Of a DNA stretch of 64,000 nt, positions 1-64,000 are shown in pieces (within the stretch, counting starts at the first letter, position 1; every line of letters starts with the position of its first letter). The translations under genes were made by a program, and so were the position numbers. Origin of the DNA: a bacterium. Lineage in GTDB: Bacteria; UBA8248. The stretch is taken from contig OZ253442.1 of the NCBI GenBank assembly GCA_965261085.1, positions 3,712,001 through 3,776,000 on the forward strand. The letters run 5' to 3'. The notes under the pieces are model-generated. The model was not told the DNA's origin. It searched no databases and saw only the letters and a list, made by a program, of their open reading frames with translations.

Positions 1-1
1 G

Positions 2-2029
2 CATGACGGGAAGACGGCGTTCAAGCTCAGGATCGCGTTCAGCGAGGGCATCTCGATCGGCTTCCGGACGTTCCGCGACCAGTCGTTGTCGGTGTCCGGC
101 GGGAGCGTGACGAAGGCGAAGCGGGTGGACCGGCGCAAGGACCTGTGGGAGGCGACGGTCAAGCCGGGTTCGATTGGCGACGTGACGGTGACGCTCGAAG
201 GCGGGCGCGCCTGCGGTACGCCGGGGGCGGTGTGCACCGGCGACGGGCGGGCGCTGTCGGCGACGATATCGACGAGGGTTCTGGGTCCGCCGGGTCTCTC
301 GGTGGCGGATGCGGAGGTGGAGGAGGAACCGGACGCGGCGCTTGCGTTCGTGGTGAGGCTCGACCGGGCGCCTTCGGGGGCGGTGACGGTGGACTACGCG
401 ACGGCCGACGGGACGGCGAAGGCGGGCGCCGACTACACGGCGGTGAGCGGTACGCTGACCTTCGCGGCCGGCGATAGGGCGAAGACGGTATCGGTCGCTG
501 TGCTCGACGATGCGCACGACGAGGGGCGGGAGACGCTGACGCTCACGCTCTCGAACGCCTCGGGGGCGTATATCGCCGACGGTACGGCGACGGGGACGAT
601 CAAGAACACCGACCACATGCCCAAGGCGTGGCTGGCGCGCTTCGGGCGCACGGTCGCGGAGCAGGTGCTGGAAGCCGTGGGCGCGCGCATCGAGGGGAAC
701 TCTCCGGGTTCGACGCAGTTGACGCTCGGCGGCCACCAGGTGGTCCTGGGCGCTTCCTGGCCCGGGGCGGAGGGGACTCTCCTCGGGGATGCAAGCGTCC
801 TCGGGCCGGACTTGAGGGAGACGAAGGACCTTCTCCGGGTGGAGGCGGACGACTCCCCCGCGCAAGAGATATCGACGGCCGGGCTGCTGATGGCGAGTTC
901 GTTTCATATGGCCTCGGCAGGTGGCGGGAAGGAGGACGCGAACGGGCGCTGGTCGCTGTGGGCCCGGGGGTCGCGCGCGAGCTTCAGCGGCAAGGAGGAC
1001 GCGCTCACGCTCGAGGGGGACGTCTCGACGGGCCTCGTGGGCGCTGATTACGAGCGTGGCAGGGTCCTGGCGGGCGTGACGCTCGCCTACAGCACCGGGG
1101 AGGGTTCCTACACGGCCACCGGCGCGCGGGGCGAGGTGGAATCGACGCTCGCGAGCGCACACCCCTACCTGCGCTACACGGTGAGCGAGCGCCTCTCGGT
1201 CTGGGGCGTCCTGGGCCTGGGCGAGGGCGGGTTGACGCTCGAGGTGGAGAACACGGGGGGGATAGTGGAGCGCATGGAGACCGACATCTCCATGGGGATG
1301 GCGGCGTTCGGGGCCAGGGGCAAGCTCGCATCCGTTGCGGGCTACGACCTTGAGGTCAAGACCGACGTCCTCCTCGTGTGGACCGAGTCGGAAGCGGTGA
1401 CGAACCTCGTCTCGGCGGAGGCGCGCACGCAGCGCCTGCGCCTGGTGCTGGAGGGTTCGCGCGAGGTGAAGCTGGGTGGCGGCAGTGTCATCACGCCCTC
1501 CCTCGAGGTGGGCCTTCGTTTCGATGCGGGCGACGCGGAGACGGGAAGCGGCGTGGAACTGGGCGGCGGCCTCGGCTGGACGAATGCGAAGGGCCTCTCG
1601 GTGGAGGTGCGCGCAAGGGGCCTTCTCGCGCACGAGGAGCGCGATTATGAGGAATGGGGCGTGAGCGCCTCGCTCGCCCTCTCTCCCGGCGGGGACGGCC
1701 GGGGGCTCTCGATGCGGGTGGGTTCGGCCTGGGGCGCGGCCTCGGGCGGGACGGAGCGCCTCTGGTCGCAGCGCGCGGTGGCGGGGGGGGAGTTCGACCC
1801 CGACGCGCGATTAGAAGCCGAGGTGGGCTACGGACTGGACGCGATGCGCGGCCTGCTGACGCCCTATACGGGCGTGGCGCTCACCGGGAGCGGGGAGACC
1901 TGGCGCGCGGGAGCGCGCTGGAAGCTCGGTCCCGCCTTCGCCCTGAACCTCGAGGCCACGCTCGCCGAACCCGAAGGGGACGGTGAGCACGAAGCCGGAC
2001 TCGTCCTGAGGGGCTCGAAGCGCTGGTAG
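2..2029 (+). CDS. Autotransporter-like surface protein with Calx-beta domain and C-terminal beta-barrel (5' end outside window)
   Basis: Frame is open from base 2 (HDGKTAFKLRIAFSEG...). Calx-beta motif VTVDYATADGTAKAGADYTAVSGTLTF...VAVLDDAHDEGRETLTLTLSN; linker WLARFGRTVAEQVL; amphipathic beta strands; terminal W. Confidence 0.85.
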   Translation, partial: HDGKTAFKLRIAFSEGISIGFRTFRDQSLSVSGGSVTKAKRVDRRKDLWEATVKPGSIGDVTVTLEGGRACGTPGAVCTGDGRALSATISTRVLGPPGLSVADAEVEEEPDAALAFVVRLDRAPSGAVTVDYATADGTAKAGADYTAVSGTLTFAAGDRAKTVSVAVLDDAHDEGRETLTLTLSNASGAYIADGTATGTIKNTDHMPKAWLARFGRTVAEQVLEAVGARIEGNSPGSTQLTLGGHQVVLGASWPGAEGTLLGDASVLGPDLRETKDLLRVEADDSPAQEISTAGLLMASSFHMASAGGGKEDANGRWSLWARGSRASFSGKEDALTLEGDVSTGLVGADYERGRVLAGVTLAYSTGEGSYTATGARGEVESTLASAHPYLRYTVSERLSVWGVLGLGEGGLTLEVENTGGIVERMETDISMGMAAFGARGKLASVAGYDLEVKTDVLLVWTESEAVTNLVSAEARTQRLRLVLEGSREVKLGGGSVITPSLEVGLRFDAGDAETGSGVELGGGLGWTNAKGLSVEVRARGLLAHEERDYEEWGVSASLALSPGGDGRGLSMRVGSAWGAASGGTERLWSQRAVAGGEFDPDARLEAEVGYGLDAMRGLLTPYTGVALTGSGETWRAGARWKLGPAFALNLEATLAEPEGDGEHEAGLVLRGSKRW

Positions 2030-2158
2030 CGGTGGACGGGGCAATCCCGCGCGCGCCTCCTGGAATCTTGAACGTGAAGCGAAAGGATGCGGGCGAGGGC
2101 CCGCGGGACATCGGGGACCGAAACCGGGTCCCCTGGATTACCGGAAAGGAATATCACC

Positions 2159-2587
2159 ATGACGGACGACACCACACCGGGCCATAACGGGATCGACATG
2201 ATCATTGAACCCGTCGAACCGAGCCCCGGCACGGGAGATGACGACAACGAGATCGGCGAGCCTTTCTGGGTGGAGCATCGCACCGAAGAAGGCGTGAAGA
2301 CCACGCACCTGCGCATCGTGCGGGTGTGCGACGACTCGATGGAGCCTGAGTTGCGCGAGGGCGAATGGGTCGTGGTCGACCTCGAGAGCCGGCGCCCGGA
2401 GGCGGGAGGAAAGTTCCTGATCAGGCTCGGGGAGAGCCTGGTGGCCAGACGAGCCGAGGCGATGCCCGGCGATGGTGCGGAGGACGAACGCCTGAGGCTC
2501 ATCCCGGCCAACCCCGCCTACGCCCCCTGCTTCGCAGAAGACGTCGAGGTCCTCGGCGAGGTGGAGTGGGAGGTCAGGCGGCCGTGA
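2159..2587 (+). CDS. Stand-alone S24 (LexA/CI C-terminal-like) peptidase-fold protein
   Basis: IVRVCDDSMEPELREGEWVVVD and RLIPANPAY motifs; GGAAAGGA RBS before ATG 2159; no N-terminal HTH. Confidence 0.75.
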   Translation: MTDDTTPGHNGIDMIIEPVEPSPGTGDDDNEIGEPFWVEHRTEEGVKTTHLRIVRVCDDSMEPELREGEWVVVDLESRRPEAGGKFLIRLGESLVARRAEAMPGDGAEDERLRLIPANPAYAPCFAEDVEVLGEVEWEVRRP

Positions 2588-2724
2588 GGAACAGGCGCCT
2601 GACGCCCTGCGCCGGTAGAGGGAAGCGGCCCCTCCCGCGAAGCCGCAAGGCCATGAACGGATTGCCGGGGAACCGTCTGACGGCGGATGTCGTGGCGGAG
2701 TCCCCGATTGCCTGGATGACCCGG

Positions 2725-2812
2725 AAGAAAGACTCCCATGACGGACTGCATCATCAACGGCGGTGCGCTGCGATGGCGCCGAGGAGGAACGCCCGAGGCT
2801 CCGGCTCATCCC
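2725..2812 (+). pseudogene. Internally deleted relic of the S24 gene
   Basis: Re-uses the S24 start context (ccATGACGGAC) and the segment gatggcgccgaggaggaacgcccgagg...gctcatccc seen at about 2471-2505. Confidence 0.4.
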
Positions 2813-3284
2813 CACAGACCATTCTCCCTGCCGCGCAGAAGACGTCCATATCCGCAACAAGGTGTTGTGGGTGGTGCGGCGGGTGGTGCGGACGGGACGC
2901 CGGCGCCCTCCTCCCGGATAATGCTCCCTAGTTCGTGTCCGCCATCGGGTCCGTCAGCATGGTGGTGTGAGCGGCCGGAAGTGTTCCTCCTTACGGATCG
3001 CACATAAATGTCTTTCGCCCGCTTAGAGGCGGAGAAGCTTATTCATCGCTCGTGAAATTCTCCTACCCTGTTAATACTGTTGGGAAAGATTCATTCTCCT
3101 CGATCCCGTTAGGAATTCACCTTCTCCAGCATGTAACCAAACCGAAAGCGGATGAATTACAACTCGTGCGCATCTCGGCGGGTCTCTGTCGACCGTCCTG
3201 TAAAGTCCGGCCCGTAATAGCTTGATTGCGGTCATGCTTCGGCGCTCAGAAACATTCATCAGGGAACCACCGATTTGCGCCCGT

Positions 3285-3490
3285 GGTCCAGCCTGCGCGG
3301 CTAGCATGGTCGAGCGCAACAGATAATTTCCGCTTTCGCGCGAGGGCATTCCCTGCACTCTATGGCCTCCACATGTAGGGGCTCGATGAAGAGGCGGTTC
3401 GGGCTGATCTCGCGTTGTTGCGCCTCTTCATTGACGCGTTCCCACTGTTCGGGCGTGACGCGGATTTTCTTCTTTTCATATATGTTTATG
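3285..3490 (-). pseudogene. Frameshifted RHH/MobC-like gene, paralog of 22376-22675
   Basis: KKIRVTPEQWERVNEEAQQREISPNRL...EAIECRECPRAKAEI, continuing in another frame as YLLRSTMLAAQA; aligns with HIRVDEDHW...EWPRIEAEIHLLRSAMFTAQA. Confidence 0.65.
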
Positions 3491-3803
3491 CCATACCCCT
3501 CTATTCCGTCGTCGCGGGGAGCCCCCGTTTTTTTGTCGCATTGCTGCGCAGCCCACCGCATGTGTGGGCAGGAATGCAACATGCGTGCAGGTTATGCGCT
3601 ATCGAAAACAATTTTCAGGCGCGTTTTTTTACTTTATGTTCGTTTCGATGGGAACGCTGGACACCCACACCGACATGCCCCCCGGCGATCGCCTGCGCCG
3701 CAGCGTTGCGGCGCAGGCGAGAGAGGAAGAGGCCCGGGCCATCCGCGCCGGGGTAACGGAGGAGGACCCTTTCGCCGGGTTCGGCCTCGAAGGAGATGCG
3801 CCG

Positions 3804-4049
3804 ATGAACGAGAACGGCAGGAATTACCTGAGCACACGGGAGGCGGCCGCACGGCTGCGCCTCTCGCCGAGGACGCTGGAGCGCTACCGTGTGAGCGGCA
3901 AGGGGCCGGTTTTCCACCGGTTCGGGTTCCGGGTGCGCTACCTGCCCGCGGACCTGGAGGTCTGGGACTCGGCGCGGCGACGGGTCCCGGCGCCGGACCG
4001 CGGTGGGACCGGACGGAGGACGGATGGTCGAGGACTGAGACCGATTTAG
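3804..4049 (+). CDS. Excisionase/AlpA-like HTH DNA-binding protein
   Basis: YLSTREAAARLRLSPRTLERYRVSGKGPVFHRFGFRVRY; AAGGAG RBS; directly upstream of the coupling protein. Confidence 0.8.
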   Translation: MNENGRNYLSTREAAARLRLSPRTLERYRVSGKGPVFHRFGFRVRYLPADLEVWDSARRRVPAPDRGGTGRRTDGRGLRPI

Positions 4050-4224
4050 GGCGCGGAGGTCCCTTCTACGGGGACGGGCGTAGCGGCCCGTCCGGGTCGA
4101 AGCGGTCGCCGTCCTCATCAATGAACTCGTAGCGGCCGAAGGAGGACCAGTCCCCGTGACGGAATCCCCGCCACAGTGCGCACGGGCGCACCACTATCCA
4201 CACAATCCTGAACAGGAGGACCGG

Positions 4225-6318
4225 ATGACGTACGGAAACGCAACCTTAAGGGGAGGCCAGACCCTCTTGCACGACGTCCATATGTGGGGCCAGCTCGTCC
4301 GCTGGGGGATTTTAGGACTCCTCCTGACGATCGTTCTGGTCCCCGTCATCGGGGTCTGGCGCACCACGAGCGCCCATGAATGGCGGGTCGTAGGCCTGGG
4401 TGTCTTGGCCGAGGCCAAGCTCGGCCTGGGATATTCTCCAGATTCGCGCCAGGCCTACGAGTGGCGCGAAGGCGCGCGGACGAGCGAGCGGATCGCCCTC
4501 ATCGCGGCGGACCCCCGGATCGAGCGGATCAAAAGGCGCCTCTTGGGCGCCATCCATGCAAAGGCCTGGCTGGGCCTCTGGATCGGCTTGGGCGGCATTC
4601 TCCTCTGCGCGCTCGCCTTCTGGTTCCTGGGCCGGCGCCTGGCCCGCGCACAGAGGGTCCGGGGAGCGGAGATGACATCCGCCGGTGCGCTCAGACGGCG
4701 CGTACAGCCCGCCTCCGCCCGCCTGGCGGAAGCCCTCTTCCCGAGCGCTCGACGGGCGTCTTGCCGCATCGCAGGGATACCCTGGCCAAAGCGCGCCGAG
4801 ACCCAGCACACCATCGTCTCGGGCACCACCGGTTCGGGCAAGACCGTCCTGATCTCGGACCTGGTCGCGCAGATCCGCGCCCGGGGGGAGCGCTGCATCC
4901 TCTACGACAAGATGGGGAGCTATACGGGGGCATACTACGACCCCGCCCGCGACGTTCTGATGAACCCCCTGGACGCCCGGGCGCCGCGCTGGTCGCCTTT
5001 TTTCGAGGCGAGGACGCCCCGGGACTTCGACACGATGGCCGCCGCTCTTATCCCCCAGCAGAAGGACACGGTGGACCCCTTCTGGGTCACGGCCGCGAGG
5101 CAGCTGTTCTCAAACGGCGCGGGCGTCCTCTGGAAACAGGGCGTGACCGAGAACCGGGTGCTGGTCGATCACCTGCTCAAGACCGAACTCACCGCCCTGG
5201 CCCAGGCCATGGAGGGCACGGTGGCCCAGTCCATCGTGGATCCGGAGAACCCCAAGACCGCTCTCTCGGTGCGCGCCATGCTGACCGCGCATTTGAGCGC
5301 GCTCGAGTTCCTGCCCGACACGGGCGCACCCTTCTCGATAAGAGAGTGGGTGGAACGCGAAGACGAGTCGGGCTTCCTGTTCCTGACCTCACGCGGGGAC
5401 CAGCACGCGAGCTTGAGAGGTCTCATCTCCACCTGGCTCGAGATCGCGGTGAACGCGCTCCTCTCCCTCGGCCGGGACGACGCGCGCAGGGTCTGGGTGG
5501 TGCTCGACGAACTTCCCACCTTACACCAGGTGCCGAGCTTACAGCCCGGTCTCGCGGAATCGCGCCAGTTCGGCGGGTGCTTCGTGCTCGGGATCCAGGT
5601 GTTCTCCGCCCTGCGCGACCTCTACGGCCGAAACGGCGCCGAGACCGTGTCGGGGCTCTGCGGCACCCGGGTGGTGCTGGCGGCGCCCGACCAGGAGACG
5701 GCGCGCTGGTCGGCCGAGAGCTTGGGACGCGGCGAGGTCACGGAATACGCGCAGGGCTTGAGCTACGGCGCGAGTTCCATGCGGGACGGGGTCTCGCTCA
5801 CCCAGCGCCGCGAGATGCGCCCCCTGGCCCTGCCGTCGGAGATCATGCGCCTCGAGAATTTATGCGGCTACCTCAAGTTCCCCGGTCCCTGGCCCGTGGC
5901 CCGGATCAGTCTTCCCTACGTGAAAAGGCCCAAAGCCGCCGAGAGCTTCGTGCCGAGAGGCGACATACCGGCCCTCGAGGCGAAGGACACGGAGGCCGAG
6001 CCACAGGAAACCCCGGGAAACGCAGAGGTGGAGGCATCCGCACTGCCCGGAGCACCGCCCGGAGCACCGCCCGGAGGGCGTGACACGGCGACAAGGGCCC
6101 GGGAGATGCCTGAACCGGAACCCCAGGGAGAACCCGGGCCGGCCCCGGCCGAATGCCGCGCGGTGGAGGCGGAAGGCGCGGAAATACCCGAGGTCGAGGC
6201 GGCTGGTTCCGACGGCCGGGATTCCGCCATTTACGGACAGCGGGAAGACCCCGCGGTCGATCCGGATGGACCCGTAGACGGCGGCGCGGAGGCGCGCCGG
6301 CCGGTCGACTGGCTGTAA
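4225..6318 (+). CDS. traD: Type IV coupling protein, TraD/TrwB family
   Basis: Two N-terminal TM segments, Walker A GTTGSGKT, Walker B WVVLDELPTL, ESRQFGG, PSEIMRL, long acidic tail; AGGAGG RBS. Confidence 0.92.
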   Translation: MTYGNATLRGGQTLLHDVHMWGQLVRWGILGLLLTIVLVPVIGVWRTTSAHEWRVVGLGVLAEAKLGLGYSPDSRQAYEWREGARTSERIALIAADPRIERIKRRLLGAIHAKAWLGLWIGLGGILLCALAFWFLGRRLARAQRVRGAEMTSAGALRRRVQPASARLAEALFPSARRASCRIAGIPWPKRAETQHTIVSGTTGSGKTVLISDLVAQIRARGERCILYDKMGSYTGAYYDPARDVLMNPLDARAPRWSPFFEARTPRDFDTMAAALIPQQKDTVDPFWVTAARQLFSNGAGVLWKQGVTENRVLVDHLLKTELTALAQAMEGTVAQSIVDPENPKTALSVRAMLTAHLSALEFLPDTGAPFSIREWVEREDESGFLFLTSRGDQHASLRGLISTWLEIAVNALLSLGRDDARRVWVVLDELPTLHQVPSLQPGLAESRQFGGCFVLGIQVFSALRDLYGRNGAETVSGLCGTRVVLAAPDQETARWSAESLGRGEVTEYAQGLSYGASSMRDGVSLTQRREMRPLALPSEIMRLENLCGYLKFPGPWPVARISLPYVKRPKAAESFVPRGDIPALEAKDTEAEPQETPGNAEVEASALPGAPPGAPPGGRDTATRAREMPEPEPQGEPGPAPAECRAVEAEGAEIPEVEAAGSDGRDSAIYGQREDPAVDPDGPVDGGAEARRPVDWL

Positions 6319-9179
6319 TGGTCGTATCGATCGGCGCCGTCGCCGCTCCCGCGCAGGGCGCCTCCTACTACGAGCGGGACGGCTACTACGCGAAAGACGA
6401 CCCGGCGCACAGGGAGGCGAGCGCCTGGGCCGGAAAGGGTGCGGCGGACTTGGGGCTATCGGGTCCTGTCGACCCGGACGTCTTCAAGGCGGTGCTGGAA
6501 GGCAAAGTGCCGGGTGGACCGCAACTGGGCCGTCCCGGCAAGGACGGCGGCATCCACCACCGGCCCGGGCGCGACCTCACCTTCTCGGCCCCCAAGTCCG
6601 TCTCTCTGGCAGCGCTCGTGGGAGGCGATGCGCGCGTAACCCGGGCCCACGACCGCGCCGTCGGGCGCACCCTCGCCTGGGTCGAGAGGAACGCCGCCGA
6701 GACCCGCATGCGCGACCCCGGGACGGGCCGCATGGTCAGGACGGGCGAGCAGAAGACGGTGGCAGCTACCTTCCGGCACGACACCTCGCGCAACCTCGAC
6801 CCCCAGCTCCACACCCACGCGGTCCTCGCCAACATGGTAAAGGGCGCGGACGGCAAGTGGCGGACCATGGCCAACGAGGCGCTCTACCGCCGCCAGAAGC
6901 TCATCGGCATGGTCTACCGGAGCGAACTCGCGCGGGAGTTGGGCGGGCTCGGCTACCGCGCCGAGAAGACCCACGCCGACGGGCGGTTCGAGATCGCGGG
7001 CGTTTCCCGCTCTGTGATCGAGGCGTTCTCGACCCGGCGCGCGGAGATCGAGGCGGCGGTGGCCGAACGGGGTCTCGGGGAGACGGCGGGGAACCCGCGC
7101 CTGGCCGAACGCGCGGCGCTCATGACCCGGGTCCACAAACGCGACGTGGACAAGACGGCCCTCAGGAACGTCTGGGAGAAACAGGCCGACGGGCTGGGGT
7201 TCGACGCGCGGGCGCTCGCCGCCGAGGCGATGTCCAGGGCCGCCGGCCGGGAGAACGCTTCCGTGCGGGATGTCGACCCGTCGCGGCGGGAACCGGCAAC
7301 GAAGGAGCCGGCGGCCGAAGCGGTGGAATGGGCGGTGGCCCATCTCGCCGAGCGCGAGGCGGTGTTCGCCCGCGCCGATCTTCTCGCGGGGGCGCTCGCC
7401 TGGTCCCCCGGCGCGGTCACCGCCGATGCCGCCGAACGGGCCGTCGAGGACCTGCGCAAGGAAGGCCGGCTCCACGCCGCTCCCGCTCTCGAAGGCGGCG
7501 ACGGCATGACCACGGAGAAGGCGCTCGCCGACGAACGCGAGACCATTGCGCTCATGCGCGGTGGTGAGAACCGTGGCCGGGCGCCCATGCGGAGCTGGAT
7601 GGTGAGCGCGCATCTGCACAAGGGGCCGCTCACGGCGGGACAGAAGGACGCCGTCCGGCTCATCCTCTCGGAATATGACCGCGTCGTCGGCGTGCAGGGC
7701 TATGCCGGTACCGGCAAGACCACCATGCTGGACCGCGCCCGCGCCCTTCTGGAAAAACGCGGCTACGAGGTCAAGGGTCTCGCGCCCTCGGCCTCGGCCG
7801 CTCGGACCTTGGAAGCCGAGGCCGGGATAAAGAGCGAGACGCTGCAGCGCTTCCTCGCGAGAAACTCTGGGCTGGCCCAGGGCCGGCTGACCAGGAAGGG
7901 CGAGAAGGAGATGCGCGCGGCGTTCCGCAAGACCGTGCTCGTGGTGGACGAGGGTTCTCTCGCCTCCACGGTGCAGGCCCGCGACCTCCTCAGGGTCGCC
8001 AATACCTTGCGCCTTCCGCGCCTGGTGCTGGTCGGCGATGCGAAACAGTTGGACGCGGTGGACGCGGGCAAGCCCTTCGCGCAGTTGCAGTCGGCGGGCA
8101 TGAAGACGGCGACCATGGACGAGATCATGCGCCAGCGCGACCCGGACTTGAAAGCAGCCGTCGAGGCGAGCCTGTCAGGCGACGTGAAACGCGCCTTCGA
8201 GAAGCTCGGCTCCAACGTCGCCGAAGTCAAGCCGGACAACCTCGCGGGCGCGGCCGCCGCGCGCTGGCTCGCGCTCTCGCCGGAAGCGCGCGCCCAGGCG
8301 GGGCTGATGGCGCCGAGCCACAGGATCCGCGAAAAGATAAACGCCATCGTCCGCGAGCGGCTTATCCGCGACGGCGTCGTCCATGGCCCGGCCATGAAGT
8401 CCGAACGCCTCGTCTCGCGCGGCTACACCCGCGCCGAGAAGTCGCTCGCGGCGAACTACGCGCCCGGTGACGTGGTGGCCTTCCACCGCCCCTACAAGCG
8501 TCTCGACGTAGAGAAGGGCGACGAACTCCGCGTCGCCGGGGTCGATCACGAGACGCGCACGGTCAGGCTCGAAGGCAAAGAGGGGCGATCGGTACTCTGG
8601 GAGCCGGGACGGATCGCGGCGAGGAGCGGCGGGGTCGAGGTCTACCGGGTCGAGCAGATGGAGTTGCAACAGGGCGACCGGGTCCGCTGGACCCGCAACG
8701 ATAAGGACCTCGGCCTGGTGAACAGCCAGACCGCCGAGGTAGCGGCCGTGAAAGACGGTCGCGTGGGCTTCCGTCTCGAGGACGGGCGAAGGCTCGACAT
8801 GACCGCCGGCGACCCCCAACTGCGGCATATCGACCGCGCCTGGGCTTCCACGGTGCATGCCTTCCAGGGCCGGACCGTGGATACCGTCATCGCCGCGATG
8901 GAGGCCAACCACCCCAACCTCACCAACCAGAAGACGCTCTACGTGGAGATCAGCCGCGCCCGGGACCGGGCGGAACTCGTGACCGACGACGCCGGGGCGC
9001 TGCGCGAGAGGCTCGAGGCGGCCACGGGCGAGCGGGTCTCGGCGCTCGAGGGGACCGGGCAGGTCGCGCGGGAAGCGCCGGCGAAGGGTCCGGAAGTCGA
9101 TGCGAAAGCGGCCCGGGCCGCGGACCGCGAGGCCGGACCGGTGCGCGAGAAACCAGTCGAGCGGGATCTCGGTTTATGA
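6318..9179 (+). CDS. traI: MOBF relaxase-helicase (TrwC/TraI family)
   Basis: ATG overlaps traD stop (TAATG). SYYERDGYYA tyrosines, DLTFSAPKSVS, HDTSRNLDPQLHTH HUH motif, helicase GYAGTGKTT, VVDEGS, STVHAFQG. Confidence 0.95.
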   Translation: MVVSIGAVAAPAQGASYYERDGYYAKDDPAHREASAWAGKGAADLGLSGPVDPDVFKAVLEGKVPGGPQLGRPGKDGGIHHRPGRDLTFSAPKSVSLAALVGGDARVTRAHDRAVGRTLAWVERNAAETRMRDPGTGRMVRTGEQKTVAATFRHDTSRNLDPQLHTHAVLANMVKGADGKWRTMANEALYRRQKLIGMVYRSELARELGGLGYRAEKTHADGRFEIAGVSRSVIEAFSTRRAEIEAAVAERGLGETAGNPRLAERAALMTRVHKRDVDKTALRNVWEKQADGLGFDARALAAEAMSRAAGRENASVRDVDPSRREPATKEPAAEAVEWAVAHLAEREAVFARADLLAGALAWSPGAVTADAAERAVEDLRKEGRLHAAPALEGGDGMTTEKALADERETIALMRGGENRGRAPMRSWMVSAHLHKGPLTAGQKDAVRLILSEYDRVVGVQGYAGTGKTTMLDRARALLEKRGYEVKGLAPSASAARTLEAEAGIKSETLQRFLARNSGLAQGRLTRKGEKEMRAAFRKTVLVVDEGSLASTVQARDLLRVANTLRLPRLVLVGDAKQLDAVDAGKPFAQLQSAGMKTATMDEIMRQRDPDLKAAVEASLSGDVKRAFEKLGSNVAEVKPDNLAGAAAARWLALSPEARAQAGLMAPSHRIREKINAIVRERLIRDGVVHGPAMKSERLVSRGYTRAEKSLAANYAPGDVVAFHRPYKRLDVEKGDELRVAGVDHETRTVRLEGKEGRSVLWEPGRIAARSGGVEVYRVEQMELQQGDRVRWTRNDKDLGLVNSQTAEVAAVKDGRVGFRLEDGRRLDMTAGDPQLRHIDRAWASTVHAFQGRTVDTVIAAMEANHPNLTNQKTLYVEISRARDRAELVTDDAGALRERLEAATGERVSALEGTGQVAREAPAKGPEVDAKAARAADREAGPVREKPVERDLGL

Positions 9180-9867
9180 TTGTCTGCTCTGGTCAGGGGC
9201 AGGCAGGGGCGAGCAGACCGGGCGAAGCCGGATGACCACTTGGGCGAACGTCCCGGAAACTATGCGGTTCCAGGCGGAATCGGCGCCGCGCAGCCTTCTC
9301 GGCTTGATGCCTTGTCTCTCGAAGTTCACTCACGTTTTTTCACGTTTTTGGTTCACCCGCTTGCGCTTTTTCGTGCTCCGAGGCGCTTTACATCATAAAA
9401 TGAGTTTTGAACATTTGAATTGGACACGAGACAATGCGGCTTCCTGGAGAAATGGAATCTCGACAAAAACATCCTGACGGCCTCGGTGAATAGCCATTTG
9501 TGGCTGTTCATGGACAAATGAATCCGGTGATTTTCATGATATGCGCGATCATACGGAATCTCTGCGCCATGGAGCTGATGGACGGGAGGTTCGAGTCTTC
9601 AAGACCGGACGGATCGATTGGCGATAAGTCGAAGAGACCTTTCGCGCACCCTCGTTCCTTGCAAGCGCCTTCCACCCTGAACGGGTCTTCCCGTCTTTTC
9701 CGGGCCGGATAGCGGGAAGTTTTCGCCGCGCCGCCGGAAACGAGGTCGTTTGAAAGCGGCTCCGGCAGCCCGGAGACGCTGCCTCGATCATCCCCGCTTG
9801 CCCGAAACGGCCCCGAGTAGGGTGTCTGCGCACAGGCGCAGGCTCCTCCGGTGCGGGTGGACCGGGT

Positions 9868-10239
9868 TCATTCTGAAACGCCCTTCAGGATCGCGGCCTG
9901 CGATTCACGGGCGTCCTTCCCGATCCGATCGAGCTCTTCCCGGCGTCCTTCCCGGACCATTTCATCGCGTTTGAGCGTCGAAAGAAGGTAGACGCCGCGA
10001 TAGATGCGCTCGAACTGGGCTGCAATCCCGGGCGGGAACGCTGAAGAACTTGCGGTCAGCTTGCCCGTAGCGAAACCCGCCGCGGCATGGCGCACGAGCT
10101 CGGCGGCCGTCATTCCGCGCTCTGCGGCCTCCTGTTCGATGCACGCCCACTCGAAATCGGAAAACCGGATTGATCGCGGCGAGCGCGATTCGGCAGGTTT
10201 CTCGCCGGAATCGGCGGCGGCGGAATGGTTTTCGGTCAT
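9868..10239 (-). CDS. Ribbon-helix-helix (MobC/CopG-like) protein
   Basis: PRSIRFSDFEWACIEQEAAERGMTAAELVRHAA pattern; GGAG RBS before MTENH. Confidence 0.7.
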   Translation of the reverse strand: MTENHSAAADSGEKPAESRSPRSIRFSDFEWACIEQEAAERGMTAAELVRHAAAGFATGKLTASSSAFPPGIAAQFERIYRGVYLLSTLKRDEMVREGRREELDRIGKDARESQAAILKGVSE

Positions 10240-10335
10240 GGTATTGTCTCCAATAGCTCTAGTTTTTGGCCCGGACGTCGTCAGAGCCGATGCATTTACG
10301 GAACAACTCCGACCGCCCGGAGCGCCGATTCTCTT

Positions 10336-10394
10336 GTGTGCTCGTAGCATACATGCAGGAAATAGCCTATATCCACCGTATGCTGATAGCATAC
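10336..10394. promoter_or_regulatory. Two palindromic GT(A/G)TGCT-N3-AGCATAC boxes
   Basis: GTGTGCTCGTAGCATAC 10336-10352 and GTATGCTGATAGCATAC 10378-10394; the same box recurs at 22.9 kb and 54.3 kb, each time upstream of an RHH gene. Confidence 0.65.
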
Positions 10395-10502
10395 ACTTTC
10401 TCCAACAATACCGTGCCTTCTTCAGGCGCCGTTTACGCAAGAGGCTGCCTGACAAGTGCGCGCCCTGTTGCCAGGGCATCACCGATGCGCCGGGTGTGAG
10501 GC

Positions 10503-10838
10503 TCAGGCGTCATGATGGTGTGAACCGCAGAGTTCACTTCTTCCCGTAATTCGCCCGCTTTCAGACGGCGGGGGATTACCAACGGTTTTGGAATCTTTGT
10601 AGCTTCTTGAAACTATTGAAGAAATTGGTTTTTTAGAATTTTGATTGAGGTTCGATTTCTGGAAGATGTAATCAAAACGAAAGCGAACGAATTCAAATTC
10701 CTGCGCATCTAGGCGAACTTCTGTCGTAAGCATTCGGTCGCGGGGTGATAGAGCAAACCACAGCATCGGCTGATTCGAACTGGACGGCGGGTTCAAGGAC
10801 ATGTCGACCAAGTTGAAAATATTGGTCATGTACCGCAA
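10503..10838 (-). CDS. Hypothetical protein (low GC, uncertain)
   Basis: 111-aa ORF in AT-richer DNA; no recognisable motif. Confidence 0.3.
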   Translation of the reverse strand: MRYMTNIFNLVDMSLNPPSSSNQPMLWFALSPRDRMLTTEVRLDAQEFEFVRFRFDYIFQKSNLNQNSKKPISSIVSRSYKDSKTVGNPPPSESGRITGRSELCGSHHHDA

Positions 10839-11275
10839 CCGCCCGATTTTCCTAGCGCCATCGTATTACAGAAGCACTTAGTCGGGGCGACCACATTCGG
10901 GCAGAACAACGGCTCGCTGCTGGCCTCGCCTCTATCATCACCTCATAACCGAATGGTTACCTTCTGTCGGACAAGCCCCTAAACTTTGGCTTGCAACGTT
11001 GGTTCAGGAGTTGCCAGTCCACGTCTTTTGACGGCATCCGATTTACGCTCGCGACGTAGGCGATCATAATCAAGATGTTCTTAGAAGTGAGTTGCGTGGT
11101 GCGGGACACAGTCTCAGTCTTAGCCTGTTCAAAGTCGTCGTGGCTGAAATGATTCACGGCAAAGTGCAGGCTTTTATTAAGAAGTGATTTCTCAGACGTT
11201 GTGGTTATTTACTTCGATTCTGTTCAGGACTTAGGCCAAACTGGCTGGCGAAGTCAGAAGAAAGTGAGCCACTCT

Positions 11276-11851
11276 CTATCGACGAGACCACTTGGATGCG
11301 CGCCTCGCCTGTGTGACGACACCCGTCATGCGTAACCGCCAATTCAGCAGATCCAGACTAACACCAAAGTGCTCGGCCAGAGTCTGGGTGTTTTTAGTTT
11401 TTCTATACACGACTTGCAGGCCAGCGCGTGGCACCAGAAGAGTGGCCGAAAACCAATTTGCCTCCTCTTCTTGTTCTTGTTCAAAAGAACTCAGAAGCAA
11501 ATGCCCCTCAGGAGAGACATCGATTCTGCTCGGTTCGTGGTCAAGAATGATATGGGCAAGTTCGTGCGCCAAGCTGTTGCGCTGCCTTGTCAGGGCATGG
11601 GCGGAGTTGAGAATTATCAGGTTGGTATCACCTACTCGTAGCGTCACAGCTGACCAGCTGTCCCGATCATGAATGGTAAGTTGCTTCAAACTGTCAGGGG
11701 ATAACCCCGGCACATCCTTGGGTCGCCAAACCTTTACACCAAGATGAGCAGCAAGTTCTTCTGGGTTCAGAGGATCACTCGGTCTTAGTCGTAGTGCACT
11801 TCTGTAATCTGCAGCGGCATTTTCACACCAGGTCTTGAATCCTCGGCGCAT
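11276..11851 (-). CDS. capP: ImmA/IrrE-family metallopeptidase, CapP-like
   Basis: RQRNSLAHELAHI (HExxH) and EQEEEANWFSATLLVP; follows an HTH gene and is divergent from a CBASS operon. Confidence 0.82.
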   Translation of the reverse strand: MRRGFKTWCENAAADYRSALRLRPSDPLNPEELAAHLGVKVWRPKDVPGLSPDSLKQLTIHDRDSWSAVTLRVGDTNLIILNSAHALTRQRNSLAHELAHIILDHEPSRIDVSPEGHLLLSSFEQEQEEEANWFSATLLVPRAGLQVVYRKTKNTQTLAEHFGVSLDLLNWRLRMTGVVTQARRASKWSRR

Positions 11852-11855
11852 TTAA

Positions 11856-12194
11856 TTAGAGTTTGTCCCGCGCAATCAGGGCGCGTTGGGCAGCCAGGAT
11901 CATAGCCGCCAGGGCATGGGCGGTTTCGAGCTTCATTGTTTGATCTTTACGGAAGTGAACTGAGGCTACGGGTTGGCTACCAGTGTCAGCATCAAAACCC
12001 AGAACAAGTGATGGGTCGACCCTGAGCCATCGACAGATCTTCTGGAAATTTTCCAGGTCGGGCAGGTGGCCGTTTTCAATCCGGGACAAAGTGGCTGGGG
12101 AGATTCCAATCTTTGCAGCAGTCACACGAACGCCCCGACTGCCCCGCCTTTCGGTAACCATCTGACCCAAAGTTTTGAGAGAGGGTTGAGGCAT
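11856..12194 (-). CDS. capH: XRE-family HTH repressor, CapH-like
   Basis: GVRVTAAKIGISPATLSRIENGHLPD HTH; C-terminal VHFRKDQ...ALAAMILAAQ helix; GGAGG RBS. Confidence 0.8.
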   Translation of the reverse strand: MPQPSLKTLGQMVTERRGSRGVRVTAAKIGISPATLSRIENGHLPDLENFQKICRWLRVDPSLVLGFDADTGSQPVASVHFRKDQTMKLETAHALAAMILAAQRALIARDKL

Positions 12195-12206
12195 GGCATT
12201 CCTCCG

Positions 12207-12284
12207 TGTTTCAAATATGAAACAAATAGTGTTTGATTCATAAAACAATCTGGGCTATGGTTTCACTGTTTCACTTGTGAGACG
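12207..12284. promoter_or_regulatory. Three imperfect TGTTTCA-N4-TGAAACA palindromes (putative CapH operators)
   Basis: TGTTTCAAATATGAAACA 12207-12224, TGTTTGATTCATAAAACA 12230-12247, TGTTTCACTTGTGAGACG 12267-12284 in the divergent capH/CD-NTase gap. Confidence 0.6.
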
Positions 12285-12452
12285 TTTTTGACAGAAGAAT
12301 GAAAATCAGTCAAGTCCCTGCTTTTTACGAAACTGAGGTATTCAAACAACATTGCCGCAGGAGCCGGACTGTGAAGCGCAAGACGACGATTATGAAATGA
12401 TTGAGGTTTGCCAAGCGTTTTTGATCAATTATTTACCCAAATGAGGAATGCT

Positions 12453-13658
12453 ATGACAATTCAAACAGGCGAGTACTCCAGATTTCTAGAGAAGGTCGCG
12501 GAAGAGACCGATATACCGCCAAGCAAGTATCAGGATGCGGTTGACCGCTACAAGTCCGTCGGGCATTGGTTGCAAGACGGTGAGTACTCTAGGTGTTCTG
12601 GCGAACCAAATATTTACGCCCAAGGCTCTTTTCGTTTGGGCACGGTAGTGAGGCCGATTAGAGGAGGTCTTGAAGCCGATTACGACATAGATCTTGTCTG
12701 TGAGTTGCCGATTGCAAAACACTGGACAGATGCCCGTTCCGTGAAAATGATGGTCGGGGATCGTCTTTTCGAACACGGCAAATACCGCAAACTGCTCGAC
12801 AAGGAAGGAAAAAGGTGCTGGACGCTTGAATATGCCGAACAGGACGGTATCGGGTTCCATCTCGACGTTCTGCCCTCGGTGCCGGATCCGCGTGTGCCAG
12901 GTTCAATGGACACCTCCATCGCGATCACGAACAAGCGGGGCGAAATTTACGACTGGTCGGCGAGCAATCCGAGAGGATACGGCGAATGGTTCGACCACAG
13001 AAACAAAGAGGCATTCAACATGGTTGTGATGGAGCAAAAACGATCCATTCAATCACGTGCCCCCATGTTCTATGCCACGGTTGACGAGGTGCCCGACCAG
13101 CTCGTCCGCACATCCCTTCAGCGTTCCGTTCAGATCATGAAGCGTCATCGGGATTTGAAATTCAGCAATAGTCAGGACAATGGCCACATGCCCATCTCGA
13201 TAATTATCACGACCCTCGCGGCACAGCTCTATCATAGAGAGCCGGATATATATTCGGCATTAAGCGGAATCGTCAACAGACTCTATGCCTATGCGGGGCT
13301 TGTCGACAATAGACTTGTTAACAGGACCAATGATCCCTCCAACCTGATCAGACGTACGCCAGACGGCAAATGGTACATAGGCAATCCGGTCAATCCCGAT
13401 GAGAATTTTGCGGACCGCTGGCACGAGGATAATCACGCCCGTGCGCGAGCCTTCTTTTTCTGGGTGGAAACTCTCAAGGAGGATCTCATCGACATCCTGA
13501 CTGCTAGCCGCCCCGAAGCGGTCCGTAATCGACTCTCGGTGGCGCTTGGTGCTTCGGTCGTGTCCAGCCATTTGGGCCTGCTCACTCCGACACCGGCAAC
13601 ATTCAGCCCGCCGAAAGTGCATATCACAAAGCCAGCCAAACCTTGGGGATTTAAGTGA
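12453..13658 (+). CDS. CD-NTase (cGAS/DncV-like cyclic oligonucleotide synthase) of CBASS
   Basis: QGSFRLGTVVRP, DYDIDLVC, FHLDVLP, SNPRGYGEWF, PISIIITTLAA, NPVNPDENFADRW; tail KPWGFK. Confidence 0.93.
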   Translation: MTIQTGEYSRFLEKVAEETDIPPSKYQDAVDRYKSVGHWLQDGEYSRCSGEPNIYAQGSFRLGTVVRPIRGGLEADYDIDLVCELPIAKHWTDARSVKMMVGDRLFEHGKYRKLLDKEGKRCWTLEYAEQDGIGFHLDVLPSVPDPRVPGSMDTSIAITNKRGEIYDWSASNPRGYGEWFDHRNKEAFNMVVMEQKRSIQSRAPMFYATVDEVPDQLVRTSLQRSVQIMKRHRDLKFSNSQDNGHMPISIIITTLAAQLYHREPDIYSALSGIVNRLYAYAGLVDNRLVNRTNDPSNLIRRTPDGKWYIGNPVNPDENFADRWHEDNHARARAFFFWVETLKEDLIDILTASRPEAVRNRLSVALGASVVSSHLGLLTPTPATFSPPKVHITKPAKPWGFK

Positions 13659-14383
13659 CGGAACTCACCTCACAGATTACCGAGTTACAAGCGATTCACA
13701 AGGAGCTGAAAAAGACCGGGGAGAAGAAGGATGAAATTGTCCTGTCCGGACAGCTACCTTTTGAAGCAGGGCCCGACAGTTTCGCACAGATTACGGATAG
13801 TTTCGAGATTGAAATGCTGATTCCCAATGCATATCCGGACATTCTGCCGCGGGTCAGGGAGACAGGCGGCAAAATCGACAGCAATTATGAGCATGTTTTT
13901 TCGAACGGGACCCTATGTCTGGCAGTTCCGGTCGAGATGCGCAGGATATTTCATCAACAGCCATCGCTGCTGGGTTTTGTGAACAGGCTCGTTATTCCGT
14001 ATTTTTACGGTTATTGCCACTGGAGAGAACATGGAGAACATCCTTTTGGTGAGCAGGAGCATGATGGTAAAGGGATCATCCAATATTATATGGAAAGGCT
14101 GAATTTGAGTGACGAAGTCACAGCATTGGCTTTCGTCTGCTCTCTTTACGAACATGGATACCGGGGCCACCATGATTGCCCGTGTGGCAGTGAGCGCAGG
14201 GTTCGTAAGTGTCACGGTCCGACGTTGATGGAGCTCCAAAGACACCATACGCCGTTTACGCTCCGTCACGATTTGGGTTTCGCTCTTGAACATTTCGCTC
14301 GAAAGCTAGAGGACGGACAGTTACCCTTTCCGGATGCACTCACGAAGCAGGTTGGCCGCATTCTCAAGAAGATCAAGTTCTAA
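13655..14383 (+). CDS. E2 (UBC-fold) protein with SEC-C-like zinc motif, short type II (E2) CBASS
   Basis: FEIEMLIPNAYPDILPRV...HVFSNGTLCL (E2 His/Cys core) and CPCGSERRVRKCH; GTG start overlaps the CD-NTase stop. Confidence 0.85.
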   Translation: MTELTSQITELQAIHKELKKTGEKKDEIVLSGQLPFEAGPDSFAQITDSFEIEMLIPNAYPDILPRVRETGGKIDSNYEHVFSNGTLCLAVPVEMRRIFHQQPSLLGFVNRLVIPYFYGYCHWREHGEHPFGEQEHDGKGIIQYYMERLNLSDEVTALAFVCSLYEHGYRGHHDCPCGSERRVRKCHGPTLMELQRHHTPFTLRHDLGFALEHFARKLEDGQLPFPDALTKQVGRILKKIKF

Positions 14384-14593
14384 CGCTTCGAAATCTGCTG
14401 TTTCCGGTGAGGTGATCCTTTGATTGGTTCCAATAATTCACGGGCTCAATTTGTGCAATCCGACGTTCGGTTGGAGATTGTAGAGTGTGCATAGCGAGCG
14501 GAATTGCCGAGTCAGGGCTGATTTGTGTTTCAGTTAGTTATCTCGGGGCATAGAGCAGTGAAATTGATGGTCAACACCAGTTAGGTAGTAATT

Positions 14594-15694
14594 ATGAAGA
14601 TATTGTACAGACATTTTCTCAAATCACTGATCGACTGGGTATTCAGGCGGTGCTCCCCGGCCCTCATAATGAAGAGCGCCGGACTGGTGTGCACAACGCT
14701 TGCTTTTGGCGCAGGCTGGGTATTGGATGTATCAATTCCCTTCCTAGATGGCCAGATTGATATCAGCTTCGATAGTTCTGGTGGGGCGCCAACTTTTTTG
14801 GTCAATGCAGTAGGCATCGTTGGGTTGGGTCTATTGATAACCGGGTTCTGTTGGGAATTTTTTCGTTACTGGGCTGAACGAAAGCGCCTTGATCGCAAGA
14901 AGGTTATCGTCGTCGAAGCTCGTGGACTACGTGATTCGGGCGGAACGCCTCTTATCGAGGCAATTCCCGCGAGTTTGGAAGGGCACCGGGACCATGTCCT
15001 GATCGACATGCGCCAGCGCATCAAGGACGGTGAGATTGTGGAGCCGAAAGCGGTGCTTGGGGAACTAATTTCACTGCCCACTGATCTGAAACGCCGGGAA
15101 AACGGGATCGACCGCCGCGACCTCACACTGGTTTATGGTGGCCTTGCACCGGTGCCGTTCACATTTCTGACCGGTGTATTAATCGACGATGAGAGTGTGA
15201 TTGTAATCCTGGATTGGGATCGGCACTTGGAAAATTGGCGAGAACTTGAGGATTCGGATGATGGCAAGCGTTTCATATGCTCGGGACTCGACTGCATACC
15301 GGTGGATGCACGCGAAGTTGCTTTGGCGGTGTCCGTTTCCTACAGGGTGAATACGGATGATGTTCGTGCCAAAGTTGGCGAAATACCTGTAGTTGCACTG
15401 GAGCTTGAAGGTGGCTCGCCGGATTGCCACTGGTCCGAGGATAAGCAACGCGCTCTTGGTAAGCAGTTTCTTGAAACCGTTATCGGCTTGGGGAATCGCC
15501 GTGTTGAATGTATCCACCTGTTCCTCGCTGCGCAGAACAGTATCGTCTTCAGGTTTGGTAGACTGTACGACAAGCGAAACCTGCCCAAAGTTGTCGTCTA
15601 CCAGTATCAAAGGTCCATCGTTCCACCATATCCGTGGGGTATTCTGATGCCTGTATGCGGAATTGAACAGCCTATGCTAGTGAGCGGCAAATAA
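14594..15694 (+). CDS. 2TM-SAVED CBASS effector (Cap14-like)
   Basis: Two N-terminal hydrophobic segments, then SAVED motifs YGGLAPVPFTFLTG, VALAVSVSY, IHLFLAAQNSIVFRFG, YPWG. Confidence 0.88.
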   Translation: MKILYRHFLKSLIDWVFRRCSPALIMKSAGLVCTTLAFGAGWVLDVSIPFLDGQIDISFDSSGGAPTFLVNAVGIVGLGLLITGFCWEFFRYWAERKRLDRKKVIVVEARGLRDSGGTPLIEAIPASLEGHRDHVLIDMRQRIKDGEIVEPKAVLGELISLPTDLKRRENGIDRRDLTLVYGGLAPVPFTFLTGVLIDDESVIVILDWDRHLENWRELEDSDDGKRFICSGLDCIPVDAREVALAVSVSYRVNTDDVRAKVGEIPVVALELEGGSPDCHWSEDKQRALGKQFLETVIGLGNRRVECIHLFLAAQNSIVFRFGRLYDKRNLPKVVVYQYQRSIVPPYPWGILMPVCGIEQPMLVSGK

Positions 15695-16220
15695 CATTCA
15701 TATTTCGATTTTCGATACAGTGTTGTGAATCGTTTTTCTTCGAGGTTACCCGAAATAAATTCTGCCAAGCGATTTTTTATGACTCGCCCGGCACGCCGAG
15801 TAACAACGCCAATACTTACATACTCTGGCGTTACAATGCTGAGGCCATCGATTGACGCTTGAGTATGATGACCCGGTTTGCTCCAGGTATTATTGGGCTT
15901 ACTTTGGATAAGACATGGCATGAGAGAGTCGATTTCCGGAAAACGGATTGCGCCGAACCTGCCTGGCTCTAGCCAAAAAGGATCGGAGCATACCGCCTGT
16001 AGTTAGCGAGGAAACTTAAGAGTACTTTGTCAGAACTTTCAATTGGCCTTTTGAGACGGACAAAAGAGGGTTCCAATTATCGGTATCTCGCCAAGAAAAT
16101 TTCCCCGCTCCTTTTGAGACACTAGGTCATTGCCATCGGCACGGCCCTGTCCGACAGCGCTCAGGCAAGGTTCGTGGATTTTATTCCTACTTGATTTTCT
16201 GGCTAGAATCAGACATATTA

Positions 16221-16244
16221 TCCTTATATATTATTATACAAGGA
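16221..16244. promoter_or_regulatory. Inverted repeat upstream of AbiEi (putative autoregulatory operator)
   Basis: TCCTTATATA-TTAT-TATACAAGGA (one mismatch) just before the start codon. Confidence 0.5.
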
Positions 16245-16252
16245 CAAATAGA

Positions 16253-16858
16253 ATGACATTGGGACTCAAAGAACAACCTGAAGAAATCTTCCGCGAGCAC
16301 GGTGGCCAGCTTCGAATGAGCGAGGCTCTCGCTTGCGGGCTCACGCGCTACACCCTGTATGCGCTCAGGGACAGGGGCGTCGTCGAGCAAATCACCAGGG
16401 GCATTTACCGGCTTCGGGAACTTCCCCCGCTCGGCAACCCGGATCTGGTGACTGTGAGCCTTCGCTTTCCCAAGGCCGTCGTTTGCCTCGTCTCGGCACT
16501 TGCTTGGCACGGCATCACAACCCAGATACCACATGTGGTTTCCGTGGCGGTGCCGAAGGACTCTCGGACGCCTACACTCAAATATCCTCCCATCAAAGTA
16601 CACAAATTCTCCCGTGAAGCATACGGACCCGGTATCGAAGTACATCTGCTCGATGGAGCGCCAGTCAAAATATACAACCCTGCAAAAACCCTGGCTGACT
16701 GTTTCAAGTTTCGTAACAAGATCGGAATGGACGTCGTGCTTGAGGCGCTGAAATTCCACAAGGCGCGAAACGGGCTCAACCTCGGCGAACTACTCGAATA
16801 CGCCAGGATTTGCCGGGTCGAAAAGGTGATGCGGCCCTATCTCGAGGCGATTCTGTGA
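16253..16858 (+). CDS. abiEi: Type IV TA antitoxin, AbiEi family
   Basis: wHTH ...VEQITRGIYRL, VVCLVSALAWHGITTQIP, KIYNPAKTLADCFKFRNKIG. Confidence 0.88.
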   Translation: MTLGLKEQPEEIFREHGGQLRMSEALACGLTRYTLYALRDRGVVEQITRGIYRLRELPPLGNPDLVTVSLRFPKAVVCLVSALAWHGITTQIPHVVSVAVPKDSRTPTLKYPPIKVHKFSREAYGPGIEVHLLDGAPVKIYNPAKTLADCFKFRNKIGMDVVLEALKFHKARNGLNLGELLEYARICRVEKVMRPYLEAIL

Positions 16859-17757
16859 CACCTCCGAGAAACGCGCCCGCCTCCGTGAGGCAACGCCTCC
16901 TGAACCGGGCCAGGAGCGATGGGCGTCTCTTCGGCGAAATGCTCCAGTACTTCGCCATGGAGCGGTTTCTCTACCGGCTGTCCCGCTCCGCTCACGCCGA
17001 GCGGTTCATCCTCAAGGGCGCATTGATGATGAAAGTCTGGCGTTCGGCGGAGTTTCGCCCAACCATGGACATCGATCTGCTCGGTAGGACGAGCAACGAG
17101 GAGGCTGAAGTCGCCGCGCAAATACGCGACATCCTGCTCGTCGAAGTGGAAACGGACGGACTCGCCTTCGATCCGGATTCCATCCGAACCGAACGGGTCA
17201 CGGAGGATGCGGACTATGGCGGTATCAGGGTTCGATTCTCGGGCGCATTGGATACCGCGAGAATCCACATGCAGATTGACATCGGATTCGGGGACGTCGT
17301 ATATCCAGGACCTGAAGAATCCGAGCTTCCGGTCATGCTGGATTTCCCGGCACCGAGACTGCTCTGCTACAGCCGCGAGAGCTCCATCGCGGAGAAGTTC
17401 GAGGCCATGGTCAAGCTCGGCATGCTCAACAGCCGGATGAAGGATTTCTACGACATCTGGTTGCTGTCCCGCCAGTTCGACTTTACGGGGGACGAATTGG
17501 CCCGGGCCATTCGGCTGACCTTCGAGCGACGGGACACCCAGTTGCCACTCGAGATCGAGGCGTTCTCCAGACCCTTCGCCGATGCCAAACAAACCCAGTG
17601 GACGGCGTTCCGTAATAGGCTCCAACAGCTACATGTTCCCGAATCTTTCGCGGAAATCACGGCTTCGGTGGAGCGGTTTCTCTCGCCCGTCGTCGCTGCC
17701 CTTTCCTCCGGAAAACCGAGCCCGGCAAACTGGGCCGCACCCGGCCCATGGATCTAA
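16855..17757 (+). CDS. abiEii: Type IV TA toxin, AbiEii nucleotidyltransferase
   Basis: FILKGALMM, RPTMDIDL, IAEKFEAM, SRMKDFYDI; GTGA overlap with the antitoxin. Confidence 0.9.
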   Translation: MTPPRNAPASVRQRLLNRARSDGRLFGEMLQYFAMERFLYRLSRSAHAERFILKGALMMKVWRSAEFRPTMDIDLLGRTSNEEAEVAAQIRDILLVEVETDGLAFDPDSIRTERVTEDADYGGIRVRFSGALDTARIHMQIDIGFGDVVYPGPEESELPVMLDFPAPRLLCYSRESSIAEKFEAMVKLGMLNSRMKDFYDIWLLSRQFDFTGDELARAIRLTFERRDTQLPLEIEAFSRPFADAKQTQWTAFRNRLQQLHVPESFAEITASVERFLSPVVAALSSGKPSPANWAAPGPWI

Positions 17758-18102
17758 GGTGGAATCTTTCCATCGAAACGAATACCTTCTCGGGTTTGTC
17801 ATCTCCAAGATATGACTTGAACGCAGTATACTCGATTCTAGTCGACTAGACGAGATGAGATTGGGGGTTTTGCGATGAATTGCCCGAGAAACAAGTCCCG
17901 AACTATGTAGACGATGCGTATCCCATTGAGGATAAGTAGGATATAATCGTATTCGTGTGTAAAGGTCTTCATCTTCACAGGTTGGTTACCTCAAGCACAG
18001 CTTCATGTGACACAAGAAGTCTTCCGCCCGCAAACTTAATTCGGTATACAGTGCCTCAAATGCCCCTGATGGACACGAGTGGAGGAAAGTGGCGGAACGA
18101 CC

Positions 18103-19839
18103 ATGAGTAAAGCGGATACAGGATTGACTAAGGAAAACTTCGAAGCGGAACTCAAGAAAAACTATACCGAAGGTTCATTGTTGAATTTCCTGCTTTCCAC
18201 CGTGAACCAACTACAGTCTATAGGACAGGATGAATTGGCGCGTGAGACTGTAGTCGAATTGCATAATAATGGTGAGATTGACGTTCTCGATACGAATCAA
18301 TGGGCAACATTTGAAACAGAAGGGAATTTATCATTTTTCCAGTTTCAGCATTTTTTTAACGAAATGCTTCCCAAGTTGTCTGCTTCACATCAGAGTGTGA
18401 TGTTCGTCGTAAAAAAACTTGTCCAACTTGGCGGGAAAGACCTGGCAGCCAACGAACCAAATGTCGCATTTGTTGAATGGTGCCGACAAGATGAAAAACA
18501 AGCCTTATCGATCCTGGAAGACGCCCGCCAGGGAAATCAACTGGCGCTTGACTATCTCATTTTTGCTCTAGACTCAGGAAATTATTTCGAGGAAGCGAAG
18601 GCTTTTCTGGAAAGTGATTACCCAGAGGCCCGCCTTAGCGGAGCGGCGTCCATGGGAAGGATGTCACTGTCCGCTTCACAGGAAACCGAGGCGAACGCTG
18701 TTATCATCAGGGGACTTGAACAATGTGATGATCCTGGCTTTGCGGCAAATCTCTATGCCGCTGCATTTGCGATAGCTGAAAAATCGGACAAAGCAGATCT
18801 ATTAATTCTTAAGACTGTAGCCGAGTTGTCTGCGAGGCACCTTTCGCCGAACCTACAATCCCAAGCCGTCCGTTTTCTATTCAGGAACGCCAAAACTCTC
18901 GATCGGGATTGCCTCGATGCAATCATGAAGCTCTTGAGAAAAATTGATCCACAACACATCGAAAATTTAGAAATACTGGACTTTGCGCTCTCGGCGCTGA
19001 TCGAGGCCGGATTTTTGGATACCGTTCTTGACCTGCTCGAGAACCTTGTCGAGACGAGTTCCGGTAAAATATCAATCGCGCGATTTAAGGACTTCTCCAG
19101 GGAAATCTCAGAGGACAGCGACACACTGGCAAGCGTGGCAGTACGCTGGTTTGGTGCTGGAGATTTGAGTATTTGTGCAGGATTCGCAAGTCTCCTTTCA
19201 GAGGGTGCGCGACTAAATCTCGGGAAAGGGGGTCTTCCTAAAGTACACGGAGATTTGGTTTTCATGTGCCGGAAGGTTGTTGGACATCTTTTCATGAAGC
19301 CGCTCGTTGCCGCTTCTTTTTTGCTGAGTGTCATCAAACATTCAGATGAAAGCGGCAAAAAAGCCGCTGCAGATCTTCTGTCTTATCCTCTTCTGATCAG
19401 TTACGAGGGCAAACTTAGAGAGTACCTCGAAGAATTCTGCGCTAATTCCAAAGGCTCAGCCGCAGATACTGTATTGGAGGTGCTGGATCGAAATGCAGCC
19501 TATCTGAAGGACTTGGAGGGGATTGAAACTCTAGTCGAGTTACAACCTAGTGAAGAACAGCGACAGGCAGAAAGAGAGCGTTGGAATGAAATGGCGCGAA
19601 AAATCGCAAAGGAAGTTGAGCGGAACTCCATACTAAGTCATATCCCTAAAAGTTACCTTTTATACGGGCGAAGTGTGTTGACTTTCGTAGAAGATCCAGA
19701 CGGCTCGACCCGGAAAATTGAAGCGCCGATGGGAGAAGTATCATCTGAGAGCGAGCATCCCAGGCTCGATATTATTGACCATGTGGGCCTCCAGTTTTTA
19801 TTGTTTTCCTTCAAGGCCGAGAAAAAAGTGATTCCATGA
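18103..19839 (+). CDS. Uncharacterised alpha-helical (HEAT/ARM-like) protein, gene A of a two-gene cassette
   Basis: 578 aa, L/A/E-rich helical pattern (e.g. PEARLSGAASMGRM); low GC; ATGA overlap with the next gene. Confidence 0.75.
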   Translation: MSKADTGLTKENFEAELKKNYTEGSLLNFLLSTVNQLQSIGQDELARETVVELHNNGEIDVLDTNQWATFETEGNLSFFQFQHFFNEMLPKLSASHQSVMFVVKKLVQLGGKDLAANEPNVAFVEWCRQDEKQALSILEDARQGNQLALDYLIFALDSGNYFEEAKAFLESDYPEARLSGAASMGRMSLSASQETEANAVIIRGLEQCDDPGFAANLYAAAFAIAEKSDKADLLILKTVAELSARHLSPNLQSQAVRFLFRNAKTLDRDCLDAIMKLLRKIDPQHIENLEILDFALSALIEAGFLDTVLDLLENLVETSSGKISIARFKDFSREISEDSDTLASVAVRWFGAGDLSICAGFASLLSEGARLNLGKGGLPKVHGDLVFMCRKVVGHLFMKPLVAASFLLSVIKHSDESGKKAAADLLSYPLLISYEGKLREYLEEFCANSKGSAADTVLEVLDRNAAYLKDLEGIETLVELQPSEEQRQAERERWNEMARKIAKEVERNSILSHIPKSYLLYGRSVLTFVEDPDGSTRKIEAPMGEVSSESEHPRLDIIDHVGLQFLLFSFKAEKKVIP

Positions 19840-21569
19840 AGCTCATCATCAAGGAATATTTGGCTTCGCTCCGAGAACGAAACGAGCTGGACGCCATCCT
19901 TCCCAATCTTTTAAGCGAGCTTGGTTTCAACGTTATGTCTCGCCCATCGATTGGCGCCCGTCAGCATGGTGTCAATGTTGCAGCCGTAGGCCCTGATGAA
20001 AACGACGGTGGCAAACGAAAGCTGTTCTTGTTCAGCATCAAGCCCGGTGACCTCAGTCGACAGGACTGGGATGGCAATCCACAGGCTTTGCGTCCATCAC
20101 TCAACGAAATTCGAGACGTCTACATTCGGAACAATATCTTGAAGATACATAAAGATTTAGACATCGTTATCTGCATCTGTGTAGGTGGGGACGTAAATGA
20201 GAATGTTCGCCCACAGTGGACGGGATACGTCGCTCAAAATTCAAATGAGAAAATAAGTTTCGATGAATGGAATGGAGATAAACTATCGGAATTGCTCCTC
20301 ACCGGTGTTCTTGGAGAAGAAATCCTACCTTCAGAACAGCGCACTAATTTCCGGAAGGCAGTCGCCATGGTCGATCAACCAGACGTAGCCTACCGCTTCT
20401 ACATGCGCTTGCTCAAAGCCCTTCTCCAACAACCGGAGCAAAAACCGAAGCAGAAAAGAACATCGTTGCGGCAAACATATATTTGCCTGTGGGTTCTCTA
20501 CGTTTGGGCGCGTGGAGAGGGAAATCTCGAAGCACCCTATCGGGCAAGCGAAGCTGCGATGCTTCACGCCTGGCATTCGGGAAAAGAATTTGCAGGGAAG
20601 AAATCAAAGAGTGCAAAAGAGACATTAGGCATCATTGATCAGTTCATCAAACTTCATATGATTATCTCCACAGATTTTATTGAAAATAAAATCCACCCCT
20701 TTTCGGAAAAACTTCACGCTCTTTCCACGGCTGTGAATTCCGCCAAATCGGTAGATGTGAATTTATTCTTGTTTGAAACACTGGGAAGAATCGGAGCCTT
20801 TGGACTTTGGAATTATTTTTACGCTGAATCAGCAAGTGGCGAACAAAAGGAATACTTTCGAGCAAGAGCTCATAAGGCTCTGAACACGGGCGTCCATGCC
20901 ATCAATAATAACCCCGCTCTTCTCTCTCCCCTCCGAGACGATCATGCGATTGAAATCATGATATTCATGTTGCTCGCACAAGCATGCAATGCCATTCACT
21001 CGGTTAAGGGATGGATAGAAGAGCTTTCATCCCGTTGCGTTTTCGCGTTGACATGGCGAATCTATTACCCCACACCCAAGATTGACTACCCCGATTTGAT
21101 TCGTCATCCTCGAGATCAATCCGACGAATACTTTCGAGAGGCAACACGTGCCAGCATACTTTATCCAGTTTTGGCTTGCTGGTTGACACTTTTGGGGAGC
21201 AACGAGGCATTATCGAAACTGGCTGATTGTGTTTCTTCAGAACTTTCTCATTGCAATCAACAATTGTGGCTCCCCGATGATAAAACCGATGAGAAAATTT
21301 GGATCGGCGAACATTACCACGACCACGGAAAAGCCTTAACTCATCTGCCAATTCAAAAAGATGGCAAAAATCTGATTGATCGTATCAACAAAGCTACTGC
21401 CGATAATGGTGAATTCAGAAAAATTTCTGCCGTCTCAAGCGGCCTTTGGCCAATGTTCGTTTCCGCATGTCGGCACTACCGAATGCCACTTCCCCCACAA
21501 TTTTGGACTATGCTTTCTCGACGAACTAACGGAGATCAAAGAAACGTTCCAGACAAATCGAGCGATTGA
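19836..21569 (+). CDS. Uncharacterised protein with N-terminal Mrr/PD-(D/E)xK-like domain, gene B
   Basis: ELDAILPNLLSELGF...RQHGVNVAAVG...LFSIKPGD...FDEWNGDKL restriction-endonuclease-like pattern followed by a helical region. Confidence 0.7.
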   Translation: MKLIIKEYLASLRERNELDAILPNLLSELGFNVMSRPSIGARQHGVNVAAVGPDENDGGKRKLFLFSIKPGDLSRQDWDGNPQALRPSLNEIRDVYIRNNILKIHKDLDIVICICVGGDVNENVRPQWTGYVAQNSNEKISFDEWNGDKLSELLLTGVLGEEILPSEQRTNFRKAVAMVDQPDVAYRFYMRLLKALLQQPEQKPKQKRTSLRQTYICLWVLYVWARGEGNLEAPYRASEAAMLHAWHSGKEFAGKKSKSAKETLGIIDQFIKLHMIISTDFIENKIHPFSEKLHALSTAVNSAKSVDVNLFLFETLGRIGAFGLWNYFYAESASGEQKEYFRARAHKALNTGVHAINNNPALLSPLRDDHAIEIMIFMLLAQACNAIHSVKGWIEELSSRCVFALTWRIYYPTPKIDYPDLIRHPRDQSDEYFREATRASILYPVLACWLTLLGSNEALSKLADCVSSELSHCNQQLWLPDDKTDEKIWIGEHYHDHGKALTHLPIQKDGKNLIDRINKATADNGEFRKISAVSSGLWPMFVSACRHYRMPLPPQFWTMLSRRTNGDQRNVPDKSSD

Positions 21570-21716
21570 AGTCACTAATGATTACTTTGGCTCACATTAG
21601 TGAGTTATCCGTTACCCTATTTATTGCTATTACTAGCTATTACCACCTTTTTGGTTGAACTATCCGTCGAATTGTCAAATTTATGAAAAACACCTGATTT
21701 AGGACGAATAGCTTGC

Positions 21717-22043
21717 TCAATTGATATGAGAAATAAATTCTTGCTCAATGTCGCCTGGTGCGTATCTCCATACTTTCGCTGTTTCGTGGCGAAGGCGTCT
21801 GTCTAGCCAGTTAAATGATTTGTCGAAAATAGCGTTAAATGCTTGTTGTGATTTAGATCCAAGATGATGCCAATAAGGGCTATCACTTTCCTCAGCCTTG
21901 CCCCAGCAAAATAGCCAGCAGATGCTTTGCGCATTGCCTGGACTAGGCTCCCAATAATTATTTTTACCTTTTTCAAACCTGCTGCCTTGGATATTCGAAA
22001 GGATAGCTTCTGCTTGTTGTACTGAAATTCTCATCTTGATCAT
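21717..22043 (-). CDS. Hypothetical 108-aa protein
   Basis: Trp-rich ORF with GGAAAGAGG RBS in low-GC DNA, preceded by the conserved 140-bp element. Confidence 0.6.
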   Translation of the reverse strand: MIKMRISVQQAEAILSNIQGSRFEKGKNNYWEPSPGNAQSICWLFCWGKAEESDSPYWHHLGSKSQQAFNAIFDKSFNWLDRRLRHETAKVWRYAPGDIEQEFISHIN

Positions 22044-22070
22044 TGATTTGCCTCTTTCCTAGGTGGATGA

Positions 22071-22211
22071 TGTCCTAAAGTTGCTGGAAATTTCAAAAAG
22101 AAGTGCATCCTCGGCAGAGGAACCACAAAACTGTGTCGGTTATCGCTGGCATCAAACCGAGGAGGTACCCCATTGAGATGAGATTACAGGCATCGATGCA
22201 CACTCGCCAAG
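22071..22211 (-). repeat. Conserved ~140-bp non-coding element, copy 1 (putative promoter + structured leader)
   Basis: Colinear with 59341-59479, sharing TGTCCTAA, CGGCAGAGGAA, CGAGGAGG, GAGATTACAGGCATCGATG, CACTCGCCAAG. Confidence 0.75.
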
Positions 22212-22375
22212 TTCAGCACGCAATGAGCAATCTCGGACAATTATCAATAGCCACCTTAACAATGACGGGGAGAGTACTATGCTAGGAACCTATGAGGGAA
22301 ACAGAAATCTCTTTACCGAATTAGGCAGTTTACTCACGGGTTCCTGCTCTCCGAATTCACATGATTTTGCGGGTC

Positions 22376-22675
22376 CTACGCCGATCTGCCCGGTAAATCG
22401 GGCGCGACTTCGGAGATATTTCTGCTGATTTGTTTGATCTCCTCCTCTCGTCCGGTCCTTTCCATGTCTCGAATGATGGCCTGCGCGGTGAACATCGCCG
22501 AGCGCAACAGGTGGATTTCCGCTTCGATTCGTGGCCATTCTCGTCCCTCGATCGCCTCGAGCGCCGCCGAAATCATCAACCGGCTCGGGGAAATCCCCCG
22601 CTCATGTGCGGCTTTTTCGATCCGTCGCCAGTGGTCTTCATCAACTCGGATGTGCTTGTTGATGGTTTTTCCCAT
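22376..22675 (-). CDS. RHH relaxosome-accessory-like protein
   Basis: NKHIRVDEDHWRRIEKAAHERGISPSRLM RHH pattern; adjacent to putative oriT A. Confidence 0.75.
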   Translation of the reverse strand: MGKTINKHIRVDEDHWRRIEKAAHERGISPSRLMISAALEAIEGREWPRIEAEIHLLRSAMFTAQAIIRDMERTGREEEIKQISRNISEVAPDLPGRSA

Positions 22676-22883
22676 GCCGTTTTCCCCCGTTTTATCCTCT
22701 CAATCGTCGTTCATGTGAGATGGTTTCGGCACTCGCCGGTGCCTTCCGGAAGCCGAAACACTAGACGCGCACCGGTTTCCCGTGCCGGGTCACGCCGCTC
22801 GGTCACGTCCCTACGCATCCGTGTCCAGCGTTGTTTTTGCGACGCTGGCCGGGAGGAATCATATTTGCGCGCACCCCCGTCAC

Positions 22884-23103
22884 GTATGCTCATGGCATAC
22901 GCGCAGGAAATCCTCGTGTTACGCCGTATTGCAATGAGCATACGCACTTCCTGAAGTGAGGGGATTTCAACGGGATACAGGCGTATGCTCAGAGCATACG
23001 CTTGATCCAACAACAGGCGGGCGGTCTTTGTCGTCGTTGGCGCAGAACGCTGCATGCCAGGCGCGCGCATGGTCTGCACCTGCAGCCCGCTGCGTGGGGT
23101 GTG
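22884..23103 (+). other. Putative oriT A (MOBF/F-like nic site with GTATGC boxes)
   Basis: Boxes at 22884-22900, about 22926-22943 and 22983-22999; hairpin GCAGC-CC-GCTGC (23082-23093) running into TGCGTGGGGTGT^G (23091-23103), matching the F nic core as I recall it. Confidence 0.75.
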
Positions 23104-23444
23104 AAAACAGGAGCCGCCGAAGGGCGTCAAAAGGACCGAATTTGAGGAACAAACGATGGGGGAATCGAAGCCGGTGAGAGAGGCGGTCGGGAGCCGCCGC
23201 GGCGATTGAGTGGACGGAAGCGAACGGAGCAATGCGGGGAGGTGTGTACAGGGGTGTGTACACCAGTGCATGGAGTAGTGCCGGTGGTATGACCAGCCGG
23301 GTCTGCACCGCCGTGATGCGAAGTGGTGGGCGGTATGACCAGGGAGGTCACCACCGGTGCGGGTGCAAATGGTGCGAGCGGTGGTCAACGAGACAAACGA
23401 GCCGCGCCGCCGGGGTGGCGACGCGACCCGCCGGGTGGTGTGTC

Positions 23445-24365
23445 CTATGCGGCGACGCGCTGGACGGGGATGCCGAGGCTGCGGGCCTTGTCGACGAGGT
23501 TGTCGGTGATGCCGCTGCCGGGGAATGCGATGACGCCCTTGGGGAGCAGGGCCAGGAGTTCGTCGTTGCGCCTGAATGGAGCCGCCCGTCCGTGTGCGTC
23601 CCAGTCGGGCTTGCAGACGACCTGGTGGACGCCGTTCCGCTCCGCCCAGCCTGCCGCTATCTTCTCAGCCCCCGGACCGCCGCCGTGGACGAGCACCACG
23701 TCTGCGTACTTCGCTTTAAGCCTGTCGAGATGCCCGATGATGGCGCTCGCATCGTTCGCCTCCTTGCCGCCTGCGACGGCGACGAGGGTTCCCTGGGGGA
23801 GGTGCGCCGTGTTCTCGCGGTCCTTTCTCGCCCTCTGGAAGTCTCGCGCGTCGATCATGGCCGAGGTGAGCTTGCCGGTCTGCGAGGTGTGTGACCCTCG
23901 TCGTGGCCGCCAGACCTCGCCCGTCTCGACGCGGTAGGCCTCGGCTGCGGTGTCTCTCAGTTGTTCGAAGGCGTCTCTGCGGTTGCTCAGGTTCTGCGCC
24001 CGGTCGGTCTTGAGTTCGAGTTCGCGGGAGCGGATCTCCGATCCGTCCTGTTCGCGCTGCAGTTCGCGTATGCCGGGGAGGAGCCTGTCGGCGGCGCGGT
24101 CGAGGCGCTGTGTCTGTGCGTCGAGGGTGTTGACGAACCCCCAGAGGAGGTTCGCTCGCTCATCCGCAAGTTGTGTCCCGTCGGGCGCGGCCTGTGCGAG
24201 TAGGTGGAAGGCCTTGATGACGGCGGAGGAGGATTCGTTCTCGTCCCATACGACGCGGGAGTCGAACTCGTCGCGGCCCGGTGTAGCGCCGAAGAGCGCG
24301 GCCTGCTCGCAGACCATGGCGGTGAAGGACTGTTCCTGAGCTTCGATGGTGTGGATGTCGTTCAT
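23445..24365 (-). CDS. DUF2493 / YspA-like SLOG-domain protein, copy A
   Basis: LVAVAGG, VLVHGGGPGAEKIAAGWA, PDWDAHGRAAPFRRND, IAFPGSGITDNLVDKA; AAGGAG RBS. Confidence 0.85.
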   Translation of the reverse strand: MNDIHTIEAQEQSFTAMVCEQAALFGATPGRDEFDSRVVWDENESSSAVIKAFHLLAQAAPDGTQLADERANLLWGFVNTLDAQTQRLDRAADRLLPGIRELQREQDGSEIRSRELELKTDRAQNLSNRRDAFEQLRDTAAEAYRVETGEVWRPRRGSHTSQTGKLTSAMIDARDFQRARKDRENTAHLPQGTLVAVAGGKEANDASAIIGHLDRLKAKYADVVLVHGGGPGAEKIAAGWAERNGVHQVVCKPDWDAHGRAAPFRRNDELLALLPKGVIAFPGSGITDNLVDKARSLGIPVQRVAA

Positions 24366-24449
24366 GATTCTCTCCTTGAGAATAGAGTGTAGCGGAGTCT
24401 GTCTCCGCACGTGATGTGTCACGAGTCCCACGCGCGCGCAGGGAAGCCA

Positions 24450-24571
24450 CCATGGCCGCAAGGCCCGTCGCGGGGAGGGTGCGGGTGGTGCGGGCGCACA
24501 AGCGAGCGAAGCGAGCGCGGAGCCACGGCCGCGCTCTTCCCGCGACGGGGTTCCTGCCTTGCGAGCCATGG
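24450..24571. promoter_or_regulatory. Long stem-loop upstream of DUF2493 (candidate ssDNA promoter / ssi), copy A
   Basis: Arms CCATGGCCGCAAGGCCCGTCGCGG and CCGCGACGGGG-TTCCT-GCCTTGCGAGCCATGG with inner hairpin GAGCGCGG/CCGCGCTC. Confidence 0.55.
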
Positions 24572-24747
24572 CCGGAACGCAGTGGAGGACCCCGCAGGGG
24601 TTGGCGAAGCGAGCACGTGTGGGAAGATGGGACATCACGTCGGAAGAGTTAATGCCACAGATGGGAGCAGGTGAGCCTCTCTCGCATTCTTCCCGGGCGT
24701 TCACCCTTCTCGTCGACCAGCGAGAGCATTCCCTCTGGGTCGAAAGC

Positions 24748-24780
24748 AAAAAAACAGGCCGACGCGCGAGGCGCCGGCCC
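24748..24780 (-). terminator. Intrinsic terminator after ssb A
   Basis: GC-rich stem followed by a T-run on the minus strand. Confidence 0.6.
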
Positions 24781-24789
24781 GTTGTGAGG

Positions 24790-25248
24790 TTAGAAGGGGA
24801 TGTCGTCGCCGAGAGCCTCGGGCGCTCCGTTTACCGCCGCCCCGGCCATCACCATCTGCGGCGCCGCCGCAGTCTCGGGGTGCGCGCCGTTCCCGTTCAC
24901 CTTGTCGAGGAACTGCACGCGTCCGCCCGGCGCCAGGAGGATCTCGGTCGAGAACCGCTCCGATTCTTCCTCTTCCTTCTTCCAGCGCCTGGTCTGGAGC
25001 TTGCCCGCCACGTAGACCAGACGGCCTTTCTTCGCGTGCTTCTCGAACATGTCGACCAGCCCGGGCTGGAAGGTCACGACCCGGTGCCACTCGGTCTTCT
25101 CCACCCGCTCGCCGCTCTGCTTGTCGACGTAGCCCTCGTCGGTGGCGATGGAGAGGTTGGCGACGCGTCCGCCGTTCATGAGGTGGTTGATGGTGACGTC
25201 TGCGCCGAGACGCCCGATCAGTTCCGCGCGGTTGAGTCCGAATGCCAT
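24790..25248 (-). CDS. ssb: Single-stranded DNA-binding protein, copy A
   Basis: LNRAELIGRLGAD, KTEWHRVV, KGRLVYVAGKLQTRRW, C-terminal DDIPF. Confidence 0.95.
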   Translation of the reverse strand: MAFGLNRAELIGRLGADVTINHLMNGGRVANLSIATDEGYVDKQSGERVEKTEWHRVVTFQPGLVDMFEKHAKKGRLVYVAGKLQTRRWKKEEEESERFSTEILLAPGGRVQFLDKVNGNGAHPETAAAPQMVMAGAAVNGAPEALGDDIPF

Positions 25249-25326
25249 GGTGATTCTCCTTGTAGTGTGACGTGGATGACAGTTGATGGGACCGGGAATC
25301 CTCTCTCCCCGATCCCTCCGTTCGTC

Positions 25327-25473
25327 CTATACCCTGCTAAACTCCTCTCCTCCGGCCGCCTCGGGGTGGAGCGCCTCGCCGCGCAGCCTGCGGATCGTGT
25401 AGGAGTCGAGTCCGATCTCGGCGAGCAGTTCGTCACTGGTGAACATCTCGACGTCGTAGTCGTTCTCGTACAT
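25327..25473 (-). CDS. 48-aa acidic protein, copy A (not in ORF track)
   Basis: GAGGAGG RBS; MYENDYDVEMFTSDELLAEIGLDSYTIRRLRGEALHPEAAGGEEFSRV*; same length and frame as 50872-51018. Confidence 0.7.
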   Translation of the reverse strand: MYENDYDVEMFTSDELLAEIGLDSYTIRRLRGEALHPEAAGGEEFSRV

Positions 25474-25490
25474 GGTCCAGCCTCCTCATA

Positions 25491-25565
25491 GGTTGTCGTC
25501 CCCGGCGTCGGGACCGGGAGACCGTCTCCCTCTCCCTACCGGGCATTTGCCCGGCTCCCCGCTTC
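25491..25565. repeat. 75-bp hairpin-rich block identical (inverted) to 50780-50854
   Basis: Base-by-base identical; contains CCGGGCA-TT-TGCCCGG and GGGAGAC-C-GTCTCCC hairpins. Confidence 0.7.
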
Positions 25566-26026
25566 ACTCTTCCTCTACGAAGGGGGGCCGCGACCAGTGA
25601 CTGACCGCGCACGGACCGTGAACGGCCATGGTCCGGTTGTCCTCGATGGCGGAGATGTCCGGAGACACGCCTGGGTTTGCGCCTTGTTCGGGATTCGGGT
25701 CGCATGAGGAGTGGGCGAACGAAGACGTATCGAGAGGCGTGGGTCCCGGCGCCGGTTTTCATGAGGTTGCTGGTCGGGGTGTGGGCTTCGATGCTGTGGA
25801 CCTCGGCGGCATCGCCGATGGCGGGTTGCCCGAGGCTGTGCCTGCCGGGTCACTTCCGCGCTGCCTGGGTGCTCGTCCCCCCCCGGCCTGGATCCCCGGG
25901 TGGCAGATCACGCGGTGGAGCCGAGTCCGGAAGGCTCCAGGCCGGCTGCGCAGCAGGGCGGCGTAATCCTTCCCCCCGGCCAGACGCATGACGGCCGGCT
26001 GCACGTGCAGGGGCGGCCGCCGGCGC

Positions 26027-26839
26027 TCACCCCCAGGCGGTCATCGTCGCCATCGGCGATGCGTCGGTTATGATTTCGACCTCGTGGCGGGAGAGCTTTG
26101 CGAAGGCGAGGCACATGGCGACCTCCTCCCAGCTGTCCCAGGTCCCGTGCTCCTCGCCCGTGGCGAGTTCGACCACGGTATAGCGCGGGGGATAGAGGGG
26201 CATTCCGCGGTGCTCGCCCGAGCACGCATAGGAGCGGTATGCGCAGGGCTCGCACCTCGCGGTTCCCTGCGCGGGTTCTCCGCAGTCGGTGCAAAGCCCT
26301 TGCGCCCGTAGTCGTGCGTAGCGCCCCCGGCGGGCGGCGTTCCTCTTCTCCCGGTCCCGTCCGTTTCCGGGCGCGGCGCAGGAGCCGCAAAGCGAGGCGC
26401 CCGAGGCCGGCCCCCCGCAGCGTCCGCACAGGCCGGCGGCTCTCCGCGCGGCGTACAACTCCCGCTCGTCCGCGCGCCTCGCCTCGCGGCAGGGTTCACA
26501 GACGGCGCCGCCCTCTACGGGGAGACGGTTCCCGCAGGACGTACACATCCCGGCTTCGCGGCGTTCGCGCCTGCGCAACCTGTTCCTCTCCCGCGCCATC
26601 CGGCGGCGGCTCTCAGGCTCCCGGCCGCCGTAGGGCCTGCCTACGGTCTTTCCCTTCGCGTAGCGGGCGCGTTCGGAGGTCCGCCGTCTCTCGCGACAGG
26701 GTACACACACGCTGCGGCCGGGCGCGGGTCGGTGTTTCCCGCACCTGGGGCACAGGCCCCGCGCGCGGCGTTCGGCGGTGCGTTTGCGGTGACGTTCACG
26801 TTCATAGGCGCGGGCCTTCCCGGGGTCCATATGGGGCAT
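26027..26839 (-). CDS. Cys/Arg-rich protein with four CxxC...CxxC modules, copy A
   Basis: CPRC/CVPC, CTSC/CEPC, CGRC/CGSC, CTDC/CEPC; C-terminal YTVVELATGEEHGTWDSWEEVAMCL; conserved with 49330-50145. Confidence 0.8.
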   Translation of the reverse strand: MPHMDPGKARAYERERHRKRTAERRARGLCPRCGKHRPAPGRSVCVPCRERRRTSERARYAKGKTVGRPYGGREPESRRRMARERNRLRRRERREAGMCTSCGNRLPVEGGAVCEPCREARRADERELYAARRAAGLCGRCGGPASGASLCGSCAAPGNGRDREKRNAARRGRYARLRAQGLCTDCGEPAQGTARCEPCAYRSYACSGEHRGMPLYPPRYTVVELATGEEHGTWDSWEEVAMCLAFAKLSRHEVEIITDASPMATMTAWG

Positions 26840-26928
26840 ATTCGATCTCCTCCCTCCGGCAGTTAGAATACAGACGGCATCCGGTCGGCGCGTGGCCGGC
26901 GGGACGTCCCCCTGGGGGGAACTTCACC

Positions 26929-27240
26929 TCAGCGCTGCCTGCGTTCACCAAAAAGACCCGATGCTGCGTCCCCCCAGTACTGTACGCCCGAGGCCTCGAG
27001 GTTCAGGGCCGTGCAGACGATGATCTCATCGCGCGCAGGACGCATCTGCCGGACTGTTCTCCGCGAGGCGGTCTCGCGCTTCATCCCCCGCCGGCTCCTC
27101 CCCGCAGACCCCCCGGCGGGCAAGGGACGTATGTCGCCGTCGTCGATCGAGCGGAAGCGCTCGACGACGTATCGCTCGTCTTCGAGGCCACGGCCGAAGG
27201 TGTGGGTGAGGAAGGTGCTCGCTTCCCTGGTCTTTTGCAT
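26929..27240 (-). CDS. Hypothetical protein, copy A
   Basis: MQKTREASTFLTH...DEIIVCTALNLEASGVQYWG; AAGGAG RBS; conserved with 48925-49239. Confidence 0.7.
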   Translation of the reverse strand: MQKTREASTFLTHTFGRGLEDERYVVERFRSIDDGDIRPLPAGGSAGRSRRGMKRETASRRTVRQMRPARDEIIVCTALNLEASGVQYWGDAASGLFGERRQR

Positions 27241-27353
27241 CGGCAAGTCTCCTTGTTGTGGGTGGTTGCGTAAGGCAGAGAACACTCTCCCGGACGTCCT
27301 TCCGCCGCCCCCCTCCCGGCCAGACTCTGCCTCTCCGGGGCGCCGGGCGGGGA

Positions 27354-27686
27354 TCAGGGAGCCGGATCGTGGCCGTGAAGCTCCTGTTCCTCCTGGTCTC
27401 GGCGCCAGGCGTAGCGGCCGGTCCGGATCGCCCAGTCGAACCGCTCGCCGTTATCTTCGGGGAGTTCGTAGCGGTTGAGGCTGGACCAGTCCCCATGGCG
27501 GAACCCTCGCCACAGGACGCACGCGAGCGCCGTGAGGAGACTCCACAGCGCCGCACCGAACCAGACGCCGCCTATCAGGCAGGCGCCTGTCCCACAGCCA
27601 AGGGAGAAGACGGTGAAGAGAAGGGCGAGGGCGGGTCCCGCCAGGACGAAGACCCGGGCCGCAACGGATGGATTGTGGTTCGTCAT
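27354..27686 (-). CDS. Small two-TM membrane protein, copy A
   Basis: Two hydrophobic segments then GFRHGDWS...ERFDW...TGRYAWRRD; conserved with 48420-48761. Confidence 0.7.
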   Translation of the reverse strand: MTNHNPSVAARVFVLAGPALALLFTVFSLGCGTGACLIGGVWFGAALWSLLTALACVLWRGFRHGDWSSLNRYELPEDNGERFDWAIRTGRYAWRRDQEEQELHGHDPAP

Positions 27687-28080
27687 GCGTCGTTCCTCCG
27701 GGGTCGCGGGCAAAGGGCTCGCGGGTGTCGCCCGGCCTCTCCGGCCCAGGCTCCCGCGCCCACGCCGCCTCCCTTCTCGGCCTCCCGGCGAACCACCGCG
27801 GGGGCGCGTCGCCGGATGCGGTCCTGAGCGCACCGCCATGCCGATTTCTCTTGCGGTTTTCATGTGGGTATGTTCGAATCGGCGCGATTTCAACGGAACT
27901 GGAACGGCGGTACGCTGTACTCTGGCGAATGCAACCCATACCGGGCGGCCATTCGAGTGATGAGCGATCAGACGGACAAGGAGAAAGGCGATCCTTATTG
28001 GAACCACACGAGGGGCGCGGGGTCGCGGCCCGAACGAACCCTCCCTGCTCTCCCGATGCGGGCTCCTCTTCGCCGTCCTC

Positions 28081-28821
28081 GTGCTGTGGTCCGCCGCGCC
28101 GGCGGGATTCGGCCACGCCGCCCCGGCCGGCGGCTTCTACCTGCGGGCAGGCGCCGGTATCGAGCGGGCGGCCGATACCCGGTTCACGGACGAGGACTGC
28201 GCCTCCACTTCCCCGGCGGCGCTCTACGGCTGCGGGACGGGGGGCGACGGCGCGCCCTACCGCTCTGCCGGGGATTTCGGGACGGCGACCGCCCTCGAAC
28301 TCGGGCTCGGCTACGCCGCCGCGCCGGCGGTGAGACTCGAGGTCCTGGTCGAATACCGCCCGCGCTTCGCCTTCGGTGGCCGCGCCAACTTCCTGGAGCC
28401 GGAACGCTTACAGTCGGTGAAAGCGGATATCTCCTCCCTCTCCGGAATGCTCGCCGCTTACCTCGACCTGCCGGGGACCGGTTCCTTCAGGCCGTTCATC
28501 GGCGCGGGCCTGGGCGCTGTCCGCACCCGTATCGGCGAGACGCGCATGACCTTTCCAAAGACGACGACCGTAGTGCCGGGAGGAAGTCGGACCGGTCTCG
28601 CCTGGATGCTGACGGCGGGGGTCGCAAAGGCGCTGGCCGAGAGAGCGACGCTCGACCTCGCCTGGCGCTACACGGACTTAGGCGCCACCCGCACCGGCAG
28701 GGGCATGGGCCGGGTGGTCTGGCGTGACGAGAGCCGTGAGCCGCTACCGCTCGACCTCGCCGCGACGCGAGCGAAGCTCACGAGCCACGGGCTCAGGCTT
28801 TCCCTGCGCTACTCGTTCTGA
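28081..28821 (+). CDS. Outer-membrane beta-barrel protein (opacity/OmpW-like), copy A
   Basis: FYLRAGAG, RPFIGAGLG, LDLAWRYTDLG, terminal LRYSF; the ATG of copy B is absent, so the start is uncertain. Confidence 0.8.
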   Translation: MLWSAAPAGFGHAAPAGGFYLRAGAGIERAADTRFTDEDCASTSPAALYGCGTGGDGAPYRSAGDFGTATALELGLGYAAAPAVRLEVLVEYRPRFAFGGRANFLEPERLQSVKADISSLSGMLAAYLDLPGTGSFRPFIGAGLGAVRTRIGETRMTFPKTTTVVPGGSRTGLAWMLTAGVAKALAERATLDLAWRYTDLGATRTGRGMGRVVWRDESREPLPLDLAATRAKLTSHGLRLSLRYSF

Positions 28822-28830
28822 GGTGGTGAT

Positions 28831-30003
28831 GTGATGCGTTACGTGTACATGATCGGCTGTCTCGCGGGGCTTCTGCTGAACTGCGCGTGGTCAGGCTCTG
28901 CCGCCGCCGACCGCAACTTCTCGCAGCACCCCGGGTTCGCCGAGTATTTCGCGGCCAACCCTCCGGCCGACGCAGCCGGTCTGGCCGATCAAGCCCTGGC
29001 CCGCCGCCACGCGCCGCGCTTCCACCTGCCCGCCGGCCACGAAGGTCCCATCGACTTCTACCGCGACTACATCGCCCACGGTTACCTGATAACGGGCGAC
29101 GGCGTTCGCATCGAAGGCCCCACCGCCAGTGACCTGAACCGCTACCGCGACGACGTCCGCGCCGAGTTCACACACGTGCCGGGCGGGGTCGAGCCCCGGC
29201 CCGTCGTCTACGGCGCGGTGGAGCGCACAGGCCTGTGGGCGCCGGAGGAACCGGACCGGCCGGCCGAGGAATTCACCGTCCTCACCTACCACCTGGTGTT
29301 CCGGGTGAGCGGCCTGCCGGCGGGGTTGTCCCTGGCCGCGGCCATCCCGCTTCGGCTGGTGGCGGACCTCGACGACTGGCACCAGCTCGACCACTACACC
29401 GCCGCGTTCGTGGTCCTGGCCGCGGATGGGCGTCCCGTCGCCTTGACCCTGCAGCAGCACAACTACCTGCGCACCTACCTGATCGGCGAGTCGGTGGAGC
29501 TCGGGCCCGACGGACGCTTCGACATCGACGTGGCCATCCGCTCGAACGAGCTTTACCCCCACGTTCCGGGACGGACGGTGCGCCGGGCGGTGCGGTTTCT
29601 GGACCATGACGCCAGGGCCTTCATGATGGGTTTCGGCAAGCGGCCGATGATGTCGGCGGACGACATCACCGACCCGGACCGCACCGTCGACTACGAGTTC
29701 GCCTTCCTCCCCGGCTCCGACGCCTTCTACTCGTTCCACGGCTTCCTCGGCGAGCGCCGCCGTTTGCCCGGCCGCGACGGCCCACCCGGGGCCCGCTACA
29801 ACACCCTGCCCGAGCTCAAGCCCCTGCCCGCGCAGATCCTCGACGGTTACTGGCGCGAGGGGAACGAGGGCGACTGGGCGCGGTATCAGAACAGCCGGGA
29901 GAACGGCTCCGGCCCGGCCGGCTTCGCGCGAGCGCAGGCGGCAGTGTTCCATCGCAACCTCGGCTGCCTGCGCCGGGAGCGCAAAGGCTGCGCGTTAGAG
30001 TAG
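28831..30003 (+). CDS. Exported hypothetical protein
   Basis: Signal peptide (...AWSGSAAA-D), GAGGTG RBS, co-oriented after the OMP gene; DWHQLDHY, QQHNY, RSNELY segments. Confidence 0.75.
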   Translation: MMRYVYMIGCLAGLLLNCAWSGSAAADRNFSQHPGFAEYFAANPPADAAGLADQALARRHAPRFHLPAGHEGPIDFYRDYIAHGYLITGDGVRIEGPTASDLNRYRDDVRAEFTHVPGGVEPRPVVYGAVERTGLWAPEEPDRPAEEFTVLTYHLVFRVSGLPAGLSLAAAIPLRLVADLDDWHQLDHYTAAFVVLAADGRPVALTLQQHNYLRTYLIGESVELGPDGRFDIDVAIRSNELYPHVPGRTVRRAVRFLDHDARAFMMGFGKRPMMSADDITDPDRTVDYEFAFLPGSDAFYSFHGFLGERRRLPGRDGPPGARYNTLPELKPLPAQILDGYWREGNEGDWARYQNSRENGSGPAGFARAQAAVFHRNLGCLRRERKGCALE

Positions 30004-30156
30004 CGGCGTGAGCGACTTCCCCCGACCCCTTCCTACGCCTGTATCGCCGTTCCCACCACCCGGGTACAGGGTGGCGCCCGGCAGGTCGTTGAAGACGGTG
30101 ACCAGGTGGCCGGCGGCGACGGGTTCGCGATTGAGCTTATGGAAGATGATGGGCTG

Positions 30157-30241
30157 CACGGTCGATACCGTCATCGCCGCGATGGAGGCAAACACCCCGA
30201 TTCAACCAACCAGAAGACGCTCTACGTCGAGATCAGCCGCC
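30157..30241 (+). pseudogene. Relic of relaxase-helicase 3' region
   Basis: gataccgtcatcgccgcgatggaggc...aaccagaagacgctctacgtcgagatcagccgc nearly copies about 8875-8960, with a frameshift. Confidence 0.75.
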
Positions 30242-30249
30242 CCCGGCGC

Positions 30250-30423
30250 CTACAGCAGGTCTTCGGCTATGCTCGCGGCGACCCGCTCGGCGGACTCGCG
30301 CACCGAATCGCGCGCGAGATGCGCATAGCGTGAGGTGGTCTCGATCCGGGCGTGGCCCAGGAGTTTGCCTATCACGGTGAGTCCCTCGCCCAGCGCGAGA
30401 GCCCTCGAGGCAAACGAATGGCA
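30250..30423 (-). pseudogene. 3'-terminal fragment of a tyrosine integrase
   Basis: Translates CHSFASRALALGEGLTVIGKLLGHARIETTSRYAHLARDSVRESAERVAASIAEDLL*, homologous to the ends of both intact integrases. Confidence 0.8.
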
Positions 30424-30651
30424 CAGTTAATGTATAAAATCAGCCTGTTAGACATTGGTGCGAATGTCATGTCAATTATATGATAAATATATGTAATAAT
30501 TGATGTTGTATATTATTTTGCACCTTCTCCGCTCTTGCATCTGCGACAACAACAGACTAAAATAGCCATGGATTTGACCTCAGTCGGTTGCGGATTGATG
30601 ACGGTTTTGTAATCCGATCGGCAGCGCGAAGGACCGTATGGAGACATTCCC

Positions 30652-31830
30652 ATGGCCCGGAAGGATGCGGTCAAGCTCAGCAAACGAGTCGTCGACGCAC
30701 TCACGGTCAAAGACGGGGACGCCGTCTTCTGGGACCGGGAACTGCCCGGTTTCGGGTTGCGGGTCTACACCGGCGGCCGCAAGGTCTACGTCGTACAGAC
30801 GCGGGGGCCGTCCGGTGGACCGAGGCGCGCCTCCATCGGCCGGCACGGGGACATATCCGCCGAGGAAGCGCGGCGTGAGGCCGCCGTGGTGATCGACCGC
30901 ATCAAGCGGGGCGAGGACCCGCATCCTCCACCTCCCGCACCGGAACCGACGGTGGCCGATCTGGCCGAGCGCTACATCCAGTCGCATGTAGAGGTGAACT
31001 GCCGGCCGAACACCGTGGAAGTGTTCCGGCGGGTGGTCAAACTATACATCGCGCCGGAACTGGGAGCACTCGCGCTCTCCGCGGTGGGACGCTCCCATGT
31101 CTCGGCCCTCCACTACAAGCTCCGGGACAAGCCCTACCAGGCGAACCAGACGGTGAGCGTGCTGGCGAAGATGTTCAAGCTCGCCGAGGCCTGGGGCATG
31201 ACGCCGCCGGGGCGGAACCCTTGCCGCTCGGTGCGTCGCTACAGGGAACGGCGCCGCGAACGGTTCCTGACGCCCGAGGAATACCGGCGGCTGGGAGAGG
31301 TGCTGGACGAGGCCGAGAGGGACGGTTCGGTGCTCGCCTCGGGGGTCGCGGCTCTCCGCCTCCTGTTGCTGACCGGATGCCGGAAGAACGAGATCGTGAC
31401 GCTGCGGTGGGACGACGTGGACCGCACGGCGGGCGAGTTCAGGCTCGCCGATGCGAAGACGGGCGCGCGGCGGGTTCCGCTGACGCCGGCGGTGGAGGCG
31501 GTGCTCGCCGGGGTTCCGCGCCTTCCCGGCAACCCCTGGGTCATCACCGGCCAGAATCCGGGAGATCATCTCAAGAACCTGGACGGCATCTGGCTCAAGC
31601 TCAGGGCGCGCGCCGGGCTCGGGGGCGTCCGCATCCACGACTGCCGTCACAGCTACGCGTCGAGGGCGCTGGCCCTCGGCGAGGGGCTACCGATGATCGG
31701 CAAGCTGCTGGGCCACCACAAGGTCACGACGACGGCGCGGTACGCGCACCTCGCGCGCGATACCGAGAAGGCGTCCGCCGTGAAGGTCGGCGGCAGCATC
31801 GGGGCGGACGTTCTGAACGGCTCCACGTAA
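30652..31830 (+). CDS. Tyrosine recombinase/integrase with arm-binding domain (int 1)
   Basis: FWDRELPGFGLRV arm domain; LTGCR, K(TG), HDCRH, LLGH, RY catalytic set. Confidence 0.93.
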   Translation: MARKDAVKLSKRVVDALTVKDGDAVFWDRELPGFGLRVYTGGRKVYVVQTRGPSGGPRRASIGRHGDISAEEARREAAVVIDRIKRGEDPHPPPPAPEPTVADLAERYIQSHVEVNCRPNTVEVFRRVVKLYIAPELGALALSAVGRSHVSALHYKLRDKPYQANQTVSVLAKMFKLAEAWGMTPPGRNPCRSVRRYRERRRERFLTPEEYRRLGEVLDEAERDGSVLASGVAALRLLLLTGCRKNEIVTLRWDDVDRTAGEFRLADAKTGARRVPLTPAVEAVLAGVPRLPGNPWVITGQNPGDHLKNLDGIWLKLRARAGLGGVRIHDCRHSYASRALALGEGLPMIGKLLGHHKVTTTARYAHLARDTEKASAVKVGGSIGADVLNGST

Positions 31831-31842
31831 GGGAGAAGGGAT

Positions 31843-33060
31843 ATGGCGAGGTTTGAGACGAAGACGATCTCGAGGCGCACGGTGGAGACGCTCGCGGTCG
31901 AGAAGGACACGGTGTTCTGGGACAGCGAACTGAGCGGTTTCGGGGTACGGGTCTACCCGTCGGGGAGCAAGTACTACGTGGTGCAGACCCGAGCGGGCGG
32001 CCGGGCGGCGAAGCGGGTGACGGTGGGCCGCCACGGCATCGTCACGGCCGAGGAGGCGCGGCGGCGGGCGGCGCTCATCATCGCGCGGATCAAGGCGGGC
32101 GAGGAGCCCGTGCCCGAACCGCCGGCGGAGGGCCCGCGGGTGGCGGAACTCGCCCGCGCGTATCTCGAAGAACACGTCGCGGTGCGCTGTAAGCCGAGAA
32201 CGGCGGAGATGTACGGCCAGGTCGTCAGGAAACACATCCTGCCCGCACTCGGCAGGATGCCCGCGCTTGCGGTCGAACGCGTCCATGTGAGCGGGTTGCA
32301 CCACAAGCTCCGGGATACGCCGATCATGGCGAACCGCGTGGTGGACACGCTCTCGCGAATATACAACGCCGCCGGGGAGCGGGGACTGATCCCCGAGGAC
32401 CACAACCCGTGCCGGCTGGTGGTCAAGTACCGTGAGCGCGCCCGCGAGCGGTTCCTGACCGGGGAGGAGTTCCGGCGTCTCGGCCGGGTGCTCGCCGAGT
32501 CGCAGACCCGCAAGGGGGTTTCGGTCCACGCGGCGGCGGCTATCCGCCTGCTCCTGCTGACCGGATGCCGGAAGGGCGAGATACTCAACCTGCGCTGGGA
32601 CGAGGTGGACCTGGAAGCCAACGAACTGCGGTTGCCTGACACCAAGACCGGGCCCCGGACGATCTCGCTCTCGCCCGAAGCGGCCGGCGTCCTGGCGGCG
32701 GTCCCGCACGTTCCGGACAACCCCTTCGTCATCCCAGGCAAGGTCAAGGGCAGGCCCATGCGCAACCTGAACGACCCCTGGGATATCGTCTGCGAGCGTG
32801 CGGGACTCACGGACATGCGAATCCACGACTGCAGGCACAGCTACGCGTCCAGGGCCCTGGCGCTGGGCGAGTCTCTCCCGATGATCGGGAAACTCCTCGG
32901 CCACACCCAGGTCGAGACCACGGCGCGCTATGCGCACCTCGCGCGGGACTCGGTGCACGAGGCGGCGGTGCGGGTCTCCGACAGTATCGCGGCGGATATC
33001 CTGAAGGGGTACCGGCAGGTGTCGCTACAGGCGCGCTCCGGGCAGCGAACGAGAAAGTAG
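31843..33060 (+). CDS. Tyrosine recombinase/integrase with arm-binding domain (int 2)
   Basis: FWDSELSGFGVRV; LTGCR, KTG, HDCRH, LLGH, RY; paralog of int 1, 12 bp downstream. Confidence 0.93.
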   Translation: MARFETKTISRRTVETLAVEKDTVFWDSELSGFGVRVYPSGSKYYVVQTRAGGRAAKRVTVGRHGIVTAEEARRRAALIIARIKAGEEPVPEPPAEGPRVAELARAYLEEHVAVRCKPRTAEMYGQVVRKHILPALGRMPALAVERVHVSGLHHKLRDTPIMANRVVDTLSRIYNAAGERGLIPEDHNPCRLVVKYRERARERFLTGEEFRRLGRVLAESQTRKGVSVHAAAAIRLLLLTGCRKGEILNLRWDEVDLEANELRLPDTKTGPRTISLSPEAAGVLAAVPHVPDNPFVIPGKVKGRPMRNLNDPWDIVCERAGLTDMRIHDCRHSYASRALALGESLPMIGKLLGHTQVETTARYAHLARDSVHEAAVRVSDSIAADILKGYRQVSLQARSGQRTRK

Positions 33061-33128
33061 AGTTCCGGGCGCGCCGCCAATCTTCGGCATGGAACATCAA
33101 ACGATGCCTTCTCTATGGCAGTTGTGCC

Positions 33129-33519
33129 GTGTTGGCTTGGTGTTGATACGATAGGTTGGTAATATCAACTCCCCAGCGGAAATTCTTGAAAACATTCGAT
33201 ATATTAATGGATTATGGAGTAATGCCGAGAGCAGGCTCCGCCTATCCGTCACGCGATTCGGTGTGCGGGGCCGCAGAGCGCATCGCCGAGAGCATTGCGG
33301 CCGACACCCTGTGAGAAGGCCGCCCGTGTCTCAAGCCAGGGATTTCCAGTCTGGAGCGATACCGTTCTCCCGCAGGAACCCTTCCGCCATCCTGGCGATT
33401 TGCGCCTCCTAGGGATTTCCTGCGGAAGGTAATCAGGAAAGAATTTTATTACAATGCGTTACAGGGCATCAAATTTTCCGCTCGTTCAGTCCGGCATCGA
33501 ATCAACACTATAGCAACAC
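33129..33519. other. att-like region with inverted 19-bp arm-type repeats
   Basis: GTGTTGGCTTGGTGTTGAT (33129-33147) and ATCAACACTATAGCAACAC (33501-33519) are inverted and each holds two CAACAC units; they enclose an integrase 3'-end relic (33252-33314) and an IHF-like TTACAATGCGTTA. Confidence 0.5.
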
Positions 33520-34230
33520 CGCATCCGAACCGTAATTCTGGCGCCGTCTGACGCCCCGAGGCGGCTCACGCACAAGGATTCGCCGAGGGCTGCTGTCCCG
33601 GCCTCCCGCCCCGGAACCCGCGGCGGAGCGCTGGCTCCCGATCGGGTACTTGCCCAATCCCGGCAGGGGAATGCGTCTCCTCTCGCGAGAGTGCTCCGGA
33701 GCGCCTTCAGAAACGTCCTCCGCCCGGGCCGCGATTATCGGAGTTCCCCGTGTCTTGTCCCCCTGAATTGAACCGCATGTGAGCACGCATGTTCGCAAAG
33801 TGTGCGAAGGGGCGCAATCGCGCCGCGGTCCGCCGGCGCGACGTCGAGGCCCGCTTCCGTCTCATCACCGAGCGCCACGGCGCGGTGCCCGCCAACACAA
33901 CCGAGGCCGCCGCAGATGTCGCACTCCAGAAGGCCCGAGAGCAGATGGCGGGGCGGTACAAATGGTCAGGCCCCAGCGTCTTCAATAACACAGAAGAAGT
34001 AAGCATCCGGCGAAGGCCGCGCCTGATGCGGCATGGTCGTAGTGATGGGCGGCTATGAGGTAGGTTGTCGCGAGGTAGTCCTCGATCGATGGCCTCAGGC
34101 TATCGGAATCGCCGATGTGGTTGATCCACGAAACGCCCACGCCAAATTCTGAGTTTTCGCCCTCCACGGCGAAGCCGAACGCGCCGCCGAAGCCTGCGAT
34201 GTGGTCGTCGCCCTCCGGCGTGTTGTCGGA

Positions 34231-34640
34231 GAGCTGCAAGCCCTGCTCTCCCAAGCCGACCGCTCTCTGGGCCGTCTCGACGAGTCCATACAGACACTGT
34301 CTTATCCGGATTTGTTCGTTCTCACGTACGTCCGCAAAGAGGCCGTGCTGTCGAGCCATATTGAAGGGATGCAGAGATAGCTGCAAGACCTGCTGGAGGC
34401 CGAGGCAAGGGTATTCGCGCCGAATCGAGCGAACGACGTAGACGAAGTGGTGAACTATGCCAGCACCATGAATCACGGCCTCGGACGGCTGTCCGAAATA
34501 CCGGTTTCGAGCCGACTGATCCGTGAAATCCATGCCAAATTATTCCAGGGCGCGCGGGGCTCTCATCTCACGCACAGCGTGTTGCGGGCCAGCCAGAACT
34601 GGATCGGACCCTCGGGTGCACGCTTCATGAGGCCCTCTTC
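34231..34640 (+). pseudogene. Fic-family N-terminal fragment
   Basis: LSQADRSLGRLD...YVRKEAVLSSHIEG, in-frame TAG at 34378, EVVNY...RLIREIH...QNWIG; truncated by an IS3 relic before the Fic motif. Confidence 0.75.
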
Positions 34641-35136
34641 GACTACTTGTCGTGGTGGATGAGTTCACACGGAAGTGTTTGTCGATAGATGTGGGTGGTA
34701 AGCTCAAGTCTGAAGATGTGCTGGAGCGCCTGAGCGAGTTGTTTGTAAGACGGGGACTCCCCGAACAGGTTCGCTTGGACAACGGCCCTGAGTTCACCTT
34801 GAAACGTGTGAGAAACCGGCTCTCGAATACAGGTGTGCAAACGCTCTTCATCGAGCCTGACAGCCCCTGGGAAAATGGATATGTCGAATCTTTTAACGGG
34901 AAGATGCGGGATAAACTCTTGAATCCGGAGAGGTTCGATACCCTGTTTGAAGCGAAAGTGCTGGTGGAGCGCCAGCGGCATATCTACAACAGGATCAGGC
35001 CGCACAGTTCATTAGCTTACCGGCCTCCGGTACCTGAAACAAAAGAACCATGGCCTCCGGGCTTCGCTCCGCTTCACCCTTCGTCCATGGTTCCAGAAAC
35101 CTCGTAGCCGGTGGTACAACTATTGGGGGAAGGTCA
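34640..35136 (+). mobile_element. IS3-family remnant (3' part of OrfB plus right end)
   Basis: VVDEFTR...DNGPEF...PWENGYVESFNG...YNRIRPHSSL; end GTACAACTATTGGGGGAAGGTCA terminating in CA. Confidence 0.8.
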
Positions 35137-35205
35137 ATCACGTGATCACGTTTCCCCTTTTGTTTTTCATCAAACCTGTGGCGCCATTTTGACGAGGTGC
35201 AAACG

Positions 35206-36600
35206 TCAACATAACTCAATGTTATATTTTGCGAACAGATCATCAAAGAATTGTCCCAGAAGTATTTCTCCGCTATCGCATTCTCTAAGTTCATTTGCAC
35301 CAAATCTATATACATCATACCCGCATAAGCGAAGATCCCGGTCAGCGGCTACCATTTTCGCATAAGCTTCTGAATCAGCTTTGCCTGTAATCTTATCTGA
35401 ATAATGATGCATGCCGTCGACTTCAATCACAATTCTTGTACTTGATGAAACCAAAATAAGAAAATCCATTCTTTGGCGAAAGAGAGCGGACCTCCCGCGT
35501 TTCGCAACAGTCTGAGGATCGTAATGAAGCCACACTTCTGGTAGCAGTGCTGGTAATTTCGGAACAGCTTCACCGAAGTGCTTATAGAAGGTACGAAACA
35601 GATGTTTTTGGGGTGGAGAATTTTCCGGCAAGGAAGCGAGAAGGCGTTTGTACAAAGACCGCTTTGCGGTATTAATTTCGCACCCGTTGGTTTCTGCCCA
35701 CCATTCCTGCAAGTCCTTCCACCGGAGCCCGGAATCAGGAATCGGCCTATCGTAGACCAGAACCTTATCTGCGTGGCTAACGATCTCAATATCGTTATTC
35801 ACCGCGTCTCGAAACCGAAGGTCGGGCTTATTAAACGAAGCAAAAATCAGATTTTTAGGCCGCCCCGTAGATCCTGTCCCCGCCGACTGCAACTTGAAGG
35901 CAGGATAGCCGTCAATCGAATCTGTTTCGGCAAGTTCGAGACCACACGTTGAAAGAACCCTGTTCACCGCATGGGCGAATGAGCGTTGGCTTGATTCCTC
36001 TGGGCATACTTCTGAACTAGCCAAAGACTCAATCAATCTGGCAAATCGCTTACTAGAGCACTCAAGTGAGCCCAGCGTTTTGAAGAATTCCAGTACCGAC
36101 CAGCCTCCAGGCTTCCAAATCATATTTTGTTGAATTTGCTGCCGAAGCGACTTTGATATTTCCTCAAGTCCGAATTTTCGCAAGCCTCGATCCGTAGGAC
36201 TCTCAAGTACCCAAAGCCTGCCTACAGCTTCAAGAAAACCATCATCGTCGACCGGGAGTGTCAGCCCTTCTAGTCCCTTGGCGATCTCTCGTCGCATTTT
36301 TTTCGAAATGGTTGGAAAGTCCAAATCGGACCATATGATTTCCTCGATCAAAAATGTATGTTCGTTTCCGTCCGACACAGGAAATTGGCGAATGAATTTA
36401 TTCGCCACCCGCCGGACCAGGGTAGGATCCTTGCCAAGGTTCACTAATCGGCTCTCAATGTACTGGCGTTTGGTCAGTTTCGGATCGTCATACGAGCCAG
36501 GAAGTTCAAGGGCATCACAAAGGCTTGGCAATTCAACCCTTCGCTCCGGCTGTAGCCGCGAAACAATGCCATTACTCAGGTGTTCTGCAAGCTCTCCCAT
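35206..36600 (-). CDS. AbiJ-N-terminal-domain-like protein with C-terminal DUF559/Vsr-like nuclease (putative defence)
   Basis: KNLIFAS..KPDLRFRDAVNNDIEI, ALLPEVWLHYDP, RMDFL, IEVDGMHHY, DRDLRLCGYDVYRFG. Confidence 0.75.
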   Translation of the reverse strand: MGELAEHLSNGIVSRLQPERRVELPSLCDALELPGSYDDPKLTKRQYIESRLVNLGKDPTLVRRVANKFIRQFPVSDGNEHTFLIEEIIWSDLDFPTISKKMRREIAKGLEGLTLPVDDDGFLEAVGRLWVLESPTDRGLRKFGLEEISKSLRQQIQQNMIWKPGGWSVLEFFKTLGSLECSSKRFARLIESLASSEVCPEESSQRSFAHAVNRVLSTCGLELAETDSIDGYPAFKLQSAGTGSTGRPKNLIFASFNKPDLRFRDAVNNDIEIVSHADKVLVYDRPIPDSGLRWKDLQEWWAETNGCEINTAKRSLYKRLLASLPENSPPQKHLFRTFYKHFGEAVPKLPALLPEVWLHYDPQTVAKRGRSALFRQRMDFLILVSSSTRIVIEVDGMHHYSDKITGKADSEAYAKMVAADRDLRLCGYDVYRFGANELRECDSGEILLGQFFDDLFAKYNIELC

Positions 36601-37299
36601 TTTGAATTGCTCCTATTGTCAATCATAAGTCAGTTAGTCAAGTTGTGTTGGTTTTGTTAGATCTGACGATATTTTCCTCCTTGAAATCCTGGAGCAACCG
36701 AACGATTTCATCTAAATTACCTTCCGTACAAGTAACTACGATGAGTATGACCTATCGGCCGAATACGTGGCACTTGATGTTCCACGGTGACGCTTGGCAA
36801 ACTTTAGACATCGTCGATTCCATTTTGCAATGCAACACGGGTCAGGAGCGACGACATAGCCTCTTGCAGGCACCTAAGGTATCAGCCGGGGCTGCCCAGG
36901 GCGATCCGTTTTGGAGTGATGGCATAGCCGGGGTGGAGAAAACCATCACCCCAGGCTGAACATCACCGTCAGATATTTCGACAACATCCAACACCAGGCG
37001 GAGCACCTTGCGGCCCTGCGCCTCCAGTCGATGGGCGCGCTAAGTGATGTCCGTCACAAGGAAGAGCTTGATGCTCGAGATTCGCGCCAGCAAGGAAAGT
37101 TCCCTCATCTTTTTCGATCCCCCAAGTCGTGGTGGCTTTCAAGTGGTTGCCCATGTCTGAGGCTGGTTGTAAACTTCATTCAATTCAATGCGTTATATGG
37201 ATTCTTTATAAGGAATCAAACCGGGAGGCGTAGATTTTCCACCTCGGATACTTCACCCGAACGAGGTGCGGGGCTCCGGGAAAGAGGGGGAGGAGTCCT

Positions 37300-37593
37300 T
37301 TGACGAAAATCGACATCATCAACCTCGTGTCGGACGATACGGGCCTCAGCAAAGTCAAGGCTGAAGAAGCCGTCGAGACAATCATCGACACCATCAAGGG
37401 ATCGCTCGAGAGCGGCGAGTCTGTCATCTTGAGGCGCTTCGGCTCCTTCCAGGTGAGGGAGAAGAACGCTCGCATGGGGCGCAATCCGAAGACGGGCCGG
37501 GAAGCGCCCATCAGCGCTCGCAAGGTTGTAAGCTTCAAAGCGGGAAAACACTTCAAGGAAGCGGTGAACGGCGCCGAGGTGAAATTCCATTGA
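37300..37593 (+). CDS. HU/IHF-family DNA-binding protein
   Basis: MTKIDII...FGSFQVREKNARMGRNPKTG...VVSFKAGK; TTG start after GGAGGAG. Confidence 0.92.
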   Translation: MTKIDIINLVSDDTGLSKVKAEEAVETIIDTIKGSLESGESVILRRFGSFQVREKNARMGRNPKTGREAPISARKVVSFKAGKHFKEAVNGAEVKFH

Positions 37594-37664
37594 TCCTTTG
37601 ATTCGTCGGCCTGTTGGCACGGCGTCCCCATGACCGTAGAATCGATAACCCTCCCTGAATGCGC

Positions 37665-37810
37665 GTCCATGTAAAGGCGCATTGCAAGCCGGGCGCCGCG
37701 GCATATCGGTTCGTAATCGAGAAGCACTTCCTGCCGTCGGAGGGCGCGATGGTGGTAGACCATGTCGGAGGAGGTGAGGTTTCGGTCTGCACCACCGGCT
37801 TCGCGACATG
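37665..37810 (+). pseudogene. Integrase core-binding-domain relic
   Basis: HVKAHCKP...YRFVIEKHFLP resembles HVAVRCKP...YGQVVRKHILP of int 2. Confidence 0.55.
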
Positions 37811-38070
37811 CCGGACCCGCGCCGCCATGCCCCCAACCCGCCGAGTCGCGGAGAGCAAGAGCCGGCTCGGCGGATGGATGACCGGAAAAGGTCCTTGCCG
37901 CTCGATACTGCCGTTAACCTAGGTGCCGATTGATGTTTTCTCTGAAAATGTTAAGGGGAATATCCGACGATAAAATGCAAAGGAGGAGTCAAACCATGCG
38001 TGAAATGCATAACATAGTGTTCTTGTTTACCTTCACGGTTGTGCTGGCGGGGCAACCATCAGTTGCCCAA

Positions 38071-38168
38071 GTTCATCGAAGGTGTCAAATTCAAGGACGA
38101 CCTTGAGGCCGTTGACTTCGAAACCCGCGCCGCCTGATCACTCCATCACCCACTTTCGGGCATATCTC
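38071..38168 (+). mobile_element. IS256-like 3' end remnant
   Basis: IEGVKFKD...RAA* resembles the tail of the intact IS256 transposase (ADVRFVDG...RAA), followed by an IR-like end. Confidence 0.45.
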
Positions 38169-38507
38169 GTGGGGGCACAGGGCAGAAACTGGTAGATTTG
38201 CGAAGGGAAATCTGGTCACGGATGGTCTATTGGCAAGCATAGGGGTTGGCGCGGTTCATCTTTGTGGTCTCGCTCAGCGCCTACAGCAAGGCAACCGAAG
38301 GCTGACAGCGGTCCTGATTCAAGTCATCACAACAGCAGGGGAAGAAAAAGCACTTCGCGTGGAGCGGTCACAAAAGATATTTGATTGACTTAAAGATATC
38401 ATTGCCAAATACGTAGTGAATTGCGGTGAGCTTGTGCAACATCACCGCCCTTTCTATATGTCAATATAGTTTTTTCATATGGATGCGTACGAAGTGGATC
38501 CGTCGAG

Positions 38508-41500
38508 ATGAGCAAAGACAGCCCAGAGGATGCGAACAGACCTGAGCCGAGTGGCACCGGTATTGGGGCGGCGCCGTCACAGCGGGGCGTGAGCCCCTAC
38601 GCAACCGGCGGCGGGGGCGTGACCTTCGAGCGGAAGGTGGCGGTCCTGTACCTAACTCACTTGCTCGTCGGCGACAACACTACCGAACTCGGAGACGGTG
38701 CGCGGATCGTGAGTGTCGCGTTCCAACAGGCCCCGGACCATCCTGTCGACGATCTCGTCGTGAGTGCAGCCCGCCCGGACGAATTGCAGCCATCGTTGGT
38801 ACTTACGCTCGGGGTTCGGCGTTCACCGAATCTGGTAGTGAGCGATGAACCGACCCGGAAGCTCATCCGACAGTTTGTCCGTGCCGTGATCGATTTTCCT
38901 GCGGACGGACCGGAACGCCGGTTGGGGCTCGTCGTCGCCGGACCACAACCACACGCCGAGCAACTAGCTAAGCTCGCTCACCTTGCCGCAGTGCAGATGG
39001 ACGCACCCGGTTTCTTTAAGCTAGTCCAGACACCGGGTAAGTTCGATGCTGCCCTCCGAGGCAGGCTCGTTCAGCTCCAGAAGCTGGTGGAAAGCGCGCT
39101 GCACGAGCTTGATGTAGTGGAAAGCGATACAGCACTGGTCAAAAAACGCACATGGCAATTGCTGTCTAAGCTCACTGTGACTATGCCACGTCTTGAGTCG
39201 CCCGACGAGACGGATTGGTCCGGCGTGGTGAACAGCCTCATGCAGGTAGCGCGAAATTCTGATCTTACGACAGCGTCACGGCTTCGCGACCGGCTGGTCG
39301 CCCTTGCCAGTAACTATTCACCGAAAGCCGCGCGAGCAGATCTCACGATGTTGCGACGCGACTCGCACGCACTGCTCGACACCACGGCACGACGGCATCA
39401 GGATGGCTGGCAGACACTTGACAGCATCCATCGACGGACGTGTGAGTCCGTCCGTGCCGAGATCACTTCGAGCGATGGTGACCGCTCTGTGTGCTTGGAT
39501 CGAAGCGCCGCAGCAATGGAATTGGTCAAGATCGTGTCGGGTGCTGAGGCGGTGGTCGTTTCCGGGGAGTCCGGTGTAGGTAAGAGCGCGCTTGCAGTGT
39601 TGGGGCTTAACGATGCGGTCGATACCAAGCCGGGTGACTTACAGGCGTTGTGCATCAATCTGCGCCAAATCCCATGCCTCGCGATTACATTTGAAGAAAT
39701 GCTGGCCCACCCTCTGTTGACACTTCTGTCCGAACTAAGCGCACCGCAACGTATGCTCGTTGTTGACGGAGCGGACGCGGTCACCGAAGACAAGTATGAT
39801 GTATTTCGTTATCTAGTTGATGCTGCCCAAGATATCGGCGTCAAAGTGGTCGCAGTGACCTCCACCGACAGCAAGCAGGTTGTACTCGACGTTCTCAGCG
39901 AGCGCTTCGACACCGGTGTCGCGGAGTATGAAGTACCTCCACTCGGCGACTCGGAGATAGACGAGATAGTCGGAACCTTTTCGGAGTTGGAGCGGCTCAA
40001 TGCCAATCCGCGGTCGCGCGAACTCCTCCGTCGGCTTATCGTGGTGGATCTGCTCGTTCGCGGGCAAATTTCCGGCACTCCGCTGACTGACGCAGATGCG
40101 ATGAACGAGGTGTGGTCCGGGCTCGTTCGGCGGCGGGAAATGTCGGACAGGGGTTTCCCAGACGCGCGCGAGACGGCGCTTCTGCAACTTGCCAAACTGG
40201 AGCTTGGCGAGGGCGAACGCCTCGATGTCATCAACGTGATTGATCCAGCTGCCCTTGATGGCCTGCGTCGCGACGGATTGCTGCGAACTTCGCCTGAAGC
40301 TCCGCACATGATCGGTCCCGAGTTTGCGCACGACGAAGTACGCCGCTACGTGGTTGCACGTCTTCTCCTGGCCAGCGACAACCCTGCTTCGAGACTCTTC
40401 CAGACGGGAGCACCGCGTTGGTCGCTCGCGGCAGCACGATTAGCGTGTCAGGCATGGCTGGGGCGACCCGACACTTTCACGATGCCATTGAAGGGCAGGT
40501 TCGCTGCGCTGCAGGCATCTTTCGACGCGCTCGGTGCCGACCATGGAAGTCGCTGGGGTGACGTGCCCGGTGAAGCATTACTCACGCTTGCGCGTCCCGA
40601 AGCGCTGCTCCGGGACGCGTGGCCCGAACTGCTCGCTGACGATGGCGCTGGTCTTCGGCGGCTTGCCCGCCTGGTTGATCAGCGACTCCGCGACGAAAAT
40701 GGCGTCGTCGATGTCATCGCCGTGGAGCCGATCATCGCTCTTTTACTCGAAACCCCCTCCACATGGCGGTCTGGCAAACACACGGAAGGTATCTTCCGCG
40801 GCTGGCTACGCGGACATGTCATTGCGAATACTGCCGTAGGGCACCCGTTGCGCATCCTGCTTCGCCAGCGTCTCGTCGAATCGTGTGCGGCAGGAGACCG
40901 ACGCCTCGCCGAACAACGTGAGGCCGCCGCTACAGCGCGTGCTGCGCGCACGCCGGAAGAAATCGATCATGAGCGTCAGTTCGTTGAGAGGCACGGAGTG
41001 CTCCTTACGGAAATCGGCTACGGTGGCCGGTACCCCCGACAGCGACCCGAGGTACCCCGGGAGATCAAAGACGAGGTCGTTCTTGAGTTCCTAGCACTGC
41101 TGGGCCCAGACCTTGGTGACGACGGTGAGGCAATCCTAACTCGAGTCGCGAAGGACGCACCATCGTGGCTCGCTCCTGCCGTTGACGAGTTCTTCACCGG
41201 TCGAGCGCTCGCCAGCGGCCGCCGCGGGCTTTTGGCCGAACTGACCGAGGCGTACTACCTAGACGACGAGGTCGAAGTCGGTGAATTTGATATACACCAG
41301 GACGGGGTACGCTCTCACCGTGCGCGGAGCTTTGGTCTCCCACTCGCTGCGTGGGACCGCGGTCCGTTCCTGCCGCTGTTTCAGAGTGACTTCCGTAACG
41401 GTGTCGGAGTACTTAACCGCTTGCTCAATCACGCCGCGCGCATTCGTTCGCGCACGCTTGCCGATCTGGATCAGGCCCAAAAACCTCCCCAATCGGACAC

Positions 41501-43721
41501 TATTGGCCTATACGAGAGCGAACTCAATATAACTGGTGAGCGCCAACTCTACGTCGGCGATGAGCACGTTTGGCGCTGGTACCGAGGCAACGCAGTTGGA
41601 CCGTATCCATGCTTCAGTGCGTTACAGGCTCTGGAGCGGGTGTGTGACCATCTGATCGACAACGGCGTTCTGATCGAAACCCTGCTCTCGATACTATTGG
41701 ATGACTGCGAAAACCTCGCGATGGTCGGGCTCATCGTCGGGCTCCTCGTGCGGCATCTTGAGGACGCGGATTATCTTCTTGACCCCTACTTCACAGAGCC
41801 GCTCATCTGGCGCCAAGAGTTCGCACGAGTCGCAAATGAGGTGAGCGGACTCGCGGCCAACTCCGAGGGGCTCGTGGCGCCAGAGCGCCGGAACTGGTCG
41901 CTCCGAAAGGCAGCCATGTTCATGGTCGTACATGCTAAAGGCGAACGCATCGCAGAGCTACGTGCGCTCGGCGAGACTCTCATTCTCAATGCAAGTCGTC
42001 TCGTCGAGCCAGCACAAGATCACGAGCCTACGGAGACGGAGCCTCGTGCAGGGGTCACGGAACATGAGCTAGTAATTCAGGCGCGTGCCTGGGCAAGCAG
42101 CCTAGACCGTGAAAGGTACCAGGCGCATGAGACGGAGGAGGGCTTCTATGTCGAGACAACTCCACCGGACGACGTCGTGAAGGTGCTGCAGGACAACAAT
42201 GAGGATATGGAACGCGCGAGGGAGGCGATACGGTTAGTTGCCCGCTATCACATCGAGCCCAGAAAGGGAGGGCACGAAGCCATCGGACGCGATGAGTTGG
42301 CAGCCGACATAGCTAGCTTGCAGAAACAGATTGAGAACCCACCGTCTCTGGGAGCCCATGATCTTTGGGATACGTCCGCCTTGGTTGCCGCGGCGGCGCT
42401 CGAAGCGCACCTCCTGGAAGGTGCCAGCCTCCCAGATGACGCGCTTTCCTTCGCCGCAGGGATCGTGCTTCAGTTTGGAGAGGGCGAGGCGGGGCCACGA
42501 CAGTACGAGTTCGAAGACACATTCTATGAACAGGGCGCCGACCGCAGCGCGGCGCGGACCCTCCCCTTGCTGCTTTTGCCCGTTGCCGCGCAACTTCGCG
42601 CCGTGGTCGACAAAAAAGACGGATCGACGACCTTCGAGCGAGCCGTTCGTGCCGGCGTCAACCTTGCGCGAGCTGTGGCGTACGAAGTACGGCTTCACCT
42701 TGCACGTGGCTTGGATCATGTCTGGAAGACGCCGTGTGTGGAGGAAGGGCGCTGTCACCACGATCTGGGATGCCGAATAGCCGTCGAAACGATGCGCTCC
42801 TGCGTACTCGGCACCAGGGATCTCGAAACCGGACGACGCAGCGTCCTAACACTCAAGGAACCTGTCACCGAGTCGCTTGCCAGCACTACTGGCGACTCAA
42901 TCCGGGTGTCCCAGCTCGACGCAGCCATACGAGCACTCGCACCGGCAGCCATGGCCAATATCTGCGTGTCCTCGCAGGCCCGGGACCTCCTGTTGACTCT
43001 CCTTGCCGCTCAGCGGCGGTCTCTGCTCAACTGCGAGCACCGCGACCAGGATTCTCGGGGGTCGCACACTCTCGTGAGCGCACGAGCCCTACTGACGCTG
43101 GCCAGAAATGCCAACGATGCGGCCATCTACGAACACATCGATGCCTACGCCGACAACTCGGCGTTGCTCGCCAACTTGCTCGGTGCTTTGTCTTCAGCGG
43201 CGGAAGAAACACCAGACCGGGCAGCTACGGCGAGACGAATCTGGCCGAACGTAGTTCGCCACGTGCTTCAACTCAATCAGTCGGGACACAAGCCGTTTGC
43301 CGAAGCAAACTACGGTGAGATGGCACTTGCCGCCCTCATCCCCAATACCACCGGCGAGCTCCCCTACCTCTACCGCGAAGTCGATGACAACCCGATCGTA
43401 TGGTGGGATCCTTTGGAGTTGGTATCCGAGGTCGACGCGTGGCTGGCACCCGCAGCGGGCAATGCGACGTGTATCGATCGGCTGATATGGTTTGTCCGCG
43501 CGCTTGGACCTGACGACCAAGTTCGTGTGGGGCTGCCATGGGTGGCAAAACTCGTAGTAGCCGACCCCGTCCGCATCGCCCGAGGCACGTACATGCTGCC
43601 AACCTGGCTGATCGAGATGCGATCTGTCGCTGTCGATGCCGGGCTCTTGGCCAGTTGGCAGCAAGTGGTCGATGTCTTGGTTGTCGCAGGCGTAGCACAA
43701 CTCGCACCCTATTCGGATTAG
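38508..43721 (+). CDS. 1737-aa STAND-like NTPase with N-terminal nuclease-like domain (Avs-like)
   Basis: SPYATGGGGVTFE...VAFQQ..HPVDDLVV N-terminus; Walker A GESGVGKS; Walker B MLVVDGAD; FAHDEVRRY winged helix; long helical C-terminus. Confidence 0.8.
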   Translation: MSKDSPEDANRPEPSGTGIGAAPSQRGVSPYATGGGGVTFERKVAVLYLTHLLVGDNTTELGDGARIVSVAFQQAPDHPVDDLVVSAARPDELQPSLVLTLGVRRSPNLVVSDEPTRKLIRQFVRAVIDFPADGPERRLGLVVAGPQPHAEQLAKLAHLAAVQMDAPGFFKLVQTPGKFDAALRGRLVQLQKLVESALHELDVVESDTALVKKRTWQLLSKLTVTMPRLESPDETDWSGVVNSLMQVARNSDLTTASRLRDRLVALASNYSPKAARADLTMLRRDSHALLDTTARRHQDGWQTLDSIHRRTCESVRAEITSSDGDRSVCLDRSAAAMELVKIVSGAEAVVVSGESGVGKSALAVLGLNDAVDTKPGDLQALCINLRQIPCLAITFEEMLAHPLLTLLSELSAPQRMLVVDGADAVTEDKYDVFRYLVDAAQDIGVKVVAVTSTDSKQVVLDVLSERFDTGVAEYEVPPLGDSEIDEIVGTFSELERLNANPRSRELLRRLIVVDLLVRGQISGTPLTDADAMNEVWSGLVRRREMSDRGFPDARETALLQLAKLELGEGERLDVINVIDPAALDGLRRDGLLRTSPEAPHMIGPEFAHDEVRRYVVARLLLASDNPASRLFQTGAPRWSLAAARLACQAWLGRPDTFTMPLKGRFAALQASFDALGADHGSRWGDVPGEALLTLARPEALLRDAWPELLADDGAGLRRLARLVDQRLRDENGVVDVIAVEPIIALLLETPSTWRSGKHTEGIFRGWLRGHVIANTAVGHPLRILLRQRLVESCAAGDRRLAEQREAAATARAARTPEEIDHERQFVERHGVLLTEIGYGGRYPRQRPEVPREIKDEVVLEFLALLGPDLGDDGEAILTRVAKDAPSWLAPAVDEFFTGRALASGRRGLLAELTEAYYLDDEVEVGEFDIHQDGVRSHRARSFGLPLAAWDRGPFLPLFQSDFRNGVGVLNRLLNHAARIRSRTLADLDQAQKPPQSDTIGLYESELNITGERQLYVGDEHVWRWYRGNAVGPYPCFSALQALERVCDHLIDNGVLIETLLSILLDDCENLAMVGLIVGLLVRHLEDADYLLDPYFTEPLIWRQEFARVANEVSGLAANSEGLVAPERRNWSLRKAAMFMVVHAKGERIAELRALGETLILNASRLVEPAQDHEPTETEPRAGVTEHELVIQARAWASSLDRERYQAHETEEGFYVETTPPDDVVKVLQDNNEDMERAREAIRLVARYHIEPRKGGHEAIGRDELAADIASLQKQIENPPSLGAHDLWDTSALVAAAALEAHLLEGASLPDDALSFAAGIVLQFGEGEAGPRQYEFEDTFYEQGADRSAARTLPLLLLPVAAQLRAVVDKKDGSTTFERAVRAGVNLARAVAYEVRLHLARGLDHVWKTPCVEEGRCHHDLGCRIAVETMRSCVLGTRDLETGRRSVLTLKEPVTESLASTTGDSIRVSQLDAAIRALAPAAMANICVSSQARDLLLTLLAAQRRSLLNCEHRDQDSRGSHTLVSARALLTLARNANDAAIYEHIDAYADNSALLANLLGALSSAAEETPDRAATARRIWPNVVRHVLQLNQSGHKPFAEANYGEMALAALIPNTTGELPYLYREVDDNPIVWWDPLELVSEVDAWLAPAAGNATCIDRLIWFVRALGPDDQVRVGLPWVAKLVVADPVRIARGTYMLPTWLIEMRSVAVDAGLLASWQQVVDVLVVAGVAQLAPYSD

Positions 43722-44405
43722 TCCCGTCAAAGATTGGATTTGCCCCGCTCTCATGGACGGTTAGGAACAGGGGGGTCTGTTCAGAAGATTCATTCTCAAA
43801 TTGATATACACTTTCCATTGAATTGATTGGCGATTCGCGACATTTCCGTCATGGAGGAAAAGTCGCTTGAGGCCCACAAAACAAGTTGAAATTTGTGCTG
43901 TCCACTTTTTTTCATGCGCTATATCTTGTGGATGATGGATACACATGACACATTTTCGGGGTCGGATTCGATGCCGGGCCCGGCGACCGGGACACTGCTT
44001 CAAGGGATATTGTCCTTGCCTCGGCAAGAACGTGCAACACTTTTGGCGGTGCTGAAACTGCGCAATGTCGAGGCGTTCAAAGCCCGCCGTGCCTACGCAT
44101 TGCTTCTTCTGGATAACAGCCAGTGAGGTTGTTAAAGAACAGGTTGTCGGAGCGGGCGCGTCGCGGAGAGCATCACGGGCGACATCCTGGGCGAAAGCTG
44201 ATGGATCAAAAGCTGGCCGATGTAGGAGGGATTGCCGACTGGGAAGGAACGAGAAGTATCCGAAGGCCTCATCGCCTTCCAGCGGACGGACATGACCGAC
44301 AACCTCGTCGCAGCCCGTTTTTTCCGGATGAACGTTATTGGACGGCCATGTTAGGTCGATTTACTGATCGTTATCGTCTCTTCAACGTCCGCTTAAGTGC
44401 AAAAG

Positions 44406-45116
44406 TCACGGGGGAAATGCCGCGCACAATTCCTTCTCGAATCTTTTTGCTTCTGTCAAACAACTTGATAGAGTCGGCCACATCTGCTCAATTTGTGTTT
44501 TCCTTTTCTCATACTCTCTTACGTTTTTACTAAACCGCTTTTGCACAGGCAAGGCTGCTAGTTGGCGTCCCGGACTAGAGTGGCACTCCCAATCGCCTCT
44601 AAGAATCACGGGATTGTTGCGCCAGACTGCCGCAACTACCCAAGCTTCCATATTCTTCGAAGGTGTGCACAAAACAACTCGTGACGGACAGTGCTTCTCA
44701 CCAAGCCATCTGAGAATCACTTCCCTAAGCGCATTGGTGGTCGCTTGTGGCGGTGGACAGGGCTTTTCGCAAGGCAAATCATTGGCGCCCGGATCTGCGA
44801 TGTTCCCGCTCTGGTATGTTTTGCCCGCCACATCTGCGTCCAAATGCACTACTAAAATATCATGATTAGAGAGCACCGAAGAACCGGAGATGCAGCCCTC
44901 CCCCTCCGAGACCGATTGGCGAATCCATTTGTAAACCCCAACCCATCCAGCACCTGTGCCGCCGAACGACCCAGAACTAAGGGCGATCGACTCGTCCGGT
45001 TGTAACCTATGAAATTCGAAATCAGCATCTGACAACAGCGCACTTAGTATAGCCTTGATCACGATAGTGTCGGTTGGTCCCTCAACGGCTGCGGCGATGC
45101 GTATCGGCTTAGACAT
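44406..45116 (-). CDS. TOPRIM-like protein (DUF4276/RloB-like), partner of ABC ATPase
   Basis: IAAAVEGPTD (TOPRIM Glu), VVHLDAD (DxD), KNMEAWV; start overlaps the ATPase stop. Confidence 0.75.
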   Translation of the reverse strand: MSKPIRIAAAVEGPTDTIVIKAILSALLSDADFEFHRLQPDESIALSSGSFGGTGAGWVGVYKWIRQSVSEGEGCISGSSVLSNHDILVVHLDADVAGKTYQSGNIADPGANDLPCEKPCPPPQATTNALREVILRWLGEKHCPSRVVLCTPSKNMEAWVVAAVWRNNPVILRGDWECHSSPGRQLAALPVQKRFSKNVREYEKRKTQIEQMWPTLSSCLTEAKRFEKELCAAFPP

Positions 45117-46308
45117 CGGGAACACCTCCCAGGTGTCCCATTACCCACAATCGGGACAGCGACCAACCATTCTTTGCTTTCTCCAACATTTCCTTATCTA
45201 CGGTCACCCGACGAACGCTCGTGCGACCGGAATTTGTCCGGGACACGGTGAACAATCGCACATCGTCATTCTGCAACGGCAGCCCGTCCAAAACCAATGG
45301 GTTATGAGTTGTCAGCAAAATTTGACGTTGCTTACCCGCCTCAAGATACCATTGACAGAGGCGTTTCATCAAAGAACGAGCCAATCTGGGATTCAATCCG
45401 TGATCCGCGTTGTCCACGGCGCAAAGATCGGGACTCCTTTCATGCACCGCTAGGACCGCGAGAAACAAAACATATAGGGCGCCTTCGGAAGCGTCATAGC
45501 CAGTTAGACTATTTCGATCCTTCCCCATGAATCGGTCGCGAAATCGAACCACCGACTTCGACGCAGAAGCGGTTGACGATAGCGACAAGTTAGCGGTACG
45601 ACTCCAGCCAAAACTCTCAGCCCAATCAACAAGCTCTAAGACCTCGCGACATACCCGCTTGCTGTGCTGATCCTGCCTACGTTGTTTGAGTATATCCAAA
45701 ATAGCTCGCGGTAGCCCTCCTCCAGATAAACCGACTGGTTGTTTTGGTTGCATTTCTGGAGCTACACCGCGCAGGACAGCAGTTGTTGGTGAAAATATGA
45801 CGTAGTTTTGTAGGAGCTTCAACAAATGTAATGCGGATCCAGTTGAGACTTCAACCGCTTTCAACGCGGCTAACCCCCGTTCGGGATTAGTGCTTCTTGC
45901 CATGGCAGGTGAACGTCCAACTAGCTTTTGATCTTGGTATTCCCATAACTCTGTCTTGTATCTCCATGCAGGAGCTGGGTTTTTTAGTGGGTTGTGCAAG
46001 GACACTTCATATTTTCCGTGCTCCCCAGATGCTCCGAAATATAGGTGAGGGGGTATTTTCTTCCCGCCTTTAGAGGGAAAGGCAGTTTTGTATAATGCAG
46101 GAACGCCGGGACGGACACCGCGGGCAAGTAGGGTCTGATCGTCCACCTTGCCATCCGCCGCTGAGGAGAGAATGCCCAGAGCTTCGAGTAAATTGCTTTT
46201 TCCACTGCCATTGGCACCGATAAAGACATTGACTAGCCCGAGATCTACGGTGACGTCTTCTAGGGACTTGAATGTTCTAATGGTTAGAGTTTCTAGCATT
46301 TGATGCAT
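45109..46308 (-). CDS. ABC/AAA_21-type ATPase
   Basis: FKSL, FIGANGSGKSNLLEAL, ASEG signature, AVDNADHGLNP, LTTHNP. Confidence 0.88.
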   Translation of the reverse strand: MHQMLETLTIRTFKSLEDVTVDLGLVNVFIGANGSGKSNLLEALGILSSAADGKVDDQTLLARGVRPGVPALYKTAFPSKGGKKIPPHLYFGASGEHGKYEVSLHNPLKNPAPAWRYKTELWEYQDQKLVGRSPAMARSTNPERGLAALKAVEVSTGSALHLLKLLQNYVIFSPTTAVLRGVAPEMQPKQPVGLSGGGLPRAILDILKQRRQDQHSKRVCREVLELVDWAESFGWSRTANLSLSSTASASKSVVRFRDRFMGKDRNSLTGYDASEGALYVLFLAVLAVHERSPDLCAVDNADHGLNPRLARSLMKRLCQWYLEAGKQRQILLTTHNPLVLDGLPLQNDDVRLFTVSRTNSGRTSVRRVTVDKEMLEKAKNGWSLSRLWVMGHLGGVPDV

Positions 46309-46339
46309 TCCTTATTGGTCGTATCATGCAATATACTGG

Positions 46340-46660
46340 CCCGAGCTATTGATAGCAGGGCTGATATTGAAACAGCAGGCGTGGCGTGATCTGTTGTCAT
46401 GATGTTGCAATTCGTTGTTGAATCGTCTTTCTCTCCGAGCATCGAAACGGCCACGCCCGTCACGACCAAAGATACCCTTCTTTTCTTCTATCTGCCACCC
46501 GAACGGCGCGAGAAGGTGAAAACCGCCTTCAATGGCGGCTTGGTTCTCGCTGACGTTGGCCGGGTCTTGTTGCGTGAAGCGAAACACCGCTTCAACCTGG
46601 CCAAAACGGTGGCCGGGTGCATTCGGGGCCGGTGCAACCCAGTAGTTGTCGTGCATAAAG
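46340..46660 (+). mobile_element. IS1380-like 5' remnant
   Basis: DTLLFFYLP...KVKTAFNGG...LLREAKHRFNLAKTVAGCI resembles IS1380 transposase N-termini. Confidence 0.55.
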
Positions 46661-46759
46661 TGAGTGTGCTCGCTCTAATTGGTGGCGATGCGATCAGGTT
46701 ATCTGAGGGCAATTTGGTTGAGAGCGAGGGTGTGAGGGTGTCGCATGGTCGGCACCGGG

Positions 46760-47160
46760 AACAGGGGTGGGAACACCTCCTATTAGCAGGCAAGCCGCGA
46801 ATGGTTCTTGAGGAAGCCGAGGAGGTGCGGCGTCTTCCATTCGCCGCTGGCGGTCAGCACCCAGCGCTTGCTGTGATGGAAGTCGGAATGCCACAGTCCA
46901 TAGCTTCGCGAGACCTGGTAGGTCAGCATCTCACGAGGCTCGGCCGCCGGACCCTGCTCGTCATCGGCTCCCTTACGAAGGTACTGGCGCACCAGCCCGC
47001 GAGCGCGCATGACCCGGGTCAGGGTCGCATTGGAGGGCATCGGACCCAGAGCGGGGTGGGTACCCGAACTGCAGGTCCTGCTTAGCGGCTGAACCTCGTC
47101 GCCGGGCGAATCATCTCCAGACCGGGGCGATCTTGTTCTCCTGCAGGAACTGTTCTGCCG
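46760..47160 (-). pseudogene. DDE (IS481/Mu-like) transposase relic
   Basis: PSNATLTRVMRARGL...LWHSDFHH...GEWKTPHLLGFL..HSRLAC. Confidence 0.55.
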
Positions 47161-47162
47161 CC

Positions 47163-47972
47163 TCAGAACGCGTAGCGCAGGGAAAGCCGAAGCCCGTGGC
47201 TCGCAAGCTTCGCCCGCGTGTCGGCGAGGTCGAGCAACAAAGGCTCCCGGCTTCCGTCCCGCCAGATCACCCGGCCCGCGCCACGCCCGGTATGGACGGC
47301 GCCGAGGTCGGTATAGCGCCAGGCCAGATCGAGCGTCGCGCGCTCGCCCAGCGCCGTCGCGACCCCCGCCGTCAGCATCCAGGCGAAGCTGGTCCGGCTC
47401 CCGCCCGGCACGAGGGTCGTCGTCCCAGGAAAGGTCATGCGCGTTTCGCCGATCCGGGTGCGGACGGCGCCCAGGCCTGTCCCGATGAACGGCCTGAAGG
47501 GGCCGAACCCCGAGGGGGCCGCTCCGGGCAGGTCGACGTAGGCGGCCAGCATGCCGGAGATGGATGAGAGCTCCGCTCTCACCGACTGCAAGCGTTCCGG
47601 CTCCAGGAAATTCGCGCGGCCCCCGAAGGCGTAGCGCGGTCGGTAATCGACCATGACCTCGACCCGCACCGCGGGCGCGGCGGCGTAGCCGAGCCCGAGT
47701 TCAAGAGGAACCACCGTACCGAAATCGCCGGCCGAACGGTAGGGCGCGCCGTCGCCGCCAGTGCCGCAGCCGTACAGCGCCGCAGGGGAGGTACTCGAAC
47801 AGTCCACGTCCGTGAACCGGGTTCCGGCCGGCCGGTCGAGACCGATCCCGGCCCGCAGGTAGAAGCCGCCGGCCGCGATGGCCGGGGCGGCGTGGCAGAA
47901 CCCCGCCGGCGCTGCGAACCACAGTACGAGGGCGGCGAGGAGGGGCCCGGCTCGCGAGAGTAGGGAGGACAT
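47163..47972 (-). CDS. Outer-membrane beta-barrel protein, copy B
   Basis: Signal peptide MSSLLSRAGPLLAALVLW; paralog of 28081-28821; terminal LRYAF. Confidence 0.85.
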   Translation of the reverse strand: MSSLLSRAGPLLAALVLWFAAPAGFCHAAPAIAAGGFYLRAGIGLDRPAGTRFTDVDCSSTSPAALYGCGTGGDGAPYRSAGDFGTVVPLELGLGYAAAPAVRVEVMVDYRPRYAFGGRANFLEPERLQSVRAELSSISGMLAAYVDLPGAAPSGFGPFRPFIGTGLGAVRTRIGETRMTFPGTTTLVPGGSRTSFAWMLTAGVATALGERATLDLAWRYTDLGAVHTGRGAGRVIWRDGSREPLLLDLADTRAKLASHGLRLSLRYAF

Positions 47973-48419
47973 GTTCGGGCCGCGATGCCGCGCCCGTTTT
48001 CCGGTACCAGGAAAGATCGTCTTTCTCCCTACCCGCCGGACCTTGGAGTCCGTGAGGCCGTTGTCCCGCGCAGTGGCCCTTCGCTCGAATGGCCGGTCAG
48101 AGCGGATGTCATTCGCCGGGGTGCGCCGCAGGTACGCCGCACCGTGCGGCGTACCTGCGTTCCAGGCCCATTGAAATCGCGCCGATTCGAGCATGCCCGC
48201 ATGAAAACCGCAAGAACGATCCGCGTGCCGGTTCCGCCTTCGCAGCGGAACCAATCCGCAAACGGGCTTCGATGCGCTCCTGGCCGCATCCGGCGACGCA
48301 CCGTCGCGATGGGCCGCTTGGAGGCCGAGGCGGGTGGTGGCCGGGGGTGCGGGAGCCGGGACCGGAGAGGCCCGGCGGCGCCCGTGACCTCTTGAACCGC
48401 AATCCCGGAGGAACGACCC

Positions 48420-48761
48420 ATGACGAACCGCAATCCATCCGGTCTCACCCGGGCCCTCGTCCTGGCGGGACCCGCCCTCGCACTACTCGCCACGGTGTTC
48501 TGCCTCTTGACCGGGAACGGCGTCCGCTTCCTCCGTGACGTCTGGTTCGCTGCGGCCCTCTGGAGCTTCGTCACCGCGCTCGCGCACGTCCTGTGGCTGG
48601 GGTTCCGCCATGGGGACTGGTCCGCTTTCAATCGCCATGAACTCCCCGAAGGTGACGGCGAGCGGTTCGATTGGGCGACGAAGACCGGCCGCTACGCCTG
48701 GCGCCGCGACCTGGAAGAGCAGGAGCTTCACGGTCACGACCCGGGCGCCCCCTGCCCGTAG
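48420..48761 (+). CDS. Small two-TM membrane protein, copy B
   Basis: GGAGG RBS; paralog of 27354-27686. Confidence 0.72.
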   Translation: MTNRNPSGLTRALVLAGPALALLATVFCLLTGNGVRFLRDVWFAAALWSFVTALAHVLWLGFRHGDWSAFNRHELPEGDGERFDWATKTGRYAWRRDLEEQELHGHDPGAPCP

Positions 48762-48924
48762 AAGACCGCCGTCCCGCCGAACGCAGACCTGCAAACAACT
48801 ACCCTGCCGTCTCCCCCGCCGCGCCCTGCACCCTAAAGAGGTCGAGCCTGGCCGGGAGGGGGGCGGCGGAAGGGCGTCCGGGAGGATGTCCGCTTCTTTC
48901 AAACACCCACCAGGAGGAGACGAC

Positions 48925-49239
48925 ATGATGCAGACACCCAGGCGCGAGGCACACACATTCCTCACCCACCTGTTCGGTAGCGGCCTCGAAGACGAGCGCT
49001 ACGCCGTCGAGCGGTTCCGCTCGATGGACGACGGCGACATCCTTCCCCTGCCCGCCGGGGGGCGGACGAAGAGCGGGTGCGGGGCGAAGCGCGCGACCGC
49101 CTCCCGGAGAGCCGTGCGGCAGATGCGGCCCGCGCGGGACGAGATCATCGTCTGCACGGCCCTGAACCTCAAGGCCTCGGGCGTGCAGTATTGGGGCGCT
49201 CAGGCGACGGGTCTTTTTGGCGAACGCAGGCAGCGCTGA
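48925..49239 (+). CDS. Hypothetical protein, copy B
   Basis: AGGAGG RBS; paralog of 26929-27240. Confidence 0.7.
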   Translation: MMQTPRREAHTFLTHLFGSGLEDERYAVERFRSMDDGDILPLPAGGRTKSGCGAKRATASRRAVRQMRPARDEIIVCTALNLKASGVQYWGAQATGLFGERRQR

Positions 49240-49329
49240 GGTGAAGTCTCCACTACGGGGGACGTCCCGCCGGCCACGCGCCGGCCGGATGCCGTCTGTA
49301 TTCCAGCCACCGGAGGGAGGAGAACAAGC

Positions 49330-50145
49330 ATGCCCCATAAGGACCCCGGTAAGGCCCGCGCGTATGGGCGTGAGCGCCACCGCAAACGCGCCGCCGAACG
49401 CCTCACGCAGGGGCTGTGTCCCAAGTGCGGGAAGACCCCGCCCGCGGCCGGCCGCAAGGTGTGTGAGTCCTGCGGCGACAAGCGGCGGACCGCCGAACGC
49501 GCCCGCTACGCCAGGGGCAAGGCCGAAGGCAAGCCCTACGGCGGACGGAAGCCTGAGAGCCGCCGCCGGGCCGCGCGGGAGAGGAGCAAGCGGCGCCGAC
49601 ATGGACGCCGCGAGGCGGGCCTGTGCACGAGTTGTGGAGACACTCCTCCCGTAGAGGGCGGTGCCCTCTGTGAGACCTGCCGTGAAGCGCGGAGAGCGGA
49701 CGAGCGGGAACTCTACGCCGCGCGGAGAGCCGCCGGCCTGTGCGGGCGCTGCGGGGGGTCTGTCTTCGGGGGCGCCTCGCTCTGCGGCTCTTGCGCGGCC
49801 CTCGGGGACGGGCGCGACCAAAAGAGGCGTAACGCCGCCCGCCGGGGGCGTTACGCCAAAAGGCGAGCTCGATGCTTTTGCACCGACTGCGGAGAGCCCA
49901 CGCAGGGGACCGCGAGGTGTGAGCCCTGCGCATACCGTTCCTATGCCCGCTCAGGCGAGCACCGCGGCATGCCCCTCTACCCGCCGCGCTACACCGTGGT
50001 CGAACTCGCCACCGGCGAGGACCACGGGACATGGGACAGTTGGGAGGAGGTCGCCATGTGCCTCGCTTTCGCGAAGCTCTCGCGTGAGGAAGTCGAGGTG
50101 GTGACCGACGCATCCCCGATGACGACAATCACCGCCTGGGGGTGA
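49330..50145 (+). CDS. Cys/Arg-rich multi-zinc-ribbon protein, copy B
   Basis: Eight CxxC motifs; GGAGG RBS; paralog of 26027-26839. Confidence 0.8.
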   Translation: MPHKDPGKARAYGRERHRKRAAERLTQGLCPKCGKTPPAAGRKVCESCGDKRRTAERARYARGKAEGKPYGGRKPESRRRAARERSKRRRHGRREAGLCTSCGDTPPVEGGALCETCREARRADERELYAARRAAGLCGRCGGSVFGGASLCGSCAALGDGRDQKRRNAARRGRYAKRRARCFCTDCGEPTQGTARCEPCAYRSYARSGEHRGMPLYPPRYTVVELATGEDHGTWDSWEEVAMCLAFAKLSREEVEVVTDASPMTTITAWG

Positions 50146-50260
50146 GCGCCGGCGGCCGCCCCTGCACGTGCCGCCGTCCCGGAGCCGTCCGGAACCAGTA
50201 TTGACGGGGCGGGGGGGGGGGGCGTCCCCACACGTGTAGCCGGCCCGCCGCCGGCCGGGC

Positions 50261-50635
50261 TCAAGCCCGCCGCGCGAGCCGCCACCCGACAATCCAGGCC
50301 GGGAGGCTGATCACGAGCGCCCAGGCGGCGATCGCGATCGGCCCGAGGAGTCCCGCCACCAGCGACCCCGCCACCGTGGCGGCGCCGAGACAGACCCCCG
50401 CCATCCAGGCGGTGCGGCGGTAACCCAGTCGCCAAAGACGCCGGCATCCCAGCGCCGGCGGCAGGCTGCACGGCGCGACCGGAGCCGGCGACCTCGCCCA
50501 CAAGAGCAGCATCGACTCCCAGGTCGCGGGGTCAGGCCGGAAGCGCAGGACCGCGAAGGTAACCAAGCCGGCCGGCAGCCATAAAAACGCCGGCGCCCGG
50601 AAGCCGCACAACTCCATAAGTCCCCGTTTGTCCAT
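50261..50635 (-). CDS. Small membrane protein (degraded in copy A near 25700-25960)
   Basis: Hydrophobic segments AWMAGVCLGAATVAGSLVAGLLGPIAIAAWALVISLPAW. Confidence 0.5.
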   Translation of the reverse strand: MDKRGLMELCGFRAPAFLWLPAGLVTFAVLRFRPDPATWESMLLLWARSPAPVAPCSLPPALGCRRLWRLGYRRTAWMAGVCLGAATVAGSLVAGLLGPIAIAAWALVISLPAWIVGWRLARRA

Positions 50636-50871
50636 GCCCCATCCGACCCGAATCCCGAACCAGGCGCAAGCCCGGGCGGGACTCCGAACATCCCCGCCAT
50701 CGAGGACAACCGGGCGGTGGCCGCGCACGGTCCGCGAGCGGTACTCATCGGCCGTGAACCTGCCCGGGAGAGGTAGAGAGAAGCGGGGAGCCGGGCAAAT
50801 GCCCGGTAGGGAGAGGGAGACGGTCTCCCGGTCCCGACGCCGGGGACGACAACCCGAGAGGAGGCTGGACA

Positions 50872-51018
50872 ATGTATGAGAACGACTTCGACCCCGACAA
50901 CCTGACCGGTGACGAACTCCTCGCCGAGATCGGACTCGACGCGTACACGATCCGCAAGCTGCGCAGTGAGGCGCTCCCCACCGAGGCGGGAAGAGGAGAG
51001 GAGTTCAGTAGCGTATAG
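50872..51018 (+). CDS. 48-aa acidic protein, copy B (not in ORF track)
   Basis: GAGGAGG RBS; MYENDFDPDNLTGDELLAEIGLDAYTIRKLRSEALPTEAGRGEEFSSV*. Confidence 0.7.
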   Translation: MYENDFDPDNLTGDELLAEIGLDAYTIRKLRSEALPTEAGRGEEFSSV

Positions 51019-51096
51019 GGCGAACCGAGGGGCCGGGGAGAGAGGATTCCCGGTCCCATCAACTGTCATCCACGTCACACCACAAGGAGAATCACC

Positions 51097-51534
51097 ATGG
51101 CATTCGGACTCAACCGCGCGGAACTGATCGGGCGTCTCGGCGCAGACGTCACCATCAACCACCTCACGAGCGGCGGCCGCGTCGCCAACATCTCTATCGC
51201 CACCGATGAGGGCTACGTCGACAAGCAGACAGGCGATCGGGTCGACAAGACCGAGTGGCACCGGGTCGTGACCTTCCAGCCCGGGCTGGTCGACATGTTC
51301 GAGAAACACGCGAAGAAGGGCCGTCTGGTCTACGTGGCGGGCAAGCTGCAGACCAGGCGCTGGAAGAAGGACGAGGAGGACTCCGAACGCTTCTCCACCG
51401 AGATCCTCCTGGCGCCGGGCGGGCGCGTACAGTTCCTCGACAAGGTGAACGGGAACGACAACGGCAACGGCGCGAACCCCGAGGCGGCGGTGGCGGCGTC
51501 CGCAGGTGTAGTAGGGGAAGACATTCCATTCTGA
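51097..51534 (+). CDS. ssb: Single-stranded DNA-binding protein, copy B
   Basis: OB-fold motifs and EDIPF tail. Confidence 0.95.
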   Translation: MAFGLNRAELIGRLGADVTINHLTSGGRVANISIATDEGYVDKQTGDRVDKTEWHRVVTFQPGLVDMFEKHAKKGRLVYVAGKLQTRRWKKDEEDSERFSTEILLAPGGRVQFLDKVNGNDNGNGANPEAAVAASAGVVGEDIPF

Positions 51535-51543
51535 TCCCAACAC

Positions 51544-51574
51544 GGGCCGGCGCTTCGGCGCCGGCTCTTTTTTT
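51544..51574 (+). terminator. Intrinsic terminator after ssb B
   Basis: GCCGGCGC-TTCG-GCGCCGGC stem followed by TCTTTTTTT. Confidence 0.7.
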
Positions 51575-51599
51575 GCTCTCCATCCAGAGGAGGTCCGCC

Positions 51600-52604
51600 A
51601 TGCCCCAAACACCCTCTCCCGCGGCCGAAATCGCCGTGGCGCTCGCCTCGCGCGCCGAGGACGTCTGCCGCCGCTATCTGCCGCGGGGCAAAAAGCAGGG
51701 CCGCTACTGGGTTGCGGGTGATCTCGGTGGCGCGCCAGGACGCTCGCTCTTCGTCCGCCTCTACGGCCCGGGCCTGCCGGGCAAGTGGACCGACGCTGCC
51801 ACCGGAGAGCACGGCGACCTGCTCGACTTGATCCGCCGCCGAAGCGCCGCACCCACGCTCCGCGCGGCCATGGACGAAGCCCGCGCCTTCCTCGCACTGC
51901 CGGCTTCGCCGGCCCCGGGCGAGGGAGGGACGTACAACGCGACAGAAGCGGCGCGGCGCATCTGGCGGCGTTGCCGCACGGTCGACGCCGCCCCGGCCGA
52001 GGCCTATCTCCGCGCGCGGGGGATCACGCGGTACCGCTTCCCCTCCCTGCGCTTCCATCCGGCGCTCTTCCACCGGGAGGCCGACCGGCGTCTGCCCGCA
52101 CTGGTCGCCGCCGTGACCGACCCGGACGGCGCGCTTCACGGCGTACACCGCACCTGGATCGATCCCCGGACGTCCGCCAAGGCCGGCGTCCTCCCGTCCC
52201 GCAAGGCGCTCGGCAGCGTCTTCGGGCGCGCCGTGCGCTTCGGGGTTCCCGGCTCCACGCTCCTGGTCGGGGAGGGGGTCGAGACAGTGCTCTCGATCGT
52301 CACCGCCGCGCCCCGGGTCCCCGCGGCGGCAGCGCTATCCGCCGGGAGCCTCGGCGCCTTCGTCCCGCCCGAAGGGGTTTCTCGACTCATCATCGCACGG
52401 GACAACGACGCAGAGGGGGAACGAGCCGCAGAGCGTCTCGCCTGGCGCTGCGCCCGAGCCGGGTTAGCCACCCGCGTCATCGTCTCCGAACGCGGCGACT
52501 TCAACGACGACCTGCTCACCCTGGGGTCACGGCGACTCGGTCTCAGGCTCGCCGCCCTCCTCCCGCTGGTCGAGGAGACGACCACACGCGCCGGAGAGGG
52601 GTGA
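51600..52604 (+). CDS. Toprim-domain primase-like protein (DUF7146/Toprim_3 type)
   Basis: GKWTDAATGEHGDLLDLI, AEAYLRARGI, GVHRTW, LVGEGVET, IIARDND, DFNDDL; GAGGAGG RBS. Confidence 0.85.
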   Translation: MPQTPSPAAEIAVALASRAEDVCRRYLPRGKKQGRYWVAGDLGGAPGRSLFVRLYGPGLPGKWTDAATGEHGDLLDLIRRRSAAPTLRAAMDEARAFLALPASPAPGEGGTYNATEAARRIWRRCRTVDAAPAEAYLRARGITRYRFPSLRFHPALFHREADRRLPALVAAVTDPDGALHGVHRTWIDPRTSAKAGVLPSRKALGSVFGRAVRFGVPGSTLLVGEGVETVLSIVTAAPRVPAAAALSAGSLGAFVPPEGVSRLIIARDNDAEGERAAERLAWRCARAGLATRVIVSERGDFNDDLLTLGSRRLGLRLAALLPLVEETTTRAGEG

Positions 52605-52733
52605 ACACTTGAGATGGATGCGAGAGAGGCTCAACTGCTCCCATCTGTGGCATTAGCTCTTCCGTCGTGATGTCCCATCTTCCCACACGTGCTCGCTGCG
52701 CCAACCCCTGCGGGGTCCTCCTCTTCGTTCCGG

Positions 52734-52855
52734 CCATGGCTCGCAAGGCAGGAACCCCGTCGCGGTAAGAGCGCGGCCGTGGCTCCGCGCTCGCTTCGCT
52801 CGCTTGTGCGCCCGCACCACCCGCGCCCTCCCCGCGACGGGCCTTGCGGCCATGG
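52734..52855. promoter_or_regulatory. Long stem-loop upstream of DUF2493, copy B
   Basis: CCATGGCTCGCAAGGC..CCCGTCGCGG pairs with CCGCGACGGGCCTTGCGGCCATGG; near-identical to copy A. Confidence 0.55.
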
Positions 52856-52938
52856 TGGCTTTGCTGCGCGCGCGTGGATCGTATGGGAATCACGTTCGGA
52901 GACTGGCTCCGGCGTACTCATTCCACAAGGAGAGAATC

Positions 52939-53859
52939 ATGAACGACATCCACACCATCGAAACTCAGGAACAGTCCTTCACCGCCATGGTCTGCGAGCA
53001 GGCGGCGCTCTTCGGCGCTACACCGGGCCGCGACGAGTTCGACTCACGCGTCGTCTGGGACGAGAAGGAGGCCACCTCCGCCGTCATCAAGGCCTTCCAC
53101 GTACTCGCACAGGCCGCACCCGACGGGACGCAACTAGCGGATGAGCGCGCGAACCTCATGTGGGGCTTCGTCAACACCCTCGACGCACAGACACAGCGCC
53201 TCGACCGCGCAGCCGACAGGCTCATCCCCGGCATCCGCGAACTACAGCGCGAGCAGGACGGCTCCGAGATCCGCTCCCGCGAACTCGAACTCACCACCGA
53301 CCGCGCCCAGAATCTCTCCGACAGGCGTGACGCCTTCGAACAACTGAGAGACACGGCAGCCGAGGCCTACCGCACAGAGACCGGCGAGGTCTGGCGGCCT
53401 AGGCGAGGGTCACACGTCTCGCAGACCGGCAAGCTCACCTCGGCCATGGTCGACGCGCGCGACTTCCAGCGGGCGAGAAAGGACCGCGAGAACACCGCGC
53501 ACCTCCCCCAGGGAACACTCGTCGCCGTCGCAGGCGGCAAGGAGGCGAACGATGTGAGCGCCATCATCGGCCACCTCGACAAGCTCAAGGCCAAGTACAC
53601 AGACGTCGTTCTCGTCCACGGCGGCGGTCCGGGGGCGGAGAAGATAGCGGCAGGCTGGGCGGAGCGGAACGGCGTCCACCAGGTCGTCTGCAAGCCCGAC
53701 TGGGACGCTCACGGACGGGCCGCACCCTTCAGGCGTAACGACGACCTGCTCGCCCTCCTGCCCAAGGGCGTCATCGCGTTCCCAGGCTCGGGCATCACCG
53801 ACAACCTCGTCGACAAGGCCCGCAGCCTCGGCATCCCCGTCCAGCGCGTCGCCGCATAG
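52939..53859 (+). CDS. DUF2493 / YspA-like SLOG-domain protein, copy B
   Basis: Close paralog of 23445-24365. Confidence 0.85.
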   Translation: MNDIHTIETQEQSFTAMVCEQAALFGATPGRDEFDSRVVWDEKEATSAVIKAFHVLAQAAPDGTQLADERANLMWGFVNTLDAQTQRLDRAADRLIPGIRELQREQDGSEIRSRELELTTDRAQNLSDRRDAFEQLRDTAAEAYRTETGEVWRPRRGSHVSQTGKLTSAMVDARDFQRARKDRENTAHLPQGTLVAVAGGKEANDVSAIIGHLDKLKAKYTDVVLVHGGGPGAEKIAAGWAERNGVHQVVCKPDWDAHGRAAPFRRNDDLLALLPKGVIAFPGSGITDNLVDKARSLGIPVQRVAA

Positions 53860-53933
53860 GACACACGACTCGGCGGGTCGTGTCGCCACCCCGGCGGCGC
53901 GGCCCGTTCTTCTTCTTTGCACACCCCGCCGCA

Positions 53934-54080
53934 CCGCTGTACGGACCCTCGTACAGAACTCCCCGCAATGGCGTCGGCCCCACTGTACGGACCTCCGTCA
54001 CACCGCTCGACACTTTGCTCCGCACCCGCGTCGGCCCCGCTGTACGAACTGCCGTACACACCTCCCCGCATTGCTCCGTC
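53934..54080. repeat. Degenerate ~12-bp-period repeat tract
   Basis: Units GTACGGACCCTC, GTACAGAACTCC, GTCGGCCCCACT, GTACGGACCTCC, GTCGGCCCCGCT, GTACGAACTGCC, GTACACACCTCC. Confidence 0.5.
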
Positions 54081-54198
54081 GCTTCCGTCCGCTCAGTCGC
54101 CGCGGCGGCTCCCGCCAGTCTCTCTCACCGGCTTCGATTCCCCCATCGTTCGTTCCTCAAATTCGGTCCTTTTGACGCCCTTCGGCGGCTCCTGTTTT

Positions 54199-54418
54199 CA
54201 CACCCCACGCATCTGAAGATGCTTGCTCCCCATGCGCGCGCCTGGCATGCAGCGTTCTGCGCCAACGACGACAAAGACCGCCCGCCTGTTGTTGGATCGA
54301 GCGTATGCTCTGAGCATACATCTGTATCCCATTGAAATCCCTGGGTTCCGCTCCGGGCGTATGCTCATGGCATACACTGAAAACAGGCTATTTCCTGCAA
54401 TGTATGCTATGAGCATAC
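54199..54418 (-). other. Putative oriT B
   Basis: Minus strand reads GCATCT-TC-AGATGC-GTGGGGTGT^G (54222-54199); boxes at 54303-54319, 54359-54375 and 54402-54418. Confidence 0.75.
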
Positions 54419-54591
54419 GCGACAGGCCTGCGCTGCGATATGATAGCTACCAGTTTAGTAGTCCGGTCTCAGGGGTCATTCGGAGGCCTTCGAGGTTCGA
54501 GACGGGTGTGCTCGGTGATAGGAAACAAGAATTATCCGATCATTTTGGGACCGGAGTCGATGAAAATATTCACGAATGAATGACGAAACGA

Positions 54592-54897
54592 ATGCTGCAG
54601 ACGACACAAAAGAACATCAGAGTCACGCCGAAACAGTGGAAACGCGTCTAACAAGAGGCCGAAATAAGGAGTGTTTCAGCGAACAAACTCGTGGTCGAAC
54701 TCACGATGGAGGCCCTGGAGCGCCGAGAATGGCCGCACACCGAAGCGAAAATCCACCTGTTGCGCTCCGCGATGTTCGCCGCCCAGGCCATCATCCGCGA
54801 CATGGAGAAGGCAGGACGCGAGGAGGAGATTCAGCAAATCAGCAGGAATATCTCCGAAGTCGCACCTGAATTGCCGGTCCAATCGGCACGGGATTGA
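54592..54897 (+). pseudogene. RHH gene with premature stop, copy B
   Basis: MLQTTQKNIRVTPKQWKRV, TAA at 54649-54651, then in frame ...EWPHTEAKIHLLRSAMFAAQAIIRDME. Confidence 0.75.
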
Positions 54898-55237
54898 GCC
54901 GGACTCGAGATATTTTGCGAGTGGTGCGGGGGAAGTTTCTGATGAGAATGGTCGTGTATCCGACGAACAAGCAACTTCAAACGTTCGGGTTCTAGGCGAG
55001 AACAAGTATCCTCCCATCGACTTGCAGGGCTTCGATGGGCTTGCGCCGACATTGGGACTTTCCGATATCCGAGCGGCCCGGGGAGGGATCCGGCATGTAA
55101 CATCCGGATGGACCACTTCAATGGGGCCGGCTCAGTCGGCCAAGCACGAGACAAAAAAAGGAAAGTGACACCGCTACATCGTCATGGAAAGACACGGCCG
55201 TGTGCGCTTGCGCGTTCACGTGTACCCGAACTCATAT

Positions 55238-58200
55238 TCATTTCTTCCCGGAAATTCGTTCTGGCTTATCGAATTCAGCACGCAACTTTCGTAACTCACC
55301 TTCAAGTTCGTCCTCTTTTGGGATTCCCATTGTAGGAAGAATTGCGAGCATCAGATCAACCGCTGCAATTGTCTCTGGCGAACCGCTTGCATCGCAAGCA
55401 TTAGCAATAGTTTCTTCGTGAATAGTCGGGTTCTTTAGGAGAAAGCGCTGGTTGTTCCATACAAAAGACCAATTTTTACGCAACCAGTTGAACGCTGGTT
55501 TGGCAATCTTTCTAGTTCTTGTTACCTGCTTCGCCACTAGAAAAACTTTAAAAACAACCTCAAATAACTGACTTGGCGACAAGGCCCCTTCCTCATCTCC
55601 AGCACTTTTAAGTATGGCCAATAGAAAGGCGAGCGAAGAATTGAAATCACTCTTACTCCCTGTCCCCCTCATCGCAGCTTGAAACCCAGTTCCTACCACA
55701 AAGCCACTACATTCAGTCATTTGGGCATTCAGTTCATCCAGTTTCTGGGTATTCTCTGTAAAAATACACGTGGAGGCGAAGAAAAGGATAAACATTTCGG
55801 CCAGTTCAGCATGGTCAGCCTGCTGATCGCGTGTCGGGGATGGCGGCAAGGCAAATGTAACGTTCTCAAGATTCAATCTGACGCGATTGCCATCCACTCC
55901 CTTCATGTACGCATACTGTGCCACAATTTCTTGTAAGGTAGAATAAAAGAGGGATACATCTAAATGGCGAAGAGCCTTGTTCATTATTGATTGTGTCAAA
56001 AGGATTTGACCCTCAAACACTGGCCCGCTTGGCAAGAATTGATCTAATTTCCGTGTTATGCCCAAATCCAAGTTGCAATTATTTTCAATAGTTGCCAGCA
56101 CGTACCAAGCAATCTCAATAGGTACGATATTCTTTTCGCCTATCTTGGGATGAGGCTCAGGGTTGCTTACTACCCCTGGATATATTTTCATTTCTTCGCC
56201 ATCGGCAAAGAGACCCTTCTCACCTGTGGCCTCTTGATCAAGCCACCCTAGAACATGGCGACAGGTTGAATGGCAGTGCGCGGCTCTGAGAGAGCTTGCC
56301 GGGTCAAGTTTGTTTAGTTCATGCAGCACACATACAAATTCTTGCAGGCAGGTAGTTTTGTCCTCATCATGCCAACTCGCTATGGCAGCATCAGCCATTA
56401 AACCAACGCGCATCGGAAACATGTCTGAAATATCGCATTCTGCTGAAGAGGTGCTTCCGTATAGATAATAGCGCCTTGCCGTTTTATAATCGCCCTGCTT
56501 TTCGGCACTGATCGCAGCGTCGCGTCCAAGGAATGCTCTCTCTGTCATGCTGAGGGGCGCATTTCCGTCAATCAATTGTTTTGACAATTCTAGGCTGCGT
56601 TTATGGTCATCAGCGCGATATAATACTTTGGCTTTTGCTCTCACTAGTTCGGAATTGGTTCGGCCGTATTTTGTTAAACCTCGGTCAAGTATCGAGATGG
56701 CGCGATCCTTTTCCCCTCCGTATTCATCGATGATGATCGCTTGGAATTTCGTGCAGCAAACGGCGAGGTCAATATATCCCCACCGGTTCGCAATACTTTC
56801 CAGACGGGAAAAAATTTCGGAGTGGGCGGTGGGGTCTATCGTGTTAGCGTCATGCTCTCTAAGCCAGGCTCCGCTTACAAGCATATCGACATCAAATTCC
56901 GGTCTTGAATATGGTGCAAGTAACTTCAAACGCAAGGCTTTATCGCAATTGTCCAAAAACTCAAAGACCACTAACAACTCTTCTATTTTTTGCAGTTGCC
57001 GCGCTTGGTTCGTGAACATAAGGCCTACGATTGGCACCCCGTTGGCTTCCTGCATACTGATTTCGTTTTTTAGTTCGTCTGGGAAATTTTTGTCTCGGTT
57101 CTCCAGGAGGTTGTCTAACTCAGTTACAATCTCCCAGAAATTCGGAATATTTCCAAATTTTGGCGTCGATAAGAGCAGTTTCGAGTAGATCAGAAAACAT
57201 ACGGAAGCGCGCATCACATCATCTTCAATACACCGGCTCTCAAGTGCAAAGGACTCCAGAACCTTCTGGAATTTTTTCTGTCTTTGCTCTTCGTGGCATA
57301 GCAAGAGAAGTTGTGCTCCGCGCAGCATCTGGCTGACATATGCGTTTTCCTCATAGGCAGGCACATCAGTTCTCAACAGTGAAAATATCAGGAGATGGGG
57401 TGTGATCATCTTAAGATCATCATGGTCCGCCCCAATGACGGACATGCAAAGTTTAATGATTGCCATTGCATTTTTCCCCGTCTTTGCAGCTATAAGTGCG
57501 GAATTAGCTTCGTAGGGGTCCAAGCAGTTATCCTTGAGTAATGAATTCGCAATCTCGAAGTTAATATTGGTTTTTTGATCTTCTGTGAGAGTGGAAGTTG
57601 CGTAGTTTAACAATAGTTGAGAAAGGGAAAATCGATCACTCTCCTGCTGATCGACCCAAGAGCCCATCAGCTTGTCAAATACGATGCCGGGATCCGCTAT
57701 AGGCGGTTCAATTTGAGCTATGTCCAATACGAAATTACGCCGAAAGCTCCCCGTTTTGAGCGAAAGGCGTTCCAATAACCTTCGAGCAGATTCAGGTAAT
57801 TCGTTTAGGAGACGTTCTCTAGATATTTGTCGAACAGCATCAATTTCTTTGTTGCCGTATAGCAGGGATTGCAATGAGCGAATTTCGTCAACATTCCAAC
57901 CATTGCTTTGCATGCTTTGAATCGCGGCAACGGCAAGTTGCGGATGCCCTCCGCCAGATATCAAGTGAATGTACTTTGCCCAGTGCGAGTCATGAATATT
58001 TAGTTTGGAAAGAATTTCATTTATGTCGGCTTCAGAAAAATCTCCAAATTTGTGTGCAATTGCGGTCGGAAGCCTCGCTGAAAAAAGGAAATCGGAACCT
58101 GGGGCTCTGGGGGAGGTGATGAGCAGGTGCAGACCTGTACGCTCACCCATTGCACGCAAGTAAAGAAGATTTTCAACAACACCGGGAGCGAAAGAGCATT

Positions 58201-59332
58201 CAAGGTCATCAATGAGGAAACCGTCAAAAACTTGCTCAACGATTGCATCGGCAACTGTGACTAGCACTTGTTGCACTTGGTCAGAATCGAGACCTCTCAA
58301 GTTGATGCAAACCCAGTTTCCTCCGAGTTGCCGGGCAACTATCTTTGCGCCTACGGTTTTTCCAACGCCCGCAGCACCGAAAAGCCATGCGACTCCAGAC
58401 TTCGAAAGGGAGGAAACGACATCGTGCACTAGGTCAACACGACTGGCGACTGCTGAGGGCAAGGGCACCTCGTTGATTGGGCGCGGCATGGAAATGCTTG
58501 TAGCGGTCAATGTTGAAGCTTCGGGCATGGAAGCGGCAAGAGCTTTGTTAATGAGCTTGCTCTGCTCCTCAAACTCGAAGCGGTTGACAGAGATGTTGGT
58601 AAAGTGCTCGATGATATTATCTAACATGTGACTGTCAACGTAACGATCACCCGGCTTTGTTGCCGTCTGGAGCAGGAAAAGGGAGATTTTGGCCAAGCAG
58701 TCTTCAACTTGAGATGATACTCCTCCACGCGCAATCAATAGTTTCGATATACGTGAGAGCAATTGGCGCTCCAAAAACTTCGTTTCAAGAGCACCGCAGT
58801 CAAAGTGAATTTTTTGCAAAAGTTCTTTTCTGAAATCTTCATCGTTCAATTCTCGAATGAAGTCCTTGGTTCGTTTCGAGAGTTTTGAAGATTCAAGGAC
58901 GTTTCTGAGTGGCGACACATCCCCGATTCGCGCTAGTTTCCTCCATGCTTCTAGTGTCGGAAATTTTCCGACCCGATGCTCTGCGGACTTCTCTTTACCA
59001 ATTTTGGATGTCGTCAGATGGCGTAGCCGGACTTTGAGGTCTGGGTTCTTCATTCTGAGAACAACATAGCTATCGATGCTGGTAATAATGTCATGAGAAT
59101 TGATTGTTACATTTTGAGCGGTTTCCTTGACTTGGACAGCATTCAAAGCATTCTGGGCTACTTTGGCGTAGTCTTCTGCAACCTCCAGGAAGAGAAATTC
59201 TTCGGATTCTAGCTCAAGCCAAGCCAATACGGAGTGATAAATTTGATATATGTAACCGCGTAAAGCGTGGACTGCCTCACGAGATGTATCACCGCATGGA
59301 GATAGACTTTCTTTTTTTCTGCTCGAAAACAT
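55238..59332 (-). CDS. 1364-aa Cap4-like endonuclease + STAND-like NTPase + TPR-like protein (Avs-like)
   Basis: ALRGYIYQI...LEVAEDY...AVQVK nuclease motif; Walker A GAAGVGKT; Walker B FLIDD; SGGGHPQL; helical repeats. Confidence 0.82.
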   Translation of the reverse strand: MFSSRKKESLSPCGDTSREAVHALRGYIYQIYHSVLAWLELESEEFLFLEVAEDYAKVAQNALNAVQVKETAQNVTINSHDIITSIDSYVVLRMKNPDLKVRLRHLTTSKIGKEKSAEHRVGKFPTLEAWRKLARIGDVSPLRNVLESSKLSKRTKDFIRELNDEDFRKELLQKIHFDCGALETKFLERQLLSRISKLLIARGGVSSQVEDCLAKISLFLLQTATKPGDRYVDSHMLDNIIEHFTNISVNRFEFEEQSKLINKALAASMPEASTLTATSISMPRPINEVPLPSAVASRVDLVHDVVSSLSKSGVAWLFGAAGVGKTVGAKIVARQLGGNWVCINLRGLDSDQVQQVLVTVADAIVEQVFDGFLIDDLECSFAPGVVENLLYLRAMGERTGLHLLITSPRAPGSDFLFSARLPTAIAHKFGDFSEADINEILSKLNIHDSHWAKYIHLISGGGHPQLAVAAIQSMQSNGWNVDEIRSLQSLLYGNKEIDAVRQISRERLLNELPESARRLLERLSLKTGSFRRNFVLDIAQIEPPIADPGIVFDKLMGSWVDQQESDRFSLSQLLLNYATSTLTEDQKTNINFEIANSLLKDNCLDPYEANSALIAAKTGKNAMAIIKLCMSVIGADHDDLKMITPHLLIFSLLRTDVPAYEENAYVSQMLRGAQLLLLCHEEQRQKKFQKVLESFALESRCIEDDVMRASVCFLIYSKLLLSTPKFGNIPNFWEIVTELDNLLENRDKNFPDELKNEISMQEANGVPIVGLMFTNQARQLQKIEELLVVFEFLDNCDKALRLKLLAPYSRPEFDVDMLVSGAWLREHDANTIDPTAHSEIFSRLESIANRWGYIDLAVCCTKFQAIIIDEYGGEKDRAISILDRGLTKYGRTNSELVRAKAKVLYRADDHKRSLELSKQLIDGNAPLSMTERAFLGRDAAISAEKQGDYKTARRYYLYGSTSSAECDISDMFPMRVGLMADAAIASWHDEDKTTCLQEFVCVLHELNKLDPASSLRAAHCHSTCRHVLGWLDQEATGEKGLFADGEEMKIYPGVVSNPEPHPKIGEKNIVPIEIAWYVLATIENNCNLDLGITRKLDQFLPSGPVFEGQILLTQSIMNKALRHLDVSLFYSTLQEIVAQYAYMKGVDGNRVRLNLENVTFALPPSPTRDQQADHAELAEMFILFFASTCIFTENTQKLDELNAQMTECSGFVVGTGFQAAMRGTGSKSDFNSSLAFLLAILKSAGDEEGALSPSQLFEVVFKVFLVAKQVTRTRKIAKPAFNWLRKNWSFVWNNQRFLLKNPTIHEETIANACDASGSPETIAAVDLMLAILPTMGIPKEDELEGELRKLRAEFDKPERISGKK

Positions 59333-59340
59333 GTTGGTAA

Positions 59341-59479
59341 TGTCCTAATGTTACTGGAAAATTGAGGAGGGGCGTATCTTCGGCAGAGGAATCACGAAAC
59401 CGTGCCAGTGGGCGATGGCACCAAAACGAGGAGGCACCCCATAAAGAGAGATTACAGGCATCGATGTGCACTCGCCAAG
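59341..59479 (-). repeat. Conserved ~140-bp non-coding element, copy 2
   Basis: Diverged direct repeat of 22071-22211 ending just upstream of the 1364-aa gene start. Confidence 0.75.
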
Positions 59480-59539
59480 CCCTATCCGCTCTGATAGAAG
59501 ATCCCCGATACGCGAACCGACCTAATCAAACTGGCCACG

Positions 59540-59790
59540 CTACTCACCGTCGAAGAAGTACTCGAAGCGGAATGCCGTGACGCTCTGGGCCGGTAATAAT
59601 ACGAGCACAGAGTGAAGCCAAGCCAGAGCAATCGGAACGGCTACCGTCGGGGTCGTCTCAAGACGGCGGAAGGGTTCATCTAATACGCGGCCCCTCAGAT
59701 TGTGGGCCGAGAAGAAGCGTTCTGCTCGACGATCCGGGACAACCTCAAGGGGCGCACCGAGGCTCTTGAGAGGTTGTCGGTAGAGCGCCG
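59540..59790 (+). pseudogene. IS256-family transposase 5' relic
   Basis: VEEVLEAECRDALGR**YE...RNGYRRGRLKTAEG with in-frame stops. Confidence 0.65.
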
Positions 59791-59882
59791 GTCAACCACC
59801 GCCAGGCAGTGCGCACCACGAAACTCTAGGAGCGGTTGTTCGTCGAAGAGCGAGGTTTCAGTCCGTCAATTTTCATATGAGA

Positions 59883-60926
59883 TCAGACTCGATTGATTTC
59901 TGATTCAGCTTTTTGAAGCTGTTCCATAATCCACGCGAAATCAGGAACACTCCCAAGAATCATGCCCTGCATGGCCCTGTAATCTCTTTCGATCAATGAG
60001 CGCAGTTCCGGTTGCGGCATCAACCGTACCGAGCCAGGGACAGCTTTCTCGAACTGCTTCCAGGCTTGGCGAAAAGCTATGAGGTTATGCTCTCGGACCG
60101 CATCCAGTAGATTGTTGTTCGAGAGAGCTGACCTGCCGGATTCAGTAGCCGTCATCATTGCGACATCGTAGTAATGGCGCGATATCAAGTCCCTGTCAGA
60201 CGGCAGACGCCCTTCATCTTCATATCCGTAGTACAGGCCATGCAGGATCAGCAGCTTCTCCCAATAAGTGCGCTCCGGGGCGAGGGTCCTGATGCCCTCC
60301 ACGCCAAAAGACCAGTCGAGCAGTTCGTCGGAGATGTAAGGGCTGACGGTGCATGTCAAGTTCGGGTCCAGCGCGGATCTCGCTCCCGCCTCGATCTTCA
60401 CGCGCGGGGACACGTAGGAAACATCTCTGCTCGCGTACAGGGTGGGATATTCTATAAAGAGTGTCTGCCGGCTGTTGTCATCCTCATCCGGTAGAACGCT
60501 GCACCCCTCCACCATCTCGTCAATCGACCTAGTTAATGCTGTTTTCAAATCTCCCAAAATGTATTCGCTGCAAGCCTTTGTGAGTTCTCTAAAGAGGACG
60601 CTGCGTCTCTTGTTGGAGATATCCGTTGCAATCGTCGGGTCCCCGTCCCCTTCGAAGCCTAGGCCATCGCGATAGACGACTAAGTCGATGTCCTCGGAGA
60701 ACCGCTCAATGAGACCGAAGGCCTTGGAGAGGGATGTTCCTCCCTTGAAAAGCAGCTTTGGATGCCTGTCAGGCAGCCCGCTGTAAAGAGCATTGAGAAC
60801 GTAACAGACCCAGAAGTCCTTTTCCACGTAACCGGGGAGTGTGCCGAGACGACTTGCCGACGCTTCGAACACGTCGCTTTTGTCCTGCTCTGACAGGACG
60901 AAAAAGGATGTGAATGCTTCATTCAT
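59883..60926 (-). CDS. abiEii: Type IV TA toxin, AbiEii family
   Basis: VEKDFWV, LFKGGTSLSKAFGLIERFSEDIDL, RTYWEK, SRHYYD. Confidence 0.9.
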   Translation of the reverse strand: MNEAFTSFFVLSEQDKSDVFEASASRLGTLPGYVEKDFWVCYVLNALYSGLPDRHPKLLFKGGTSLSKAFGLIERFSEDIDLVVYRDGLGFEGDGDPTIATDISNKRRSVLFRELTKACSEYILGDLKTALTRSIDEMVEGCSVLPDEDDNSRQTLFIEYPTLYASRDVSYVSPRVKIEAGARSALDPNLTCTVSPYISDELLDWSFGVEGIRTLAPERTYWEKLLILHGLYYGYEDEGRLPSDRDLISRHYYDVAMMTATESGRSALSNNNLLDAVREHNLIAFRQAWKQFEKAVPGSVRLMPQPELRSLIERDYRAMQGMILGSVPDFAWIMEQLQKAESEINRV

Positions 60927-61546
60927 GAAGAGAGAGTCTCGTCAGTCATAATACTGTTCACCAACGGCAGCGCCCAGCCGGGTAGGTCGCGACTGTTTTG
61001 GGCCAGGTCGCGCTTTACCGCGTCGGGGAGGCGGCGCTTCAGAATCGAGTCGACGCGGGCGTCCGAGGCGGCCCCAGGGCCAAGCCAACGGAGCGCCTGA
61101 ACGACCGGGGCCGCGGCTTTTCCCGCCCAGCGCATGACACTTGGACTCGCATGTCGGAACTGGAGAGTTCGCCCGTCGATCTCGATTGATCGAGAGACGC
61201 CATCCGTCACAAAACACGGCTTGGCGGGGACTGCGTTAGTGAGACCTAGCTGGTTGGCGGCCACCATGCCATCAGGCATAATTTGGATGCCGTCTCTCCG
61301 TACGATTGCTGCGATTGCGGCATCCAGGTCGACTGACGCGGGCCGCTTCAGCACACCGCTCATCCTCGGCTTGTCATATAAGCCACGACCGAACCGGCGC
61401 AGTCGGCCTGCCTTGACGAGACGCGACAAGGCTTGGTCAACGGCCTCACGGCTTCCGATATCCAGGAAATCCCTCGGCGTGCACACCCATCTCCTGCTAG
61501 CGTTTTCGGATATCCTGTCCATGATTTTATCGGCAATGGAACTCAT
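60923..61546 (-). CDS. Type IV TA antitoxin (DUF6088/AbiEi-like)
   Basis: DFLDIGSREAVDQALSRL...RGLY, AANQLGLTNAVP; ATGA overlap with the toxin. Confidence 0.85.
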   Translation of the reverse strand: MSSIADKIMDRISENASRRWVCTPRDFLDIGSREAVDQALSRLVKAGRLRRFGRGLYDKPRMSGVLKRPASVDLDAAIAAIVRRDGIQIMPDGMVAANQLGLTNAVPAKPCFVTDGVSRSIEIDGRTLQFRHASPSVMRWAGKAAAPVVQALRWLGPGAASDARVDSILKRRLPDAVKRDLAQNSRDLPGWALPLVNSIMTDETLSS

Positions 61547-61570
61547 TCGAGTATACCTCCCACTTCACGA

Positions 61571-61602
61571 ATGTCAGAAATATTATCATATCTATCTGAC
61601 AT
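61571..61602. promoter_or_regulatory. Inverted repeat upstream of antitoxin (putative operator)
   Basis: ATGTCAGA-N16-TCTGACAT. Confidence 0.55.
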
Positions 61603-61739
61603 ATCAAATGTATTCTAGCGATATCGACAAGTGCGAGCACCCATTATTAGTTTCTATCGAAACTACGGGTGGAGTGGTATTAGATTACGCATCGCGCGTT
61701 TGGGACCGACGGCTTCCGTTAGTACGTTTGCGCCTTCTA

Positions 61740-62019
61740 CCAGAAAGGCGAATAACAAAAGCAGCCAAAGAGGCTCCTGTTGGGGCTTTTCCCTCCTTTA
61801 TTTAGAGGCGATTTAAAATGGACTTTGGTTATATTCGTTTTTGTGTGCTTGACCTTTGGAGTTTCTGATCTCGTGTTTTGTTTCGTTTATAATCGCTTGT
61901 ACACGAAGGACTTAATTTCGAGCGGATTCAAAGCGAAAAGTGCTCGTGGTAGAGTTTCTATAGATAATGTTTCTGCCTTGTTGAAAATGCCAGTACCTCA
62001 TTATGAGGATGAGAAATGA
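61740..62019 (+). pseudogene. Small membrane protein relic (DUF2628/HrgC-like)
   Basis: KEAPVG, then a frameshift to FPPLFRGDLKW...FVYNRLYTKDLISSGF. Confidence 0.45.
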
Positions 62020-62405
62020 ATACAAAACATGAAACTTGAACAGAAAAAACTGAGCATGAAGAAGTAACAAAAAAGCAATATGAAGATGCTGTTAAGCATA
62101 TACTGCTGTATATGCTTGACGAGAAAGAACCACTAGAAAAGCGTGTGCCTACTCGTGAAGAACTGAGAAAAAATGGAAGCTAAAGAAGAGGCTGGGAGAG
62201 GAGCAGTAATGACATATGAAGGCCAAGAGGAGAAATCAGTGGCAAAAGACATATTACTTGAAATCCGTGAAACGTATATGGAACCTCCATGTGACATAGA
62301 AGATGAACAACGTGCTGAAGGAATACAAAATCATTTTAGAGATGCATTAGAAAAATTGCCTAAAGAAATTCAAAATGGTTTATCCGATTCAATGGAGCGA
62401 GATAA

Positions 62406-63791
62406 GAGTTACGGTCAAATCTGGTGTATGGCCGTCCTGAATCCAGCGGCCCTCCTGCCCGTTTCTTTTTCGTCCACACCATCGACGAACCTCACGTCGG
62501 CGATCACGTCTGCCAGATGACGGAAGCCGCGTAGCCGGCGCCATCGCTTCTCGGCGCTCATGGCGAGCTGATGAACCAGACTCAGCGCCGTCTTCTCGCT
62601 CAGGCAGTTCCTGGTCTTCGCCGTTCGCAGCCGAATGGTGGCGAAGGTCGACTCGATGGGATTCGTCGTCCGAAGGTGCCCCCAGTGCGCCGCAGGGAAG
62701 TCGTAGAAGGCGAGCAACTCCTCCCGATCTCTCGCCAGGCATTCGGCGGCCCTGGGGTACTTCGCCTCCCAGGTGGCGAGGAAGCGCTCGAACGCCTTGT
62801 GCGCATTCATCCGGGTGTCGGAGCGCCATATCTCATGCAGCATCGACTTCGCTTCGCCCTGAACGCGTTTGGGCAGCTTGTCGAGCACGTTCGCCGTCTT
62901 GTGCACCCAGCAGCGCTGCGCACGGGTCTCGGGATACACCTCGGCCAGGGCCGACCAGAACCCCAGCCCTCCGTCGCCCACCGCCAGCTTCGCCGCTTTC
63001 ACACCCCGGTCCCGCAGGCTCAACAGAACCGCTTTCCAGCTCTCCTTCGATTCACGGAATCCTGCTTCCAGAGCCAGGAAGCGCTTGCGGCCACGCGTGT
63101 CGCAGCCCACCACCACCAACAGACAACGCCGCTCCCCGCCGCGCACGTTCACGTAGATCCCGTCCGCCCACAGATACACGAACTCCTCGCCATGCCAGTC
63201 CCGCTCGCGCCACTGTGCGTACTCGCGCTCCCAGCCCTCCTTGAGCCGCGTGACCGTCGCCGGGGACAAGCCCCTCACCGATTCGCCGAACAGCGCCGTG
63301 AGCGCCTCACCGAAGTCGTTCGTCGATATCCCCTTCAGGTACAGCCACGGAATCACCGCCTCAACACGCCTCGTCTTCTTCAGATACGGCGGCAAAAGCT
63401 CCGAGCGGAAACACCGGCCAGCGCCCGACCTGTCCCGCGTCCGCGGAACCCGAACACGCACCGGGCCGACCCCCGTCAACACCTCCCGCGATGGCAGATA
63501 GCCGTTGCGAACGAGCGCGCGACGGCCCCGTGTGTCTCGCGCGGCCGAATGATCCTCCAGAAAGGCCCCTAACTCCGCTTCCACGGCATACCGGATGATT
63601 CGTTGCGCGCCCTCGCGCACCAGTTCGCTCAACTCGTCCCGAAAGGCTGGATTCATAAAGGGAATCGTCGTATCTTTCTGCATGGTGGCGCATCTCCTAT
63701 GTGCTGAATGACCGGGCTTCTGACAACCCTATTTCAGCAGGATGCGCCGCCTTCTTCAATTCAGCCCATACACCAGATCTGAATGTAACTC
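62406..63791 (-). mobile_element. Intact IS256-family element
   Basis: Imperfect terminal IRs GAGTTACGGTCAAATCTGGTGTATGG / CCATACACCAGATCTGAATGTAACTC; flanks GCGAGATAA and GCGAGAGATAA (near target duplication). Confidence 0.92.
62415..63683 (-). CDS. IS256-family transposase
   Basis: RNGY, YLWADGIY, AVGDGGLGFW, QRCWVHK, RTTNPIESTF. Confidence 0.95.
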   Translation of the reverse strand: MQKDTTIPFMNPAFRDELSELVREGAQRIIRYAVEAELGAFLEDHSAARDTRGRRALVRNGYLPSREVLTGVGPVRVRVPRTRDRSGAGRCFRSELLPPYLKKTRRVEAVIPWLYLKGISTNDFGEALTALFGESVRGLSPATVTRLKEGWEREYAQWRERDWHGEEFVYLWADGIYVNVRGGERRCLLVVVGCDTRGRKRFLALEAGFRESKESWKAVLLSLRDRGVKAAKLAVGDGGLGFWSALAEVYPETRAQRCWVHKTANVLDKLPKRVQGEAKSMLHEIWRSDTRMNAHKAFERFLATWEAKYPRAAECLARDREELLAFYDFPAAHWGHLRTTNPIESTFATIRLRTAKTRNCLSEKTALSLVHQLAMSAEKRWRRLRGFRHLADVIADVRFVDGVDEKETGRRAAGFRTAIHQI

Positions 63792-64000
63792 GCGAGAGAT
63801 AAGAATGAAATTAAATGTTGGTACAACGTTGTTTTGTTATCTCTAGAGAGTCGTGAAGAACTTAAAATAAGAAAATATAGGTCTCTTTGTTTTGAGGATA
63901 TTGAAGGAAACGTATTCGTTTACGGAGAAAGAGTCTTAATTCAATCATGAGTTAACAAAAATATGCGGATTTAAGTAAATAATTCCCTACCAATTAGCTA

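What the first reader, a model, noticed from the sequence alone, without database searches (positions are those of the whole stretch)
23103..27686. Leading-region gene train of unknown proteins: candidate early-expressed anti-defence/establishment module
Seen: in both copies the conserved genes 3' of nic (DUF2493, Toprim, ssb, 48-aa ORF, Cys-rich ORF, two small ORFs) lie on the strand opposite the nicked strand and point toward oriT, separated by conserved hairpins. Known: leading regions have this geometry, use ssDNA promoters and are enriched in ssb and anti-defence genes. No ardA/ardC/psiB/klcA-type gene is recognisable. Inference: the unknown ORFs are candidate new anti-restriction, anti-CRISPR or anti-SOS factors.
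Basis: partly seen in the sequence, partly recalled or inferred. Interest (0 to 1): 0.8.

Follow-up and report, generated by a model that had tools for sequence, protein, structure and literature searches.

The report
Leading region of a mobilizable element
These genes do lie in the part of an integrated, transferable DNA element that would enter a new cell first, and one of them sits behind a conserved DNA hairpin that looks like a promoter for incoming single-stranded DNA. Nothing tested shows that the unnamed genes disarm host defences.

Summary
The observation mostly holds. The window carries two inverted, 80-96% identical copies of one module. Each copy has the F-plasmid nick sequence GCGTGGGGTGT|G on the strand opposite the genes, so the geometry is that of F's leading region.

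From nic outward the genes are DUF2493 (a YAcAr SLOG protein), SSB, a 48-aa acidic protein, a protein with four zinc ribbons, a small basic protein and a 2-TM protein. All have dN/dS of 0.14-0.51. The Toprim primase is present only in copy 2.

The module belongs to a multi-copy family of MOBF integrative elements. An intact F-type ICE of the family lies elsewhere in this genome, and 79 related loci keep the same gene order.

New here is a covarying hairpin of about 270 nt directly upstream of DUF2493:
- 62 pairs, 18 of them with compensatory changes.
- Next to DUF2493 in 79 of 83 occurrences.
- On the transferred strand it carries invariant TTGGCG-N13-TGn-xAxxAT boxes, placed so that transcription would run into DUF2493.

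I read it as a candidate single-strand promoter with no similarity to Frpo.

No test links the unnamed ORFs to anti-defence. By published prediction, DUF2493 and its frequent neighbour DUF4326 are the better candidates. Earlier scan notes on other genomes described the same zinc-ribbon protein and a similar hairpin.

The parts
22376..22675 (-). Ribbon-helix-helix gene (99 aa) on the trailing side of oriT, transcribed away from nic. Likely a relaxosome accessory protein.
   Evidence: Pfam NikA-like E 6e-5 and NCBIfam MobA E 0.0019, both below the curated cut-offs. dN/dS 0.21 for the C-terminal part shared with copy 2.
22880..23004 (.). Three copies of a GCGTATGCTC-type palindrome between nic and the RHH gene. 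Candidate binding sites for the accessory protein.
   Evidence: Inverted-repeat list and direct reading of the sequence. Copy 2 has the same repeats at 54300-54420. The function is inferred.
23041..23094 (+). Inverted repeat whose proximal arm ends 8 nt 5' of nic.
   Evidence: Arms 23041-23054 and 23081-23094, 79% complementary. Copy 2 instead has GCATC-TTCA-GATGC directly before the nick motif.
23092..23103 (+). nic motif GCGTGGGGTGT|G, with the predicted nick between 23102 and 23103. The + strand is the transferred strand of copy 1.
   Evidence: Exact 12-mer, twice in the window and once in the fetched F stretch, at F's oriT. F nick from passages of PMC2504302. Cleavage here was not tested.
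23104..23230 (+). Non-coding block just 3' of nic, 95% identical between the two copies.
   Evidence...GCCGCCGAAGGGCG... and ...GGGAGCCGCCGCGGCG... are kept in all six copies in the genome.
23445..24365 (-). DUF2493 protein (306 aa): unknown N-terminal 190 aa plus a C-terminal YAcAr SLOG domain. It is the first gene after nic.
   Evidence: Pfam PF10686 E 1.4e-21, 76.4 bits against a cut-off of 28.2. dN/dS 0.14. Relatives on 735 plasmid records.
24380..24660 (+). Long imperfect hairpin of about 270 nt upstream of DUF2493. Candidate single-strand-DNA promoter on the transferred strand.
   Evidence: Folding z -3.8 on the T-strand and -5.3 on the sense strand. 62 pairs, 97.8% paired against 89.7% in shuffles, 18 compensatory pairs, 0 of 500 shuffles as good. 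Consensus energy -80.3 (T-strand) against -57.9 kcal/mol (sense).
24601..24628 (+). Promoter-like boxes on the gene-distal arm of the hairpin: TTGGCG, then 13 nt, then TGG, then GAAGAT.
   Evidence: The pattern occurs only at the two hairpins in the window, against 0.06 expected. TTGGCG, TG and positions 2, 5 and 6 of the second hexamer are invariant in 20 of 20 sequences. xAxxAT in 71 of 83 wider occurrences.
24753..24783 (-). Intrinsic terminator after ssb.
   Evidence: 13-bp stem followed by TTTTTGCTTT.
24790..25248 (-). SSB (152 aa) with a C-terminal ...DDIPF tip.
   Evidence: Pfam SSB E 2.5e-24, TIGR00621 E 3.7e-27, dN/dS 0.21.
25327..25473 (-). 48-aa acidic protein (pI 4.2) directly upstream of ssb.
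   Evidence: In 50 of 79 related loci. 38-row alignment with invariant L16 L17 E19 G21 L22 I27 R28. dN/dS 0.51. No family match.
25474..25580 (-). Near-invariant leader of about 100 nt with two small hairpins in front of the 48-aa ORF.
   Evidence: 38-sequence alignment. The pairs almost never vary, so there is no covariation.
26027..26839 (-). Zinc-ribbon array protein (270 aa, pI 10.0, 18 Cys): four CxxC...CxxC modules, each with a long helix, plus a small C-terminal alpha/beta domain.
   Evidence: 879 homologues, none with an informative name. Invariant cysteines. AF2 pLDDT 85.1. No PDB match. dN/dS 0.25.
26929..27240 (-). Small basic protein (103 aa, pI 10.6).
   Evidence: 268 homologues, all unnamed. 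In 72 of 79 loci next to the Cys-rich gene. dN/dS 0.30. AF2 model poor, pLDDT 57.
27354..27686 (-). Membrane protein (110 aa) that reads as having two TM helices.
   Evidence: 135 homologues, unnamed. dN/dS 0.39. In the intact ICE a relative lies between the T4CP and TraG_N genes. The TM helices are read from the sequence; no predictor was run.
48420..50145 (+). Copy 2: 2-TM gene 48420-48761, small gene 48937-49239, Cys-rich gene 49330-50145.
50872..51534 (+). Copy 2: 48-aa ORF 50872-51018 and SSB 51097-51534.
51597..52604 (+). Copy 2 only: Toprim primase-like gene (335 aa).
   Evidence: On the longer ORF 51255-52604: DUF7146 E 1.1e-31 and Toprim_3 E 4.9e-22. phrog_510 DNA primase E 6.5e-41.
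52650..52925 (-). Copy 2 hairpin, with the promoter-like boxes at 52677-52704 on the - strand, which is the transferred strand of copy 2.
52939..53859 (+). Copy 2 DUF2493.
54199..54210 (-). Copy 2 nic motif GCGTGGGGTGT|G.
54691..54897 (+). Copy 2 RHH gene remnant. The N-terminal DNA-binding part is missing.

Best explanation
The finding covers the oriT-proximal 'leading' segment of a family of MOBF-type integrative mobilizable and conjugative elements. The window holds two diverged, inverted and partly decayed copies of it.

A TrwC-family relaxase would nick at GCGTGGGGTGT|G. That site is 23102|23103 on the + strand in copy 1 and the mirror site in copy 2. The strand would then enter a recipient 5' end first, so the genes would arrive in this order: DUF2493, (primase), SSB, 48-aa protein, zinc-ribbon array, small basic protein, 2-TM protein. 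For all of them the transferred strand is the template.

Shown by sequence:
- the nick motif and its strand;
- the gene order and purifying selection on every ORF;
- the family-wide synteny;
- a covarying hairpin of about 270 nt in front of DUF2493.

Inferred:
- SSB and the primase serve handling of the incoming single strand and synthesis of its complement.
- The hairpin forms on the incoming strand. Its gene-distal arm supplies -35 and extended -10 boxes, and the host RNA polymerase starts near the base of the hairpin, about 45 nt before the DUF2493 start codon. DUF2493 would then be made before the DNA becomes double-stranded.
- DUF2493, often with DUF4326, acts on NAD+/ADP-ribose-type molecules, or binds the single strand as DprA does.
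- The basic zinc-ribbon and small proteins bind the element's nucleic acid.
- The 2-TM protein may be an exclusion-type membrane protein.

An anti-defence role for the unnamed ORFs is possible but untested.
For: nic and oriT:
- nic motif and strand.
- oriT architecture conserved in all 6 copies in the genome.
- Motif on the same strand in 23 of 53 related DUF2493 flanks and on the other strand in 0 of 53.

Element family:
- Intact relative in the same genome at 217-252 kb: two integrases, TrwC, T4CP, an F-type T4SS (TraG_N, TraH, TraF, TraN, TraU, TraC, TraV, TrbI, TraK_N, TraE, TraL), then strawberry-notch, Toprim, SSB, DUF2493, oriT and RHH.
- 79 related loci anchored on the Cys-rich gene: small gene in 72, SSB in 62, DUF2493 in 55, 48-aa ORF in 50, RHH1-like in 32, RHH0-like in 18, all in the same order and strand.
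- A compact version carries two integrases and TrwC. I saw no ORF large enough for a T4SS there, and tblastn found no T4CP.
- dN/dS 0.14-0.51. SSB and primase assignments.

Hairpin:
- Covariation.
- Lower consensus energy on the transferred strand: -80.3 against -57.9 kcal/mol with RNA parameters, -28.2 against -13.2 with DNA parameters.
- Transferred strand more stable in 55 of 55 non-redundant relatives, by 12.1 kcal/mol on average.
- Invariant TTGGCG, TG, A2, A5 and T6. In the consensus, five of the six -10 positions lie in an internal loop.
- The motif occurs only at the two hairpins in the window.
- 79 of 83 occurrences in 80 fetched loci lie next to DUF2493 on the expected side and strand, at a median 255 nt.
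- Large hairpins are also predicted between the Toprim and DUF2493 genes on two plasmids of cultured strains, z -6.5 and -3.5.

Literature, passages seen:
- Leading genes are encoded so that the T-strand allows early transcription, and Frpo-type hairpin promoters drive them (PMC11541004; PMC9849209).
- New ssDNA promoter classes without sequence homology exist (PMC12672017).
Against: - No expression, nicking or transfer data exist for this element.
- The promoter boxes match the consensus in only 4 of 6 positions at -35 and 3-4 of 6 at -10, plus TG. They fall below the 9-of-12 rule of the scan tool.
- The strand asymmetry is partly compositional. A control window inside the DUF2493 coding region also favours the same strand in 50 of 55 sequences, by 6.6 kcal/mol. 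Some wobble pairs work only on the sense strand, and copy 1 alone folds about equally well on both strands.
- My simple box search found no clear -35 and -10 boxes in F's own Frpo2 region, so the assumed geometry could not be calibrated on a known case.
- Both window copies lack an adjacent relaxase. Copy 1 has lost the primase and copy 2 has a truncated RHH gene, so these particular copies may no longer move.
- The gene orientation could simply reflect operon structure in a 14-kb element.
Confidence: 0.62

Rival explanations
1. The unnamed ORFs (48-aa, zinc-ribbon, small and 2-TM) are new anti-restriction, anti-CRISPR or anti-SOS factors expressed early in the recipient.
For: They lie within 4.6 kb of nic with the transferred strand as template. 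Leading regions are enriched in anti-defence genes and in unnamed families (PMC11541004 passages). The 48-aa protein is small and acidic, pI 4.2. The host genome and the elements' own cargo are rich in defence systems such as CBASS and AbiE.
Against: No similarity to any anti-defence family in Pfam, NCBIfam or PHROGs, and no structural match for the Cys-rich protein. Two of the four are very basic and one is a membrane protein. The block is a fixed syntenic core, not a variable island. Apart from the near-invariant leader before the 48-aa ORF, which shows no covariation and no boxes, no hairpin or promoter-like element precedes these ORFs. The intact ICE of the same genome lacks the zinc-ribbon and small genes.
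Confidence: 0.15
2. The hairpin upstream of DUF2493 is not a promoter. It could be a structured RNA, either a leader of the DUF2493 mRNA or an antisense RNA. It could also be a single-strand initiation site recognised by the neighbouring Toprim primase to prime complementary-strand synthesis.
For: The sense orientation also gives a covarying structure, with 59 pairs of which 18 are compensatory, and it has its own G-U pairs. All 10 loci of the first set with a true Toprim gene also have the hairpin. Toprim lies on the far side of the hairpin in 49 of 83 wider occurrences. Frpo itself was proposed to make primer RNA (PMC12672017 passage).
Against: Consensus energy favours the transferred strand by 22 kcal/mol with RNA parameters. 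The GU:11/UG:6/CG:3 pair in helix 7 can pair only on that strand. The invariant positions are those that matter for sigma-70 recognition, and the -10 box is in a loop on one arm only. The hairpin persists where Toprim is deleted, as in copy 1 and L016. No Rfam family matches.
Confidence: 0.3
3. The module is mainly a replication and maintenance unit of the excised element in the donor or host. That would be rolling-circle replication from oriT helped by SSB and primase. It would not be an early-expressed establishment unit, and the orientation would be incidental.
For: SSB and primase also suit autonomous replication. In the compact form all genes except the relaxase share one direction. The ssb operon ends in a normal terminator.
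Against: The same polarity relative to nic as in F. The strand-specific hairpin with boxes that would point the wrong way in double-stranded DNA. The two roles do not exclude each other.
Confidence: 0.2
4. The nick assignment is wrong. The F-like 11-mer is a chance or relic match, and the true oriT lies elsewhere, for example next to the T4CP-TrwC genes at 3.3-9.2 kb.
For: Cleavage is untested. Three of the six copies in the genome carry variants: TCGGGTGT twice and TTCCGGTGT once. 30 of 53 related flanks lack the strict motif.
Against: An exact 12-mer at the same place in both copies. It is embedded in the most conserved non-coding block, 95-96% identical. An inverted repeat lies 5' of it and an RHH gene lies beside it. 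The strand bias is strict, 23 against 0. A TrwC relaxase is encoded by the family.
Confidence: 0.07

Closest known systems
Leading region of plasmid F (oriT, ssbF, psiB; Frpo1 and Frpo2)
   Same: The nick sequence is identical over 12 nt, on the strand opposite the leading genes. An ssb gene is present. All leading genes point toward oriT. A large hairpin sits in front of a leading gene, with its base about 45 nt from the start codon in both F and this element.
   Different: This is an integrated element in an uncultured high-GC bacterium. It has no psiB, psiA, ardA or ParB gene. The first gene is DUF2493. The hairpin has no sequence similarity to the F leading region; the best blastn E-values are 0.3-0.6.
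Class 1-3 single-strand-DNA promoters of pESBL, ColIb-P9 and F (PMC12672017)
   Same: A large stem-loop on the transferred strand upstream of a leading operon with reconstituted -35 and -10 boxes. That paper shows that classes without mutual sequence homology exist (passages).
   Different: Activity is unproven here. The boxes are weaker (TTGGCG and xAxxAT with TG). The hosts are Alphaproteobacteria and several other phyla of uncultured bacteria.
Toprim-DUF2493 gene pair of alphaproteobacterial conjugative plasmids (for example pCMU01 of Methylorubrum extorquens CM4 and plasmid Lpl of Novosphingobium sp. PP1Y)
   Same: Toprim is followed by DUF2493 at 46-48% identity. On pCMU01 the pair points toward the traC/traA region. 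The spacer of about 320 nt between the two genes is predicted to form a large hairpin.
   Different: Those plasmids are typed MOBQ or MOBP. They carry ParB and/or strawberry-notch genes upstream, and lack the zinc-ribbon, small and 48-aa genes. Their hairpins lack the TTGGCG...xAxxAT boxes, by my reading.
R388 (IncW, MOBF) oriT and trwABC
   Same: A TrwC-family relaxase. An inverted repeat ends 8 nt before nic, and an RHH accessory gene lies beside oriT, transcribed away from it. The R388 layout is recalled, not checked here.
   Different: The nick sequence is F-like, not R388-like. In this family the relaxase gene lies on the far side of the leading region and on the other strand.
Viral YAcAr/YpsA-type SLOG and DUF4326 proteins (Iyer, Burroughs, Aravind and colleagues; PMC7824862, PMC9503650)
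   Same: DUF2493 is Pfam YAcAr. A DUF4326 gene lies next to it in 41 of the 82 sequences searched (79 related loci plus 3 copies from this genome) and in 38 of 83 hairpin loci. This echoes the SLOG-DUF4326 fusions those papers report.
   Different: Here the genes are separate, sit on conjugative elements rather than viruses, and carry an extra 190-aa N-terminal region. The activity is only predicted in those papers.

Membership tests
Conjugative leading region (F-type geometry) | Lies directly 3' of nic on the transferred strand | tested here: met
   nic motif at 23092-23103 (+). The genes span 23445-27686. The nick position is taken from identity to F. Cleavage itself was not tested.
Conjugative leading region (F-type geometry) | Genes encoded so that the transferred strand is the template | tested here: met
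   All six genes are on the strand opposite the nick motif in both copies. F has the same arrangement.
Conjugative leading region (F-type geometry) | Early, transient expression in the transconjugant | not testable with these tools
Conjugative leading region (F-type geometry) | Carries recognisable anti-defence or SOS-inhibitor genes (ardA, ardC, klcA, psiB) | tested here: not met
   None among the 51 ORFs of 40 aa or more scanned against Pfam at E 0.01 or below.
Frpo/ssi-type single-strand-DNA promoter | Large, stable stem-loop on the transferred strand upstream of a leading gene | tested here: met
   Mean -86 kcal/mol with DNA parameters over 55 relatives.
Frpo/ssi-type single-strand-DNA promoter | Stem reconstitutes -35 and -10 boxes oriented toward the gene | tested here: inconclusive
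   TTGGCG-N13-TGn-xAxxAT is invariant at the key positions, but it matches only 7-8 of 12 consensus positions. The geometry could not be calibrated on F.
Frpo/ssi-type single-strand-DNA promoter | Sequence homology to Frpo1, Frpo2 or ssi1-3 | tested here: not met
   blastn against 11 kb of the F leading region gives only chance hits, E 0.3 or more. ColIb-P9 and pESBL sequences were not compared.
Frpo/ssi-type single-strand-DNA promoter | Active as single strand, silent as duplex | not testable with these tools
   Needs in vitro transcription or transconjugant RNA-seq.
MOBF oriT | nic core of the F type, GGGGTGT|G | tested here: met
MOBF oriT | Inverted repeat 5' of nic and an accessory DNA-binding protein gene beside it | tested here: met
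   The RHH gene has weak NikA/MobA-like matches.
MOBF oriT | Cognate TrwC/TraI-family relaxase | tested here: met
   TrwC domain E 1.2e-85 at window 6153-9179, in the intact ICE and in 23 of 79 related loci. The relaxase is not adjacent to either window copy.
SSB (PF00436) | OB-fold SSB domain above the Pfam cut-off, and an acidic C-terminal tip | tested here: met
   85.8 bits against a cut-off of 26. The sequence ends ...GDDIPF.
YAcAr SLOG (PF10686, DUF2493) | Domain match above the Pfam gathering score | tested here: met
   76.4 bits against 28.2 for copy 1, and 78.3 bits for copy 2. No solved relative by sequence.
Integrative mobilizable element (IME) | Integrase, relaxase and oriT without its own T4SS | tested here: inconclusive
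   The compact relative L053 fits. It has two ORFs at the positions of the integrase matches, a 964-aa ORF at the TrwC match, the leading genes and RHH. I saw no ORF large enough for a T4SS, and tblastn found no T4CP. The window copies lack an adjacent relaxase. Copy 2 has two integrases at 30652-33060 and copy 1 only an integrase remnant at about 30250-30435. att sites were not mapped.

The most novel reading that the evidence does not exclude
The DUF2493-associated hairpin is a new class of single-strand-DNA promoter that spans several phyla. It fires on the incoming transferred strand of MOBF and related elements far from the Enterobacteria. It switches on a SLOG protein, often together with DUF4326, that neutralises NAD+/ADP-ribose-based immunity. 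The zinc-ribbon array, the small basic protein and the 48-aa acidic protein are further establishment or counter-defence factors of a highly proliferative mobilizable element.
Probability: 0.25. Interest if true: 0.8.

Novelty: new variant of a known kind. Interest (0 to 1): 0.55.

Why it matters
Leading regions and their single-strand promoters have been worked out almost entirely in enterobacterial IncF and IncI plasmids.

This locus gives a leading region that can be predicted from sequence, because its nick site is identical to F's. It belongs to an element family that has multiplied to many copies per genome in uncultured bacteria of several phyla.

The locus also offers a concrete cis element to test: a hairpin with strong covariation and promoter-like boxes on one strand only. 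If that hairpin is a single-strand promoter, early expression from incoming DNA would extend beyond the known classes and hosts. DUF2493, present on 735 plasmid records in the searched collection, would then be marked as an 'earliest-expressed' function worth characterising.

The report also narrows the anti-defence search. The evidence points more to DUF2493 and DUF4326, and perhaps to the 48-aa acidic protein, than to the basic zinc-ribbon and small proteins.

Tried and rejected
- **Structure of the Cys-rich protein.** The AF2 model has pLDDT 85 and pTM 0.41. Foldseek against PDB gave nothing at E 0.001 or better (best 0.88). VIA-align wide gave a best Z of 3.8. The ESM Atlas gave only its own kind and generic double-zinc-ribbon clusters.
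- **Profile search with 72 Cys-rich relatives.** It returned 5634 representatives. Of 20 longer hits scanned against Pfam, 16 had no family. The other 4 carried integrase, transposase, LolA-like or DruA parts, which I read as read-through into inserted elements.
- **Small protein.** The AF2 model was too poor to search with, pLDDT 57.
- **48-aa protein with SSB.** One complex prediction returned 'no answer'. This is no evidence either way.
- **RNA runs.** No RNA holder was listed for 23000-28000.
- **Rfam.** No match at gathering thresholds over the window, and none at E 1 or below over 22300-28200.
- **Solved structures by sequence.** None for DUF2493 or the primase.
- **Near-identical DNA in the plasmid collection.** None.
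- **Hidden conserved ORF in the 560-880-nt spacer between the Cys-rich and 48-aa genes.** Clustering was swamped by low-complexity high-GC frames and gave no family-wide ORF. Only the last 100 nt or so, and a block just after the Cys-rich gene, are widely conserved.
- **Calibrating the promoter geometry on F's Frpo2 region.** The hairpin is reproduced (z -6.4), but neither the scan tool nor my box search found clear boxes.
- **MAFFT alignment of 56 diverse hairpins.** It was too poor for a consensus fold, so I used single-sequence energies instead. The shuffle-based z-score version timed out.
- **An R388-like nick on the gene strand, CACTT-CAGG-AAGTG-CGTATGCTC.** I considered and dropped it. 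It is one of three palindromic repeats present on both strands, and the F-type motif fits better.
- **Literature.** A full-text search for 'DUF2493' listed 5 papers, and judging by their titles and abstract openings none concerns conjugation. The supplements of PMC11541004 hold no 'DUF2493' or 'Toprim' entry. One PDF supplement there could not be read.

Full report
**What is in the window.**
Base composition is a mosaic. Blocks of 66-72% GC alternate with blocks of 43-55% GC. A repeat search found one large inverted duplication. Window 22380-28826 matches 47158-54887 in 19 blocks of 77-96% identity.

ORF lists and Pfam scans give the gene content of copy 1, all on the - strand:
- a ribbon-helix-helix gene, 22376-22675;
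- a non-coding stretch, 22676-23444;
- DUF2493 (Pfam YAcAr SLOG), 23445-24365;
- SSB, 24790-25248;
- a 48-aa ORF, 25327-25473;
- a Cys-rich ORF, 26027-26839;
- a 103-aa ORF, 26929-27240;
- a 110-aa ORF that reads as a two-helix membrane protein, 27354-27686.

Copy 2 has the same order on the + strand. It also has a Toprim gene at 51597-52604, between ssb and DUF2493. That gene is primase-like, with phrog_510 at E 6.5e-41. Copy 1 lacks it because of a deletion of about 960 nt.

A Nei-Gojobori comparison of the two copies gives dN/dS of 0.14 (DUF2493), 0.21 (SSB), 0.51 (48-aa), 0.25 (Cys-rich), 0.30 (small) and 0.39 (2-TM). All six ORFs are therefore real genes under purifying selection. The value for the 48-aa ORF rests on few sites.

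**The nick site.**
The + strand of copy 1 reads ...GCTGCGTGGGGTGT|GAAAAC... at 23089-23108. The 12-mer GCGTGGGGTGTG occurs exactly twice in the window, at 23092-23103 (+) and 54199-54210 (-). In each copy that is the strand opposite the genes.

In the 14 kb of the F plasmid record that I fetched, the same 12-mer occurs once. It lies between gene X and traM, on the strand opposite traM and the leading genes ssb and psiB. Passages of Hekman et al. 2008 give the F nick as 5'-TTTGCGTGGGGTGT^GGT (PMC2504302).

The surroundings fit a MOBF oriT:
- An inverted repeat ends 8 nt 5' of the predicted nick.
- Three GCGTATGCTC-type palindromes and the RHH gene lie further 5' on that strand.
- The 130 nt 3' of nic are the best-conserved stretch of the whole module, 95-96% identical between the copies.

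All six copies of this region in the 4.27-Mb chromosome align here. They keep TGGGGTGT (three copies), TCGGGTGT (two) or TTCCGGTGT (one) at the same column. In the related loci described below, 23 of 53 DUF2493 3' flanks carry T[G/C]GGGTGT on this strand, at a median 277 nt from the stop codon, and 0 of 53 carry it on the other strand.

The finding's coordinates run exactly from that nick to the start codon of the 2-TM gene. Cleavage itself is untested.

**What element this is.**
The window is chromosomal. A tblastn map of the genome shows an intact relative at 217-252 kb. Its order is:
- two tyrosine integrases;
- TrwC relaxase and the T4CP on one strand;
- a 2-TM gene;
- a complete F-type T4SS (TraG_N, TraH, TraF, TraN, TraU, TraC, TraV, TrbI, TraK_N, TraE, TraL);
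- on the other strand, strawberry-notch, Toprim, a partial 48-aa ORF, SSB, DUF2493, the oriT-like region and RHH.

So the family includes a MOBF/MPF-F ICE in which DUF2493, SSB and the primase occupy the same place next to oriT.

The Cys-rich and small genes occur in only three of the six copies: the two in the window and one at 1.13 Mb. A scan of one genome per species, using the Cys-rich protein, returned 79 loci, the best kept of 156 confirmed. They come from metagenome-assembled genomes labelled Alphaproteobacteria, 'bacterium', Nitrospinota and Gammaproteobacteria, and one genome contributes nine of them.

Within 9 kb of the anchor gene the order 2-TM, small, Cys-rich, 48-aa, SSB, DUF2493, RHH is kept. 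The counts out of 79 are: small gene 72, SSB 62, DUF2493 55, 48-aa ORF 50, RHH1-like 32, RHH0-like 18, 2-TM 27, integrases 37-38, and TrwC on the opposite strand 23. Some loci are short contigs, so these are lower bounds.

A compact form, L053, carries the following:
- two ORFs at the positions of the integrase matches;
- a 964-aa ORF at the TrwC match;
- the leading genes and RHH.

I saw no ORF large enough for a T4SS, and tblastn found no T4CP. That is the layout of an integrative mobilizable element.

In the window, copy 2 belongs to an element that runs from two integrases (30652-33060), through 14 kb of low-GC cargo, to a truncated RHH gene. Copy 1 keeps only an integrase remnant at about 30250-30435 and has an outer-membrane-protein gene where relatives have the relaxase. 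Both copies may therefore be immobile today, or depend on the TrwC and T4CP at 4156-9179 and on a T4SS elsewhere.

**The unnamed proteins.**
None matches a family in Pfam, NCBIfam or PHROGs beyond a sub-threshold double-zinc-ribbon hit. Taking together, a Pfam scan of every ORF of 40 aa or more on both strands of 23103-27686 (51 ORFs) found no ArdA, ArdC, KlcA, PsiB or similar family.

- **Cys-rich protein.** It has 879 homologues, all unnamed or called hypothetical. A profile search found 5634 representatives. Alignments show four to six repeats of a CxxC...CxxC zinc ribbon, each followed by an arginine-rich helix, plus a conserved C-terminal domain of about 60 aa. The AF2 model agrees, at pLDDT 85, but matches no solved structure.
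- **Small protein.** It has 268 homologues, all unnamed, and its AF2 model is poor, pLDDT 57.
- **2-TM protein.** It has 135 homologues, all unnamed.
- **Charge.** The Cys-rich and small proteins are very basic, pI 10.0 and 10.6. The 48-aa protein is acidic, pI 4.2.

My inference is that the two basic proteins bind nucleic acid. The 2-TM protein lies between the T4CP and TraG_N genes in the intact ICE, where F has its exclusion genes as I recall it. It may therefore be an exclusion-type protein. These are inferences, not results. Nothing ties any of these proteins to anti-restriction, anti-CRISPR or anti-SOS activity.

**The hairpin in front of DUF2493.**
The 424-nt spacer upstream of DUF2493 in copy 1 folds far better than shuffled sequence, with z -3.8 on the transferred strand and -5.3 on the sense strand. 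Its core is 94% identical between the copies. BLAST found the same element at 71-84% identity in a further 17 or so sequences of the related loci.

A 20-sequence alignment gave a long imperfect hairpin with strong covariation. On the transferred-strand orientation there are 62 pairs. 97.8% of cells are paired, against 89.7% in shuffles. 18 pairs show changes on both sides, against 10.5 in shuffles. None of 500 shuffles did as well on any measure, and slid controls gave 31-47% pairing.

*Which strand folds?*
- For the transferred strand: the consensus energy is lower there, -80.3 against -57.9 kcal/mol with RNA parameters and -28.2 against -13.2 with DNA parameters, on exact mirror alignments. 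One helix contains pairs such as GU:11/UG:6/CG:3 that can form only on that strand.
- Against: the sense orientation has its own wobble-only pairs.
- Wider set: in 55 non-redundant relatives the transferred strand is more stable in 55 of 55, by 12.1 kcal/mol on average.
- Control: a window inside the DUF2493 coding region favours the same strand in 50 of 55, by 6.6 kcal/mol, so about half of the effect is compositional.

The evidence leans toward the transferred strand but does not settle it.

*Promoter-like boxes.* On the gene-distal arm of the transferred strand all 20 sequences read TTGGCG, 13 nt, TG, one base, then a hexamer with invariant A2, A5 and T6. The hexamer is GACAAT in 12, CACAAT in 3, GAAGAT in the 2 window copies, GACGAT in 2 and CATGAT in 1. 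In the consensus structure, five of the six -10 positions fall in an 8-nt internal loop.

The full pattern occurs in the window only at the two hairpins, 24601-24628 (+) and 52677-52704 (-), against 0.06 expected. Read from loop to base, these boxes would place a start site at the base of the hairpin, near 24410. That leaves a 45-nt leader with the ribosome-binding site before the DUF2493 start codon. In double-stranded DNA the same boxes would point away from DUF2493, into the ssb terminator.

This geometry is my inference. I could not calibrate it on F. F's Frpo2 region upstream of ssbF reproduces a large hairpin (z -6.4) whose base is 46 nt from the start codon. My box search found nothing clear there.

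*Wider distribution.* A collection scan with the arm motif returned at least 119 stretches. They come from genomes labelled Alpha- and Gammaproteobacteria, Thermodesulfobacteriota, Binatia, Gemmatimonadetes and others. In the 80 loci fetched, 79 of 83 occurrences have DUF2493 on the expected side and strand, at a median 255 nt. 71 of 83 keep xAxxAT. The TG is part of the search pattern and so is not independent there.

Two plasmids of cultured strains also have spacers of about 320 nt between the Toprim and DUF2493 genes that fold into large hairpins, z -6.5 and -3.5. I saw no matching boxes in them. The hairpin has no similarity to F's leading region or to any Rfam family.

Published work shows that such hairpin promoters drive early leading-gene expression in F and pESBL, and that classes without sequence homology exist (passages of PMC9849209; PMC12672017; PMC11541004). 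I read this hairpin as a candidate new class of single-strand promoter, with about even odds. An RNA element or a primase recognition site are the alternatives.

**Other non-coding features.**
- ssb is followed by a strong intrinsic terminator.
- The 100 nt or so before the 48-aa ORF are nearly invariant across 38 sequences and contain two small hairpins, but show no covariation and no promoter-like boxes.
- The three short spacers fold no better than shuffled sequence. The long spacer between the Cys-rich and 48-aa genes is not significantly structured either.

**What DUF2493 may do.**
It is the first gene after nic and the only one with a dedicated hairpin. Pfam places its C-terminal domain in the YAcAr SLOG family.

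A DUF4326 gene lies beside it in 41 of the 82 sequences searched (79 related loci plus three copies from this genome). It also does so in four of this genome's six copies and in 38 of 83 hairpin occurrences.

Passages of two comparative papers predict that YAcAr-type SLOG domains use or process NAD+/ADP-ribose derivatives. [quoted passage not shown] The same superfamily includes the single-strand-binding protein DprA.

Either role would suit the first protein made from an incoming strand. Neither is shown.

**Verdict.**
The claim that the unnamed ORFs are anti-defence factors remains a guess. The more testable lead is the hairpin together with DUF2493.

Earlier notes of this scan, made on other genomes, described the same zinc-ribbon array protein in a leading region (e1-778536) and a Toprim-DUF2493 module with an undescribed hairpin (e1-4130677). 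My results agree with both, and I checked them only in part.

A full-text search for 'DUF2493' listed five papers. Judging by their titles and abstract openings, none concerns conjugation. The supplements of PMC11541004 that could be read contain no DUF2493 or Toprim entry, and one PDF supplement was unreadable.

Noticed in passing
window 12408-15694: A CBASS-like set in low-GC cargo downstream of copy 1's RHH gene. It comprises a CD-NTase-like gene (DncV-like NTFase/SMODS), a 242-aa ORF with no family match, and a SAVED domain fused to a 2TM effector.
   Followed up: no
window 16130-17757 and 59883-61546: Two AbiEi/AbiEii pairs, one in the cargo next to each copy. In both elements the cargo with defence genes sits just beyond the RHH gene. 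That is the last part to be transferred.
   Followed up: no
window 33000-47100: The cargo of the copy 2 element lies between its integrases and the leading genes. It holds an rve transposase fragment, an AbiJ_NTD3 protein (35206-36600), a 1737-aa protein with weak STAND/helicase P-loop matches (38508-43721), an AAA_21 ATPase with a partner ORF (44406-46308), and a transposase fragment.
   Followed up: no
window 55238-59332: A 1364-aa protein with weak matches to a Cap4-type nuclease domain at the N-terminus and to an AAA ATPase. It may be a defence gene.
   Followed up: no
window 2087-10482; genome 1156164-1164559: The block S24 peptidase, 256-aa ORF, T4CP, TrwC and RHH-like ORF has a second copy 2.5 Mb away in inverted orientation. 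All five proteins are 100% identical at protein level. This is either a very recent duplication or an assembly issue.
   Followed up: no
window 50261-50635 (- strand): In copy 2 the spacer between the Cys-rich and 48-aa genes holds an opposite-strand ORF of 124 aa that reads as hydrophobic and has no Pfam match. The matching DNA is shared by about 20-32 related loci but is absent from copy 1.
   Followed up: partly
window 30652-33060; genome 217365, 1091943, 2394199, 3811554: Tyrosine integrases come in tandem pairs, 55% identical to each other, at every element end in this genome.
   Followed up: no
window 28081-30003 and 47163-47933: An outer-membrane beta-barrel gene, with a 390-aa ORF of unknown function beside it in copy 1, lies divergent from the 2-TM gene, where relatives carry the relaxase. 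Locus L020 has the same arrangement.
   Followed up: no
L016-L094 (related loci): The Cys-rich gene family occurs many times per genome. One chromosome, OZ241875.1, contributes nine of the 79 loci. Some 'longer' family members appear to be gene calls reading into inserted integrase or transposase genes, so these elements seem to be frequent insertion targets.
   Followed up: partly
window 3325-3471 (- strand): A short RHH-like match (51% over 49 aa to the copy 1 RHH protein) lies upstream of the T4CP gene and overlaps the start of the 256-aa ORF on the other strand. It may be a remnant of another oriT region.
   Followed up: no

Follow-up and report, generated by a model that had tools for sequence, protein, structure and literature searches.

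The stretch of bacterial chromosome analysed here (64,000 nucleotides, hereafter the window) carries two small hairpins, each followed by a core like that at the nick site of the F plasmid, which raises two questions: are these origins of transfer (oriTs) of the MOBF type, and which part of such an origin would choose the relaxase that serves it? Site A (23082..23103, plus strand) has a 5-bp hairpin followed by an F-identical single-stranded core and reads GCAGC-CC-GCTGC-GTGGGGTGT-G, with a predicted nick at 23102/23103. Site B (54199..54222, minus strand) has a 6-bp hairpin and the same core, reads GCATCT-TC-AGATGC-GTGGGGTGT-G from 54222 to 54199, and has a predicted nick at 54200/54199. A preliminary description of this DNA had placed both sites correctly and to the letter, and the F nic sequence that it gave agrees with the available part of PMC2504302. 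It had presented them as two separate sites in a GC-rich host; we find that A and B are parts of one inverted 1.87-kb homology (87% identity), that a third site is present and that the genome has 58.7% G+C. The third, site C (10476..10498, plus strand; predicted nick 10497/10498), has a GCATC stem with a 3-base loop and lies 1.3 kb beyond the window relaxase, past the relaxase and an RHH gene; its core is non-canonical, with C where T is usual, unlike that of A and B. Nick positions are predicted by analogy with F together with the rule that the base after the nick is a purine.

The hairpins of A and B had been described as differing in sequence while keeping their pairing; the pairing is indeed kept, but just one of the five shared stem pairs differs (G-C in A, T-A in B). 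Around the nick, the two sites have 69 identical bases, an 18-base divergent block holding the hairpin and then 60 identical bases. Both also have a further small hairpin (CGCC-GAAG-GGCG) on the 3′ side of the predicted nick, 12 bases away (23115-23126, plus strand, and 54176-54187, minus strand). This hairpin is the most stable element in the predicted fold of A; it is kept in most family members and is absent at C and at several metagenome sites.

Taken alone, the core 13-mer was rejected as evidence, its two matches in the window (two mismatches allowed) standing at the chance level of 2.0 expected. Core and hairpin together occur nine times in the genome, compared with 0–5 times (mean 1.1) in eight simulated genomes, and the three exact genomic copies of the 12-base core all follow a hairpin. 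Energy-based folding gives the hairpins no support (z 0.45 and 0.07), with a program that cannot draw a two-base loop. A structured RNA or tRNA was considered and discarded, Rfam matches and tRNA both being absent from the window.

The layout of A and B recurs at the genome’s other sites. Eight of the nine genomic occurrences of core with hairpin belong to the family, and one of the eight is identical to C through duplication. Family matches were found in 18 of the 41 genomes searched; 60 of the listed family places were retrieved, and one genome (G002) alone holds 11 distinct sites. Scanning a single genome from each species with a pattern that included GTGT returned at least 119 loci, many by chance, which include Alpha- and Gammaproteobacteria and Binatia MAGs; several of the MAG names belong to what we take to be sponge symbionts. 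Among the matches listed, 81 sites lay in long-flank loci, and the stem was perfect at 22 of the 25 with RHH, SLOG or relaxase context compared with 9 of the 56 without. From 128 distinct profile hits, we kept the 91 with context and dropped 36 without, one further hit being cut off by a contig end. The stem is perfect over at least 5 bp at 85 of these 91 context-defined sites, and the base after GTGT is G at 68, A at 23 and a pyrimidine at none; a purine 3′ of nic was in none of the patterns used to pick sites. In metagenome loci chosen by relaxase similarity alone (the best 80 of 144), the 19 strict sites all share the strand of the relaxase gene and lie downstream of it, with none on the other strand. 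A core variant one base longer (GTTCCGGTGT) occurs at L277, L143, L036 and other loci, for the most part in company with relaxases of a single clade and RHH of class IIIb; the spacing in MOBF origins is usually fixed. Our literature search returned no paper on the present oriT family; the supplements of two preprints, which list new oriT families, may bear on it.

Each site is accompanied by a small opposite-strand gene that starts about 250–500 bases upstream. At A this gene is of class I (22376..22675, minus strand), intact and divergent from the oriT; at B it is of class II (54580..54897, plus strand), with an in-frame TAA at 54649 that contigs of runs X3 and X4 (possibly the source sample) match without differences; at C it is of class III (9868..10239, minus strand), intact and tail to tail with the relaxase gene. 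Weak but consistent evidence suggests that these genes encode NikA-like RHH proteins: the Pfam NikA-like family matches 34 of 42 site-adjacent proteins at E 0.01 or better, with weak scores (E 6e-5 for the RHH of A, below the cut-off), and the RHH family profile finds the solved NikA RHH domain in the PDB, weakly, at E 7e-4. The predicted RHH fold (mean pLDDT 59.8) gave no match at E 0.001 or better, with NikA only at E 3, and the TraM and TraY Pfam families were not among the matches of the 42 site-adjacent proteins. A fourth RHH-like frame (3301-3561), truncated and without a hairpin-core site beside it, lies upstream of the coupling protein gene; its DNA is 71% like B’s RHH gene.

The interval that separates the hairpin from the RHH gene contains palindromic boxes, near −260, −215, −170 and −110. 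Those of A comprise three ATGCT-type boxes (22884-22900, one ending at 22943, and 22983-22999), putative and likely RHH-binding sites, and a distal GCGAC-type box (22835..22845, plus strand) of the type that goes with A’s own class I RHH. Likewise, B has three ATGCT-type boxes (54303-54319, 54359-54375 and 54402-54418) and a distal TACCA-like box (54447..54460, minus strand) of the type that goes with its own class II RHH, while C has two ATGCT-type boxes (10336..10394). The leading region of A starts at 23445..25248 (minus strand) with a SLOG/YAcAr gene (23445-24365) and SSB (24790-25248), and that of B at 51097..53859 (plus strand) with SSB, a Toprim primase-like gene and a SLOG/YAcAr gene. 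In both, the genes lie on the strand opposite the motif, with the nicked strand as template, which fits the layout given in the available part of PMC11541004, where SSB and other leading-region genes are read from the transferred strand.

As the preliminary description had said, a MOBF relaxase is encoded in the window (relaxase-helicase gene at 6318-9179, plus strand; NF041492 MobF, 290 bits against a cut-off of 100), with a coupling protein gene at 4225-6318 on the same strand and no mating-channel genes beside the two. The relaxase retains the TrwC tyrosine pairs and the HUH motif, and its nearest solved structure is TrwC (E 4e-64). Across the genome there are five MOBF relaxases, four coupling proteins and three loci with a TraC-type ATPase of the F-type channel, one of which, scanned gene by gene, holds a near-complete F-type set; a VirB4-type channel (PF03135) was rejected, with none in the genome. 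A full element at genome 217-252 kb unites integrase pair, relaxase, coupling protein, channel, leading region, oriT and RHH gene. Another module (genome 2491064-2514000) has relaxase, coupling protein and channel, with no oriT found on either side. Window positions 1-10713, running from coupling protein and relaxase through RHH gene to oriT C, are duplicated at genome 1166645-1155933 (99.98% identity); the DNA differs after 10713, 215 bases past the nick, and 10550-10726 is a many-copy intergenic repeat.

How closely does the family resemble MOBF origins already studied? The 12 bases 5′ of nic and the G after it are identical in A, B and the oriT of F, which TraI (MOBF) serves, as given in the accessible part of PMC2504302; the same source reports that a G-to-A change after nic leaves F transfer unchanged. 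Also shared with F are a hairpin ending in TGC, a small, putatively RHH-type gene on the lagging side, an F-type channel and, in the full element, an oriT about 29 kb from the relaxase (compare oriT_F in the excerpt of 10.1101/2024.01.30.577996). The family differs from F in its G+C-rich stem of 5–6 bp, where F has a T-rich proximal arm, in a NikA-like accessory protein in place of TraM and TraY, in consisting of chromosomal elements with an integrase pair and many copies per genome, and in transfer genes that point along the transfer direction. For R388 (TrwC, TrwA), the portions of PMC4176350 at hand state that the base 3′ of nic must be a purine, that G17, T18 and T23 are conserved and that GTGT is the usual MOBF U-turn. 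The purine after nic is shared, and in R388 numbering the core of A and B has G17, T18, T23 and GTGT at 22-25, while C is without T18; unlike R388, the family has an F-like core with GTGT rather than GTCT, and its RHH gene lies outside the operon of coupling protein and relaxase. The family has the testable sequence features of MOBF origins and would work like the oriTs of F and R388, but it is not the oriT of F proper. Sequence, context and comparison all support the earlier reading of A and B as F-type-core oriTs, and we regard their identity as MOBF-type oriTs as very probable.

What became of the elements to which they belong? The unit downstream of A has a leading region as in the full element, yet ends in a relaxase 3′ remnant (30151-30246, plus strand) and an integrase 3′ remnant (30253-30435, minus strand). 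An intact tandem tyrosine integrase pair (30652..33060, plus strand) is likely the left end of B’s block. The integrase remnant in the window and a second piece 69 kb away (genome 3811554-3812570) are complementary and broken at catalytic-motif codons; because the integrase at 3812570 stops where the window remnant begins, the arrangement suggests that one element was inserted into the integrase of another, giving a 69-kb block. The block, whose ends are placed by these two pieces, contains B and the intact integrase pair, and was without a match to relaxase, coupling protein, TraC, TraG, TraU or TraB. No exact att repeat of 9 bases or more was found at its ends, and tRNA-based att sites were rejected, genuine tRNA genes near the elements being without duplicated ends.

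Such truncations invite the view that A and B are decaying remains of conjugative elements, once functional and no longer used for transfer. The stop codon in B’s RHH gene and the remnants closing A’s unit would fit, as would the broken RHH genes at 11 of 52 class I/II sites, yet hairpin, core and boxes are all intact at both A and B, the integrase pair kept with B is intact, helper transfer genes are present in the genome and B’s origin is nearly unchanged in runs of two other studies (contig pieces from X1 and X7 are identical to it or differ by one change). Decay is an improbable account of the two sites, and the integrated elements of A and B, which have no intact relaxase in their downstream units, are instead likely to be mobilised in trans.

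If so, what determines the helper? The preliminary description had proposed that the differing stems may set relaxase specificity. In an alignment of 82 distinct rows, 99.3% of stem cells pair, far above slid partners used as a control; the fourth stem pair is G-C in 35 rows, T-A in 32, C-G in 13 and T-G in 2, with A-T not seen, and the other four are near invariant. The covariation score was reached in none of 500 shuffles, a control that ignores kinship. The GCACC/GGTGC stem of R388, as given in the available part of PMC4814116, is the C-G type of the family. Since B’s allele recurs in the genome and in relatives, A and B seem to carry two of three old stem alleles, apparently swapped as a block.

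Each of 61 relaxases was assigned the closest origin, on position only; relaxases without a located origin were left out, and one of the 42 listed pairs from relatives was dropped because no origin was found for it. The 13 nearest relatives of the window relaxase, joined to it with support of 98/76, all occur with the A/B core, while their stems are GCAGC in nine, GCATC in two and GCACC in two. Relaxase pairs at least 92% identical (n = 66) differ in stem in 11 cases, in core in 12 and in RHH class in 7, and mispairing of relaxases and origins in mosaic islands could inflate all of these counts. On the relaxase tree, the stem required 15 changes (shuffle mean 23.6), the core 19 (35.6), RHH class 9 (27.4) and the box 16 (25.6). 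Tree changes and close-pair counts together make the stem the least tree-bound label; the box label is only moderately bound, about like the stem, and the core is not strictly bound either.

These results weigh on the idea that the variable stem pair sorts origins among co-resident relaxases and is a determinant of specificity. One tight relaxase clade with a constant core uses three stems, relaxases 96–98% identical adjoin different stems, and every one of the three stems combines with several cores, which makes stem-set specificity doubtful. What keeps the idea alive is that the variable base sits in the arm that TrwC reads: according to the available sections of PMC4176350, this proximal arm is essential in vivo in R388, and only its wild-type sequence was transferred. 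In addition, the 15 changes on the relaxase tree fall below the shuffle minimum of 16, and only three pair types are in use. On balance, we judge a sorting role for the stem unlikely, slightly more so than decay.

The boxes offer a different candidate. Among the 79 sites that have an RHH gene, the type of the most nic-proximal box tracks RHH class, with class III mixed: class II goes with TACCA at 34 of 42 sites, class I with GCGAC at 6 of 10 and class IIIb with ATGCT at 8 of 10, on labels set after viewing the sequences and with kin that are not independent. ATGCT boxes occur at 6 of the 52 class I/II sites, including A and B, and five of these six mosaics retain a distal box of their own class. 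Otherwise, ATGCT boxes in this genome are found at the relaxase-adjacent origins C and 1126692, which have intact class III RHH genes. The notion that an element’s own RHH decays after a box swap was set aside, with broken genes at 3 of 6 mosaics compared with 8 of 40 own-type sites being too few to say.

A defence cluster at window 11276-21569, between C and A, encodes a CapP-like peptidase, CBASS (cyclase, E2, SAVED-2TM), an AbiE pair and OloA-OloB (PADLOC). Further defence-like cargo around B (33707-46308 and 55238-61546) includes an AbiJ-domain protein, a PDC-M31 pair, a second AbiE pair, a 1737-aa protein with no Pfam or PADLOC match and a 1364-aa protein with a weak Cap4/LmuA nuclease end. 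A 142-base non-coding repeat lies among cargo genes near A and B (22070-22211 and 59340-59479, 80% identity), with a third copy at genome 1151023-1151114. It is very unlikely that C and A, in direct orientation, are the start and stop signals by which a relaxase alone excises the 12.6-kb defence cassette (CBASS, AbiE, OloAB), so that this cassette would travel in circular form and enter again at a different oriT. The two sites do share the plus strand and flank the cassette, and TrwC recombines and integrates at oriT copies (PMC3264647), but four runs were without a well-supported C/A nick joint, yielding only short-sided, unplaced joints, the duplicate of the C unit ends past the nick and not at it, and the core of C departs from the canonical form.

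We return to mobilisation in trans, and think it fairly probable that A and B are trans-mobilised oriTs whose helper is chosen by RHH boxes and core. RHH dimers would bind the boxes and open the origin, and a MOBF relaxase would read the proximal arm and core and nick after GTGT; the likeliest nicking enzyme is the window relaxase or its identical duplicate, given the pairing of all 13 nearest relatives with this core. The strand would pass through a channel whose genes lie elsewhere in the chromosome, with the SSB and primase genes entering the recipient ahead of the rest. The hairpin would form on the transferred strand and serve termination, in a model drawn from the available parts of PMC4814116 and PMC4176350, and this proposed role would account for pairing being kept while one pair varies. 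Helper choice would reside mainly in the RHH boxes and core, not in the stem. The nic-proximal boxes of A and B, of the relaxase-linked RHH type, would have been gained by block exchange; carrying them, both sites would use the relaxase-linked RHH proteins in trans, and B would have to do so, if RHH is needed, because its own gene is broken. Against this account, site C, adjacent to the window relaxase, has a core that differs from that of A and B, and B’s broken RHH gene also fits decay.

A more far-reaching reading, which we offer tentatively, is that these genomes hold a natural combinatorial set of oriTs, built by exchanging blocks (the RHH gene, some four box slots, the hairpin allele and the core allele) between co-resident elements, of which there are as many as a dozen or so. 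Relaxase-less derivatives such as A and B would re-address themselves to a helper by acquiring the nic-proximal boxes of that helper, with their own distal box retained.

The mechanism itself is already known, with relaxase-less hitching, RHH-set subtypes and origin replacement in print in the available parts of 10.64898/2026.01.13.699239 and PMC8136818. In the pWBG749 family of Staphylococcus aureus, an RHH accessory factor (SmpO) and its sites set oriT subtypes, origins are replaced by recombination and relaxase-less elements ride on helpers (PMC8136818, as far as available). Those are Gram-positive plasmids with another relaxase type, whereas here we have integrated MOBF elements, the hitchhiking ones mostly retain an RHH gene and a single origin mixes box types from slot to slot; binding was demonstrated there, whereas here it is deduced from the association of RHH class with box class. 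Like A and B, the iOriTs described in the accessible portion of 10.64898/2026.01.13.699239 are integrated, have an oriT without relaxase or channel and carry defence cargo near it. They come, however, from six nosocomial species and are hitchers unrelated to their helpers beyond the oriT, whereas A and B appear to be deletion derivatives of the helper family, with leading region, integrase pair and relaxase remnant in common.

The alignment defines an oriT family, complete with a predicted nick, in conjugative elements of uncultured bacteria; no relaxase in the plasmid collection searched exceeds 50% identity to those of these elements. The family allows one to recognise, in these genomes, both the leading region and the islands that carry defence genes but no relaxase, and its natural variants (three stems, several cores and four or five box types) form a test panel for the specificity of MOBF oriTs. 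If the combinatorial reading is true, recombination inside the origin would rewrite helper choice, and one pool of tolerant MOBF relaxases would serve all.
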